Positions 1 to 49,548 of a stretch of DNA of 49,548 nt are shown piece after piece. The notes under the pieces are model-generated. The model did no database searches, was not told the origin of the DNA, and saw only the letters and a list, made by a program, of their open reading frames with translations. Every line of letters begins with the position of its first letter. The stretch's first letter is position 1. The stretch is from positions 1 to 49,548 of IMG/VR virus record IMGVR_UViG_3300025706_000008; one strand, 5' to 3'. The DNA comes from a virus. The translations under genes were made by a program, and so were the position numbers.

Positions 1-51
1 TTGGAACAGGTTGTGGAGGCAACACCTTTGGAACAGATTGTGATGGCAACA
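1..51. repeat. Terminal direct repeat: nt 1-51 are identical to nt 49498-49548, so the contig closes on itself
   Basis: Direct comparison of the first and last 51 nt. The overlap lies inside a 27-nt tandem-repeat array. Confidence 0.9.
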
Positions 52-74
52 CCTTTGGAACAAGTTGTTTTAAT
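1..74 (+). repeat. Continuation of the 27-nt tandem-repeat array that starts at 49275 (last NTFGxxCxx units)
   Basis: Unit aacacctttggaacaagttgttttaat at 48-74. nt 1-47 duplicate 49498-49544. Confidence 0.85.
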
Positions 75-275
75 AATACCTTACCTGATTCATCATATCT
101 GAATGAATTTAAAAACGATGTATCTTCTTTAGATTGTTCAGCCTTTGATACTGTTGAAGATACAAACGTCACACATCAGATAAGCAATGGGGGCAATGTC
201 TATCAAACGTACATTGATGATGATAGCACACCAACGCTGGTAATCACAACTGAAACAATAGGAATTTCATCATAG
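1..275 (+). CDS. 3' part of the nonapeptide-repeat fibre-like gene that begins at 48150 (wraps the junction; codons start at nt 3; stop TAG 273-275)
   Basis: With the 51-nt overlap removed, the frame of the 48150 ORF continues without a stop to TAG 273-275. The next gene starts at 277. Confidence 0.75.
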   Translation, partial: GTGCGGNTFGTDCDGNTFGTSCFNNTLPDSSYLNEFKNDVSSLDCSAFDTVEDTNVTHQISNGGNVYQTYIDDDSTPTLVITTETIGISS

Positions 276-276
276 A

Positions 277-882
277 ATGACGGTATATAAAACTATAATG
301 CATACACAGGCTAACGTGGACTATGTAGCCACGTTGTCAGCCACACAGAGTACAAAGGCAAAGCTGACCATGCGCCCTACGTTAGTTGCAGGCCGCATTG
401 GTGCTTTGACAAAACCCACTCCTGTTGAATTAGGTGCGCACGCAGGATACTCACTTCCGATTTACAATAGTGATGATGAAGAATTATTTTTCCGTGATTA
501 TATTCCCGGTCGGTGGGATGGTGCTTCAAATATCGTTTGCACCGTGATTTGTTGTTTGGATACAACACAATCAGGGGGTGTGACAAAAAACTTTAAGTTG
601 CAACTTTCATTTGAGAATCAACCATCAGCAGGAAAATTAACAGCAGGAACACATGACCTGTCAAACAATGTCACTTGTGCAGTAAATGAAGCACAATACA
701 TTCTCCATTATCCTACGTTCACCATTCCTTACAATTCATACAGTCCGAACATCGCAGCGAGTGATCATTTGGGATTAAGATTGAGAAGGATAGCAGCAGA
801 CGGAACAGCAATAGCAGGGGAGGTGATTGTGTTAGATGTGTTGCTTACCTATCAGGTTAACAAAATATTTAAAAGTGCATAA
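277..882 (+). CDS. Hypothetical protein (201 aa), probably virion-associated by position
   Basis: Long ORF starting 1 nt after the fibre gene stop. No recognisable motifs. Confidence 0.6.
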   Translation: MTVYKTIMHTQANVDYVATLSATQSTKAKLTMRPTLVAGRIGALTKPTPVELGAHAGYSLPIYNSDDEELFFRDYIPGRWDGASNIVCTVICCLDTTQSGGVTKNFKLQLSFENQPSAGKLTAGTHDLSNNVTCAVNEAQYILHYPTFTIPYNSYSPNIAASDHLGLRLRRIAADGTAIAGEVIVLDVLLTYQVNKIFKSA

Positions 883-909
883 ATTACAAACCCTAATAAA
901 TATGATAAA

Positions 910-1257
910 ATGTTTGACGATATGGAAGGAAAGGTTCACACCGGGTTAAGGAAGCATACATCACTCGGCATGACTTGGGGACAGATGATTTCAACGGTTG
1001 GACTGCTTGGCGCAATAATCACCGCTTGGGTCAGTATTAACGTGCAGATTGCGCAACAAAAGACGGTAAATGAGCAACAGGAAATCCGCATTCAGATGCT
1101 GGAATCCGGACGACAACAGAATGCACAGGCAATACAGCAACTGAGGATTGAGTTTCAGGAGGCATTCAAAACATTGTCTCAGGAGAACCGGGATGATCAT
1201 ATCCGTATCATGGAAAAACAAGATCAGGTGTACCGATCAATACGAAGCAACCAATGA
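910..1257 (+). CDS. Membrane-anchored coiled-coil protein, lysis-cassette member (i-spanin-like or holin-accessory topology)
   Basis: One hydrophobic helix (MISTVGLLGAIITAWVSINV) followed by a Q/E-rich helical region. Stop overlaps the next ATG (ATGA at 1254-1257). Confidence 0.5.
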   Translation: MFDDMEGKVHTGLRKHTSLGMTWGQMISTVGLLGAIITAWVSINVQIAQQKTVNEQQEIRIQMLESGRQQNAQAIQQLRIEFQEAFKTLSQENRDDHIRIMEKQDQVYRSIRSNQ

Positions 1258-1346
1258 AAACAAATAGCGACAAGTGCGAGTGGCTGATATGGCTGATTCT
1301 GACTGTCTGCCTGACGGCTTATTCAATCCTGTATTTCATCACCTGA
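1254..1346 (+). CDS. Small single-TM protein (30 aa; MKTNSDKCEWLIWLILTVCLTAYSILYFIT), not in the ORF track
   Basis: Hand translation. ATGA overlap with the upstream gene, and it ends 1 nt before the endolysin ATG. Hydrophobic core. Confidence 0.45.
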   Translation: MKTNSDKCEWLIWLILTVCLTAYSILYFIT

Positions 1347-1347
1347 C

Positions 1348-1809
1348 ATGGTAAGTATTGCAGAAATATGGAGGCGGTACATGGAAGATAAATTATTCAC
1401 GGCTTTTTCAGTTGCTTTGGGGGAATATGGCATTCAGGAATGGACGCAGGGGCATAATCCCGAAGTGCTGAAATATTTTCACGAAATTGGATTCACCGGC
1501 GTGAATGATGATGAAACAGCATGGTGTGCGGCATACGTTAATTGGTGCCTCTGGAAAGCCGGATTGCCACATACCGGGGCATTGACGGCACGTAGTTTCC
1601 TCGACTGGGGCAAATCAATATACGAGCCGAAAGTACCTTGCATTGCGGTATTGTCCCGGCGTGGATCTTCGTGGATGGGACATGTTGGTTTTTGGATTAA
1701 GAGCAGCGGTTCCGAAATATGGCTTTTGGGCGGGAATCAGAATAATCAGGTATCTATCGGGAAATATCCCGGTTATGAACTTTTGGGGTTACGGACATGG
1801 AAACAATGA
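1348..1809 (+). CDS. Endolysin candidate, NlpC/P60-CHAP-like cysteine peptidase (TIGR02594-like family)
   Basis: Motifs ETAWCAAYVNWCL (catalytic Cys context), GHVGFW (His) and GGNQNN. Flanked by membrane proteins. Confidence 0.75.
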   Translation: MVSIAEIWRRYMEDKLFTAFSVALGEYGIQEWTQGHNPEVLKYFHEIGFTGVNDDETAWCAAYVNWCLWKAGLPHTGALTARSFLDWGKSIYEPKVPCIAVLSRRGSSWMGHVGFWIKSSGSEIWLLGGNQNNQVSIGKYPGYELLGLRTWKQ

Positions 1810-2078
1810 AGCGTGCATGGCAATCGACACGCGGATACAAGACGGCATCCGGCGGTGTGTTATTGATGGTATTTCAACTCATTAAAATGATATGGGGTAC
1901 GGAGATACCACCGGAATGGCAGGAATGGATTCTTAATGCAATATCTGTCATTGCAGCAACGGGCGTCTTTGATAAACTGTGGCGAAGCCGTAAGGAAATA
2001 ATTCAGTGGATAAAGCGAATGTTCAATGGCAAAAAAGAAGCGTCCAAAGAAAAAGAAATGCTGAATGAGGCACCATGA
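1797..2078 (+). CDS. Holin-like protein with two hydrophobic segments and a charged C-terminus
   Basis: GGVLLMVFQLIKMIW and ILNAISVIAATGVF helices plus a K/E-rich tail. Overlaps the endolysin 3' end. Confidence 0.5.
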   Translation: METMKRAWQSTRGYKTASGGVLLMVFQLIKMIWGTEIPPEWQEWILNAISVIAATGVFDKLWRSRKEIIQWIKRMFNGKKEASKEKEMLNEAP

Positions 2079-2418
2079 ATCAGAATTGCAATCGGCATGT
2101 GTCAGATGGTTCCGGCTTCAGTACCGGCGATATGAACGCCTGCTATTTGCCGTGCCGAACGGGTCACACCGCAACCGCGTAACTGCCGCCATCCTCAAAG
2201 GCGAGGGCGTACTGGCCGGTGTAAGCGATTTAATCCTGCTGATTCCAAATTCAGAATATACAGCCTTATGTATTGAAATGAAATCAGGTGCGGGACGGCA
2301 AAGCGATTCACAACGGCAATTTCAGCAGGCAGCAGAGTCCGTTGGTAACCGTTATGTTGTAATACGGTCATTCGATGAATTCAAATCAGAAATAGACAAC
2401 TACCTCCGTGGATTATGA
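2065..2418 (+). CDS. VRR-NUC domain nuclease (PD-(D/E)XK fold)
   Basis: Motifs GVSDLILL and ALCIEMK (D...E-x-K) in a 117-aa protein. This is the typical VRR-NUC size. Confidence 0.7.
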   Translation: MRHHESELQSACVRWFRLQYRRYERLLFAVPNGSHRNRVTAAILKGEGVLAGVSDLILLIPNSEYTALCIEMKSGAGRQSDSQRQFQQAAESVGNRYVVIRSFDEFKSEIDNYLRGL

Positions 2419-3538
2419 CGCGACAAATATCACCAAATTCTATGAGCGCAAGCTGATTCAGAAACTGATTGCCGTAAATACCGAAACGCAGGCAATATTC
2501 CGCCGTTATATTCAGCGCGTAACTCCGATAATACAGCAATACCGGTATAATAAGAAGGGCGTCGTCATCCGTGACCCGAAACTGGAACAGGCAATCAATT
2601 CGGAACTGAAACGATTCTCAGACGAACTTAAGCAATATATCACTTTGAATAAGACAGACGCCTGGATGCTGGCAGAAGAGAAGGCTAACCGGATGGTTGA
2701 CGAATACATCAGCCAGATGTCCGCGGCAAAGATTGAAACGCGGCAACTGGTCACTCCCGGCGCTGAAACAATCGACATGGGGGGCATGTACCAGCGCAAC
2801 GTGCAGGCAATGGAGGCGTTCATGGTGCGCAAAAAAGCCGGTATGAACCTTTCACAGAATGTGTGGAAAATTGCGCAGAACACCAAAGAACAGCTGGAAT
2901 ATTACCTTGAATCAGGACTGGCAACGGGCCGCAGTGCCGATGTTATCAGCCGCGATATTCGCAACATTCTGAATGAACCGGATAAACGATTCCGCCGTGT
3001 ACGTGACCCGAAAACCGGTAAGCTGGTGCCGTCAAAGCCGATGGAGAATTACCATCCCGGCCGTGGCGTTTACCGGTCGTCATACAAGAATGCCCGGCGT
3101 CTGGCACGCACGGAGATAAACATGGCATACCGGGCCTCAGACATGGCCACATACCGCAATACCGATGTTGTCATCGGTTACCGCATAATGTTAAGCCCAA
3201 ACCATCCGGTTCCCGATATCTGCGATTCGGCGGCGGGGGTATACCCGAAGGATTTTCATTGGATAGGGTGGCATCCGCAATGTCGTTGTTACAGTGTCCC
3301 GGTGACGATGACACTCGACCAACTTGATGATTTTGAAAATGGCAACCCTGTACCCGTCGTCAATGATGTACCTGAAGGATTCAAAAACTATATGAAAGAA
3401 CACCGGGAGCAGTTCGACCGTTGGCAGACAAATCCGTATTTCATTAGCGACAATCAGAAAATTGTCGAATCGGTGTATTCCGGAAAAAAATACCCGTTCC
3501 CGAAAGAAACAAAGATTAAAGAGGTGCAACCGGCATAA
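2408..3538 (+). CDS. Head morphogenesis protein, Mu F / SPP1 gp7-like
   Basis: Motifs RLARTEINMAYR and HPQCRCY near the C-terminus. GTG start. Confidence 0.8.
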   Translation: MDYDATNITKFYERKLIQKLIAVNTETQAIFRRYIQRVTPIIQQYRYNKKGVVIRDPKLEQAINSELKRFSDELKQYITLNKTDAWMLAEEKANRMVDEYISQMSAAKIETRQLVTPGAETIDMGGMYQRNVQAMEAFMVRKKAGMNLSQNVWKIAQNTKEQLEYYLESGLATGRSADVISRDIRNILNEPDKRFRRVRDPKTGKLVPSKPMENYHPGRGVYRSSYKNARRLARTEINMAYRASDMATYRNTDVVIGYRIMLSPNHPVPDICDSAAGVYPKDFHWIGWHPQCRCYSVPVTMTLDQLDDFENGNPVPVVNDVPEGFKNYMKEHREQFDRWQTNPYFISDNQKIVESVYSGKKYPFPKETKIKEVQPA

Positions 3539-3542
3539 AAAT

Positions 3543-3619
3543 GTTCACACATCGCAAACCGTGACATATTACCATCTCAAACATCATTAAAGACACATAA
3601 TACCGTGTGAAATTTACCG
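3543..3619 (+). promoter_or_regulatory. Conserved bipartite element, copy R1: 24-nt box gttcacacatcgcaaaccgtgaca plus gaaatttaccg, with gaaattt 65 nt downstream of the t at 3544 (second nt of the 24-nt box)
   Basis: The 24 nt are identical to 45965-45988. The core catcgcaaaccgtgaca also occurs at 18406-18422, with the same 65-nt spacing in all three copies. Confidence 0.6.
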
Positions 3620-3632
3620 AAAAATTATTCAC

Positions 3633-4262
3633 GTGAAAGAAAAAATTATCGAAGCCCTGAAAACGAGATTCAAGAATCTTGGGTTCGGAGAAAAAGCATT
3701 TGATGGGGTAGCTTCATTTCTTGAAAAAACCATCACCGACGACACACAAATAGAAACCGGCATTGCCGGGGTCGAACCTCTGCTGAAAGGATTTCAATCC
3801 GACATTGACAAGCGAGTTACCGAGGCGGTGGCAAAGGCCAAAGCCGAAGCGACAAAACCCGAACCGCCCGCAACGCCAGAAAAGCCTGCCACACAGGGGG
3901 ACGACGTCCCGGCATGGGCAAAGGGAATACTTGACCGTCTGGATTCCTACGAACGCCGCGAAAAGCAATCCGAACTGAACAGCCGCCTGCGGGCAAAGCT
4001 GTCAGAGAAGAAAGTGCCGGAGTGGTACCTGAAAGGGCGGACATTGAAAGTTGAATCAGAAGCAGAAATCGACAACGTCGCAACACAAATTGAATCTGAC
4101 TTCGCGGAAGCAAGGCAGATGATGGTAAACGACGGGGTTATCATCAACACACCGGCAGACAGCCAGGGGGATAAATCAGACGTTGCAGTGGCGCGGATGA
4201 TAGCTGAAAAACGCAATAACCCGGCAAAGACGGAAGGTGTTGAAGCGAAAAAATTAATCTGA
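3633..4262 (+). CDS. Scaffolding protein candidate
   Basis: Helical, charged, with a PEPPATPEKP linker. Lies between the head morphogenesis and capsid genes. GTG start. Confidence 0.5.
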   Translation: MKEKIIEALKTRFKNLGFGEKAFDGVASFLEKTITDDTQIETGIAGVEPLLKGFQSDIDKRVTEAVAKAKAEATKPEPPATPEKPATQGDDVPAWAKGILDRLDSYERREKQSELNSRLRAKLSEKKVPEWYLKGRTLKVESEAEIDNVATQIESDFAEARQMMVNDGVIINTPADSQGDKSDVAVARMIAEKRNNPAKTEGVEAKKLI

Positions 4263-4286
4263 GTTATTAACGAACAAATTTTGTAA

Positions 4287-4877
4287 ATGCAATTTACTTC
4301 AGAAACCATAGCAGCAAGGGATGTCGTTTTCGACCTTGTATTGGAAGACATACCCGGTGGGGTGTCACTCGACACCACGCGCATCCCTGCCGACACGGAG
4401 TGGATTGAATCCGGTACGCCGGTATATTATGTTCCGACTACCCGCGTCGCCGAAGTCGTGAAAACGGCCAAGATATACGCAGAGGCATCGGGCGGGGCAT
4501 CCACTCCAAAGATCGTCAAGGGATCACTCTTTAAAGCCGGTGACTACATCACCGACGGGACTATTAACTGGGTCATCAGCAGCATCGTTGCAACGGGAGC
4601 CAGTTATGACACTTTCACCCTGGGGGGCAGCCTGGTAACCACCGCGGCTGACACAGTCCTCATTCAGGGTACCTCTGCCGCTTCAGGTACAACAACCGCT
4701 TATTACACACCGAACGCCTTCGTGAAGGATTGGGTATGTGTTGGCGATGGCGTTGCCCTTTATGACAATGCAGATGCATCGTTGGTCGTTCGTGGTGCCG
4801 TGCGCGACAGCGCGCTTCCATTCCCGCTGACCAGCACATTTAAGACCGCTCTGGCACTTTTCCGTTTTAACGCTTAA
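4287..4877 (+). CDS. Head decoration or accessory capsid protein candidate
   Basis: 196-aa G/T/S/A-rich ORF immediately upstream of the major capsid gene. Confidence 0.4.
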   Translation: MQFTSETIAARDVVFDLVLEDIPGGVSLDTTRIPADTEWIESGTPVYYVPTTRVAEVVKTAKIYAEASGGASTPKIVKGSLFKAGDYITDGTINWVISSIVATGASYDTFTLGGSLVTTAADTVLIQGTSAASGTTTAYYTPNAFVKDWVCVGDGVALYDNADASLVVRGAVRDSALPFPLTSTFKTALALFRFNA

Positions 4878-4888
4878 AATCTAAAAAC

Positions 4889-5971
4889 ATGAAAACACCG
4901 TTAATTAATGGAATCAGCCAGACAGGTCTCGAGACCTACATGACCGCCCGTACTTACGACGCTTTGTACTGGCCGAACTTCTTCCCTCTGAAAACCGTTC
5001 CGACACTGGACGGAAAGACCATAGTCGGAAGCACGGGTAACCGTGTTGCCGCTTATATCATCAGTTATGATGCCACCACGCCGGAAATCAAGCGTAAGGG
5101 TGCAACGATCAAATATTTCGACATACCGAAGACGGCCGTTGCCATCCGTAAGTCGGAACGTGAGATCCTTGAACACCAAATCCTGAAGAACACCATCGGG
5201 ATGAACGCCGTGATTGAAGACATCTTCGCCGACAGCGACGTATGTTACAATGGCGTGCAGGGACGTATGGAATGGACTGCCCTTCAGTTGATTTCGGCCA
5301 CAAAATTCACCCTTTCGACCACAAACAATCCGCTGGGGATCATCAACGAGACCGCAGTGGATTCGGGCATGCCCGCGGCAAACAAAAAGCTTGTGACCGG
5401 CTTATGGTCGTCAGGCGGATCAACCGGCGTGCCTATCACTGACTTCAAAGCTGTTGCCGCCGCAGGGCGTACCGCTGGCGTAAAGCTGGCCTATGCGCTG
5501 ATGGATCGCACAGCCTACGATTACATGACCGCCTGCACCGAGTATGTCAATGCCGTGAAGCAAGTTCTGTCACTTGACACGACATACGGAGTGACGCCGC
5601 TTTCGACCGTTGACATCACCAACCGCGTTATGCGTTCCCTGGGACTTCCTGAAGTTGTTCTGATCGACACCTATGTTGATATCGAGGCAGCCACGGGCAC
5701 GCGTACGTCGACCAATCCGTGGAGTTCAAACCACGTGACATTCGTTCCCTCCATGCAGTGCGGCGATTTTTATGCTGGACCCATTGCGGAAGAAATCGAG
5801 AAACCTCTTGACGTTCTGCAGACGAAACGCGGCCCGGTGCTGGTGAGCATCCGTAAGGAGTTCAACCCGTCGGCTGTGCTTACGAAAGCCGAGGCCAACG
5901 TCTTCCCTTCATGGTCGAACGTAGACCAGTGCTACAGTCTTTATCTGGACAGTACAGCTACATGGTCATAA
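4889..5971 (+). CDS. Major capsid protein
   Basis: 360 aa, positioned after scaffold and decoration genes. The sequence resembles gpE-like major capsid proteins from memory. Confidence 0.7.
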   Translation: MKTPLINGISQTGLETYMTARTYDALYWPNFFPLKTVPTLDGKTIVGSTGNRVAAYIISYDATTPEIKRKGATIKYFDIPKTAVAIRKSEREILEHQILKNTIGMNAVIEDIFADSDVCYNGVQGRMEWTALQLISATKFTLSTTNNPLGIINETAVDSGMPAANKKLVTGLWSSGGSTGVPITDFKAVAAAGRTAGVKLAYALMDRTAYDYMTACTEYVNAVKQVLSLDTTYGVTPLSTVDITNRVMRSLGLPEVVLIDTYVDIEAATGTRTSTNPWSSNHVTFVPSMQCGDFYAGPIAEEIEKPLDVLQTKRGPVLVSIRKEFNPSAVLTKAEANVFPSWSNVDQCYSLYLDSTATWS

Positions 5972-5988
5972 TTGATTGATCGTTCGCG

Positions 5989-6303
5989 ATGACAAACCTG
6001 GAAGCAATCAAAGCCACCATTGCCGGTTACCCGCTAAGTGATAATGCTTACAGCAAGGCCCTTACAGACCGCGGAGTTACATCCGGCGGAACGTATGCGG
6101 GCATAAGCGAAGCGTTTGAACTGGCGCGGGCCGATTTGTATGTGACGTTGGCAACAGGAGTGAACATATCTGAAGGTGGGTATTCAATATCTGTATCCGA
6201 TCGTGATTCACTGCTGGACATAGCCAACAGCATATACGCAAAATGGTCATATCCGACGATGGGCGGCGGTAATCTTCGTGTGAAATCAGTACAACCGTGG
6301 TAA
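5989..6303 (+). CDS. Head-tail connector or head completion candidate
   Basis: Small ORF directly after the capsid gene. Assignment rests on synteny only. Confidence 0.4.
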   Translation: MTNLEAIKATIAGYPLSDNAYSKALTDRGVTSGGTYAGISEAFELARADLYVTLATGVNISEGGYSISVSDRDSLLDIANSIYAKWSYPTMGGGNLRVKSVQPW

Positions 6304-6304
6304 G

Positions 6305-6625
6305 ATGGCAGTGATTCAGTATCCCGATACGGCAGTATACACCATCCCCGGCACTCCGGTGCAGAATTCAGGTGGTGTATTCTCGGCATCCGGGGCAACG
6401 TCGTACACAACGACCTGCCGGGCTGAATATAACAGCCGTAGCGGTACTGTCACCATGCCCGACGGGGAAACCATCAGTTACGACTATGCCGTTTACCAGC
6501 CCGTACATACAACGGAGATCACACCCGGTTCGACGGTGGTGATAACGATGCATAACGGGCGCACGGTGAATGGCACGGTAAAGCGTCATGAGAACAACCA
6601 GTTGAACAGCAAGTCATGGGTATAA
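6305..6625 (+). CDS. Head closure or adaptor candidate (hypothetical)
   Basis: Synteny only. Confidence 0.35.
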   Translation: MAVIQYPDTAVYTIPGTPVQNSGGVFSASGATSYTTTCRAEYNSRSGTVTMPDGETISYDYAVYQPVHTTEITPGSTVVITMHNGRTVNGTVKRHENNQLNSKSWV

Positions 6626-7158
6626 CGATGAAAACATCACCGCAGGAGATTGGCCGGATGACGCAACAGCAACTCCAGGCAGTCGAAGACGGCATTATCC
6701 GCAGGCTTAAAATCATTGGTCATAAATTCGTCACCGACGCGCGTACCCAGGTCGATATTGATCAGGCTTCTTTCAGCGCAATACGCAAGGCGGAACCGCG
6801 CCTGGGTGCCGGGGTGTATTATCCCGACACGGGCAACCTTCAGTCGTCTATAGGATTTTTCATCCTTAAAAACGGCGTGGTTATAATGGGTGATTTCGGC
6901 CCAGAGACCGAAGGGGCTGCGGCAGGGATGGCGATGCTTACCGAGGTGAAAACACTGGGAGGCTACCAGCTGATCGGCGTTGCCGGTATGGACTATGCGA
7001 GTTATCTGGAATCAAAGGGTTTCAATGTGATTTCTTCACAGTCAGTTACGGCATTGAAGTCAGTCGAAGAAAACATCAGGGCATACGCAGCAAAGAAAGG
7101 GCTGGAGGATGTCAATATCAGCAGCAAGGGTGTAACCGTTCATTGGAATCAGAAATGA
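6616..7158 (+). CDS. HK97 gp10-like head-tail joining protein
   Basis: DTGNLQSSIGF and GMDYASYLE motifs are typical of the gp10 family. Position fits. Confidence 0.55.
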   Translation: MGITMKTSPQEIGRMTQQQLQAVEDGIIRRLKIIGHKFVTDARTQVDIDQASFSAIRKAEPRLGAGVYYPDTGNLQSSIGFFILKNGVVIMGDFGPETEGAAAGMAMLTEVKTLGGYQLIGVAGMDYASYLESKGFNVISSQSVTALKSVEENIRAYAAKKGLEDVNISSKGVTVHWNQK

Positions 7159-7544
7159 AAACGCAGGACACGGCAGTTAATGCAGTATACGCGATTCTCA
7201 AAGGAGGTTCCGGTGTGACGCCACCCGTGTATAAATATACAAAGCCGACATACACGACACCCGACGAGTTCTATGTGCTGAATGCCCTGCCGATCACGAA
7301 CGGGGTCATGCAACAGGTATACGTCAACGTCAATTACTACGCAAAAGACATAGGCGATGGAATACCGGACATCGTAGCACTCCAGGATGCAACCTCGGCA
7401 GTGATGACACTGTTGCAGGAAGCAGACGGGGACTTGCTTGGAACCGGGTATCTTATCGACTTTGAATCCCAGGAATATCATCGCGAACCGGATATTAATT
7501 ATCACTATTCAAACATCAGATTATCAGTTAAATTGGTAAATTAA
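7155..7544 (+). CDS. Tail completion or terminator-like protein (hypothetical)
   Basis: ATG 7155 forms an ATGA overlap with the upstream stop. The track's 7143 start is TTG. Assignment by synteny. Confidence 0.4.
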   Translation: MKTQDTAVNAVYAILKGGSGVTPPVYKYTKPTYTTPDEFYVLNALPITNGVMQQVYVNVNYYAKDIGDGIPDIVALQDATSAVMTLLQEADGDLLGTGYLIDFESQEYHREPDINYHYSNIRLSVKLVN

Positions 7545-7549
7545 AGACT

Positions 7550-8098
7550 ATGGCACAGCAGAAATACTTATACGGGATAAAATCCGTGAAATACGGCACG
7601 GTGTGCGCCACAGGCGATTCACCGTCCATGCCCGCTTCGGGCGACATGACATCATGGGCGCAAACCGTCCAAGGTTCATTAACCATCAGTGAGCAAGAAT
7701 CCACCGTGAAATATTTTTACGTGGAGGAAACAACCACTGCGGTTCACTCTATCGTCACCGACGCCGGTAACCTTACCGTCACATGGCGCGCTTACGACTG
7801 CACACCGGCACTCATCGCGGTGATGAAGGGCGGTATCAGTTCAACCGGTGACACTGGTTACCTGAGTTACTCCGGCCCTGACACCGTCGAGGCTAAAGAA
7901 CTCGCTCTGGAAATTACGTGTACCAACAATGCCGTATTTGAGATTTACAGGGCTTCATGCCTTGGCCGTTTCGACAGTGTTGTGGGACGTGAGAATTTGC
8001 TTGAGATGGAGGTCGTTGCCACGGCACTCGCACCCGCAACAACGGGCACGGACGACGGCGACCAGGCACCGTACAAGATCAAGTTGCCTAATTCATAA
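7550..8098 (+). CDS. Major tail (tube) protein candidate
   Basis: 182 aa, located just before the chaperone pair and tape measure. Followed by a strong terminator. Confidence 0.6.
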   Translation: MAQQKYLYGIKSVKYGTVCATGDSPSMPASGDMTSWAQTVQGSLTISEQESTVKYFYVEETTTAVHSIVTDAGNLTVTWRAYDCTPALIAVMKGGISSTGDTGYLSYSGPDTVEAKELALEITCTNNAVFEIYRASCLGRFDSVVGRENLLEMEVVATALAPATTGTDDGDQAPYKIKLPNS

Positions 8099-8125
8099 TT
8101 GGTTCTTGTTTTGGTTTAGTAACGA

Positions 8126-8160
8126 AAGCCGCCTGAAGTTCGCCGACGGCGGCTTTTTTA
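8126..8160 (+). terminator. Intrinsic terminator after the major tail gene
   Basis: Stem gccgcc (8128-8133) pairs with ggcggc (8148-8153), followed by tttttt. Confidence 0.7.
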
Positions 8161-8170
8161 TAAAATTAGC

Positions 8171-8668
8171 ATGGAGACAGAAAAAGACAAGAAAACGCAA
8201 TATGAGGCAGGGTCAACCATTTTGGGCGACGGCATTAAGTTCCGCATTCCATTCTGGTTCGGTACAAAACTAACGCTCACGATCCGTCCGTTACATCCGG
8301 GTACAATCGTCAAAATTAGCCAGCAATCGACAAAGATAAAAGACGTCTTTGAAGATGAAAATATGATCAACGAGCTGATGAAAACCGGCGATAACCTGCG
8401 TGTGTTCTGCCGGATCGTCGCGCTTGGAGCAACGAATAACCCGATGAAGATACGGCTATTTGCGGGCTGGCTTACCCGGGTGCTTATGTGGCGCGTGAAA
8501 TCAACACAGGAATTATTCTCTTATGTGTCGCTGGTATACCGGCAGATGGGGGCTGAACACTTTTTTTTTATTATGACATTGACAAAAGGGATGAACTTTC
8601 TGAAGAAGAAGACCAACGGTCAGGAGAAAACCGTGGAGGTGAAACCCTCTGGGGCACCCTCGCCCTGA
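8171..8668 (+). CDS. Tail assembly chaperone, short (G-like) product
   Basis: Position between the tail tube and tape measure genes. Contains a T9 slippery run. Confidence 0.7.
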   Translation: METEKDKKTQYEAGSTILGDGIKFRIPFWFGTKLTLTIRPLHPGTIVKISQQSTKIKDVFEDENMINELMKTGDNLRVFCRIVALGATNNPMKIRLFAGWLTRVLMWRVKSTQELFSYVSLVYRQMGAEHFFFIMTLTKGMNFLKKKTNGQEKTVEVKPSGAPSP

Positions 8669-8859
8669 TTCAAAAAACATTCATGTTAAACCACAACGAG
8701 ATTATGTGGGTGGAGACGTGGCCTAATCTGGTGATGAAGATGCGGGATATGCCGTACTGGCATTACAATAGCAGCGAGAAGAAGGGGGCGAAACGTGAGG
8801 AGGGGGTGCCCGGAGATACGGACATATTGAAACGGAAATTTGGCAAATACATAAAATAA
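8171..8859 (+). CDS. Tail assembly chaperone, -1 frameshifted long (GT-like) product, about 229 aa
   Basis: The -1 frame reads YYDIDKRDELSEEEDQ...KFGKYIK* and fills the otherwise empty gap 8669-8860. It ends 2 nt before the tape measure ATG. Confidence 0.6.
8561..8569 (+). other. Slippery T9 run (T_TTT_TTT in the zero frame) for a programmed -1 frameshift
   Basis: Zero-frame codons are cac ttt ttt ttt att. The -1 frame is open from 8557 to TAA 8857-8859. Confidence 0.65.
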
Positions 8860-8860
8860 G

Positions 8861-11800
8861 ATGGCAGGCATATATTTTGAGGCACGCATTGACAGCGACC
8901 AGCTTAAAAAGGACATTGAGCAGATTAACCGGACGCTGTCAAATATGACCAGCAATGCGGAGAAGGCAGGCAATCAGATGGACAACATGTTTCGTGGTCT
9001 GGCGGCATCCGTGGCGGCTTATTTCTCATTTGATTTTGCGGCACAGTTCATCACGAGCATTGCCCGCGTGCGTGGCGAATTTCAGCAGTTGGAAGTGGCT
9101 TTTGAGACGATGCTGGCCAGCAAAGACAAGGCTGACAAACTTATGGCCCAGGTAGTTGAATTTGCGGCAAAAACACCATTTGAACTGAAAGATGTTGCTT
9201 CGGGTGCAAAGTCATTAATGGCATTTGGCGTCACATCTGAGGAAATTATACCCACACTGAAAGCACTTGGCGACGTATCGGCTGGATTATCAGTGCCAAT
9301 AGAACGGCTCATCCTGAACTTTGGACAGGTAAAAACACAGGCACAACTTACCGGGCGTGAGTTGCGTGATTTCAATATTGCCGGTGTGCCTATTGTTGCC
9401 GAATTGGCAAAGAACCTGAATCGGACGGAACAGGAAATTCAGGAAATGGTCACCGCCGGAAAGATAGGATTTAAAGAGGTGAGCGACGCCTTTCGGTCGA
9501 TGACAGACGAGGGAGGCCGGTTTGCAAACCTGATGGATAAGCAGGCGCAAACGATAACCGGGCTTCAATCAAATCTTCGTGACGCATGGAACCAGATGCT
9601 TAATGATATCGGGAAGAATTCAGAGGGTGCCATTGCCGGGACAATACGGGCCGGTATATCGTTGGTTGAAAATTATGAAACGGTAATAAGTGTTATAAAA
9701 ACATTAGTTGTCACGTATGGTGCATACAAGGCCGCTGTCATACTCATAAATATTGCGATGAAACAACAGGCTGCAATAACGGCAATGGTTGCTGCATCGA
9801 ACGGAGTATTCAACAGGGCACTTGCTGCACAGTGGGTATGGACAGAAAGATTACAAAAGGCACAGGCATTGCTTAACAAAACAATGCTTAATAATCCGTT
9901 TGTACTCGCGGCAATGGGAATAGCATTATTGCTGAAAGCAACTGCCGATATTGGTAAAAATGTAAAGAAAACAGAGGAATATATTGATGAACTGAACGAA
10001 AGTATTGAAACGATCGGAAAACAAGTTGAAACGGATAAACTGATAAAAAAATATGAGGAGTTAAGTAAAGAAACAAAGCGGACAAAAGAGCAACAGGATG
10101 AGTTCAATACTACACTGAATAAACTTGGCGGTATATTCCCGGAAATCGTTACTGAGGTAGACAGTTATGGACGCGTGGTTAAAATTGCGGCTGATGAGTT
10201 GAAACGGCTAAACGATGAAATGCGTGTCAATACAGTTGAGATCACTAAGAAAAGCCTTAAAGATTCGCAGAAACAACTTGATACACTCATAAAACAGCGT
10301 GAAGAAATACGGAGGCAGATAAATACCGGATACACAGAAACAGCAGACGAATACGGGGTATCGTATTCGGTGGCATTAAGTGAGAAGGCAATACTTCGGT
10401 TAAGAGGACAATTCGATGGATTAAATAAAGATATTGCTTCATTAAGTGAAAATATAGCTAAAAGCGAATCTGAATTAAACCAGCTTGGGAAGCCGGAAGT
10501 TGACAAAATACTGACACCATACCGGGCATTATTTTCGGAAGTAACAAAGATGACCGAAAGCCAGGCGCGAGATGCAAAGGAAAAGTTGTTGTCATTGGTT
10601 GGTACCGGACTTGGCGAAGGTGCCGAGGCAGCAATAAAGAAGCAGGTAGAGGCGATTGATAATTACCTTAAAACGCCGGTAAATACCGATCAGATACGTG
10701 AACTTAAAGCAAGATTAGCAGAGGCCAACAAAGAGTTAGAACAGGTAATGTCTGGCGGTTCCCGAACGAGTGATAAACAACGCGAAGACGCAAGGGCAAA
10801 AATCAAATTATTAGAGAAACAACTTGAATCATTTGGTATTAAAGCTGGCAAATCGGCTGAAGATGTCAGAAAGGCCGAAGAAGAAAAACTGAAAGCACTC
10901 ACCGAACTTGCAGACCGTGAGATCGAATTGCGCAACCAGACCGAAGCGACAAAGATAGCCATCATGCAGGATGGTGCCGACAAGCAAATCAAGGAGGCGG
11001 AACTGGCCTACAAAATGGAATTGCAGGCAATCGAGAAATACGCTGCCGATTTGCTGAAGACATATAATGATGCACAACTGACAAAGAAATTACCGACGGT
11101 TCAAGTGCTTCCGCAGCAATATCAGGCCGATATTGATACACAAACAAAATTAGCCGCACAAAAATATGCGGATACAAAAGTAAAGATTGAGAAGGATGCA
11201 GCCGACAAAATAGCGGACATCTGGCGTACTGTATCTGATGAATTGCTATCGGCAAAAGACAAAGAACTGGCTGATATCACACGTTACTACAATGACCGCA
11301 TTAAAATGGCTGAAGATGCAAAGGATAATGAGCTAAAAATGGCATTGGAAGCATCTAAGGCAATAGCGGAACGTAAAGTTGAAGCAAAATATTACATTGA
11401 TAGAATAGATAAAGAACAAGATGTTGCGCTGAAGACGATCGACCTCCAACGGGATATTTATCTTTCCGAAGCGGATTATGAGAAGAAAAAACTTGATACA
11501 GCGGTAAAATATATACAGAAGAAAATCGACTATCTGACAAAGGCCGGTGCCGATATTAACGCTGAAGAAATAAAGCAATACGTTGAACAGTTAAAGGATC
11601 TTGGTCAGTCGTTCGATACGAAAAATATTGATAATGTAAAACGGGCATTGGTATTACAGCGCAATGAAATACAAAAGACGATTTCAGAATACAAAAAACT
11701 GGGTAAGAGCGATGAGGAACTAGAAAAACTTCAGAAAGGATTAGAGGAAGTAAATAAGGCTATTTTTTCGATAAATGCCACAAAATTACAGGAGATAGGT

Positions 11801-13030
11801 CAGGTATTTTCCGGCTTGGGTGATGTTATCGGACAGGTAGACGATAACCTTTCATCATTTGGCGGTATTGTTTCAGGAATCGGTCAGCTGTTTGCCGGTG
11901 ATGCGCGCGGAATGATAACGCTGTTCACGTCGCTTAAAGACCTTTCGGAAGAATCGGCACAAAGGCAAAAGGAATTAGAACAGGAGCAGTTAACAAACCT
12001 GAACAATTCACTCGATGCAATGAATGCCATTTTTGACAACCTATACAATAGCATTGAGAGAACATTCGGTACGGAAAGGATTACCCGGTATAACGATGCT
12101 GTTCAGTTATTAGGTTACAACCTTAATTCAGTCATCGGGTCAATTAATAATATTACATCCGATTCTGACCTTGAACGGATAATGAAGGACATAATCGGTA
12201 CAACGACCTCCGAAACAGGATCAGGTCCAAGAGTCAGAAATTTGATGTCATACTCACTTCAGGGACTTGATGAAGCCATAAAAAAGAATGAACAGCTGTA
12301 TAACGACCTGCTGATTAAATACAGCGAATCGGGCACCGAAGAAATAAAGACATTGATCAACGAATATGCCGGTTATGTGGATAAGTTATATTCGCTAAAA
12401 GACGAGTATATGCAACTTGTTACGTCAACGACATCATCACAGATAGCAGACAGTATTATTGACGGATTTGCGGAGGGTAAGCGGTCGATGGCCGATTTTG
12501 CCGATGATTTTGAACAGTTGATGAACCAGGCATTAATAGCGGCACTAAAAACAAATGTATTGGATGTCCCGCTTCAGAAATTCTATTCCGATTTTGCTGC
12601 GGCAATGGACGACAGCGTACTATCAACAGAGGAACGAACGGCATTGAAAGGAATATATGCGCAGATAATTGACAGTGCTTCACAGTGGGCCGCCGGTATC
12701 AAAGACCTTACCGGAAAAGATCCGTTTGAATCGGCACTTGAAAATAAGGGAATGACCGGAGCCGTCAAGTCGATTACGGAAGAAACAGCTGGTCTTATAG
12801 CCGGTCAGTTCATGGCCATGCGCACCGATATGCTTGGCATCCATACCGACACGACAGCATTGAAATCATACGCGGCTGAAATGTCAAATATGGCACTCGA
12901 CCAGCTGGCCGTGGTGAATCAGTCGGTTACCTACCTGGCAGGGATCGAAAAGAACACGCGCGACATTTCGCTGTTGCGTGAGACGAATCAGAAACTTAAT
13001 GAAATGAATACATATCTGAAGAACCTATGA
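8861..13030 (+). CDS. Tail tape measure protein
   Basis: 1389 aa, long coiled-coil regions, positioned after the chaperone pair. Confidence 0.9.
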   Translation: MAGIYFEARIDSDQLKKDIEQINRTLSNMTSNAEKAGNQMDNMFRGLAASVAAYFSFDFAAQFITSIARVRGEFQQLEVAFETMLASKDKADKLMAQVVEFAAKTPFELKDVASGAKSLMAFGVTSEEIIPTLKALGDVSAGLSVPIERLILNFGQVKTQAQLTGRELRDFNIAGVPIVAELAKNLNRTEQEIQEMVTAGKIGFKEVSDAFRSMTDEGGRFANLMDKQAQTITGLQSNLRDAWNQMLNDIGKNSEGAIAGTIRAGISLVENYETVISVIKTLVVTYGAYKAAVILINIAMKQQAAITAMVAASNGVFNRALAAQWVWTERLQKAQALLNKTMLNNPFVLAAMGIALLLKATADIGKNVKKTEEYIDELNESIETIGKQVETDKLIKKYEELSKETKRTKEQQDEFNTTLNKLGGIFPEIVTEVDSYGRVVKIAADELKRLNDEMRVNTVEITKKSLKDSQKQLDTLIKQREEIRRQINTGYTETADEYGVSYSVALSEKAILRLRGQFDGLNKDIASLSENIAKSESELNQLGKPEVDKILTPYRALFSEVTKMTESQARDAKEKLLSLVGTGLGEGAEAAIKKQVEAIDNYLKTPVNTDQIRELKARLAEANKELEQVMSGGSRTSDKQREDARAKIKLLEKQLESFGIKAGKSAEDVRKAEEEKLKALTELADREIELRNQTEATKIAIMQDGADKQIKEAELAYKMELQAIEKYAADLLKTYNDAQLTKKLPTVQVLPQQYQADIDTQTKLAAQKYADTKVKIEKDAADKIADIWRTVSDELLSAKDKELADITRYYNDRIKMAEDAKDNELKMALEASKAIAERKVEAKYYIDRIDKEQDVALKTIDLQRDIYLSEADYEKKKLDTAVKYIQKKIDYLTKAGADINAEEIKQYVEQLKDLGQSFDTKNIDNVKRALVLQRNEIQKTISEYKKLGKSDEELEKLQKGLEEVNKAIFSINATKLQEIGQVFSGLGDVIGQVDDNLSSFGGIVSGIGQLFAGDARGMITLFTSLKDLSEESAQRQKELEQEQLTNLNNSLDAMNAIFDNLYNSIERTFGTERITRYNDAVQLLGYNLNSVIGSINNITSDSDLERIMKDIIGTTTSETGSGPRVRNLMSYSLQGLDEAIKKNEQLYNDLLIKYSESGTEEIKTLINEYAGYVDKLYSLKDEYMQLVTSTTSSQIADSIIDGFAEGKRSMADFADDFEQLMNQALIAALKTNVLDVPLQKFYSDFAAAMDDSVLSTEERTALKGIYAQIIDSASQWAAGIKDLTGKDPFESALENKGMTGAVKSITEETAGLIAGQFMAMRTDMLGIHTDTTALKSYAAEMSNMALDQLAVVNQSVTYLAGIEKNTRDISLLRETNQKLNEMNTYLKNL

Positions 13031-13398
13031 CGGTAACACTTGACGGTAGTGACATATACACCACTTTCGGGCTTCGCATTTCATCGGTCGACGGACTGGA
13101 AAATAAAGAAGCATTTAAAAGCATCCTCCCGTATTGGAGCGCATCGGCTGAACTTTCCATTCGGGAAGAGAAGACAATAACGCTGAACATGCTTGGATTG
13201 TTTAATACGTCAGGCGAAATGGTATCAGCCATTACAGACCTTGACAGTGCGTTGTATGTAGGCCCGCGGCACACGGTTGTATTTACCGATTTGGGGTATT
13301 CGTTAAAATGTGTGGCAAAGGATGGCTTCCGGTCGAAATATTATGCTGATTATCACACGGTCGAAATAGAATTACCACTAACAATATACACCATCTGA
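13027..13398 (+). CDS. Small distal-tail-like protein (hypothetical)
   Basis: ATGA overlap with the tape measure stop. Assignment by position. Confidence 0.45.
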   Translation: MTVTLDGSDIYTTFGLRISSVDGLENKEAFKSILPYWSASAELSIREEKTITLNMLGLFNTSGEMVSAITDLDSALYVGPRHTVVFTDLGYSLKCVAKDGFRSKYYADYHTVEIELPLTIYTI

Positions 13399-16300
13399 TG
13401 AGTTGGAAGATAGGTACAACGGATTTCAAGACATACGGCGTCTATGTGGCCCGATCATCCGGCATCCTGGATAAACCGGCATGGCAGGCACGCAACGATG
13501 GCACCGACTGGATTGATCAGTACGGGCGCGAATATTGGCAGGACATTGCCGACATTAAAAAATCAGACCATGACATTATCCTGAATTGTTGGATTACGGC
13601 AACCAGTTACGCCGATTTCAAAACGAAACTGGATAATTTCAAGACGCTCACCGACACACGCGATTTCACCCTTACCACACCATTCTGTACCGTCAGTCAT
13701 TGTTACATACCCGGTGGATTTACCGCCGTGCGCGAGACAAATTACAGGGCATCGCGGCAGATAGGCACTTTTACACTTCGGATTGTTGTCACCGGTGACC
13801 GCCAGGAAGATACGATTTCTGTATATCCACCAACCGGAGGCACGACGCCAAAGACGACCATCCTGACAAAAAATCTGAAGGTGTACAAGCGGATGCAGGG
13901 TGATATGTATGCCACATGTACGACGGAGACGAGCGCACCGCTGACAATAAGCCGCGGTGATTTCATCGTTATTCCCGTGAAAGGCGTATATACCGATTTG
14001 TATGAAAACTTCTATTTGGCTATTGACCCTGAGGTTCGCAAGGTAGGGGAAAACAAATACAGCTATAACCTGCGGTGGGAATATGGCACGTATGGACTGC
14101 GACAGGTAACATTTAAGTCAATGGTTACCGTCACGCCGGAAGAATCAGATTTTTATTTTTATGCCAATGTCGATGAGATCGTCGATAAGATACTTGCCAA
14201 TTTGAATGTTGTATACCCCGGCTTATACGTTAAGGGATCCATCGAAGCGACCGAACGGCGCAATCATAAATTCAACGGTGAAAATTGCTGGGATGTACTT
14301 CGCCGTATATGCAGCGATTATGAACTTGAATTTGACTTTGTCAGCACAGCCGATGTACGGCATGCCTGTACGTATACGCTTGACATTGCCACAAAGATAG
14401 GGCGAAACTGGCCATTCACGCTTGAGTATGGCGTTAATAACGGGCTGTATGACATAACGCGTGAATCCGTCAATAAAGAAGACCTTTGTACATCGCTATA
14501 TGCCTGGGGATCGACAAAGAACCTGAAGGCAGACTACGGATACCGCCGGTTGAAATGCCCGACCATGCCGCTACAGGATCATGTGGCAACGTATGGAATT
14601 GTTGAGAAGACGGTATTCTTCGATGACATTTACCCGAAATTTGAAGGTACAGTTGAAGGGTATATACAATACCCATCCGTGACGGGTGAACGGGCTACCA
14701 CAGGCACGGAATGGGAACAGACCGATTTAGAAATATACCGGATTACGGATACCGGAATAGACTTTGACCTGAACGACAAACAATACCTCACTGGGTTACC
14801 GGCAAAGGTAATGTTCACGGGTACCAGCGTACTGGCAGGGATGGAATTTGAAATCAAGCGGTACGATGCAACAAATCACGCTGTATATTTCAAGCCATTT
14901 GTTGACGAATACGCGGGAAAATTCCCTAATGCAACAATCTATCCAGCGGCAGGCGCCTCGGGTGATACTTACACATTCATTGACATTAATCAACCTGAAT
15001 CATACATAACGACGGCAGAGGCAGAACTTCTGGCCGCGGCGCAGGCGTGGCTGACCGGCGATGAAACGCATTCAGGGTATAGCACCCCGGCGGTGACCTA
15101 TTCCGTAACGGTTGACCCGGCGTTCATCCGATACATCATTGACGCGGGGTATCCATCGTATGCAGGGTTTAATGTTGGCGACAATGTGGCGGTGATTGAT
15201 ACCGACCTTTCAATATCGGATTTATTCCGCGTCAGCGAGGTGACGAAAGATTGCTACACGGGCCGGTATGAACTTAAACTGTACAAAGGCAATCCGCTCA
15301 CAACACGCGAGATGATGAGCGTACGGATGGCAGCGGTTGAACGTGCGCAGCAGGCAATAAAGACCGACAAGGCGGAATCGCAGCGCAAAGACCAGGCAAC
15401 GACAAAAGAGGTTGAAACGAAGATCCTCGACCCGGCAGATGATAAGATAGCCACGGACGACGTTATCCGCAATGAATCAATAGACAGCCGACATCTTGCG
15501 TATGATGCCATTGTCCCGAACGTGTATATCGACGGCATAATGATAACGCTTAATTACAAGGGACGCGTCAATGAGGTAAGCGTAACAGCGGGGAAAATTG
15601 TCATCACTAATTGGGCTAATGAAGTTAAGAACCGTTTCGATCTTCAGCGGCTTTTGCAGTCAGCACAACCGTACAGCCCGCGCCGTGAATGGACTATTGC
15701 CGCATCGCGCTATGTTCTTCCAAGTCCATCGGAATCATATTATGTATATGCAAAGTTGCCATTGCCGGAACCGGAATACACGGGTGACCCGAACGGAACG
15801 GCAACGCTCGTTTATCTGACCGAACGGAAGGAAGTAAAGGAATTGCTATATGAAGACGACGGGTATCTGATGTATCAGCTTGGCGTCATCAAACAAGCAG
15901 AATCACCGCGCCAGGGTGAGTTCCTATGGGGTAACCTGACAATTCCCGACCCGCAGACGATGACGCAGAACCTTACTGGCGTTCCGCAATATGGATATTT
16001 GTACGATGAATACGCGCTCACCGATGCCCGCAATATTGCTAACGATGGATGGCGCGTAATGACAACGGATGACTTCTCATTCATACAGGCATTTGCATCA
16101 GGTGACACTCCCGGAAGTGACTTCTCGGGATTAAACCTAAAGTCAACAAATGTTGATTTCTGGGCCAGTGGTTCAGATAATAATTCCGACAGTTACGGTT
16201 TTGATATTGTTGGCGCGGGAACACGAGATGCCTCAGGTACGTTCAGCGGAATCAATCAGCTGTGTTATCTTGGTGTCAGCGGTGATGATGCGTTGTACTT

Positions 16301-17003
16301 TGAGGATGGTGTAAGCACGACATCGGTCGTCACCATTGGCGCACTACAGGCGCGAACCGTGCGACTGGTGAATGAAGCAACGACACTAACCGCAACGGGA
16401 CAGACGGGATGGTACACCGGCAACGACGGGCGGCGTTACATGACTGTATACATCGGCACGTCGGGTGAAGGATATGAAATTACAAGCCAGAATCTATGCG
16501 AAACGCGCTTCCGCGACCATACGCAAATACCAGAGTGTACGGGAGCCACGGCATGGGCGGGACTGACAACTCCGGCATGGTGTACATACAACAATGATTC
16601 AGCGAGCGCGTTCACAGAAGGAGAATTACAGGAGTGGGCCGAGGCTGTTGCTGAAACAGTGTTGAGTGATAGTTCATTCCTTGACCTATCCGACACGCCG
16701 GATTCATATTCGGGTAATATTGGAAAATTTGTCATCGTAGCAAGCGGTGGTGATTCGCTTATGTTCGGTGACGGCATGGCTGTATTGCGCACCGAGGCCG
16801 TTACTTCGGGTGAAATCGTAACGGTCGACAACACGAATAATGTCATTAAGCTGACCGGGGCGGCCAGCGGTGCAACCGGTGACACGAGTGGCGTAACGGT
16901 ATATCTTGGCAGTATTGCGGGGTATAAATATTGGGAGGGCAGTCAGGCAGAATATGAAGGGTTAACACCGTCAGCAGATACGTTGTATTTCATAACAGAA
17001 TAG
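13398..17003 (+). CDS. Large tail tip or baseplate protein with a C-terminal FISUMP-like (Fibrobacter succinogenes major paralogous-type) domain
   Basis: 1201 aa. The C-terminal region (QYGYLYDEYALTDARNIANDGW...GNDGRRYMTVYIG...AWCTYNND) parallels the repeats of the next ORF. Confidence 0.7.
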   Translation: MSWKIGTTDFKTYGVYVARSSGILDKPAWQARNDGTDWIDQYGREYWQDIADIKKSDHDIILNCWITATSYADFKTKLDNFKTLTDTRDFTLTTPFCTVSHCYIPGGFTAVRETNYRASRQIGTFTLRIVVTGDRQEDTISVYPPTGGTTPKTTILTKNLKVYKRMQGDMYATCTTETSAPLTISRGDFIVIPVKGVYTDLYENFYLAIDPEVRKVGENKYSYNLRWEYGTYGLRQVTFKSMVTVTPEESDFYFYANVDEIVDKILANLNVVYPGLYVKGSIEATERRNHKFNGENCWDVLRRICSDYELEFDFVSTADVRHACTYTLDIATKIGRNWPFTLEYGVNNGLYDITRESVNKEDLCTSLYAWGSTKNLKADYGYRRLKCPTMPLQDHVATYGIVEKTVFFDDIYPKFEGTVEGYIQYPSVTGERATTGTEWEQTDLEIYRITDTGIDFDLNDKQYLTGLPAKVMFTGTSVLAGMEFEIKRYDATNHAVYFKPFVDEYAGKFPNATIYPAAGASGDTYTFIDINQPESYITTAEAELLAAAQAWLTGDETHSGYSTPAVTYSVTVDPAFIRYIIDAGYPSYAGFNVGDNVAVIDTDLSISDLFRVSEVTKDCYTGRYELKLYKGNPLTTREMMSVRMAAVERAQQAIKTDKAESQRKDQATTKEVETKILDPADDKIATDDVIRNESIDSRHLAYDAIVPNVYIDGIMITLNYKGRVNEVSVTAGKIVITNWANEVKNRFDLQRLLQSAQPYSPRREWTIAASRYVLPSPSESYYVYAKLPLPEPEYTGDPNGTATLVYLTERKEVKELLYEDDGYLMYQLGVIKQAESPRQGEFLWGNLTIPDPQTMTQNLTGVPQYGYLYDEYALTDARNIANDGWRVMTTDDFSFIQAFASGDTPGSDFSGLNLKSTNVDFWASGSDNNSDSYGFDIVGAGTRDASGTFSGINQLCYLGVSGDDALYFEDGVSTTSVVTIGALQARTVRLVNEATTLTATGQTGWYTGNDGRRYMTVYIGTSGEGYEITSQNLCETRFRDHTQIPECTGATAWAGLTTPAWCTYNNDSASAFTEGELQEWAEAVAETVLSDSSFLDLSDTPDSYSGNIGKFVIVASGGDSLMFGDGMAVLRTEAVTSGEIVTVDNTNNVIKLTGAASGATGDTSGVTVYLGSIAGYKYWEGSQAEYEGLTPSADTLYFITE

Positions 17004-17007
17004 AGTT

Positions 17008-18393
17008 ATGCCACTATATGTAGGTACACATTCAACAGATTGCGTAAAAGTTTACAGGGGTATATATCCTTTTTGTAAGATATATCAGGGGTCAACGCTG
17101 AAATGGTGGGCTGCGGATTGTCAGGCGTGTGTGAAATACGGATACTTGTATAATCGTTTCGTGGTGACCGATTCACGCCATGTATATTCATCCGGCTGGC
17201 ACGTTCCGACAGACGCTGAATGGACTACCCTCACCGATTACCTCGGTACAAAGAGCAGTGACTATGATAATCCGTATGGGTATAAACTGAAGGAAACCGG
17301 ATTTGTGTATTGGAATAGTCCGAATACTGATGCAACAAATGAGGTGGGATTTTATGGACGTGGGTCAGGACATAGATTGTACACAAATGGCACGTTTGAA
17401 TTATTACAACAACAGTCATATTATTGGAGTTCATCCGTAAATTACGGTGATTATTACTGGGCTCGTCAATTATATTATAACCAGAATTTAATTCACCGTG
17501 GATATGCCGACCCGGAAAACGGAATGTCAATTCGGTTAATCAAAGACGATAGCACCCTTGTCGGTTATGTAGGCAACGACGGAAAGACCTATAACACGGT
17601 AAAAATAGGCAGTCAGGTATGGATGGCTGAAAATTTAGCAGAGACTGAATTTGCCGACCATAGCAAGATTCCGGTTGTTGAGGGTGCTACGACATGGACA
17701 GGATTGTTGACCGGGGGAATGTGTGCTTATGATAATGATTATACAAACGTGGGGTGTGGGGAAACGGAACCGGAACTTACGGAAGTTGAATATGGATTGC
17801 TGTATAATTGTTATGCAGCAACGGATGCGAGGTATATAGCACCGGCAGGTTGGCACGTGCCAACATGGGACGAATGGATTACATTATCTAATTATTTAGG
17901 TGGTGGAAATCATGAAGGTGGGAGTTTAAAAGAAACAGGATATACTTATTGGGATAGTCCGAATACAGGAGCAGATAATTCAACTGGTTTTTATGGTCGT
18001 GGTTCTGGCGCAAGAGTAATAGGTGGTGTTTTTCTATATCTTAATAAAAAAATGATTTTAGCAAGTTCAACTTCATCATCATCAACATGGATTATACCAC
18101 AGTTAAATAATGGAGATGATGATTTTCAGATAATGTCATCAGGTTCAGAATATTATGGTGCTGCCATTCGCCTTATCAAAGATGATAGCACCGACACCGG
18201 AACAATGGTAGATAACGATGGTAACATTTACCCAACCGTAAAAATTGGCGATCAGGTATGGATGGCGAAAAACCTGAAAACAACCAAATACCGCAACGGG
18301 GACGCCATACCGGAAGTGACAGATAATTCAGCGTGGGTGGCATTGACAACGGGTGCGCTTTGTGCCTATGACAACGACTGGGATAACGTATAA
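17008..18393 (+). CDS. Tail fibre or receptor-binding candidate built from two tandem FISUMP-like domains
   Basis: Two copies of YG(Y/L)LYN...GWHVPT..EW..L..YLG...LKETG..YW.SPNT...GFYGRGSG...IRLIKDDST...DG..Y.TVKIG.QVWMA.NL...CAYDND. Confidence 0.7.
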   Translation: MPLYVGTHSTDCVKVYRGIYPFCKIYQGSTLKWWAADCQACVKYGYLYNRFVVTDSRHVYSSGWHVPTDAEWTTLTDYLGTKSSDYDNPYGYKLKETGFVYWNSPNTDATNEVGFYGRGSGHRLYTNGTFELLQQQSYYWSSSVNYGDYYWARQLYYNQNLIHRGYADPENGMSIRLIKDDSTLVGYVGNDGKTYNTVKIGSQVWMAENLAETEFADHSKIPVVEGATTWTGLLTGGMCAYDNDYTNVGCGETEPELTEVEYGLLYNCYAATDARYIAPAGWHVPTWDEWITLSNYLGGGNHEGGSLKETGYTYWDSPNTGADNSTGFYGRGSGARVIGGVFLYLNKKMILASSTSSSSTWIIPQLNNGDDDFQIMSSGSEYYGAAIRLIKDDSTDTGTMVDNDGNIYPTVKIGDQVWMAKNLKTTKYRNGDAIPEVTDNSAWVALTTGALCAYDNDWDNV

Positions 18394-18399
18394 ATAAAA

Positions 18400-18471
18400 G
18401 CCACGCATCGCAAACCGTGACAATCTATATTACCACAAACAGATAATCAATATTCTATTACCACGAAATTT
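18400..18471 (+). promoter_or_regulatory. Conserved bipartite element, copy R2 (gccacgcatcgcaaaccgtgaca, with gaaatttg 65 nt downstream)
   Basis: 20 of 23 positions match R1 and R3. The 17-nt core is identical and the spacing is the same. Lies 27 nt upstream of the first glycan-island gene. Confidence 0.55.
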
Positions 18472-18497
18472 GTCACAAATCCACAACGTGGTAAATC

Positions 18498-19148
18498 ATG
18501 ATCATACGAATTGACGACTTTCCGACCGGTATTAGTACCGTTCCCGGCGATTTATCTGATTATTTCAGAATATTTGATTGCTTTGAACGCCACAACATTC
18601 AATACTATCTTGGCATTGTGCCTGAACTTCTGCGACGTTTCGTAAACAGCGACGACATCGAAAGGCTGACCCGGTATAAATGCATGGTTCCGGTCATGCA
18701 CGGTTACGATCATCTCTTTGACCGCATGAACCGGATACTCATCGCAAACAATGACCCTGAAAATACGCGCGGACTTGTCAGCGGCACGTGGTTTGAATTT
18801 GAAACACGCAATCAGCAATGGGTAAATGACCACCTGACCCAGGGACGCGAATATCTTGAAAACGTATTCAACCGCATTATTGTTCATTACATCCCTGTCT
18901 GCAACCGTATAGACGAGAAGCTGATAACCGGGCTCATTAATTCCGGTTTTGTGTATGTTTTCACAATCGAAGGCAACCGCAGACAGGTACAACGGATGGA
19001 TACGATCACTACGGAATATTACGGACAACTGGAAGACATGTCGCGCCGGTATGAATCACTTTGTCTGCACATAACTTGGGAAGTTCAGACGATTAAGCGT
19101 ATTGGATTCGCCGCATGGAAAAGACAATTTCATAAAATGATTGTATGA
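18498..19148 (+). CDS. Polysaccharide deacetylase-like protein (DUF2334/NodB-like)
   Basis: IRIDDFP and MHGYDH motifs. Confidence 0.45.
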   Translation: MIIRIDDFPTGISTVPGDLSDYFRIFDCFERHNIQYYLGIVPELLRRFVNSDDIERLTRYKCMVPVMHGYDHLFDRMNRILIANNDPENTRGLVSGTWFEFETRNQQWVNDHLTQGREYLENVFNRIIVHYIPVCNRIDEKLITGLINSGFVYVFTIEGNRRQVQRMDTITTEYYGQLEDMSRRYESLCLHITWEVQTIKRIGFAAWKRQFHKMIV

Positions 19149-19951
19149 TACCGCACATTGCAAATTTTTACTGGAACAGGGAAACGCCGTTAAGCTATCT
19201 GCGACTGCTTACGTTGCGCACCTTCCGGCACCATCACCCGGATTGGAAGATGCGACTTTGGACATCGGAAAGCAATATGGTAAATGTATGGAGTGGCAAC
19301 CTTGAACAACAGGATTTTCAGACCGGCGGCATAAAAGATTACATTACTCAAGTTTCGTATTTGGGTATTGAAACGGTGGTATTCAATGAACCTATCACTA
19401 AACAGCTGGCACCGACTTTCATCAGCGACATAGTGCGGTTTCGCAGCATTGACGGCGGGGGCTGGTTCTTCGACCTTGATCAGATATTTTGCCGGTCGTT
19501 TGACGATTTATGCGACTGCGATTTTATCCTTGGCGGTTACAAAGACGTGATGTATTGCGGGGTGGTAGGGGCGTCGCATTCGTCAAATGCACCCGCGATT
19601 ATCTGTGAAAGACAGAAAGGATTAATTGCAAATAGGTTAACGCTATATAACGGTCTTGGAATATTGCTTCTGAGGTCAGTGCTTCAGTCGCATGACTTCG
19701 CCATATTGACGTCCGGGGAAAAACACAGGATGCTGCCGCACCAATATTTTTACCCAGTGCCGGAAAGCGCACGGGTGGAACAGATATATAACGGAGTGCT
19801 TCAAATACCGGCTTCGCCTGATAATTATGCCGTTCATTGGTACGGAGGTCACCCGCTTTCACAGGAGTTCAACCGGAAATATACGCCGGAATTTGCCAAA
19901 ACCAGCAACGATTCAATCAGTTTTTATTGTCGAAAAATTGAAATATTATGA
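19145..19951 (+). CDS. Glycosyltransferase with a DXD sugar-binding region (GT32-like)
   Basis: ISDIVRFRSIDGGGWFFDLDQ matches the SD..R......GG.Y.D.D signature. Confidence 0.55.
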   Translation: MIPHIANFYWNRETPLSYLRLLTLRTFRHHHPDWKMRLWTSESNMVNVWSGNLEQQDFQTGGIKDYITQVSYLGIETVVFNEPITKQLAPTFISDIVRFRSIDGGGWFFDLDQIFCRSFDDLCDCDFILGGYKDVMYCGVVGASHSSNAPAIICERQKGLIANRLTLYNGLGILLLRSVLQSHDFAILTSGEKHRMLPHQYFYPVPESARVEQIYNGVLQIPASPDNYAVHWYGGHPLSQEFNRKYTPEFAKTSNDSISFYCRKIEIL

Positions 19952-20235
19952 GACTACAATTAGACACCACAAACAAGTTAATCAAGGTTGAAGAATCAGT
20001 AAACCTTGGAGAATTTTTTGAAGTTCTTGACAGACTGTTGCCCGGCAATAAGTGGAAAGAATTCAAACTTGAAACACAAACCTTAATAAACTGGAGTAAT
20101 CCGATTGTAATAACTGACCCTTGGTATCCTTGGCGTCCTTGGTATGGAGAACCGATTACTGTTTCATGGACTGGAACAACATCACCGACAGATGTAACAA
20201 CTTTAAATCAAGGCGTGTATAACGTTGAAATATGA
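19948..20235 (+). CDS. Hypothetical small protein inside the glycan island (W/P-rich, then T/S-rich C-terminus)
   Basis: ATGA overlaps at both ends. No enzyme motifs. Confidence 0.5.
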   Translation: MRLQLDTTNKLIKVEESVNLGEFFEVLDRLLPGNKWKEFKLETQTLINWSNPIVITDPWYPWRPWYGEPITVSWTGTTSPTDVTTLNQGVYNVEI

Positions 20236-20828
20236 GACGTTACGGTAACGAATATGGCGGGTACGTCCTTCCGGAGGGGATGATCAACGGAAATAGTGTC
20301 GTCTATTCTTTTGGTTTGGGTGAAGATGCAAGTTTTGACATTGACGTTATGGCAAGTCATTCCTGCCCGGTTCACATTTTCGACCCGACACCCAGGGCTG
20401 AAATCTATTACAACATTCACCTTTCGACGTTCACAAATTTCATATTTCATCATTATGGCCTTTGGTTGGAAGATACTGAGAAACGCTTTTATTTTCCGGC
20501 AAACCGAAGTCATGTCAGCTGTTCGATTGTCAACCTTCAGAATACAAAGGAGTATTTTATCGGGCAGGTAAAGCGACTTCAGACGATAATGCGGGAGCTG
20601 AACCACGAAAGAATAGACGTTCTGAAAGTGGACATCGAAGGGGCTGAAAGCGAAGTAATACCCGATATGATCCGGTCGGGAATCCGTCCCGGAATCATCT
20701 GTATTGAGCTGCACAAAGGATGCGAAAACATAGCAGCAATGATAGAGGGATTCGGCTATTCTGTATTTCACAAAGGACATACATTAACATTTATTCATGA
20801 AGATAGCAATTTGCCTGATAGTTTATAA
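20232..20828 (+). CDS. FkbM-family SAM-dependent methyltransferase
   Basis: VVYSFGLGEDASFD and the hallmark IDVLKVDIEGAE. Confidence 0.7.
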   Translation: MRRYGNEYGGYVLPEGMINGNSVVYSFGLGEDASFDIDVMASHSCPVHIFDPTPRAEIYYNIHLSTFTNFIFHHYGLWLEDTEKRFYFPANRSHVSCSIVNLQNTKEYFIGQVKRLQTIMRELNHERIDVLKVDIEGAESEVIPDMIRSGIRPGIICIELHKGCENIAAMIEGFGYSVFHKGHTLTFIHEDSNLPDSL

Positions 20829-21618
20829 CGGAAAGCCATTCATTGATTTGTGGCTGAACCATTATCTTAATTGCCCGTCAATTGATTATGTCTGCGTGGC
20901 CGAAGGAGCAACACGTAACATGATGACCGCGCTTGACCTACCATCTGTCAGAAGCAACGACGGGACAATGGAAAGCATGTTTAACAATTACGGGAACAGT
21001 AAGATCTTATGTGTCGCGGCGAATACCCCGCACCCGGAGAAAAACGAGCAGATGAACGCCGCAATCGGACTGGTCCCGGACGATACCGATTATCTGATCA
21101 TTAGCGGGGTAGATGAATTTTACCACCATTTCGACTTGCAATGGCTGAAGGGTGAACTTGCGGACAAAGGATATACATATGCGGAGTTCCGCCATTTTCA
21201 TTTTTGGAAACACGCGGACGTTATTGGCGTGGGAGGTCGCGGGTACGGCTACAACATGCCTGCCGATTCTGTATTCCGGTATTGGCCTGGATCTCGCATG
21301 ACAAAGCACCGACCGTTGACGATGACCGACCATCAGGGACGGCCGCTGAAATCATTGAAGCCGCTATTAGCAGGAAGCAACCCGGTAATGAATTACCACT
21401 ACAGCTACGTTACTGAAAAAATGGTATATGAAAAAATGCTGTATTATACCATAACGATGCGCCACGATTACATGCCGTGGTACTGGCAATGCTGGAAGGC
21501 ATGGACGCGGGAAAACCGGCAGGATATTGAAAGCCGGTGGAGCATTCATCCTTCAGTTCCGGGAGCCACGACCCGCGACATCAGCCTGGTTCATCCGATT
21601 AATACCGCCCTGTTATGA
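20797..21618 (+). CDS. Glycosyltransferase-like protein (GT-A or GT2-like)
   Basis: N-terminal IAICLIVYNG strand and a GVDEF acidic motif. Weaker evidence than for the neighbouring genes. Confidence 0.45.
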   Translation: MKIAICLIVYNGKPFIDLWLNHYLNCPSIDYVCVAEGATRNMMTALDLPSVRSNDGTMESMFNNYGNSKILCVAANTPHPEKNEQMNAAIGLVPDDTDYLIISGVDEFYHHFDLQWLKGELADKGYTYAEFRHFHFWKHADVIGVGGRGYGYNMPADSVFRYWPGSRMTKHRPLTMTDHQGRPLKSLKPLLAGSNPVMNYHYSYVTEKMVYEKMLYYTITMRHDYMPWYWQCWKAWTRENRQDIESRWSIHPSVPGATTRDISLVHPINTALL

Positions 21619-22370
21619 AGATCATCGGACTGACACGGATACGTAACGAGGCGGAGATAATTCAGGATACGCTTAATCACATGGGTACGTTTTGCGATGA
21701 AATATACGTTTATGATGATTGTTCAACAGACAATACCGCAGACATCTGCCTGAAACATCCAAAAGTTGCGAAAGTTCTGATTGGTGAATCATGGGACATA
21801 GACCGGGCGCGGGCCGAATGGCAGAACCGGAACGAACTGCTGAAACTGGCCCAATGCTATGCCACACCGGATGATTGGTTTGTTTACATGGACGCGGACG
21901 AGCGTATTGAATGGGATTGGTCAAAACTCAGAGCATACCCGGACGACGTGACGGGCGTTGTCATGTGGTTGTTTGACTTTTATATAACACCGCATGATGT
22001 TGACCTACATTACACACAGCGCCGGTGGTTAGGCCCGGAGTTCCGGCCTATACTGATGGCATTCCGTAACATCTCCGGGACAGGCTATTCACAGCCTGAC
22101 CAACGTGAGGTTACATTACCGCGCGGAAAGATTATCTATGATGGATTTGTCAAGCATTACGGAAAGGCAATAAGCGTCGCACAATGGAATCGCACGGTTG
22201 ACTATTACACTCGCTGTTTTCCGAAATATTCAGCCAAGTGGGAAAAGCGACGTGGAAGGGCTGTTCACATTATCAGCTCTTTTGGCCGTTCACTCATCAC
22301 GTGGGATGAACGGATAGATAAGGGAATATTGCTGACACCACAAATTGAAAACCAAAACATATACCTATGA
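21615..22370 (+). CDS. Family 2 glycosyltransferase
   Basis: YVYDDCSTDNT and YMDADE (DXD) motifs. Confidence 0.65.
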   Translation: MKIIGLTRIRNEAEIIQDTLNHMGTFCDEIYVYDDCSTDNTADICLKHPKVAKVLIGESWDIDRARAEWQNRNELLKLAQCYATPDDWFVYMDADERIEWDWSKLRAYPDDVTGVVMWLFDFYITPHDVDLHYTQRRWLGPEFRPILMAFRNISGTGYSQPDQREVTLPRGKIIYDGFVKHYGKAISVAQWNRTVDYYTRCFPKYSAKWEKRRGRAVHIISSFGRSLITWDERIDKGILLTPQIENQNIYL

Positions 22371-23254
22371 AAATTCTTTTAACAAACAACCACCTTCAGC
22401 ACCTGATGGGGTCAGAGACATTTACGCACACGCTGGCAAAGGCAGCCATTGATTACGGGGCAGAAGTATATCTGCATACCTTTTTTGCCGGGCAGGTAAG
22501 CAAGCGGATATTTGCACTTGGCGTGAAACCGGCAAAGATGACCCGGTATAACCTGGTACTAGCCAACCATAACAGTTGCATAAAGCATTGCCATAACATG
22601 GGATGGGGGCCGGTCATTCAGACCTGTCACGGAAAAGTACCACAACTAGAACAACCGTCACCGTTGGCCGTTAAATATGTTGCCATAACGAAAGAGGTGC
22701 AACAGCACATCATGAACCTCACAAACCGGGAAGATGTTCAGATCATTTACAACATGATCGACACCGACCGGTTCACATTGCAAAATCCGGTCAACAAAAA
22801 ACCAAAGTGGGCATTGTCGTTGTCAAAATCGCTGGACTTCAACAAAGAACTTGAAACGGAATTAAAACGCCACGGCATTACCTTGTTTTACGCTCATTAT
22901 TCCGCTGCGCCAATATGGGACATTGAAAAACTGATCAACGATGTTGATTTTGTTATCAGCCTGGGGCGCGGCGTTATGGAGGCGATGGCCTGCGGGCGTC
23001 AGTCCATGATCATTGACCGCCGTGCATATCAGGAGCAGATGGCAGATGGTATGCTTACACCGTCGAATGTTAACCAGTTGATTGAAACGAATTTCTCAGG
23101 CCGGTACAACAAAATAAAAAAGCCGCTGCCGGAGTTGATTGACGAGATGCTGGCCGATTATAGCGCAGATGATTCCGAACCATTACGGAATTGGGCACTG
23201 AAGGAACTCAATTATCGCACGCAGTTCGAAAAATACCTGAAAATATTACCATGA
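22367..23254 (+). CDS. GT-B fold glycosyltransferase (GT4-like)
   Basis: MKILLTNNH...GSETF N-terminus and a GRGVMEAMACGR C-terminal motif. Confidence 0.55.
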   Translation: MKILLTNNHLQHLMGSETFTHTLAKAAIDYGAEVYLHTFFAGQVSKRIFALGVKPAKMTRYNLVLANHNSCIKHCHNMGWGPVIQTCHGKVPQLEQPSPLAVKYVAITKEVQQHIMNLTNREDVQIIYNMIDTDRFTLQNPVNKKPKWALSLSKSLDFNKELETELKRHGITLFYAHYSAAPIWDIEKLINDVDFVISLGRGVMEAMACGRQSMIIDRRAYQEQMADGMLTPSNVNQLIETNFSGRYNKIKKPLPELIDEMLADYSADDSEPLRNWALKELNYRTQFEKYLKILP

Positions 23255-24033
23255 GAATCGCCGTCGTAATGCCATATTTCAAGCGGTTCCGCCAGTTGTA
23301 TAATACACTGATGTCGATCAGGATGACACGGCACCCGGATTATGATGTTGTGGTGGTATATGAAACGGATGATGAAATTCTAAGATTACGCGATTTGTCG
23401 CCTAACATTCATCTGTTGAAGATCGACCGCAAAGAGAATGTTGCCACCATGCAGGACATTGCCTGTAATGAGGGGTTTCTTTTTGCGCTGCAGAATTTCA
23501 ATCCCGACGCGGTGATGGTGCAGCATTGCGAATGTGCGCACCGAGGCGATATTCTCAAATATGTTGCCGACAATATCACCGATAACGATTACCTGACATT
23601 CAGTTGCTTTTCAATCAATGAGGAAAATTACAAAGACCCGCAACTTGACATTGACGCTGTCATCCGGCAGAACAATAAATCTGTCATCACTAATTTTGAT
23701 AATGGCTGGTACAATCATCCAACTTACCGGGCAGTGTATTATGAATTTTGCGCCGCAATGACAACGGGTAACCTGAAGCGGATGAACGGTTATGATGAAC
23801 GCTTTGCCAATGGCTATGGGTACAATGACAACTATTTTTTTCACCGGGTAAAACTCATGCGATTAAAGCCACGGATAGTGACTGATTGCATTGTCATTCA
23901 CCAGTGGCACGCTAAGCCGGAGAATAACGGACGCGATGTGGCAAAACTGATAGGCGTTAACAGGGATTTATATTCGCAACTATCAAAGACAAACGAGATA
24001 AAAGCCGTACACACATTCACGGCGGATTTATAA
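23251..24033 (+). CDS. GT-A glycosyltransferase (GT2 or beta-1,4-galactosyltransferase C-terminal-like)
   Basis: IAVVMPYFKR start and NGYDERFANGYGYNDN motif. Start moved to ATG 23251 (ATGA overlap) instead of the track's 23191. Confidence 0.55.
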   Translation: MRIAVVMPYFKRFRQLYNTLMSIRMTRHPDYDVVVVYETDDEILRLRDLSPNIHLLKIDRKENVATMQDIACNEGFLFALQNFNPDAVMVQHCECAHRGDILKYVADNITDNDYLTFSCFSINEENYKDPQLDIDAVIRQNNKSVITNFDNGWYNHPTYRAVYYEFCAAMTTGNLKRMNGYDERFANGYGYNDNYFFHRVKLMRLKPRIVTDCIVIHQWHAKPENNGRDVAKLIGVNRDLYSQLSKTNEIKAVHTFTADL

Positions 24034-24051
24034 ACACAAAAAAAAAGAAAA

Positions 24052-24390
24052 ATGGAGAATTTAAAAAAAGCACTTGGGAAGATTTTCAACACCGCTCAGG
24101 TTGTTGACCGTGCACTTGAAGACAAGAAAATCAAAGGTATGGAATGGGTCGGAATCGGGGCGTCCGCGATCGCTTGGGTGTGGATATTCCGCAACTTTGA
24201 CCTCATTGCCGAAGACCTGAAAAGCTTACAGGAAGATCAGCTTCCCGAAATGAACGCGTGGGTATCAGAGAATTTTGATCTTCGTAATGATGTTGCCGAG
24301 GGCATCGTCGAGGAGGCCATAGCGATGCTGGCGATGTTCGCCTCCATCATGATCAAGACAAGGGTTGAAACTCCCGTTACCCCGGCCTGA
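24052..24390 (+). CDS. Hypothetical membrane protein
   Basis: Hydrophobic segments WVGIGASAIAWVWIF and AIAMLAMFASIMI. Confidence 0.5.
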   Translation: MENLKKALGKIFNTAQVVDRALEDKKIKGMEWVGIGASAIAWVWIFRNFDLIAEDLKSLQEDQLPEMNAWVSENFDLRNDVAEGIVEEAIAMLAMFASIMIKTRVETPVTPA

Positions 24391-24501
24391 GATCACTCCC
24401 GACGGCGGCACGTTGCCGGGGGGACATAATGGTATCCGTTGGTTCGGATTGAAAATAATCATTCCGATAAAAAAAATATTGCACTTTTTTAGACGTAAAA
24501 G

Positions 24502-25104
24502 GTGAAAGACCGGATATTGATTCTGGCACCGCACACTGACGACGGTGAACTTGGCGTTGGTGCCACTGCAGCAAAATTGACCGATGATGGTAATGATGTT
24601 TTTTATGTCGCATTTTCATGGTGCGGCAATGAACGGCTGAAAGACGAAGCCAGGAAAGCAACCGGAATAATAGGCGTAAAAACAGAAAACCTGATCATGT
24701 TAGATTACCAGGTACGACATTTTGAATATCACCGGCAGGAAATTCTTGACGATATGATCCGGTTGAGGGATGACATCCGGCCTGGATTGGTGTATTGTCC
24801 ATTGATTAATGATATACACCAGGATCATCAGACGATAGCCGCAGAAGCCATAAGGGCTTTTAAATTCAGTACAATACTTTGTTATGAGTTGCCGTGGAAT
24901 AATATTCAATTCAATGCAACGGCATTTGAAATTGTTAGTTTTGATAATCTGATGCTGAAGAAACAGGCTGTGATTGCATACAGATCACAATCCGACCGGC
25001 CCTATTGCACACCTGATTTCATATATTCACTTGCTACTGTCAGGGGTATTCAATGCGGCGTACAATATGCAGAATCCTTTGAAGTTGTGAGATGGATACG
25101 GTAG
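24502..25104 (+). CDS. PIG-L / LmbE-family N-deacetylase
   Basis: ILILAPHTDDGELG and HQDHQ motifs. GTG start. Confidence 0.75.
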   Translation: MKDRILILAPHTDDGELGVGATAAKLTDDGNDVFYVAFSWCGNERLKDEARKATGIIGVKTENLIMLDYQVRHFEYHRQEILDDMIRLRDDIRPGLVYCPLINDIHQDHQTIAAEAIRAFKFSTILCYELPWNNIQFNATAFEIVSFDNLMLKKQAVIAYRSQSDRPYCTPDFIYSLATVRGIQCGVQYAESFEVVRWIR

Positions 25105-25757
25105 CCATACATCAGCCTAATTTCATCCCTTGGGCCGGGTATTTTCACAAGATTGCGAATTGCGATTTGTTCGTTTTGTTGGATGATGCCGAATACACAA
25201 AAAGCGGATATATAAACCGAAACCGGATAAAGACACCAACGGGATGGCAATGGCTTACCGTCCCTGTTCATTATTCGGGCCGGTCACGCCAACAGATCAG
25301 TGATGTTCAAATTGTCAATCCCGACAAGACATACCACAAGATTACCGGAGCATTGCAGGCAAATTACGGACGTGCGCCGTATTATCATAAAGTGATGGAA
25401 TTGTTATTGCCGTTATTTGCCGGTGATAAACTGGCTGACCTGAACGAATCAATCATACGGGTAATAACGGAATACATTGGAATACGCACGCCGGTCATCC
25501 GCGCCAGTGATTTGAACGTAAAAGGTGAGGCAACGGAACGGCTTATCAGTATTTGCCAGATGACAGGTGCAAGATGTTATCTTGCAGGCACCGGAAGCCG
25601 CAACTACCAGGATGATCAGTTATTCATGAATGCCGGTATTGAGGTAAAGATTCAGCAGTTCGATCATCCCGCATATAATCAGTTATGGGGTGGATTCACA
25701 CCAAAATTGTCGATTCTGGACTGGCTGTTCAATGCCGGAAAAAATGCCATGTTATAA
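25092..25757 (+). CDS. WbqC-family protein
   Basis: N-terminal VAIHQPNFIPWAGYFHKI and LLDDAEYTK are typical of WbqC-like proteins. Confidence 0.7.
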   Translation: MDTVAIHQPNFIPWAGYFHKIANCDLFVLLDDAEYTKSGYINRNRIKTPTGWQWLTVPVHYSGRSRQQISDVQIVNPDKTYHKITGALQANYGRAPYYHKVMELLLPLFAGDKLADLNESIIRVITEYIGIRTPVIRASDLNVKGEATERLISICQMTGARCYLAGTGSRNYQDDQLFMNAGIEVKIQQFDHPAYNQLWGGFTPKLSILDWLFNAGKNAML

Positions 25758-25794
25758 AATTGTTGTATCAGATTTTTGCTTTCCTTCCGTAATG

Positions 25795-25824
25795 CCAGTA
25801 TTTACGGGCCCTGTGTAAATACGG
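25795..25824. other. Hairpin (8-10 bp stem gtatttac/gtaaatac, 9-nt loop) next to the tRNA-like fragment
   Basis: 25798-25805 pairs with 25815-25822. Confidence 0.6.
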
Positions 25825-25827
25825 TCA

Positions 25828-25870
25828 CCTCATTACGAATGCGCTGCTCTACCAGCTGAGCTAAAGAGGC
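25828..25870 (-). pseudogene. tRNA-Thr(CGU)-like 5' fragment: acceptor 5' strand, D-arm and anticodon loop only
   Basis: The minus strand reads GCCTCTT-TA-GCTCAGCTGGTAGAGC-A-GCGCA-TTCGTAA-TG. There is no T-arm and no matching 3' acceptor strand. Confidence 0.6.
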
Positions 25871-26023
25871 AAATGCCAGTGTTTTCTGGGCATTCAGCTA
25901 TTTTTACACCATTCTGTCTGCACGTTCCGACGCGATAAATACGTCTGATTGTTGCAAAATGTTGTAAAATAACGGTTTTACGGTCATTAAGCGCGAAGTA
26001 ATTAGAGAAATTGAAATGAAATG

Positions 26024-26053
26024 AAAGGCCGGTCATTCCGGCTTTTTCTTTTT
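26024..26053. terminator. Bidirectional intrinsic terminator at the convergence of the late operon and the minus-strand regulator gene
   Basis: aaaggccgg-tcatt-ccggctttt stem-loop, then tttttcttttt on the + strand and a T-rich tract on the - strand. Confidence 0.6.
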
Positions 26054-26479
26054 CAGCAGTTCATCAAGATACCGATTCACCTCCTCTTCATCCTTCACAT
26101 CCGGTCGCCTGGTCACCCGCGCCGTATTCACAACATGATCGACATTGTGAAGTTCATGCAAACAGCGGATATTCACCGGCACGTTAATCAGACCATTTTC
26201 ACCCAGACGCACATCGTATTGGACCTCCCAAAATTCATCCAATACAATCATTTCGGGCAATTCATACACATTTGCCGTTACCCGTTCCGGTGAAAATTCC
26301 GGGCAATACAACGAAAGACCATCGCGCGCCTCATACATAAGCTGACCAAAGATTTCATTGATAGTGGTATATGAAACGCCGATTTTATCCGCAAAAATCT
26401 GCTGTGTCTCAAAACCGTATGTTTTTTTCTGCCATTCAAAGACATCGCGGATACGGTTATTTATTTCAAAATCAGGCAT
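26033..26479 (-). CDS. HTH transcriptional regulator (XRE/CI-like N-terminus, unknown C-terminal domain); the only credible minus-strand gene
   Basis: The segment QQIFADKIGVSYTTINEIFGQ looks like a helix-turn-helix. Divergent from the early genes. Confidence 0.6.
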   Translation of the reverse strand: MPDFEINNRIRDVFEWQKKTYGFETQQIFADKIGVSYTTINEIFGQLMYEARDGLSLYCPEFSPERVTANVYELPEMIVLDEFWEVQYDVRLGENGLINVPVNIRCLHELHNVDHVVNTARVTRRPDVKDEEEVNRYLDELLKKKKPE

Positions 26480-26601
26480 GATAAAAAATATTTAGCTTTT
26501 ATTTAAAAAAAATTCAACTTTTATTTGTTTTATATAAATTTATATTTATATTTGTTTCGTTAAATGTAATGCAATATACGAAATTATAAACAATTGGTTA
26601 T
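26480..26601. promoter_or_regulatory. Divergent AT-rich control region, with TATATTTG (26547-26554) matching the Bacteroidota -7 box TAnnTTTG
   Basis: 122-nt AT-rich gap between divergent genes. The motif was read directly. Confidence 0.5.
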
Positions 26602-26808
26602 ATGCCTAGAACAGAATTAATAACATACACGGGCTCACCGCAGCTGAAAGATGCCCTGCCACGCGGCACAATGACACGCTTGGCCGTGAAATACAACCTC
26701 AGCTACGTGTTCGTTTTCAACGTCGCCTCCGGGCGCGCGAATACCTGTATAAAAGAATTGGTTGACGAAATGAATAGCCTCGCAAATTATGACCTGGTCG
26801 AATCCTGA
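26602..26808 (+). CDS. Small early protein, Cro-like by position (hypothetical)
   Basis: First + strand gene after the divergent region; 68 aa. Confidence 0.45.
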   Translation: MPRTELITYTGSPQLKDALPRGTMTRLAVKYNLSYVFVFNVASGRANTCIKELVDEMNSLANYDLVES

Positions 26809-27067
26809 CAATCACATTTTCAGCCTTGACCGTATCGCATTGGCTGACATCGTCACAGCCGCCGCAACGGCAGGGGCAGAGACGGCACTCGCACTCGCGG
26901 GCATGACCGAAACCATGATCAGCCAGAATGAGGCGTGGCGTATCTATTCCCGGCCAATGGTGACCAGGTGGAGGCAGCAGGGGAAAATCAGCCCGGTGAA
27001 GCGCGGCAACACTAATTTATATGACAGAATAAGGCTTGAAGTATTGGCAAAAACAAATGACCTATGA
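26789..27067 (+). CDS. Hypothetical protein, possible Xis/MerR-type HTH at the C-terminus
   Basis: ISQNEAWRIYSRPMVTRWRQQGKI segment. Weak evidence. Confidence 0.4.
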   Translation: MTWSNPDNHIFSLDRIALADIVTAAATAGAETALALAGMTETMISQNEAWRIYSRPMVTRWRQQGKISPVKRGNTNLYDRIRLEVLAKTNDL

Positions 27068-27231
27068 TTGATTACCTGACTGATATCATGTGGATCGCCA
27101 ACAATGGAACGCCGGAACAGATCAAGGTATTACGTGAGATTCTAAAAAATATGATGGATTACGAATCAAAACAAGGCAATAATGAAAAACGACATGAAAA
27201 CAGTGTACCGGAAGCTGGCCGAAAGGATTGA
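27064..27231 (+). CDS. Possible small ORF (55 aa, MIDYLTDIMW...), not in the track
   Basis: ATGA overlap with the upstream stop. Overlaps the 27182 ORF by 50 nt, so one of the two starts may be wrong. Confidence 0.3.
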   Translation: MIDYLTDIMWIANNGTPEQIKVLREILKNMMDYESKQGNNEKRHENSVPEAGRKD

Positions 27232-27484
27232 GTCAGACACTTTCGGTTGTGAAATCACAAAGAGCGAATCAGAAATCACCCATAACAAACTTTTGTTCTG
27301 GGTGGCTTACGAAATCCGGCGGGAGTTTAATGACGTGTTCTATTCATACGATGTTGAGCCGGATTCACACGTGAAAACACACATAAGTATCACCGATTAT
27401 GCTGTATTTGACGAGGAGGGGCAGAGCGTTACAATCGACTTCGACCCGTCCGTGATTGAAGAAATCATGAACGATTACGAATAA
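27182..27484 (+). CDS. Hypothetical protein
   Basis: 100-aa ORF, co-directional with its neighbours. Confidence 0.5.
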   Translation: MKNDMKTVYRKLAERIESDTFGCEITKSESEITHNKLLFWVAYEIRREFNDVFYSYDVEPDSHVKTHISITDYAVFDEEGQSVTIDFDPSVIEEIMNDYE

Positions 27485-27520
27485 CCCGACCGACGGGAAA
27501 CCCGGGAGTTCTTTCAGACA

Positions 27521-27591
27521 GGGCGGCAGGTCTTATATTTTAATACTTCGAAGCGACTTTCATAATTCATTCATTTACTGCCGCCCTTTTT
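27521..27591 (+). promoter_or_regulatory. Intergenic element A: 9-bp GC stem (gggcggcag/ctgccgccc) around a 48-nt AT-rich insert, then T5
   Basis: Read directly. Shares the blocks tcttatatttt, ttcataattc and attcattcatt with element B. Confidence 0.45.
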
Positions 27592-27615
27592 AGAAATCAA
27601 AAAAATCAACATACC

Positions 27616-27858
27616 ATGAAAAATAAAGCATTAATAGCAATCGGAATCTTAACAGGAACGGCTATCGGGTCACTTGTGGCAATGGTGCTGATTGATTTCA
27701 GTATTGAAATCTTTTTCATGTCATTTTTCGCTTTAATCGGAATAATGACAATGGCTGTATTTACCATCGCCCTGATAAATGATGTCAGGAACGAAAACCG
27801 GAAACAGCAAAGAAGCCGTCCTGCAAACTGGGGATTTGATAAAAGTTATGAAGATTGA
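27616..27858 (+). CDS. Small membrane protein (two TM segments)
   Basis: ALIAIGILTGTAIGSLVAMVLI and FFALIGIMTMAVFTIALI. Confidence 0.55.
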   Translation: MKNKALIAIGILTGTAIGSLVAMVLIDFSIEIFFMSFFALIGIMTMAVFTIALINDVRNENRKQQRSRPANWGFDKSYED

Positions 27859-27912
27859 AAAAATAAGGGCCGGTAATGGTGCCGACCCAAATAACAATAA
27901 AATCAAAACAAG

Positions 27913-28089
27913 ATGGACAAAGTTAAGAAGAAATCCGCAAAACAACGATGTACGATTTGCGGAAATTATGATCATGTTGTCAACGGCCTTTGCCGCCGTT
28001 GTGAGTGGAACGAACTGATGAACGTGCAGGCTACGATTGAGTGGATGCACCGGATGCCGAAAATGCAAATGTTGGAAACATTCAAATGA
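27913..28089 (+). CDS. Small CxxC...CxxC zinc-ribbon protein (58 aa), not in the track
   Basis: Hand translation: MDKVKKKSAKQRCTICGNYDHVVNGLCRRCEW... Fits the gap between neighbouring genes. Confidence 0.45.
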   Translation: MDKVKKKSAKQRCTICGNYDHVVNGLCRRCEWNELMNVQATIEWMHRMPKMQMLETFK

Positions 28090-28096
28090 TGCAGCC

Positions 28097-28555
28097 ATGA
28101 AAGTAGCAAAATTATCACGTATCGACAGATGTATGTCTTTATTGTTTGAAGTGCAATGTTTTTCACGTAAAAAACAAAAAATCAATACTGTTGATTTGTG
28201 CGGTTCAAACAAATTAGACACGACCATACTAATTGACGCGGAGAAAATGGGATTCATAACCAAAAATGGAAATGGGTTTCAATTTAACAGGCCAATAAAT
28301 CCAGACACCGTAAAAGAACTTCTTGATTTCAATTACAATAAGAAACAAGAATACAAGAGGAAACGTGAAGAAAAATTAAAGGCTGAGGTTGAGAAAATTC
28401 AGGCTGAAATCTGGAGTTCAACGCCGGTTCCTGACGTCAGTTTTGATGAAATGAAACCACAACGGATTAATCCGATAACCATTGAAGAATTGATTACCGA
28501 CATGGAAAATTTGTGGATTAAACTTAATGAATACGCAAAAACACAAAAGCCATGA
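28097..28555 (+). CDS. Hypothetical protein (start moved to ATG 28097)
   Basis: Same frame as track ORF 28037..28555. The upstream part would overlap the zinc-ribbon ORF. Confidence 0.5.
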   Translation: MKVAKLSRIDRCMSLLFEVQCFSRKKQKINTVDLCGSNKLDTTILIDAEKMGFITKNGNGFQFNRPINPDTVKELLDFNYNKKQEYKRKREEKLKAEVEKIQAEIWSSTPVPDVSFDEMKPQRINPITIEELITDMENLWIKLNEYAKTQKP

Positions 28556-29175
28556 TCGACAAATCAGAATCAATTCAGAACATCGCCAAGGCATTGCTCG
28601 TGTTCGATGCCGAGGTGGCAAAGGTTAGCAAAACGGCCAGCAATCCGTTCTTCAATAACAAGTACGCGCCGCTTCCAGAGATCCAATATGCCGTGAAGGA
28701 ACCGCTTCTTAAAGCCGGACTCACATTGAAGCAGATACCGTTAGGTGAACATTCGCTGTACTCTATTCTAATACACGCCGAATCGGGTGAATGGCTTGGC
28801 GGCGAATTTATCATGCGCCCGGCAAAGGACGATCCGCAGGGCAACGGCTCACGGCTTACCTACCAACGACGCTATGCGCTTGGTGCAATGCTGGGTATCA
28901 ACATTGACGAAGACGACGACGGTAACCGTGCATCGTCAGTTCCGAAACCGAAGCCGGAACTACCGAAGCCACAACCGGACCCGCCAAAACCACAGCCGGA
29001 AGCCGACCCGTTCACGATGACCGAATTCGACCAGGCCATTGCCATGATCCGCAAGGCCGAAACTGAATCCGCGCTAATGGAAATTTACAACACCTTCTCC
29101 GCGTACCGCAAAGAGAAGGAATTTATGACGGAATTGTCTAAACGTAAAACCGAAATAAAAAGGATGATACCATGA
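28552..29175 (+). CDS. erf: ERF-family single-strand annealing recombinase
   Basis: The segment NPFFNNKYAPLPEIQYAVKEPLLKAGL and YQRRYALGAMLGI, followed by an acidic or proline-rich tail. Confidence 0.75.
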   Translation: MIDKSESIQNIAKALLVFDAEVAKVSKTASNPFFNNKYAPLPEIQYAVKEPLLKAGLTLKQIPLGEHSLYSILIHAESGEWLGGEFIMRPAKDDPQGNGSRLTYQRRYALGAMLGINIDEDDDGNRASSVPKPKPELPKPQPDPPKPQPEADPFTMTEFDQAIAMIRKAETESALMEIYNTFSAYRKEKEFMTELSKRKTEIKRMIP

Positions 29176-29648
29176 ACACAACGATTCAACTGAACGAACT
29201 CACCAGCAAGGAAAAGCTGGCAGTTATACAGCGCGAGTTTACCAACGACATTCTGGATGGTAACATAAATCCGCTTCAGGCTGCCGCCATCCTGAAATCA
29301 ATGGAAGACTTCTCAAAAACAGTTCGCGGCAATGTGCTGGTGAAAGACTGCATACGTGAGGAACTGGACAAGTACACTGAAAAATCTGTTCACTTCAACG
29401 GATTGATATTCACGAAAAAAGTAGTTGGAACACGGTACGACTACAGCAACTGTAACGACCCGATTTACAACCGTCGTAAACTGCAATATGACATTGCCGC
29501 CGCGAATCTGAAAGAGCGTGAGGAGTTTCTGAAGATCGTCCCGTTGGAGGGGCTGACTGTTGTCGACGATGAAACCGGTGAAGTGTACCAGATCATCCGT
29601 GCTGATACAAAAAGTGAAGATGGATACGCAATATCTTATTCAAAATGA
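29172..29648 (+). CDS. Hypothetical protein (recombination module)
   Basis: ATGA-type overlap with erf. Confidence 0.5.
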   Translation: MNTTIQLNELTSKEKLAVIQREFTNDILDGNINPLQAAAILKSMEDFSKTVRGNVLVKDCIREELDKYTEKSVHFNGLIFTKKVVGTRYDYSNCNDPIYNRRKLQYDIAAANLKEREEFLKIVPLEGLTVVDDETGEVYQIIRADTKSEDGYAISYSK

Positions 29649-29857
29649 AAACAACGAGACAAGTTACAATGAAATGGATTGACGTTTACGAGAAACTGCC
29701 GGAAGATTTCGGATTTTATCTCGCAACGATTGTGCCGCCATCCGGTAATAGCTGGGTCGAAATCATCGGATACGGTGATGGCAAATGGCAACTACCCGGA
29801 CGCGGAAATACAGACTTTGTGACACACTGGTCTCCGATACCGGAACCGGCTAAATGA
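29645..29857 (+). CDS. DUF551-like protein
   Basis: WIDVYEKLPE...VTHWSPIPEP pattern. Confidence 0.5.
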   Translation: MKTTRQVTMKWIDVYEKLPEDFGFYLATIVPPSGNSWVEIIGYGDGKWQLPGRGNTDFVTHWSPIPEPAK

Positions 29858-29897
29858 TAAACACCTGGCCCGGGTGTAACGGGGCGCGTTCTTTCAT

Positions 29898-30000
29898 AAG
29901 GAAGCCGTCTACTGCATAGGACTTCACGTTTTGCAAATACATTCATTCATTCTTATATTTTTTCATAATTCTGATTTATATGGCGGCTTCTTTTTTTTTT
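29898..30000 (+). promoter_or_regulatory. Intergenic element B: stem gaagccg/cggcttc around a 76-nt AT-rich insert, then T10
   Basis: Read directly. Shares three sequence blocks with element A and acttcacgttt with element C. Confidence 0.45.
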
Positions 30001-30019
30001 ACCACTAAAAATAATAATC

Positions 30020-32323
30020 ATGACATACGAGGACTTTTTAATAACTAAACAAAAAAAAATAATTGAATCAGGATTTGAAGTTAATGATTCAGATTTGAAT
30101 TCTGTATTATTTAACTTTCAGAAGTTTGTCGTAAAGTACGCATTAAAAGCCGGTAAATATGCAATATTCGCAGATACCGGAATGGGAAAAACACTAATGC
30201 AACTTGTTTGGGCTGAAAAGGTAAGTCAAAGAACAGAACATCCCGTTATCATATTTGCACCACTGGCAGTAAGCGAACAAACGATAGAAGAAGGCAGAAA
30301 GTTTGGTATTAGGGTACAACGATACCCATATCCATCCGAAATACAAATAACGAATTATGAGCAGATTGATAACGTTGATTTATCTAAGTTTTCAGGCATT
30401 GTATTAGATGAATCTTCAATACTAAAAAACAATACTGGTGTTTATAGAAACAATCTTATTGAAAGGTGTAAAGATATACCATATAAACTTTGTTGCACCG
30501 CTACACCGTCGCCAAACGACCCGATGGAATTAGGCAATCATGCCGAATTTTTAGACGTGATGAATTATAATGAAATGTTAGCTATGTACTTTGTACATGA
30601 TGCAGACAGTACACAACAGTGGCGATTGAAGGGGCACGCAATAGATAAATTTTACGAGTTTGTTGCATCATGGGCTATAATGTTTAATAAACCATCTGAT
30701 ATCGGATTCAGTGATTCTGGATTTGATTTACCTGCATTAATAATGAATGAAAGGCAAATAAGTACACCACTTCCTGAGGGCTTTTTATTTGGTGGAATTG
30801 CCGTTTCTGCAACCGATTTCAATTCATCATTAAGAGATACACAAATCGAAAGAATAAGAGAAGTTGTTAATATAATAGAAAATGATATTAAAGATGAACA
30901 GGTAATTATCTGGACAAAACAGAATATCGAAGCTGATTCAATTTACAGTGAACTTATCAAGCGCGGGTATAATTGCCGAAATGTTCAGGGGTCAGATTCA
31001 CCCGAATCAAAACGCGATAATTTACTTGGATTTGCACATAAGCAATACCAGATTCTTATTTCAAAAACAAAGATTGCCAGCTTTGGAATGAACTTTCAAA
31101 ACTGTCATAATCAGATATTCGCTTCAGTCGATTTCTCATTTGAATCAACATATCAGGCCATACGCCGGTCATGGAGATTCATGCAGGAAAAACCCGTAAG
31201 TGTATGGCTTATCACAACTGACAGAATGATTAATGTTTTAAAAACCATAAACGACAAAGAATACCAATTCAAACAAATGCAACATAAAATGACAAAAGCA
31301 GTAAATAAACATTTAGCCGGAGAAATCACTCAATTTTCTGATTCATCTGATGATGTAAAAACAGATAAGTATTGGATAATGCTTGGTGATTGTGTACAAA
31401 GAATCAAGGAACTGAAAGATGAAAGTATTGATTTTTCAGTATTCAGCCCGCCGTTTGCAGACCTATATACGTATTCAAATTACATTGAAGATATGGGAAA
31501 TGTAGCTGATTATAATGAATTTGTTCAGCATTTTTCATATTTGGTAACTGATTTATTAAGGGTAATCAAGCCGGGCAGATTAGTTGCTGTTCATTCGATG
31601 AATCTTCCAACACTTAAAAGCCGTGATGGATACATCGGAATACGTCGTTTTTCTTCAACCATTGAAGATATTTTTGAGAATGCCGGATTTTTTCTTCATT
31701 CTGAATTTACCATCTGGAAAGATCCGCTATTGGCCGCCGTACGTACAAAAGCCCTCGGATTAGCACACAAACAAGTAACAAAGGATATGAGCATGATACG
31801 CATGGGATTATCTGATAAAGTTACAGTATTTAAAAAGCCAGGAGAGAATCAAGTACCAATTCAATTAAAAGACAAACGTTTTACAACGTATAAACCAATT
31901 CATGAATATGATAAGTTCCCGGTAACAGTTGATGGATTCAATGAGTATTGGGGATTTGACCCGGAAAGTAAATATTCAAGGATTGAACAATACAGCCATC
32001 AGGTATGGCAAAGATACGCATCTCCGGTCTGGATGGATATAGACCAGACAAATGTATTGCAATATACAACTGCCCGCGACGAAAAGGATGAAAAACACAT
32101 TTGTCCTCTTCAGCTCGGAGTTATCGAAAGGCTGATTCTTCTTTATTCAAATGAAGGTGAAACCGTTTTAAGCCCGTTTGGAGGTATCGGTTCTGAAGGA
32201 TATCAATCAATCAAAATGGGCCGTAAATCAATCAGCATTGAATTAAAGCCATCCTATTTTGAGATTAACAAGCGCAACCATCGTGGAGCTATTGAATCAC
32301 TTGGTCAACTAAGCTGGATATGA
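30020..32323 (+). CDS. Fusion protein: SNF2/DEAD-like helicase (N-terminal) plus beta-class N6/N4 DNA methyltransferase (C-terminal)
   Basis: Helicase motifs ADTGMGKT, VLDESS, CTATPSPN and QAIRRSWR. Methyltransferase motifs SPPF (IV) followed by LSPFGGIGSEG (I). Confidence 0.8.
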   Translation: MTYEDFLITKQKKIIESGFEVNDSDLNSVLFNFQKFVVKYALKAGKYAIFADTGMGKTLMQLVWAEKVSQRTEHPVIIFAPLAVSEQTIEEGRKFGIRVQRYPYPSEIQITNYEQIDNVDLSKFSGIVLDESSILKNNTGVYRNNLIERCKDIPYKLCCTATPSPNDPMELGNHAEFLDVMNYNEMLAMYFVHDADSTQQWRLKGHAIDKFYEFVASWAIMFNKPSDIGFSDSGFDLPALIMNERQISTPLPEGFLFGGIAVSATDFNSSLRDTQIERIREVVNIIENDIKDEQVIIWTKQNIEADSIYSELIKRGYNCRNVQGSDSPESKRDNLLGFAHKQYQILISKTKIASFGMNFQNCHNQIFASVDFSFESTYQAIRRSWRFMQEKPVSVWLITTDRMINVLKTINDKEYQFKQMQHKMTKAVNKHLAGEITQFSDSSDDVKTDKYWIMLGDCVQRIKELKDESIDFSVFSPPFADLYTYSNYIEDMGNVADYNEFVQHFSYLVTDLLRVIKPGRLVAVHSMNLPTLKSRDGYIGIRRFSSTIEDIFENAGFFLHSEFTIWKDPLLAAVRTKALGLAHKQVTKDMSMIRMGLSDKVTVFKKPGENQVPIQLKDKRFTTYKPIHEYDKFPVTVDGFNEYWGFDPESKYSRIEQYSHQVWQRYASPVWMDIDQTNVLQYTTARDEKDEKHICPLQLGVIERLILLYSNEGETVLSPFGGIGSEGYQSIKMGRKSISIELKPSYFEINKRNHRGAIESLGQLSWI

Positions 32324-32730
32324 AATTTCACATTCATAACGCCAACATTCAGCCGGTCGTTCAATACCTTCAGAAGTTACCCGAAGGCAAAGAGTATGAT
32401 GTGACTGTTGAGCGGCACAAAGTACGGCGCACGATGCCGCAGAACGCCCTGTATTGGCTATGGATTCAATGTATTGCCAGCGAGACCGGCGGCGACAAAG
32501 AGCAGATTCATGAGGAGCTGAAAGTTATGTATTTGCCGACAAAGCGGATACGGGGATTGTTCGATGAGGTGGCACGCCCGATGAGTACGACGGCATTAGA
32601 CACGAAGCAATTCACAGAGTTTCTGGAGAAGGTGCAGGTGTTCGCAAGTTCGGAGCTGGGGATAGTGCTTCCGACGCCGGATGATTTGGCGTTTGAACAG
32701 TTTGAAAGTTATTATCAATATAAAATTTAA
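32320..32730 (+). CDS. NinB/Orf-like recombination mediator
   Basis: RRTMPQNALYWLW resembles the R-S-x-x-Q-N-x-x-x-W motif of lambda NinB. Confidence 0.5.
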   Translation: MKFHIHNANIQPVVQYLQKLPEGKEYDVTVERHKVRRTMPQNALYWLWIQCIASETGGDKEQIHEELKVMYLPTKRIRGLFDEVARPMSTTALDTKQFTEFLEKVQVFASSELGIVLPTPDDLAFEQFESYYQYKI

Positions 32731-32793
32731 TAACCAATTTTTAATCAATTAATTATTAACCAAAAACAGAACAAAAGCCTGAATTTATTTGAT

Positions 32794-33033
32794 ATGACAC
32801 AGAAATCACCTATCACCGTCCGCCGTGCCGTTGAGATGACCTTCAACGACCTGCCGGAGACATTTTCCGCACCTCGCCTGTGCCGGAAAGTAAAGCACCT
32901 GACCGAACGTGCCGACCTCATGGACGGAACCATTCTGCGCCGTCTACGCGAAGCACGTGCCGACAGTCTGGATTACCAGTACCGTTGTATTGACACCGAA
33001 AAAGCATTGTACCAGAAACAAAAAGTAATATGA
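32794..33033 (+). CDS. Hypothetical protein
   Basis: ORF only. Confidence 0.45.
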   Translation: MTQKSPITVRRAVEMTFNDLPETFSAPRLCRKVKHLTERADLMDGTILRRLREARADSLDYQYRCIDTEKALYQKQKVI

Positions 33034-33257
33034 AAATTATTAAAAAAATTAAGGAGTTGATAAAACGAACTCCAGATAAGATAACAGAAAAAGATATTCA
33101 TCATATCTTAAATATTCCTGTTGATTTAAGAAAGTTAGCAGCATCCGGATTTTGTGAGTTAACGCATGTCATTAATACGCGAAAACCTCATTACACAGAT
33201 GAATCAACATATGATAGATCGACTGAATATTATCTGAATCAAATTAAAATTTCATGA
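33030..33257 (+). CDS. Hypothetical protein (A+T-rich)
   Basis: ORF with ATGA overlaps. Confidence 0.45.
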   Translation: MKIIKKIKELIKRTPDKITEKDIHHILNIPVDLRKLAASGFCELTHVINTRKPHYTDESTYDRSTEYYLNQIKIS

Positions 33258-33499
33258 AGATACTCATTCCCGCCGTCTTGCTGATTTTGCTTTCATCCGC
33301 GAAGCCGCGCCCGAAATACCTCATTACCATTACCGACAACCGCGGGCGCACGGAAGTTATCCGCACCAACGACAAGCGCGATATTGACAGCATTTTCAGC
33401 AAACGGATGGGGAATGTAATACCGGATTCACTTCTTACAACATCGAAATTTTTCGAGATACGGACAGAAAAATTAACATTCTATTGTGAACAAAAATGA
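33254..33499 (+). CDS. Hypothetical protein with an N-terminal signal or anchor-like segment
   Basis: MKILIPAVLLILLSSAKP. Confidence 0.45.
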   Translation: MKILIPAVLLILLSSAKPRPKYLITITDNRGRTEVIRTNDKRDIDSIFSKRMGNVIPDSLLTTSKFFEIRTEKLTFYCEQK

Positions 33500-33819
33500 C
33501 TTACGTTATGAAACCAGGACTGATGAAAGCTGAAGAAATCATTGCCGACCACTGGATGACATCGCTCGAAAACATGCGAAGCAGAAGCAAATTGCGTGAA
33601 CACGTCGAAGCGCGCCAGGTAGCTATTTGGTACTACCTGAAATACAAGCATGCCACGCTTGGGCAGGCGGCCAGGCTGATGAACCGCGACCATGCCACGG
33701 CCAATTATGCCCGTTCTCACGTTGAAAATCTGATGGCAACGGATAAGCTGTTCCGAAAGCGAGTCGATGCGGTGCTGATACGGATAAATAAAATTGACCC
33801 GCTGGAGCCGGTGGAATAA
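33496..33819 (+). CDS. DnaA domain IV-like HTH protein
   Basis: ARQVAIWYYLKYKHATLGQAARLMNRDHATANYARSHVENL parallels the DnaA C-terminal DNA-binding domain. Confidence 0.6.
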   Translation: MTYVMKPGLMKAEEIIADHWMTSLENMRSRSKLREHVEARQVAIWYYLKYKHATLGQAARLMNRDHATANYARSHVENLMATDKLFRKRVDAVLIRINKIDPLEPVE

Positions 33820-33838
33820 AAAATTTTGTATGTTTGTA

Positions 33839-33997
33839 ATGCGCAACAATATTAACGTATATGCAAATTGGCACTTTAAAATACATGGGTGGCATATCGG
33901 TGCGAGTCCGAACGTCTTTGCAAACTTCACGTTTGTATTGTTGCGCAGTGACCACCCTTTTTTATTTACCTCAAATCGTTAAGTTATGCGCAACAAT
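33839..33997 (+). promoter_or_regulatory. Element C: atgcgcaacaat at 33839 and 33986 (the latter is the HNH start codon) plus an inverted copy tattgttgcgca at 33936-33947
   Basis: Read directly. A T7 run lies at 33958-33964. Confidence 0.5.
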
Positions 33998-34447
33998 TCA
34001 GACGAAAAACAATCCTATGCTGAGAAGCTGAAAGATCCACGCTGGCAGAAAAAACGCCTTCAGATATTAAACAGGGACAAGTGGAAATGCAAATTATGTG
34101 GTGATGAAAAAACGTCACTACAGGTTCACCATAAGGAATATATAAACGGCAATGATCCTTGGGATTATGATAATTCTATGCTTATAACAGTTTGCGAACA
34201 TTGCCATTATGAAATTGAATATTTAAATAAAAGAGGAATAGATTTTAATCAAATATTATCTATTTATAAAGCAGATGGTTGGAACAGTGGTTCTCGAATA
34301 ATGTTTATTTCTCAATCAAGTGGTATCTGTTCTATGGTTATATATGATGATGAAGATAAAAAAATAATCGGATATAATCTAAGATATGATATACCTGAAA
34401 TTATAAAAATTCTCAAAAAAACACTAAATGGCAAAGAGATTCATTGA
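33986..34447 (+). CDS. HNH endonuclease
   Basis: CKLCG...LQVHHKEY...CEHCH motif set. Confidence 0.8.
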   Translation: MRNNSDEKQSYAEKLKDPRWQKKRLQILNRDKWKCKLCGDEKTSLQVHHKEYINGNDPWDYDNSMLITVCEHCHYEIEYLNKRGIDFNQILSIYKADGWNSGSRIMFISQSSGICSMVIYDDEDKKIIGYNLRYDIPEIIKILKKTLNGKEIH

Positions 34448-35117
34448 CACGGAAATATTTGACGATCCGTGGTACATGGATCTGTCAGTTGAAGGTAAAT
34501 TATTCTGGATTTATTGCATTACAAAATGTGACCACGCCGGTATTTTGGAATTGAATAAACGCCTTGCTGAATTTCAAATCGGCATTGAAAATCTTGATAC
34601 AGTTACCAAAGAGTTAGGTAACCGTTTGCTAAGAGTTAGCGAACACTTATTTTTCATCCCGAAGTTTCTTGAATTTCAATACCCGGAATTCCCGAATAGC
34701 AAGGTAAAGACGCAAATTTCAGCAGTTAATATTCTGACAAAATATGGACTTTTTAAAGAAGGAAAATTAACTGTTAGTAAAGTGTTACCTAACACTTATG
34801 GTAATGGTAATGGTAATGGTATTGGTAATGTATTAAATGTAGATACTAACTTAATAACTATAGGGGGAAATTTTGATTTTGACATTCTGATGAAAAACGA
34901 CGTTTGGATGCAGACCACTTACACAAATGCCAAAATCAGCGAAAATGTCGAAGTGAGTTATGACCGATACCGAGAACTTACAAACGTCTTTATTTCTGAA
35001 CAACGGATGAACGGCACACCTAAATCAGAACGCGACTACCGTAACCACTTCACCAACTGGATTAAAATTCAGTTTCGTAAGCCGGAGAATCAAATCAAAA
35101 GGAAGATGATGCCATGA
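34428..35117 (+). CDS. Replication-associated protein candidate (replisome organiser-like N-terminus)
   Basis: FIDTEIFDDPWYMDLSVEGKLFWIYCITKCDHAGI. Lies directly upstream of the primase-helicase. Confidence 0.35.
   Translation: MAKRFIDTEIFDDPWYMDLSVEGKLFWIYCITKCDHAGILELNKRLAEFQIGIENLDTVTKELGNRLLRVSEHLFFIPKFLEFQYPEFPNSKVKTQISAVNILTKYGLFKEGKLTVSKVLPNTYGNGNGNGIGNVLNVDTNLITIGGNFDFDILMKNDVWMQTTYTNAKISENVEVSYDRYRELTNVFISEQRMNGTPKSERDYRNHFTNWIKIQFRKPENQIKRKMMP
34800..34829 (+). repeat. Hexanucleotide repeat (ggtaat)x3-ggtatt-ggtaat encoding GNGNGNGIGN
   Basis: Read directly. Confidence 0.9.
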
Positions 35118-36865
35118 AATACCAGTCGTCAAATACGAAATCAATTTACATCATTGACTTCGGTACAAAGAATGAACGTCACCTTTGCCCTGAATGTTCG
35201 TCGAACCGACGTAAAAGCAAATCAGAGAAATGTCTGGAATATTACCCGGATACGAATCGCGCTTATTGCTTCCACTGCAATACAACATTTTTCGAATATA
35301 GCCCATACCGGCAAACAAAGGAATACGTTCGGCCTGAATGGAAAAATATTACCAACCTAACGGATAAGGCAGTTCATTATTTTGCCAGCCGCATGATCAG
35401 CCAGGATACGCTGAACGCAGCAAAAATATATTCCGATACTGAATTCATTGCGCAGTTTAAGAAGCCGGTTGAGGTGATATGCTTTCCATATTTTCGTGAT
35501 GATCAACTTGTCAACATAAAATACCGTGGCCCGCAAAAAACATTCAAACTTTCATCCGGTGCTGAACTGATACTCTGGAACCACGACATTCTGAAATCGG
35601 AACGCGAAGTAATTATCACCGAGGGAGAGATGGACGCGCTTTCATTCTGGACGTGCGGGCGCAAGAATGTACTTTCCGTTCCTAACGGCGCAAACAATAA
35701 TCTTGAATATCTTGACAATTCGATTCATTTCTTTGATTCAATCGACACCGTTTACATAGCCGTCGACAACGACAGCAAGGGTATTGTACTGCGTGACGAA
35801 TTGGTTCGCCGCATCGGGGCAGAAAAATGCAAGCTGGTGAATTTCATGGATTGTAAGGATGCAAACGAGTTTCTTCAGAAATACGGCGGATTGGAATTAT
35901 ACACCACTATTGACACGGCCCGATACTTCCCGACAAAAGGAGTTATCACGGTTGACGATTTTTATTCTGACATCATTGATTTGTATGAACACGGTATTCA
36001 GCGCGGAAAAACAATCGGTGATGAAAACATAGACAAATTTATCACTTGGGAAACGGGACGGCTGGCAATAGTTACCGGGATTCCGGGAAGCGGCAAATCT
36101 GAATTTGTCGATTACATCGTGTTGCGACTGAATCTTCAGCACGGATGGAAAGCCGCTTATTTCACACCGGAGAATTACCCGCTGAAATTTCATTATGCAA
36201 AATTGTATGAAAAGACGATAGGTAAAAAATTCGGACGGATATACGGAAATGAATATGATTTCGATATGGCCGCCGAATATATCCGTGAAAACTTCTTTTA
36301 CATTCTTCACGAAAACGATTTCACCGCTGAAAGCATCATTCAGACGGCGCGCATGATGGTGAAGACGCACGGAATAAAGATCCTGGTAATCGACCCGTAC
36401 AACAAAATCGAACACAAATACACCGACACCGAAACGCAATACATAAGCCGTTTTTTGGACATGCTTACCAGTTTCGCCAAGATTAACGATGTGCTGATAT
36501 TCCTGGTCGCGCATCCGAGGAAAATGCAGAAAAACGCATCCGGCAAATATGAGGTTCCTTCATTGTATGACATTTCAGGGTCGGCAAATTTTTACAATAA
36601 GACCGATTACGGAATGTGCGTACACAGGGCGGTGAATGATGATAACATCATGCAGAATCAGCTTACTGTTTACTGGCAGAAAATAAAATTCAAACATTTG
36701 GGTGAGCAGGGAATAACTGAAATGAAATACAATTACAACAATGGCCGGTTTGAAACGGGAGACAAAGACATTAACGCGTGGGATAATACCAATTGGCTGG
36801 TAAAAGCACCGCGAGAAATTGAAATTGATTTTTTTAAACCATCAAATGAAGAAATACCTTTTTAA
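35114..36865 (+). CDS. Bifunctional primase-helicase (zinc finger + TOPRIM + DnaB/gp4-like P-loop)
   Basis: Motifs CPEC...CFHC, ITEGEMDALSF, VDNDSKG and TGIPGSGKSEF. The C-terminus ends NEEIPF. Confidence 0.85.
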   Translation: MKYQSSNTKSIYIIDFGTKNERHLCPECSSNRRKSKSEKCLEYYPDTNRAYCFHCNTTFFEYSPYRQTKEYVRPEWKNITNLTDKAVHYFASRMISQDTLNAAKIYSDTEFIAQFKKPVEVICFPYFRDDQLVNIKYRGPQKTFKLSSGAELILWNHDILKSEREVIITEGEMDALSFWTCGRKNVLSVPNGANNNLEYLDNSIHFFDSIDTVYIAVDNDSKGIVLRDELVRRIGAEKCKLVNFMDCKDANEFLQKYGGLELYTTIDTARYFPTKGVITVDDFYSDIIDLYEHGIQRGKTIGDENIDKFITWETGRLAIVTGIPGSGKSEFVDYIVLRLNLQHGWKAAYFTPENYPLKFHYAKLYEKTIGKKFGRIYGNEYDFDMAAEYIRENFFYILHENDFTAESIIQTARMMVKTHGIKILVIDPYNKIEHKYTDTETQYISRFLDMLTSFAKINDVLIFLVAHPRKMQKNASGKYEVPSLYDISGSANFYNKTDYGMCVHRAVNDDNIMQNQLTVYWQKIKFKHLGEQGITEMKYNYNNGRFETGDKDINAWDNTNWLVKAPREIEIDFFKPSNEEIPF

Positions 36866-36868
36866 ATT

Positions 36869-37861
36869 ATGAAAATTCTATTGATTACGATGAACAAAGC
36901 CGACGCGACCAGCTTTTACAGGGCTGCGGGCGTCGTGCGTGACCTTGAGTCCCAGACGGGCATCACAATCAACGTCCAGGACTGGCAAGACCAGAACATC
37001 ATGTGGCCAGTACTGATAAATTACGACCTGGTATGGATGCAACGGCCCGTGAGCAATGAAGCCGTAAACACCGCGAAGTACATGCGGCAAATGGGAATCC
37101 CGCTGTGGGTGGAATACGACGATGACCTTTTCAACCTGCCAACGACGCACGACCGCTATTCCGTATTTCAGGCAGCGCGTCAAAACATCATCACACTCCT
37201 TCAGATGGCCGCCGTCGTTACGGTATCGACACCCGTCATTAAGGAAAGCTACGAGCCGTATAACGATAACATTGTGGTTATTCCTAACGCCATACAGGAT
37301 GAGATGCTCGTTCCGGCAGAGGTGCCAGTGGGCCGGGTGATGTTGTACCGGGGCATGAAATCACACGAAGATGATGTGTTTGCCTACAATCAGCATTTCC
37401 GAAAGATAATCAGCTCCGGTGCCGAGGTGGTATTCATGACCGGCTTCAACCCGTTGCGATACCTGGGGCGTTGCACGATCATCGACAGCCGCGACATTTA
37501 TCATTATTTCAATTATCTGCGTGACACGCGCCCGCTGGCATTCCTGTTCCCGATGATCGAAAACCAGTTTAACCGCAGCCGGTCAAACATCTGCTGGCTG
37601 GAGGCGACAATGGCAGGGTCGGTGATCATCGCACCCGACTGGCCCGAATTCCACCATCCGGGAATAATACACTGCAATGAGAAGAACTTTCACGAGGTAG
37701 CCACGGCCGTATGGAATGGCAAATACGACACCGAAGATTTGTACCACAAAAGTTACAATTACATTGCCGACAATCTGAAATTAAGCACGGTGAATAAGAT
37801 GAGAGTTGAAATCATTAACAACATAACCAATGGAAAAGCAAATAATCAAGTGCAGAATTGA
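36869..37861 (+). CDS. GT-B fold glycosyltransferase-like protein, acceptor unknown
   Basis: MKILLITMNK N-terminus and ICWLEATMAGSVIIAP C-terminal motif. 330 aa. Confidence 0.45.
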   Translation: MKILLITMNKADATSFYRAAGVVRDLESQTGITINVQDWQDQNIMWPVLINYDLVWMQRPVSNEAVNTAKYMRQMGIPLWVEYDDDLFNLPTTHDRYSVFQAARQNIITLLQMAAVVTVSTPVIKESYEPYNDNIVVIPNAIQDEMLVPAEVPVGRVMLYRGMKSHEDDVFAYNQHFRKIISSGAEVVFMTGFNPLRYLGRCTIIDSRDIYHYFNYLRDTRPLAFLFPMIENQFNRSRSNICWLEATMAGSVIIAPDWPEFHHPGIIHCNEKNFHEVATAVWNGKYDTEDLYHKSYNYIADNLKLSTVNKMRVEIINNITNGKANNQVQN

Positions 37862-38087
37862 CGTTTCAAAGATTGACAAAAAACGGCTACACAAGGGAGA
37901 AAAGGGTATTTATTGCGATTTCACACTGATTGAAAACCGCAACGAATACAGCGATTTCATGATTGTTGAAGACATTACAGCCGATGAACGCAAAGGTGGA
38001 AAGAAAGGAACCATTCTGGGGAATGCTAAAAATGTGGTGAAAAATACATCCGTTACCGAATCTGATAATGATAACATACCATTCTGA
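37830..38087 (+). CDS. Small basic protein with an SSB-type acidic C-terminal tip (SDNDNIPF)
   Basis: 85 aa. The terminal DNIPF resembles the bacterial SSB C-terminus DDDIPF. Confidence 0.5.
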   Translation: MEKQIIKCRIDVSKIDKKRLHKGEKGIYCDFTLIENRNEYSDFMIVEDITADERKGGKKGTILGNAKNVVKNTSVTESDNDNIPF

Positions 38088-38836
38088 TGAGTGAAACAAT
38101 TAACTGGAGTGGTTACGAGTGGCTGACACGGGAGCGGTGGGGATCGATCCATCCCAGTAAGTCGTGGAACTGGTATGATCCAACGGCTATTGAAATAAAC
38201 GATGCCGGTCAGCTACGGTTGAAAATACACCGGAATCCACGTGACTTTGATATTAACGGAAAGATTATTCACAGCGAGTATGGCGCCGGGCTGATTTGTT
38301 GTGATCGGGAGTTCGGATTTGGACATTTTCAGATTGAAGCAATGTTGCCATCTGGTAACTGTCTGTGGCCTGCATGGTGGATGTACCCTCAGCATAAATG
38401 GCCGCCGGAAATTGACATTATTGAGGCATACAGCAAACAGACCGGATACAGGAAATATTCATGGCTACACAAGTATTTTCCACGATGGTTCGATGATGTA
38501 CGGTCGTGGAACATACAAAGTTGCGTGCACACCCGGACAGAGGCGAAGATCAATCAGATACCGGCACGGAATCCCGATCTTGAAGATTATAACGATGACC
38601 CGTCGGCAGGGTTTCACAAGTATGAGATGTTCTGGAGCCAGACGGTTATCAGCTTTTCAATAGATGGTGTATGTGTGCGGCAGGTACTTGACCGAAAGGT
38701 ACTCGATCACTTGGCAAATTATACACCGATGATGGTCATCCTGAATAATCACATTGACGGATTTAACAGAGATAAGTTTGATGTTGATAGTGTCACGCCG
38801 TTTGTAATTAACTATTTCAGATATACGCCGTTATGA
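38087..38836 (+). CDS. Glycoside hydrolase family 16 (beta-glucanase or laminarinase-like)
   Basis: CLWPAWWMYP followed by EIDIIE, which fits the E-[LIV]-D-[LIVF]-x-E catalytic signature. No signal peptide seen. Confidence 0.7.
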   Translation: MSETINWSGYEWLTRERWGSIHPSKSWNWYDPTAIEINDAGQLRLKIHRNPRDFDINGKIIHSEYGAGLICCDREFGFGHFQIEAMLPSGNCLWPAWWMYPQHKWPPEIDIIEAYSKQTGYRKYSWLHKYFPRWFDDVRSWNIQSCVHTRTEAKINQIPARNPDLEDYNDDPSAGFHKYEMFWSQTVISFSIDGVCVRQVLDRKVLDHLANYTPMMVILNNHIDGFNRDKFDVDSVTPFVINYFRYTPL

Positions 38837-39240
38837 CAAAACGAAACAATGAAGCACTGTACCATTACCAACAGGAGTTGAGGAGGTATTGCGACAAACA
38901 GATGATCAGCACCGCCCACTTGGTCAGGATAATGAGCATTTTGTGTAAGGCATGGAATACAGCATTGAGGATTGGATTTGAGGAAGGGATAAAGGGAACA
39001 CACGAACCATCAGTAGAGATTCGTGATGAAATGGATGCTGACATGGAGGATAGTGGAATGGCACAGGGTGAGATTGAAAGCTGCCTAAATCACTGGAGCC
39101 ACAAATATGTAATACAGCGTAAGGAGAAAAATAAATATCACTTGAATTGCAAAAAATGTGGAAAGGCTTATTGGTGTGCTATTGCATTTCCGGTGGATCA
39201 GCTTTGCGAAAACTGTATAGGGGAGGACGAAAAGAAATGA
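38833..39240 (+). CDS. Hypothetical protein with a C-terminal CxxC...CxxC zinc ribbon
   Basis: CKKCGKAYWC...LCENC. Confidence 0.5.
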   Translation: MTKRNNEALYHYQQELRRYCDKQMISTAHLVRIMSILCKAWNTALRIGFEEGIKGTHEPSVEIRDEMDADMEDSGMAQGEIESCLNHWSHKYVIQRKEKNKYHLNCKKCGKAYWCAIAFPVDQLCENCIGEDEKK

Positions 39241-39298
39241 ACGATAACGGTTGGGTATAAGACCAGTAGCGGATTTTGAAACACTAAATTATCAAATT

Positions 39299-39859
39299 AT
39301 GACAGACTTAAATACAAGCATCGAAGCACCGAACACTACTGAAACCGCTATTGGTTTTATACCGTGTTATAACCAGCCTTTTGTCCGAAATAAAAAAGGG
39401 CAATTTGTTAAAACATTAAGTGATGATGAAATACGTATTAGGAAAAATGAGAATACAAAAAGATGGCGTTTAAAAAATAAGGAGAGAGTAAAAGAAATTC
39501 AAAAAAAAAGCAGAAACAGACCAGAATACAGAGAAAATGCAAGTAGATTAAAACTTGAAAGATACCATAAGGGATTAGACAAGCAGTCAATTGATAAATA
39601 TCAAAAATCAGAAAAGGGGAAGATGGCAAGTAAGCGGGCAAAAATAAAATGGTCAAAAAATAATACAGAAAAAATAATTAAAAAGGAACGTAAATTGAGA
39701 GAAGAGTTGAGCGATTGTTATGTTATCAATAAACTAATAAGAGGCACTAATTTAACTGCAAAACAAATAAGAGAAACACCTGAATTAATTGAAATAAAAA
39801 GAATAATAATTAAAACTAAAAGATTATGCAAAACATCACAGAACTTAGAACAAGTTTAG
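39299..39859 (+). CDS. Lysine-rich hypothetical protein (start moved to ATG 39299)
   Basis: The track start 39251 is TTG. Same frame. K/R/E-rich repeats. Confidence 0.5.
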   Translation: MTDLNTSIEAPNTTETAIGFIPCYNQPFVRNKKGQFVKTLSDDEIRIRKNENTKRWRLKNKERVKEIQKKSRNRPEYRENASRLKLERYHKGLDKQSIDKYQKSEKGKMASKRAKIKWSKNNTEKIIKKERKLREELSDCYVINKLIRGTNLTAKQIRETPELIEIKRIIIKTKRLCKTSQNLEQV

Positions 39860-40038
39860 CCGACAACTACGAAAGCATGAAGGCTAAAAAAATGGAATTG
39901 AAATTAGGTAAGGAACTGGCAAATACAGCTGGGAAAATTATCAACTCTCTCAAGATTGAACTGGAATACAATTCAATGATGGATATTAAAAAGACAATTC
40001 CTTTTCTCAGCACGACTAATGAAAGTAGCACGGTTTAA
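39826..40038 (+). CDS. Hypothetical protein
   Basis: ORF only. Confidence 0.4.
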   Translation: MQNITELRTSLADNYESMKAKKMELKLGKELANTAGKIINSLKIELEYNSMMDIKKTIPFLSTTNESSTV

Positions 40039-40102
40039 GGTTGGTTATAACTAAGTGCTAAACACAATGTACGAAATTAACATTATGTAAGGAGTAAAAA
40101 CA

Positions 40103-40333
40103 ATGAAAAGAATAATTGAAATATTAGCCAAAGCGGCTGGTACAGATGAGAAAACAATCACTGACAACAGTGACATATATTGGATTACTCCAGAGCAAGC
40201 TTTGGAAGCCATGAAACGCTTCGGGGAATTAGCTTTTACAGCGGGTTTCTTCTATGCCAATAAGGAGGATAATATTTGGTCAACTACACATCATATGTAT
40301 GATGAATGGTTAAAAGAACAGGAGGAGGAATAG
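40103..40333 (+). CDS. Small hypothetical protein, paralogue family member 1
   Basis: AAGGAG lies 8 nt upstream of the ATG. C-terminal ...THHMYDEWLKEQ. Confidence 0.55.
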   Translation: MKRIIEILAKAAGTDEKTITDNSDIYWITPEQALEAMKRFGELAFTAGFFYANKEDNIWSTTHHMYDEWLKEQEEE

Positions 40334-40335
40334 AA

Positions 40336-40668
40336 ATGAAAGCACAAGAAATTGAACAGGCTGCAAAAAATGTATATCCCCAATGTGATGGTTTAAGAAA
40401 TATCTATAATAATGCAGACAATGATTTAAAAGAAGAAGGATTTGTCAAGGGTGCCAACTTTGTCAATATCAGACAGCCTTATACTGCGGAAGATATGCAA
40501 AGTATTATTAAATATATCATAAATGCCTTGTTTGACGCTAAATCTTCATTGACGTATTCTATAAGTAGAGACAAGTGGATGCAATATGTAGATTATAAAT
40601 GGAAAGAAGTAACAATTACTCATATTCTTAAACTTTGGGAGGTAAGTAAAAATGAAAAACATACCTGA
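40336..40668 (+). CDS. Small hypothetical protein, paralogue family member 2 (start moved to ATG 40336)
   Basis: GGAGGAGG at 40321-40328. YTAEDMQSII...THILKLWEVSK. Confidence 0.55.
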   Translation: MKAQEIEQAAKNVYPQCDGLRNIYNNADNDLKEEGFVKGANFVNIRQPYTAEDMQSIIKYIINALFDAKSSLTYSISRDKWMQYVDYKWKEVTITHILKLWEVSKNEKHT

Positions 40669-40951
40669 TAAGATTTATCTTGTCATTGATACGGGGGGAA
40701 ACAAGGTAAAAGATTTTAAAGAATTGCATGATGTATCATGGTGTAGTGATAGAATCAACAAGGAGGATATTCCATTTTTCAGAAAAGGAAAAGGTTATAA
40801 TGATGAAGATATGGTAAGTTTTGCTAACATGGTATCCATGTATGAGTGTGACCCGGAAACCGGATTGTACTTTCTGCATGGGCAGAAGTACATTAAGGTA
40901 GTTCATAAAACAACTGAATGTCTTTTACGAATTTGGGAGGAAAAGAAATGA
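40652..40951 (+). CDS. Small hypothetical protein, paralogue family member 3
   Basis: GGGAGG at 40637-40642. YNDEDMVSFA...TECLLRIWEEKK. Confidence 0.55.
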   Translation: MKNIPDKIYLVIDTGGNKVKDFKELHDVSWCSDRINKEDIPFFRKGKGYNDEDMVSFANMVSMYECDPETGLYFLHGQKYIKVVHKTTECLLRIWEEKK

Positions 40952-41118
40952 TACGAATAATTGAAATAGATATGTGCAGTAGTTGCCCGTATAACGCCCA
41001 CGACTGTTGCAGAATAGAAGGATACAGAATCATTGTAAGTATCAATGAGAAAACAGGATTCCCTGACTGGTGTCCATTGCCAATTAAAGAAGAAAATAAA
41101 AAGGAGGAACAGAAATGA
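40948..41118 (+). CDS. Small Cys-rich protein (56 aa; start moved to ATG 40948)
   Basis: GGGAGG at 40935-40940. CSSCPYNAHDCC...WCP. Confidence 0.5.
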   Translation: MIRIIEIDMCSSCPYNAHDCCRIEGYRIIVSINEKTGFPDWCPLPIKEENKKEEQK

Positions 41119-41285
41119 ATGAATCATATTATCCAAGCAACGGAACGGAAGGTGTAGGATTTATTTCTAAGTGGTGTGAAAATTGCAAGCGTGACCCTGC
41201 ATCGTTTGGTGGTATGGTTAGTTGCCGATTGCGGGCTGCTTCCATATCAAATTACACAAATTTACAAGCGGGTGGTAACGCTTAA
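41115..41285 (+). CDS. Small Cys-containing protein (56 aa), not in the track
   Basis: AGGAGG at 41102-41107 and an ATGA overlap. MNESYYPSNGTEGVGFISKWCENCKRD... Confidence 0.45.
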   Translation: MNESYYPSNGTEGVGFISKWCENCKRDPASFGGMVSCRLRAASISNYTNLQAGGNA

Positions 41286-41392
41286 ACTTAGTACTAACAC
41301 GGCAATTAACTATACCACGGGTTGTATGCTGGCGTTTTTATCCGCAAAACTTAATTAAATGAACGACAATAGTATTTTTTAAAAGCAGAGCG

Positions 41393-42157
41393 ATGGCAAA
41401 AAAAGATTATATTACAAACAAAACACTATTTGGACAACCAGAAATAATTGGCTTTGGAAGCGATGAATTTTGCGTAAAAGAAATATTTAAGGACTATGCA
41501 AATGATTTGATTAGGAAAAACCATTATAGCCACAAAGTTTATAACGGCACGACAACCCATTTAGGAGTGTATATAAATGGCAAAATACAAGGTGTTTTAC
41601 AATATGGCTATGCAATGAACCCAGCAAGCTGTGGAAGTGTTGTAGAGGGGACGGAAATGAGCCAATATTTAGAACTTAATAGAATGTGGTTAAGTGATGA
41701 AGCCCCAAGAAATAGTGAAAGTATGGCAATAAGCTACAGCCTAAAATTTATAAGAGGAAAAATGCCAAAAATAAAATGGGTTCAAAGCTTTGCGGACGAG
41801 CGTTGTAATTGTTACGGAGTAGTTTACCAAGCATGTAGTTTTAATTTTTATGGTGAACATATTTCAACTTTTTGGACATTAGATGGGGAAGTTTTTCATA
41901 ACTCAATTAAAACAAGCCGAAAAGCGGGGAAACGTGGATTTGATTTACTTAACGCACCCGAAAATAAAGACCGTGTAACAAGTGAAAGTTTACGACAATT
42001 TAGATACATTAAATTTTTAGATGAACGATGGAAAAAGAAATGCTTACTAAAAGAGAAGCCATACCCAAAGCACTATGATAATTCAAACGGTTTTGAAAAA
42101 ACCGAAGCGGGCAGGGCTTTTAAAAAATACGGTAAATTAACCACGAATGTTGATTAA
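41393..42157 (+). CDS. Mom-like / GNAT-fold DNA modification protein candidate
   Basis: KNHYSHKV, YLELNRMWLSDEAPRNSES and VQSFADE...GVVYQACSFNFYG resemble, from memory, proteins annotated as Mom-family adenine methylcarbamoylation proteins. Confidence 0.45.
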   Translation: MAKKDYITNKTLFGQPEIIGFGSDEFCVKEIFKDYANDLIRKNHYSHKVYNGTTTHLGVYINGKIQGVLQYGYAMNPASCGSVVEGTEMSQYLELNRMWLSDEAPRNSESMAISYSLKFIRGKMPKIKWVQSFADERCNCYGVVYQACSFNFYGEHISTFWTLDGEVFHNSIKTSRKAGKRGFDLLNAPENKDRVTSESLRQFRYIKFLDERWKKKCLLKEKPYPKHYDNSNGFEKTEAGRAFKKYGKLTTNVD

Positions 42158-42377
42158 ATGCACCGTCTTACGCTTGCATACAACAAGAAATATAAATGCT
42201 AAAACATCATGTGAAATATTGTTTCGTTCAGTTATTGGTGATACGCCGAAACAATGGATTTGGAAAGAAGGGGGACCGGTTTGTACTTCATTTATTGATT
42301 TCAGGGATCGTACTATTCACCGTAAGAGAAAAATCAAAGGTCAAACAGAATTATTTAAGGAGGAGGAACAGAAATGA
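42147..42377 (+). CDS. Hypothetical protein (uncertain; competes with overlapping ORF 42196..42387)
   Basis: Preferred because its stop forms an ATGA overlap with the next ATG, and its last four residues (EEQK) match those of the 40948 ORF. Confidence 0.3.
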   Translation: MLIKCTVLRLHTTRNINAKTSCEILFRSVIGDTPKQWIWKEGGPVCTSFIDFRDRTIHRKRKIKGQTELFKEEEQK

Positions 42378-42652
42378 GAAATCCTGACGAAATAATTGCC
42401 GACTATTACGCATCGCTTGGGGCTGAAATATCATCACCACTGCGCACCGCCACACCTGCTGAGATAACGCAAAACGCCGGGGTGATGGTGATGACATACA
42501 GGGAGTGTCTTGAAATGCTCACAATCTGCACCAAAGAGGCGAAGGTTGAATTTACAAATGCCGGTTATCAGTTAGGCTACCAAACAGCGATAGATGTTCT
42601 GTTGGCATCTCAGCGTGTACTGAAGGAAATGGACGTATCAACAAAAAACTGA
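42374..42652 (+). CDS. Hypothetical protein
   Basis: AAGGAGGAGG at 42358-42367. Confidence 0.55.
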   Translation: MRNPDEIIADYYASLGAEISSPLRTATPAEITQNAGVMVMTYRECLEMLTICTKEAKVEFTNAGYQLGYQTAIDVLLASQRVLKEMDVSTKN

Positions 42653-42675
42653 CAAAATAAAAAACGTAAAACATT

Positions 42676-42855
42676 ATGGACATTAAAGAAGTAAAAAATC
42701 TAAAAAAAGATTTAGAAAACAAGATTGCTGATTTGCTTAATGAATTTACAGATGAAACAGAAGTAGGGATAATGGATATTTCAATTAATCGTTATTATAT
42801 TGAATCAGAATCAAATCCAATTAATTATAAAATAAGTCTTGATATTAAATTATAA
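42676..42855 (+). CDS. Small hypothetical protein (59 aa), not in the track
   Basis: Hand translation: MDIKEVKNLKKDLENKIADLLNEF...SLDIKL*. Fills the gap. Confidence 0.45.
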   Translation: MDIKEVKNLKKDLENKIADLLNEFTDETEVGIMDISINRYYIESESNPINYKISLDIKL

Positions 42856-42867
42856 TTCACTGACTGA

Positions 42868-43269
42868 ATGAAAACTAACTACCGACGCGTGTATCACCGG
42901 CTTAAGCGGCGATTCCCGGCCATTGAACACATGGTCAACCCGCCAGGGCAGCTGCGGTCATTGGCCGAAATACCGGAACTGTACAACCACTATTTGCAAG
43001 TCGCCGGAATAACGGAAGACGCCATGCGCCGAAACGAAAATAACTACAGGCTGATATTCATTGCCGTAATTACGCGCATGGAAGACCCGCTGTTCTTCTC
43101 CGATAGCGTTGCCGTTAGGAGGGGGCTGAGGTCGGAGTTGTCGAAAATACTGGGGTGTGATCAGACCGTTATCAGCCACGCATTGCAAAGGGTGAAAAAT
43201 TACATGAGTATTTACCCGGAATTTACGTTTCAGGTAGATTATTTTTACGGCAAAATGACAAACGGATGA
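42868..43269 (+). CDS. DnaA domain IV-like HTH protein (second copy)
   Basis: LSKILGCDQTVISHALQRVKNYM parallels the HTH of ORF 33496. Confidence 0.5.
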   Translation: MKTNYRRVYHRLKRRFPAIEHMVNPPGQLRSLAEIPELYNHYLQVAGITEDAMRRNENNYRLIFIAVITRMEDPLFFSDSVAVRRGLRSELSKILGCDQTVISHALQRVKNYMSIYPEFTFQVDYFYGKMTNG

Positions 43270-43871
43270 AGTTATCGGAACTACATATTAATTCAAAGAA
43301 CCCGCGAACTAGTAAGAACGACCGGTTTAATAAACTTCCTTACATAAACAAAGAACCAGGAGAATACAAAATTACATTAAACTCAGGTGAAATATTTTAT
43401 GCTCATGATGTTAAGGAAAAATATGATTATAATGAGTATATTTTAGTATTAAAAAATATGTCAAAATATGTAGGAAATACAGTTAGTGCAGCAACTATAA
43501 ACCCAGAAATGGATGCTTATAGTGTTTTAATGTGGCACTTATTTCCGGACTATTTGAATAAAAATAAATATAAAGATAAAAAACAGAAATATAAGCATCT
43601 TTATATTATGAGAAACACGAATGGATTTATTAAAATAGGCGTCTCAAATAATCCTAAAATGAGAATATATGATTTGAAATTAGAATTTGAAGGAGATTTT
43701 GAAATAGTAAAAGTATATAGGAATAAAGGATATTTAGAGAATGAAATTCATAAAATATTAAGTAAATATAAATATTGTGTTTACAATAAAAAGAGAAAAA
43801 GATACAGCCGCGAATGTTTTGAAGATAGAAGTGAAGTGACGGAATTATGTATGGAAATGTGTGAAAATTGA
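43266..43871 (+). CDS. T5orf172 / GIY-YIG-like domain protein; very A+T-rich
   Basis: LYIMRNTNGFIKIGVSNNPKMRIYDL...LENEIHKIL pattern. The N-terminal LSELHINSKNPRT resembles a ParB-N motif. Confidence 0.6.
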   Translation: MKLSELHINSKNPRTSKNDRFNKLPYINKEPGEYKITLNSGEIFYAHDVKEKYDYNEYILVLKNMSKYVGNTVSAATINPEMDAYSVLMWHLFPDYLNKNKYKDKKQKYKHLYIMRNTNGFIKIGVSNNPKMRIYDLKLEFEGDFEIVKVYRNKGYLENEIHKILSKYKYCVYNKKRKRYSRECFEDRSEVTELCMEMCEN

Positions 43872-43878
43872 CTATACT

Positions 43879-44241
43879 ATGCCACGTCCGAAAGCTAAAA
43901 TAGATTGGGAACAGGCCGGTAAACTTATTGCCGCCGGTTGTGACGGCGTTCAGGTAGCTGCCTATTTTGGCATTATGCCCGACACGCTTTATTTCCGTTG
44001 TGAAACCGACAATAAACAAGGTTTTTCGGACTTTCTAAGAGAAAAACGAGCTAAGGGAGATGCCCTGTTATATGCAACGCAATATGAACTTGCATTAAAG
44101 GATAAAAACCCGACGATGTTAGTATGGCTCGGCAAACAACGGCTCGGACAGCGTGAAAAACAAGACACCGACATCACCAGCAACGGCAACACCATATTCG
44201 TAAAACTACCGGATGAACCCAAACAAGCCACTAACGATTGA
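43879..44241 (+). CDS. terS: Terminase small subunit
   Basis: HTH-like GCDGVQVAAYFGIMPDTLY and WLGKQRLGQRE. Upstream of terL. ATG 43879 preferred over GTG 43861. Confidence 0.65.
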   Translation: MPRPKAKIDWEQAGKLIAAGCDGVQVAAYFGIMPDTLYFRCETDNKQGFSDFLREKRAKGDALLYATQYELALKDKNPTMLVWLGKQRLGQREKQDTDITSNGNTIFVKLPDEPKQATND

Positions 44242-45439
44242 ATTCGACCCGGCACTGTTCAATCCGCTCTTTTACCGGCTGAAAGAAGCAATGACACGCT
44301 TTGTTATAAACTACGGCGGTAGCGGTTCGTCAAAATCATGGACGCAGACACAGCATGAAATAATCAAAGCCATTCAGTCGAAAGAAACAATACTGATTAC
44401 CCGTAAATACGCCTCCACACTAAAGCATTCCGTCATTGCACTGGCCCGCCGCATCCTTACCGACTGGAACCTTTCAGCCCTGTACATCGAAAACAAATCC
44501 GATCAGGTATTCACATTTCCACACAACGGCAGCCAGATAATCTTCAAAGGACTGGACGACACGGAGAAGATCAAATCAATAGCCGGTATTACCCGAATTT
44601 GGATGGAGGAAATGAACGAATTTACACAGGACGATTTCAACCAACTGAACCTGCGCCTCCGCGGACGTGAAAATCTTCAGATAACCGGCACATTCAACCC
44701 GATAGACGAGAACCACTGGATTAAGAAGGTATTTTTCGACAGCCATCAATATGATGACCAGACGACGATTATCAAAACAACATACCAGGATAACCGATTC
44801 ATTGACGAGGTATACAAGCAAGAACTGGAACGATACCTGAACATTGACCCGAATTACCACCGGATATATGCACGTGGCGAATGGGGCGTGATTGACGAAG
44901 CCCGTATATTCAAGACATGGAACTTTGCCGATTTCCCTGACGAGCCAAAGATGACAGTTGTCTATGGCCTTGACTTTGGGTATTCACAAGACCCGGCTGC
45001 CGTCGTGCGAACGACAATAATAGGCGGTACGGTATACGTCGACGAAGTGCTTTATCAGATAGGGCTAACCAATGCCGACCTTGCACGGCTGATCAAACAG
45101 GACGGATACCACGGTGAGCCGGTCGTATGTGATTCTGCCGAACCTAAAAGTATTGACGACCTGCGGAAAATGGGAATCCGGGCAATTCCGGCAGACAAGG
45201 GCAAAGGATCGGTAAATTCAGGCATCGACTATCTGAAGCGCAATGTCGTGTACATAAGCCCGCGAAGCCGCAACATTGAGCGTGAAAATCTGCACTACAA
45301 ATGGAAAAAAGACAGACTTGGTAATTTTCTGCCCGTACCGGAAGCAGCGCACGATCATTGCGTGGACGCCATCCGCTATAGCCTGTCACTTGGAATACAC
45401 GACCACGCAAATCAATCACTTGACCATGTTTTCTTCTGA
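44213..45439 (+). CDS. terL: Terminase large subunit
   Basis: Walker A YGGSGSSKSW and Walker B-like IWMEE. C-terminal nuclease region with DSAEP and HDHCVDAIRY. Confidence 0.9.
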   Translation: MNPNKPLTIEFDPALFNPLFYRLKEAMTRFVINYGGSGSSKSWTQTQHEIIKAIQSKETILITRKYASTLKHSVIALARRILTDWNLSALYIENKSDQVFTFPHNGSQIIFKGLDDTEKIKSIAGITRIWMEEMNEFTQDDFNQLNLRLRGRENLQITGTFNPIDENHWIKKVFFDSHQYDDQTTIIKTTYQDNRFIDEVYKQELERYLNIDPNYHRIYARGEWGVIDEARIFKTWNFADFPDEPKMTVVYGLDFGYSQDPAAVVRTTIIGGTVYVDEVLYQIGLTNADLARLIKQDGYHGEPVVCDSAEPKSIDDLRKMGIRAIPADKGKGSVNSGIDYLKRNVVYISPRSRNIERENLHYKWKKDRLGNFLPVPEAAHDHCVDAIRYSLSLGIHDHANQSLDHVFF

Positions 45440-45986
45440 TTCCTACGACCATATATTTGCATCTGACCCGGAATACAAGCAAAACTACCTACGGTCATCC
45501 TATCTGCCGGTTTGGAAAATCATTGCATCGAAAATGAAACACGAGGACCCGATCCTTGACATCGGATGCGGGCCCGGTCAATTCGCCAATTTTCTGCACG
45601 ACCAGGGATTCACAGATTATACGGGCATTGACTACAGCGTGGTTGCCATAACGACAGCGCGCCAGTTGGTGCCTTCATTTACGTTCATCCACGGTGACGT
45701 CACAAAGCTGAACTATCGCAAATACCGGGGGTATGTCATCACGGCCATTGAATCAATGGAGCACATCGAAGACGACCGTGCGCTGATACGTCGCCTTCCA
45801 CCTGCCAGGCTGATATTTTCCGTACCTAATTACCCGGCACCAAACCATTACCGCACCTACCGGGATGAAATGTTCATAGCACAGTATTACCGCAACATCA
45901 TCGACATCGACAGCATCACACGCTATCATTGCAAGGGGCCCGACTTCATTTTCATCGTTGATTCGTTCACACATCGCAAACCGTGA
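45426..45986 (+). CDS. Class I SAM-dependent methyltransferase (start moved to ATG 45426)
   Basis: Motif I ILDIGCGPGQF and later GIDYS...HGDV. The track ORF start at 45276 lies inside terL. Confidence 0.7.
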   Translation: MFSSDSYDHIFASDPEYKQNYLRSSYLPVWKIIASKMKHEDPILDIGCGPGQFANFLHDQGFTDYTGIDYSVVAITTARQLVPSFTFIHGDVTKLNYRKYRGYVITAIESMEHIEDDRALIRRLPPARLIFSVPNYPAPNHYRTYRDEMFIAQYYRNIIDIDSITRYHCKGPDFIFIVDSFTHRKP

Positions 45987-46041
45987 CAATTTACCGCCAT
46001 TTCTGAAAATCAATACCGGAAAACATCATTGAAATTTACCG
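45965..46041 (+). promoter_or_regulatory. Conserved bipartite element, copy R3 (24 nt identical to R1, plus gaaatttaccg with gaaattt 65 nt downstream of the t at 45966, the second nt of the box)
   Basis: Overlaps the last codons of the methyltransferase gene. Box 2 lies 26 nt upstream of the portal GTG. Confidence 0.6.
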
Positions 46042-46056
46042 CAAAATAAAAATGCG

Positions 46057-47505
46057 GTGAATATTGATGAAATTTTGCAGTTACCGGTCGAAAATCAGCT
46101 GACGATTCTCAAGCAATCAAAGGATATTGCCGAATATGGCACCATCTCTGAGCAGTGGGATACGTCGAAGCACAGCGTATTTGATACCAACGTCCGGCCG
46201 TGGAAAGCCGTTAAGCGCGCATCTGACACCGTGCAGGATGCCTACGGCAATTTCACCTACACAACAGCGTATGAAGACGTAAACCGTATTGCGGTGCCGT
46301 TTCAGAAGCTGATTGTTGAGCGCGCCATCGGCTTCCTTCTGGGAAATCCCGTCACGCTGGAATATGCCGCCGAAACCGACAGTCAGCAATTACTGGCCGA
46401 CATGGTTCAGCGCACGCTTGACGATAACAAGGCCGATTATTTCAACCGCAAGCTGGCCCGCACGGTTATGAGCGAATGTGAAGCGGCTGAATTGTGGTAC
46501 CTGGTTGAAGACCGTATATTTTGGTCAAAGACGCTGAAGGAGTCCGTAAATAACATTTTCAAGCTTCGCGTCAAGTTGCTTTCACCCGGCAATGGTGACG
46601 GCCTGTGGCCTTACTTCGATGACACGGGTGACATGGTAGCCTTCAGCCGGTCGTATTCCATCAAAGACACCGACAACAAAATAACAGAGCATTTCGACAC
46701 GTGGACGGCTACATCGGTCTATTCCCGCGCCAACATTGACGGAAAGTGGGACACGGTCGTTACGGCTAACATCTTCGGGAAGATCCCGGTCGTATACTAT
46801 TCACAGCCGGAGCCTGAGTGGTCATCCGTTCAGTCGCTGATCGACCGGTACGAAACAAAGATGTCAAACTTCGCCGACACTAACGACTACTTCGGCAGTC
46901 CGATGGTGAAGGTAATCGGTGAGGTAGCCTCACTTCCGGGCAAGACGACACAGGGAAAGGTCATTCAGCTCACACAGGGATCCGATGCAAGTTATATGTC
47001 ATGGTCATCGGCACCGGAGAGCGAACGTCTTGAATTTGAACAAATCGAGAAGATGATTTATGCCATGACCCAGACGCCGAACATCTCATTTGATCAGATG
47101 AAATCAATGGGTGGTGACATGTCTGGATTTGCCATAAAGCTGATGTTCACGGATGCCCACCTGAAGGTTGAAAACAAAATTGAATTGTTCGGAGAGATGT
47201 TTCAACGGCGTATTAACCTGGTTAAGGACATTTGCGGCAACATCATAAACGTGCGCCTGGCTGGCGATGTGAACGCGTTATGGATTGAACCCGTATTCAC
47301 ACCCTACCTGCCGAAGAACGTGAAAGAAGAAATTGAAATCCTGGCCACGGCACGTGCCAACAAAGCACTCATCAGCCAACAGACGGCATTTGAGAATAAT
47401 CCGCTGGTGAGCAATCCCGATGTGGAGTCCGATCGGATGGCTGAAGATACGGAGACCGAGGCACAACAGCAAACGAGAGAATTAACTGGAACTTTTAACA
47501 TATAA
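46057..47505 (+). CDS. Portal protein (SPP1 gp6-like)
   Basis: 482 aa, downstream of terL. GTG start. Confidence 0.8.
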   Translation: MNIDEILQLPVENQLTILKQSKDIAEYGTISEQWDTSKHSVFDTNVRPWKAVKRASDTVQDAYGNFTYTTAYEDVNRIAVPFQKLIVERAIGFLLGNPVTLEYAAETDSQQLLADMVQRTLDDNKADYFNRKLARTVMSECEAAELWYLVEDRIFWSKTLKESVNNIFKLRVKLLSPGNGDGLWPYFDDTGDMVAFSRSYSIKDTDNKITEHFDTWTATSVYSRANIDGKWDTVVTANIFGKIPVVYYSQPEPEWSSVQSLIDRYETKMSNFADTNDYFGSPMVKVIGEVASLPGKTTQGKVIQLTQGSDASYMSWSSAPESERLEFEQIEKMIYAMTQTPNISFDQMKSMGGDMSGFAIKLMFTDAHLKVENKIELFGEMFQRRINLVKDICGNIINVRLAGDVNALWIEPVFTPYLPKNVKEEIEILATARANKALISQQTAFENNPLVSNPDVESDRMAEDTETEAQQQTRELTGTFNI

Positions 47506-47510
47506 CAAAA

Positions 47511-48134
47511 ATGGCTTACACTTGCAACATCTCACGCAGATCGAATGGCGGCTACACCGTCATCTGGGACGGGGCATCGAGTTACCCGTCTGAAATAAGT
47601 TACCACGGGACGGAGACCGGCGTCATCCTCTTTGCCAAAGGTTTCCACATGACGCGCTTTTACCGTCCCTCAGAGTGGACTATTCAGACCGTTACGGGAT
47701 ATACCACAGTTGTACAAGTTGCAGATGCTTTGGATGCGCTTGGCGTACTTTCATCAGATACGTTAGAGGACATCGAAGCATTGCTGACTACCATTGATGC
47801 AGATACAGGAACGTTGGTGACAGATGTTGATGCAATCAAGACGGCTGTTGAGGTAATGGATGATTGGGATGAATCAAACCGTGAAAAAGTAAATCCGATT
47901 GTTGGTGAAGCCGGGGTGGAAGCCGGGGCTGGTACAACTACTGAAAAAACACAGAGAGTGGTACAGGCAAAAGCGGATTATATTGACCTTTCAGATTCGT
48001 CAGGTGAGATCATATATGAGGGGTATTGGAACGGTACAAATTATGATGTCTGTAAGATTACAATTACGGACGTTTTAATTACCCGTGAATGGGCTACCGG
48101 AGATTGGGGCGATCGTGTTTTGATGTTTTCATAA
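47511..48134 (+). CDS. Hypothetical virion-associated protein
   Basis: ORF only. Lies between the portal and fibre-like genes. Confidence 0.5.
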   Translation: MAYTCNISRRSNGGYTVIWDGASSYPSEISYHGTETGVILFAKGFHMTRFYRPSEWTIQTVTGYTTVVQVADALDALGVLSSDTLEDIEALLTTIDADTGTLVTDVDAIKTAVEVMDDWDESNREKVNPIVGEAGVEAGAGTTTEKTQRVVQAKADYIDLSDSSGEIIYEGYWNGTNYDVCKITITDVLITREWATGDWGDRVLMFS

Positions 48135-48149
48135 GGAAGGAGTATTGAA

Positions 48150-49548
48150 ATGACTGTAAAATATGATACCGTATTAGGTGACCTTCGTGAAAGTGATGAA
48201 TACACTGGTGCTGGTGGCATTGTAGATATTACTTATGAGAACCTTCTTACGGCAATCGGTGCCAGCGGGTTGGTATCAGGGCAATTATACCGAATCACAG
48301 ACTATGCCATCGTTCTCTGGATGGTGGATGGTGATGATAGTTATATTCTTGAAGAGGAAGCGAAGATTGTCCATACCGGGGAAGCAGAACCATTGGTGGT
48401 ATTGGCAACTTCAGCAAACACGCTTTCACAGGATGCTTACAGTGCAACATACCCTGAAGATACAATTAAGTATGATTGGGATATTACAAATTGGGAAAGC
48501 CTGAAACCATTTTATGACGGTGATACCAGTGAAACGGTAACAGGATTCAAAGGTGTGATATACCGCAGGGAGGATAACATAAATAACAACCGTTGCAACT
48601 TTGACTTCCGTGAGATTACCTATCGTCTTTGGTCTATTGAACAGGCGTCATGGGTAGCACAGGCTTATAATGAAGGTGATTTTGTTCAGCATAGTGGAGA
48701 TGATAATATATATGTGGCGTTACAGGCAGTTGCAGACACGGCACAGGTAGAAATTGTAACACTTACAGGAACATCGGGAACAGCAAATATCACGGGGGCA
48801 GGGGGATTGACAAAGTTGGTGACATTTGGGGATGATCTTCCTGATACGGCTGCTGATTTTGTTACATCATGGGCTGCGGATTATTTGGCTGTTGGTATTG
48901 TTATTACAAACAATGGGGAAACCATTGTTTTTACTGCAAATGTTGCAGGGACAGGATTTACCCAACCAGCGATAGCAAATGCAAGTGGTGATTTAGCAGG
49001 GACGGTTGCAAATAGTGTGCTGAATTTCGCTGTTACGGAAGCACCTGACACAAGGGCTGATTATTGGAAACTGCTAATCACATTAAGTGATTTTGATAGC
49101 GCATATTTATCTTTTTCCTCCACAGGTTTAGGAGTTGGCGATTATACAATACCTGTTTTAGATACAGATGATTATTTTGACAGAAAAATGTTTGGGGATA
49201 GTTGTACAAATAATTTGTTTGATGAATATTTCGTGAGTTTGCCATATACTATATTTGGTTCAAGTTGTGATTCCAACACCTTTGGAACAGGTTGTGGAGG
49301 CAACACCTTTGGAACAGATTGTAGTTACAACACCTTTGGAGCAGATTGTGATGGCAACACCTTTGGAACAAGTTGTAGTTACAACACCTTTGGAGCAGTT
49401 TGTCAGAGCAACACCTTTGGAACAGGTTGTGGGGGCAATACCTTTGGTTCATATTGTGCTTACAACACCTTTGGTTCAGGTTGTAGTGTAAACACCTTTG
49501 GAACAGGTTGTGGAGGCAACACCTTTGGAACAGATTGTGATGGCAACA
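48150..49548 (+). CDS. Fibre-like protein with a C-terminal NTFGxxCxx nonapeptide repeat solenoid (5' part; runs off the window and continues at nt 1-275)
   Basis: ATG 48150 is preceded by AAGGAAGGAG. The frame, hand-translated, is open to the window end. Absent from the ORF track because there is no stop inside the window. Confidence 0.75.
   Translation, partial: MTVKYDTVLGDLRESDEYTGAGGIVDITYENLLTAIGASGLVSGQLYRITDYAIVLWMVDGDDSYILEEEAKIVHTGEAEPLVVLATSANTLSQDAYSATYPEDTIKYDWDITNWESLKPFYDGDTSETVTGFKGVIYRREDNINNNRCNFDFREITYRLWSIEQASWVAQAYNEGDFVQHSGDDNIYVALQAVADTAQVEIVTLTGTSGTANITGAGGLTKLVTFGDDLPDTAADFVTSWAADYLAVGIVITNNGETIVFTANVAGTGFTQPAIANASGDLAGTVANSVLNFAVTEAPDTRADYWKLLITLSDFDSAYLSFSSTGLGVGDYTIPVLDTDDYFDRKMFGDSCTNNLFDEYFVSLPYTIFGSSCDSNTFGTGCGGNTFGTDCSYNTFGADCDGNTFGTSCSYNTFGAVCQSNTFGTGCGGNTFGSYCAYNTFGSGCSVNTFGTGCGGNTFGTDCDGN
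49275..49548 (+). repeat. 27-nt tandem repeat array (10 full units here, 11th unit wraps to nt 48-74)
   Basis: Units aacacctttggaNNNNNNtgtNNNNNN in phase from 49275. Confidence 0.9.
49498..49548. repeat. Terminal direct repeat, right copy (identical to nt 1-51)
   Basis: Direct comparison. Confidence 0.9.

Follow-up and report, generated by a model that had tools for sequence, protein, structure and literature searches.

A multi-enzyme cassette of soluble glycan-building proteins in a siphovirus-like phage, with virion proteins as possible acceptors

Results

A co-directional island of soluble glycan enzymes

Our analysis supports the view that positions 18498-25757 of a siphovirus-like phage genome encode a multi-enzyme glycan-building cassette of soluble proteins. 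We tentatively favour, with confidence somewhat short of even, autonomous glycosylation of virion proteins by this self-contained, late-expressed cassette as the best explanation. The window that we analysed is the whole stretch of 49,548 nt, positions 1 to 49,548 of IMG/VR virus record IMGVR_UViG_3300025706_000008; the host phylum is probably Bacteroidota. Established directly are the gene content of the island, the folds of two of its enzymes (I2 and I5), solubility, an upstream element that is shared within the genome and conserved between phages, and the mobility of a four-gene core.

The island comprises 11 intact ORFs, all on the plus strand and many translationally coupled. A sequence-only reading of this DNA had counted ten and had left 20797-21618 (I5) off its list of enzymes. 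The ATGA overlaps that it gave (19145, 19948, 20232, 21615, 22367 and 23251) were exact in all six cases on rechecking, and there are further overlaps of 32 nt (I4/I5) and 13 nt (I10/I11). The enzyme families that it had assigned by motif were confirmed by profile matches, homologue families and, for I2 and I5, AF2 folds. Nine products are soluble enzymes: five glycosyltransferases (I2, GT32/GT8-like; I5, I6 and I8, GT2-like; I7, GT4-like), an FkbM methyltransferase, a DUF2334 deacetylase-like protein, a PIG-L deacetylase and WbqC.

18498..19148, plus strand: I1, DUF2334 deacetylase-like, 216 aa, core; PF10096 E 5e-7, above the Pfam cut-off
19145..19951, plus strand: I2, retaining-type GT-A glycosyltransferase with DXD motif, GT32/GT8-like, 268 aa, core
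19948..20235, plus strand: I3, 95-aa ORF, not conserved
20232..20828, plus strand: I4, FkbM-family SAM methyltransferase, 198 aa, core; PF05050 E 5e-11, TIGR01444 E 1e-10
20797..21618, plus strand: I5, GT2-like GT-A glycosyltransferase, 273 aa, core
21615..22370, plus strand: I6, GT2 glycosyltransferase, 251 aa; PF13704 E 8e-13, PF00535 E 4e-6
22367..23254, plus strand: I7, compact GT4-like GT-B glycosyltransferase, 295 aa; PF13439 E 4e-6, slightly below cut-off
23251..24033, plus strand: I8, GT2-family GT-A glycosyltransferase, 260 aa; weak PF02709 match
24052..24390, plus strand: I9, 112-aa protein with two weakly hydrophobic stretches
24502..25104, plus strand: I10, PIG-L/LmbE de-N-acetylase, 200 aa, GTG start; PF02585 E 6e-15
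25092..25757, plus strand: I11, WbqC-family protein, 221 aa; PF08889 E 6e-75

Using a Kyte-Doolittle value of at least 1.6 in a 19-residue window as the membrane criterion, we found no transmembrane segment in the island enzymes, and none has a signal-like N-terminus. No island gene matched a family of export, polymerase, priming or nucleotide-sugar enzymes, so that family searches and hydropathy agree with the earlier report that such genes are absent. Multi-pass membrane proteins and genes annotated for priming, flippase or polymerase functions are absent both from the island and from ten related cassettes, and no ORF in the ten has three or more hydrophobic segments. I9, previously described as a small TM protein, does have hydrophobic stretches, but its top hydropathy value is borderline (1.58); it has no family match, and its homologues close the cassette in the related contigs L003, L007-9 and L036-37, with none detected in L035. 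I3, also without a family match, had been suggested as an acceptor or adaptor. It is missing from every other related locus, including that of the sister phage L035, whose enzyme genes are otherwise the same, and is therefore neither part of the core nor a conserved acceptor or adaptor.

A lipid-linked product could be exported by the machinery of the host, so missing export genes alone do not point to a cytoplasmic target. The earlier proposal of a multi-step glycan built late in the cytoplasm on a non-lipid acceptor thus stands in part: the soluble multi-enzyme cassette under a capsid/portal-type element holds, but the step from absent export genes to a cytoplasmic target does not. The same proteins could remodel the host envelope by altering, from the cytoplasmic side of the membrane, lipid-linked intermediates of the host (LPS/LOS core, capsule or O-glycan units) that the host flippase and ligase would then export, in which case the phage would need no export genes of its own. 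We regard this alternative as possible but rather unlikely.

Glycosyltransferase folds and modifying enzymes

By itself, I2 has a weak family score (E 0.016); six of nine orthologues match PF04488, and homologues at 33-42% identity carry PF04488/PF04572. No I2 homologue was detectable in the isolated-phage collection. The AF2 model of I2 (pLDDT 93) has a GT-A fold, with GlyE, SetA, glycogenin, Lgt1 and YeGT as Foldseek neighbours and TM scores of 0.78-0.83 on giant-virus glycosyltransferase/methyltransferase fusion proteins. For I5, PF00535 is carried by distant homologues and a profile search matched GmaR and SpsA; its model (pLDDT 88) is also a GT-A fold, for which Foldseek placed SunS and ThuS on top, then TarS/TarP and WrtF. 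The PDB sequence matches of I6 were 7msk (ThuS), GmaR and SunS. I7 has 1316 representative homologues, of which those tested exceed the PF13439 cut-off and are often fused to GT2 domains; homologues above the GT4 cut-off are found at 35-42% identity. Homologues of I8 at 35-40% identity carry PF00535/PF02709, and counterparts also occur in L007-9 and L036-37.

Judging from the models, the closest folds seem to be those of peptide- or protein-acting glycosyltransferases and of giant-virus glycosyltransferase/methyltransferase fusions. SunS/ThuS and GmaR are cytoplasmic enzymes acting on polypeptides. That the SunS/ThuS peptide S-glycosyltransferases and GmaR are nearest to I5 and I6, in both sequence and fold, counts towards virion proteins as acceptors. 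The likeness is at the level of the fold only, however, with TM about 0.45-0.5 and about 11-13% identity; the additional domains with which SunS and GmaR bind their substrates are missing, and there is no glycocin or flagellin substrate gene here. I5 is also fold-related to TarS and to TarP, a Staphylococcus aureus prophage glycosyltransferase; both are soluble GT-A enzymes that work on a lipid-linked polymer, a resemblance that counts against the virion and for envelope remodelling.

SetA, Lgt1 and YeGT among the neighbours of I2 point to another target in the cytoplasm, either host proteins, as for the effectors SetA and Lgt1, or a soluble glycoconjugate. The bacillithiol, mycothiol and aminoglycoside pathways employ a GT4 and PIG-L pair; the island holds a GT4-like and PIG-L pair, and I10 matches BshB1 with E 5e-15. 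At 56 bits that match lies far under the 182-bit cut-off, and no island ORF matches cysteine ligase, inositol-phosphate or 2-deoxystreptamine enzyme families. Five glycosyltransferases point to an oligosaccharide over a small molecule, and late co-regulation with virion genes would leave little time for host takeover, which makes such a target improbable.

Among the modifying enzymes, I1 has four residues (D6, D7, H68 and H72) that are invariant across 10 homologues, and phage homologues of I10 are annotated as glucosaminyl deacetylase. The WbqC/PIG-L pairing is also present in Vibrio phages. In Vibrio phage V-YDF132 it has replication genes on one side and a ParB-like gene on the other, which would suit DNA sugar hypermodification, in which glycosyltransferases attach sugars to hydroxymethylated bases in the phage genome as protection from restriction. 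The window genome invests in modifying DNA, encoding a Mom protein as well as an N6/N4 methyltransferase, and the accessible part of one preprint describes phage GT-A/GT-B clusters that glycosylate 5hmC, some near structural genes (Pyle et al., bioRxiv 10.1101/2023.12.21.572611). Against this, a Pfam or PHROGs scan of 22 larger non-island ORFs, which left out several smaller virion-region ORFs, found no thymidylate-synthase-like protein (ThyS), TET/JBP-like dioxygenase, 5mYOX partner or C5 methyltransferase. The island also lies under a capsid/portal-type element and outside the replication module, and methylated or de-N-acetylated multi-sugar chains are not among the DNA glycans in that part of the preprint. 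We consider DNA as the target very unlikely.

An upstream element common to the capsid, portal and island operons

A 21-nt element, CACRCATCGCAAACCGTGACA, has exactly three copies in the genome (0 expected by chance), preceding the scaffold/capsid operon (3546), the island (18402) and the portal operon (45968). Each is followed about 43 nt downstream by GAAATTT(G/A)(T/C)C. These exact copies and their downstream box bear out the earlier observation of a motif common to the three operons. The terminator, previously placed near 26024-26053, proved to be a hairpin (26023-26047) with a T-run behind it.

18402..18422, plus strand: 21-nt element CACGCATCGCAAACCGTGACA, putative late-activator site upstream of the island
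18465..18474, plus strand: GAAATTTGTC box, putative -7 promoter box of the Bacteroidota type, 24 nt ahead of the ATG
26023..26047, plus strand: hairpin and T-run terminator that closes the island unit, common to a convergent minus-strand gene (26033-26479)

The GAAATTTGTC box aligns with GAAATTTACC at the other two element copies and has an equivalent in L035, L036 and L007; from sequence, it is a candidate promoter. Likewise, the 21-nt element may be part of a late promoter, and the island would then be expressed late. In L035, L036, L007 and L003 the element is likewise conserved before the island operon. The operon of L036 and L007 runs in the order cupin, 130-aa single-TM protein, CHAP endolysin and glycan genes, and in L036 there is a 4-nt overlap between the endolysin gene and the DUF2334 gene with which the glycan genes begin. 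The element in these four related phages and the endolysin within the operon favour late, virion-linked use. Both the endolysin linkage and the sharing of the element with capsid and portal operons argue against envelope remodelling; with an endolysin in the operon, expression in a lysogen is unlikely.

A mobile four-gene core

Four genes (DUF2334, GT32-like enzyme, FkbM and GT2-like enzyme) recur together in most related contigs, sometimes fused. In L035 the enzyme genes (counted as ten in this comparison) have the same order and their proteins are 57-94% identical, a sign of purifying selection. A second lineage, B (L004, L010, L011 and L013/14), carries the same core; beyond it, BLAST detected no protein in common with the window. 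Its phages fuse FkbM, DUF2334 and GT32-like domains, including an I1-type domain joined to an I2-like one, and L010 also encodes a GDP-mannose 4,6-dehydratase and an epimerase/reductase. In L010, L011 and L013/14, the core comes after the head maturation protease and a putative capsid protein of 321-521 aa, so called by its position; L004 has a homologue of this protein, and its upstream region is cut off. This placement inside the head module favours late, virion-linked use and counts against envelope remodelling. Movement of the core between phages with unrelated structural proteins is, for its part, more easily explained by a conserved host-molecule substrate, a point for remodelling.

O-antigen and capsule loci typically contain these gene families, as would be expected if the island were silent cargo, a recently captured and non-functional fragment of a host polysaccharide locus. 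Of 185,579 species genomes, only 3 contain an I5 relative, each on a Bacteroidota MAG contig, whereas the core is present in many phage contigs; there was no DNA match in the phage collection. The sequence-only reading had named a silent host fragment with near-identical host homologues as an outcome that would undo it; on these counts the island was not copied recently from a host locus. Intact ORFs (11 of 11) with frequent translational coupling, the order kept in L035, catalytic motifs invariant among homologues and a GC content equal to that of the remaining genome make silent cargo hardly credible. The near absence of I5 relatives from bacterial genomes also speaks for the virion and against envelope remodelling.

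Genomic slot and capsid protein

25833..25884, minus strand: attP remnant, the 5' ~40 nt of a tRNA-Thr(CGT)-like sequence, read from sequence

The island adjoins this remnant, in the slot that holds attP and integrase in temperate relatives, where the cassette lies between tail fibre or lysis genes and attP-int. The remnant contains no complete tRNA and is 94% identical to the sequence that immediately precedes the integrase genes of L007, L008 and L009. The slot beside attP-int is the classic position for host-conversion genes, and P22 gtrABC and other converting cassettes use it, which counts for envelope remodelling and against the virion. So do the accessory nature of the island, which L016 and L021 lack, and the varying cassette content of close relatives. 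No integrase gene was found in the window genome, and the retention of an intact island without one weighs the other way. The capsid protein has no C-terminal extension relative to relatives of ~50% identity that lack the island, which counts against virion glycosylation; the only difference of this kind is a 5-aa insert in an S/T-rich loop.

Discussion

Virion glycosylation is described for mycobacteriophages Che8, Corndog and Myrna (Freeman et al. 2023, as cited in PMC12363180, PMC12619734 and PMC11256854). As far as these secondary accounts go, those systems share with the island phage-encoded soluble glycosyltransferases and no export machinery, and actinobacteriophages have PIG-L 'glucosaminyl deacetylase' genes with 26-29% identity to I10. 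They differ in host phylum, in gene number (two putative glycosyltransferases in Maravista in the same accounts, against nine enzymes here) and in position, the present cassette following the tail fibres with a late element of its own. No C-terminal acceptor extension is present on the capsid protein here, and glycosylation is a prediction.

Giant viruses glycosylate autonomously, with chlorovirus capsid glycans and Mimiviridae fibril glycans covered in the accessible part of PMC9614988. I2 superposes on Catovirus, Fadolivirus and Hyperionvirus glycosyltransferase/methyltransferase or glycosyltransferase/sugar-reductase fusions, and the lineage B fusions and L010 GDP-sugar enzymes are further likenesses. 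Giant viruses have eukaryotic hosts, however, and I2 sequence identity is only ~20%, a likeness of folds that need not reflect common descent of the clusters.

With the P22/SfV gtrABC cassettes the island shares its position from tail fibre to attP-int and its character as accessory, swappable glycan-enzyme cargo. Unlike them, it has no GtrA-, GtrB- or GtrC-like membrane proteins, is co-directional with late genes under a capsid/portal-type element, has the endolysin in-operon in two relatives and encodes many more enzymes; nine is far above known conversion cassettes, a further point against envelope remodelling.

For virion glycosylation, we infer the late timing, the order of reactions and the acceptor. 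A phage-specific late regulator would act on the 21-nt element and the -7-like box, turning on the island alongside the scaffold/capsid and portal operons. The nine soluble enzymes would then use host nucleotide sugars in the cytoplasm. One retaining GT32/GT8-like, three GT2-like and one GT4-like glycosyltransferase would make a short oligosaccharide, FkbM would O-methylate it, the DUF2334 and PIG-L enzymes would take off N-acetyl groups, and WbqC may modify the product further. The likeliest acceptor would be one or more virion proteins, giving progeny particles with a glycan coat. Were the host envelope the target instead, the outcome would be an altered cell surface, with superinfection exclusion, receptor masking or serotype conversion.

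Genome and host

The window represents an essentially complete phage genome; because its two ends share a 51-nt repeat, the genome is probably circularly closed. We identified genes for the large terminase, the portal, a head-morphogenesis protein, the major capsid protein, the tape measure, a 1201-aa tail-tip protein and a 461-aa fibre, with a Fib_succ_major domain in both distal tail proteins. The window ORFs that were scanned included no integrase, and no RNA genes were detected by Rfam or ARAGORN. Relatives of the island are found on Bacteroidales and Flavobacteriaceae MAG contigs, and the integrases of related temperate phages carry Phage_int_SAM_5 and Arm-DNA-bind_5 domains, which are typical of Bacteroidota; this group therefore very probably includes the host. 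A repeat-rich gene spans the window ends, and its product may be a fibre or decoration protein:

about 48200-49548 into 1-276, gene with many Cys-x-x-N-T-F-G repeats

Enzymes encoded by the island

The sequence-only reading had described 18498-25757 as a glycan-assembly island of ten co-directional ORFs. The ORFs are co-directional on the + strand, but we found 11 of them (I1-I11). The six ATGA overlaps reported between them are exact, and further overlaps join I4 to I5 (32 nt) and I10 to I11 (13 nt). Together the ORFs encode five glycosyltransferases, one methyltransferase, two deacetylases, a WbqC protein and two small proteins of no known family (I3 and I9). The enzyme families proposed earlier held and were strengthened, with the exception that I5 (20797-21618) had been missed as an enzyme. 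That the block might be a silent fragment of a host locus is contradicted by genes that are intact, coupled and conserved, and we find this reading scarcely credible.

I1 is a DUF2334 protein (E 5e-7) in which Asp-Asp and His-x3-His are unchanged in 10/10 homologues. On its own, I2 reaches 16 bits against the PF04488 cut-off of 23, and this family is matched by six of its nine orthologues and by most homologues at 33-42% identity (PF04488/PF04572 proteins). D110-x-D112 of I2 is unchanged across 49 homologues and its AlphaFold model (pLDDT 93) has a GT-A fold; with this DXD motif, fold and family placement through homologues, I2 is predicted to be a GT32/Gly_transf_sug enzyme. Scores above the cut-offs of both FkbM families (PF05050, 43.5 bits against 22.7; TIGR01444, 41.8 bits against 37.7) mark I4 as a predicted FkbM methyltransferase. 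Three proteins belong to GT2: I6 by a direct family match, I8 through its homologues (sequence only), and I5, which has no Pfam match itself, through distant homologues that are PF00535 proteins and a GT-A model (pLDDT 88). I7, at 295 aa short for a GT-B enzyme, groups by sequence with a large compact GT4-like family; it reaches 27.4 bits against PF13439 (cut-off 28.5), and homologues at 35-42% identity reach 42-45 bits. I10 scores 56 bits against PF02585 (cut-off 28) and its translation contains the metal-binding His/Asp motifs APHTDDGE and HQDH, as expected for a PIG-L/LmbE deacetylase. I11 matches PF08889 at 252 bits over 216/218 profile positions, a full-length match to the WbqC family. 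PDB sequence searches with I2, I7, I11 and the DUF2334 profile returned nothing useful, with no solved structure detected for I11, and the literature on WbqC and DUF2334 offered no functional information.

Structure comparison of the models provided resemblances at the level of fold, which are leads to the acceptor, short of proof. The I5 model is closest to the peptide S-glycosyltransferases SunS and ThuS, followed by TarS/TarP, WrtF and SpsA, and by sequence I5 and I6 match GmaR, ThuS and SunS. The nearest neighbours of the I2 model are GlyE, Legionella SetA and Lgt1, glycogenin, YeGT and UGGT, which are retaining GT-A enzymes that for the most part modify proteins or protein-bound glycans. 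Among viral models, it matches DXD-motif proteins from uncultured tailed phages and superposes at TM 0.78-0.83 on proteins from Mimiviridae-like giant viruses that combine several domains (glycosyltransferase/methyltransferase or glycosyltransferase/sugar-reductase).

Absence of export and priming genes

The island enzymes lack transmembrane segments and signal-like N termini, and none contains a hydrophobic 19-mer scoring at least 1.6. Ten related cassettes likewise contain no ORF with at least three hydrophobic segments, and searches of the island with Pfam and NCBIfam returned no flippase, polymerase, transporter or priming-transferase family. Without membrane enzymes or such family matches, the absence of export and polymerase genes claimed from the sequence is borne out, and the island does not look like a Wzx/Wzy- or ABC-dependent surface polysaccharide locus. 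A gtrABC-type serotype-conversion cassette comprises a GtrA flippase, a GtrB bactoprenol glucosyltransferase and a GtrC membrane transferase, whereas the island lacks such membrane proteins and its first ten proteins (I1-I10) have no PHROG match to any of the three. Such a cassette would also lie next to attP/int and be expressed from its own promoter in the lysogen. This location is seen in relatives, and the window retains an attP remnant; the element upstream of the island, however, is of the capsid/portal type, and the operon includes an endolysin in relatives. A bacillithiol (BshA/BshB/BshC) pathway is not indicated either: I10 scores 56 bits against BshB1 (cut-off 182.5) and no island ORF has a BshC-like match. 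We consider a small-molecule or host-protein target improbable.

A control element shared with virion operons

There are exactly three copies of the 21-mer CACRCATCGCAAACCGTGACA in the 49.5 kb, always on the + strand, against 0 expected by chance:

3546-3566, + strand, 21-nt element before the scaffold/capsid operon
18402-18422, + strand, 21-nt element before the island
45968-45988, + strand, 21-nt element before the portal gene

About 43 nt 3' of each copy lies GAAATTT(G/A)(T/C)C, which resembles the Bacteroidota -7 promoter box:

18465-18474, downstream box GAAATTTG; the other two copies are at 3609 and 46031

A bipartite motif common to the island, capsid and portal operons had been noted before; it is real, and stronger than then described. 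With one or two changes, the 21-nt element is also found upstream of the glycan-gene operon in the sister phage L035 and in the related contigs L036, L007 and L003. In L036 and L007 this operon starts with a cupin, a 130-aa single-TM protein and a CHAP endolysin, and in L036 the endolysin gene overlaps the first glycan gene by 4 nt:

L036 8122-9357, lysis cassette ahead of the glycan genes in the same operon
L007 6762-7997, lysis cassette ahead of the glycan genes in the same operon

The CHAP gene of the window is located elsewhere (1348-1809). From the shared conserved element and the operon shared with endolysin, we infer late expression of the cassette, alongside the virion and lysis genes. 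The 21-nt element and the GAAATTT box would form a candidate late-activator site, heading the three operons of a small late regulon; no gene for the activator was identified. We rejected the short repeat TATTACCAC near the island start as the signal, and take the 21-nt element to be the real one, because the repeat is not enriched genome-wide (18 copies against 11.5 expected). A scan for sigma-70-type promoters was uninformative (28 against 24 expected).

A mobile core of four genes

In the sister phage L035 all the enzyme genes are present in unchanged order, and their products are 57-94% identical to those of the island. Because L035 has no I3, we rejected the earlier suggestion that this small ORF (19948) is an acceptor or adaptor; nor did tblastn detect a homologue of I9 there. 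In the more distant relatives L003, L007-9 and L036-37, the same place is occupied by cassettes that are shorter or differ in composition. The core of I1, I2, I4 and I5 occurs together in L003-L006, L008, L010, L011 and L015; I1 is truncated in L007, FkbM is present solely within a fusion protein in L013/14, L036/37 have I1 and I2 and lack I4 and I5, and the L009 and L012 contigs end within the core.

A second lineage (L004-6, L010, L011, L013/14) has I1 and I2 in proteins of 715-1065 aa that also contain an FkbM domain, except in L010, where two neighbouring proteins (506 and 509 aa) carry them:

L004 4870-7800, FkbM, DUF2334 and GT32-like fusion protein
L011 5718-8915, FkbM, DUF2334 and GT32-like fusion protein
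L013 7331-9478, FkbM, DUF2334 and GT32-like fusion protein

Such predicted fusions support a functional link between the core enzymes. This lineage has no other BLAST-detectable protein in common with the window. In L010, L011 and L013/14 the cluster directly follows a head maturation protease and a 321-521 aa protein that, by gene order, should be the capsid protein. For the 321-325 aa form of this putative capsid protein, the L010 copy has no PHROG or Pfam match; the L013 copy matches a single PHROG, a function-unknown family. L010 additionally encodes a GDP-mannose 4,6-dehydratase and an epimerase/reductase.

In L016 and L021, two relatives with a capsid protein about 50% identical to that of the window, the fetched stretch reaches about 10 kb beyond the tail-tip gene and contains no island genes, which makes the cassette accessory. 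Among 185,579 species genomes, I5 relatives were confined to three MAG contigs, none were found in IMG/VR, and a megablast search with the island DNA turned up no match among 50,697 phage records. PIG-L and WbqC genes are adjacent in Vibrio phage V-YDF132 (7327-8741), with a glycosyltransferase, a ParB-like gene and terminase nearby. This phage is unrelated; PIG-L and WbqC seem to move as a unit among phages.

Between WbqC and the terminator lie 265 nt that contain a tRNA-like fragment:

25833-25884, - strand, putative attP remnant, the 5' ~40 nt of a tRNA-Thr(CGT)-like sequence (by sequence reading)

There is no complete tRNA at this site, and the fragment is 94% identical to a stretch that immediately precedes the integrase in L007, L008 and L009; we read it as the remnant of an attP. 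Because it adjoins the integrase in those phages, the island fills the slot between late genes and attP-int, and the window genome appears to have lost its integrase. A divergent HTH-like gene is retained beside the remnant (26033-26479). Adjacency to attP fits the main rival reading, in which the enzymes remodel host envelope glycans on lipid-linked intermediates that the host exports; so do the accessory nature and variable content of the cassette, its portability among phages with unrelated virions and the precedent of TarP. The late element and the endolysin-sharing operon argue against expression in a lysogen, and we judge envelope remodelling unlikely, though worth keeping in view. Were the envelope the target, this would be an unusually large conversion cassette, and a late-expressed one.

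DNA as an improbable target

Sugar-hypermodification clusters are defined, in Pyle et al. (bioRxiv 10.1101/2023.12.21.572611), by a ThyS-like hydroxymethylase, or by a 5mYOX (TET/JBP) dioxygenase that a C5 methyltransferase may accompany. Pfam and PHROGs searches of the 22 larger non-island ORFs detected none of the three, and the only methyltransferase domain among them is of the N6/N4 type. Since the required ThyS or TET partner is absent among the ORFs scanned, we regard glycosylation of DNA by the island enzymes as highly improbable. Other genes outside the island are:

30020-32323, SNF2/DEAD-type helicase fused to an N6/N4 DNA methyltransferase domain
33986-34447, 40306-40668 and 43266-43871, proteins with HNH, PI-PfuI-like and T5orf172 domains, probably homing endonucleases, at separate sites of the early region
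36869-37861, sixth glycosyltransferase-like protein (phrog_7162, E 4e-25; similar to phi92 gp164), directly 3' of the primase/helicase gene
38087-38836, GH16 glycoside hydrolase domain protein, shortly after the preceding gene
41393-42157, Mom-family protein (PF25680, E 8e-68), which suggests Mom-type adenine modification of phage DNA

Virion proteins as candidate acceptors

Phage virion glycosylation is known from mycobacteriophages, and Che8-type phages have glycan acceptor sites at the C termini of capsid and tail-tube proteins (PMC12619734). The C terminus of the window capsid protein is co-linear with that of island-less relatives and so gives no sign of a site of this kind. At about 50% identity to these, the sole difference at issue in the capsid protein (4889-5971) is a 5-aa internal insert. 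The insert, DTTYG, is in an S/T-rich loop around residues 228-245; a role for this loop as acceptor site is pure speculation. A Che8-type system would also be expected to have glycosyltransferases homologous to those of actinobacteriophages. By tblastn, I2 has no homologue among 50,697 deposited phage genomes, and PIG-L alone has actinobacteriophage relatives, at 26-29% identity.

Discussion

We tentatively favour virion proteins as the most likely acceptor of the island glycan, because the island has a late element and an operon shared with lysis genes, because the second lineage carries the core in its head module, and because membrane partners are absent. It has also been retained in a genome without integrase, relatives of I5 are nearly absent from bacterial genomes, and the nearest relatives of its enzymes act on proteins. 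We propose that late in infection the cassette would be switched on together with the capsid and portal operons, and that its soluble enzymes would assemble a short oligosaccharide from host nucleotide sugars. This would be methylated by FkbM, partly de-N-acetylated by the DUF2334 and PIG-L proteins, and perhaps further modified by WbqC. With somewhat more reserve, we suggest that a portable four-gene core with lineage-specific enzymes, driven by a dedicated late element, may constitute an autonomous virion-glycosylation system of Bacteroidota phages. Giant viruses encode glycosylation machinery of their own, and the proposed system would be a functional analogue of their capsid/fibril machinery.

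To our knowledge, phage-encoded virion glycosylation has been shown solely in actinobacteriophages, in which it alters antibody recognition. In our literature searches we came across neither this gene set nor the four-gene core, and met no account of virion glycosylation in phages of Bacteroidota. A concrete candidate late-transcription regulon is gained in the 21-nt element ahead of three operons. If the proposal is true, virus-encoded particle glycosylation extends from actinobacteriophages to Bacteroidota phages, and phage glycan coats evolve modularly, like surface-antigen loci. Such coats would seem to be commoner than thought if phages of Bacteroidota have a conserved, mobile cassette under late regulation, which bears on phage persistence in animal-associated or engineered microbial communities, on the recognition of phages by immune systems or lectins, and on inferring phage-host range from genomes.
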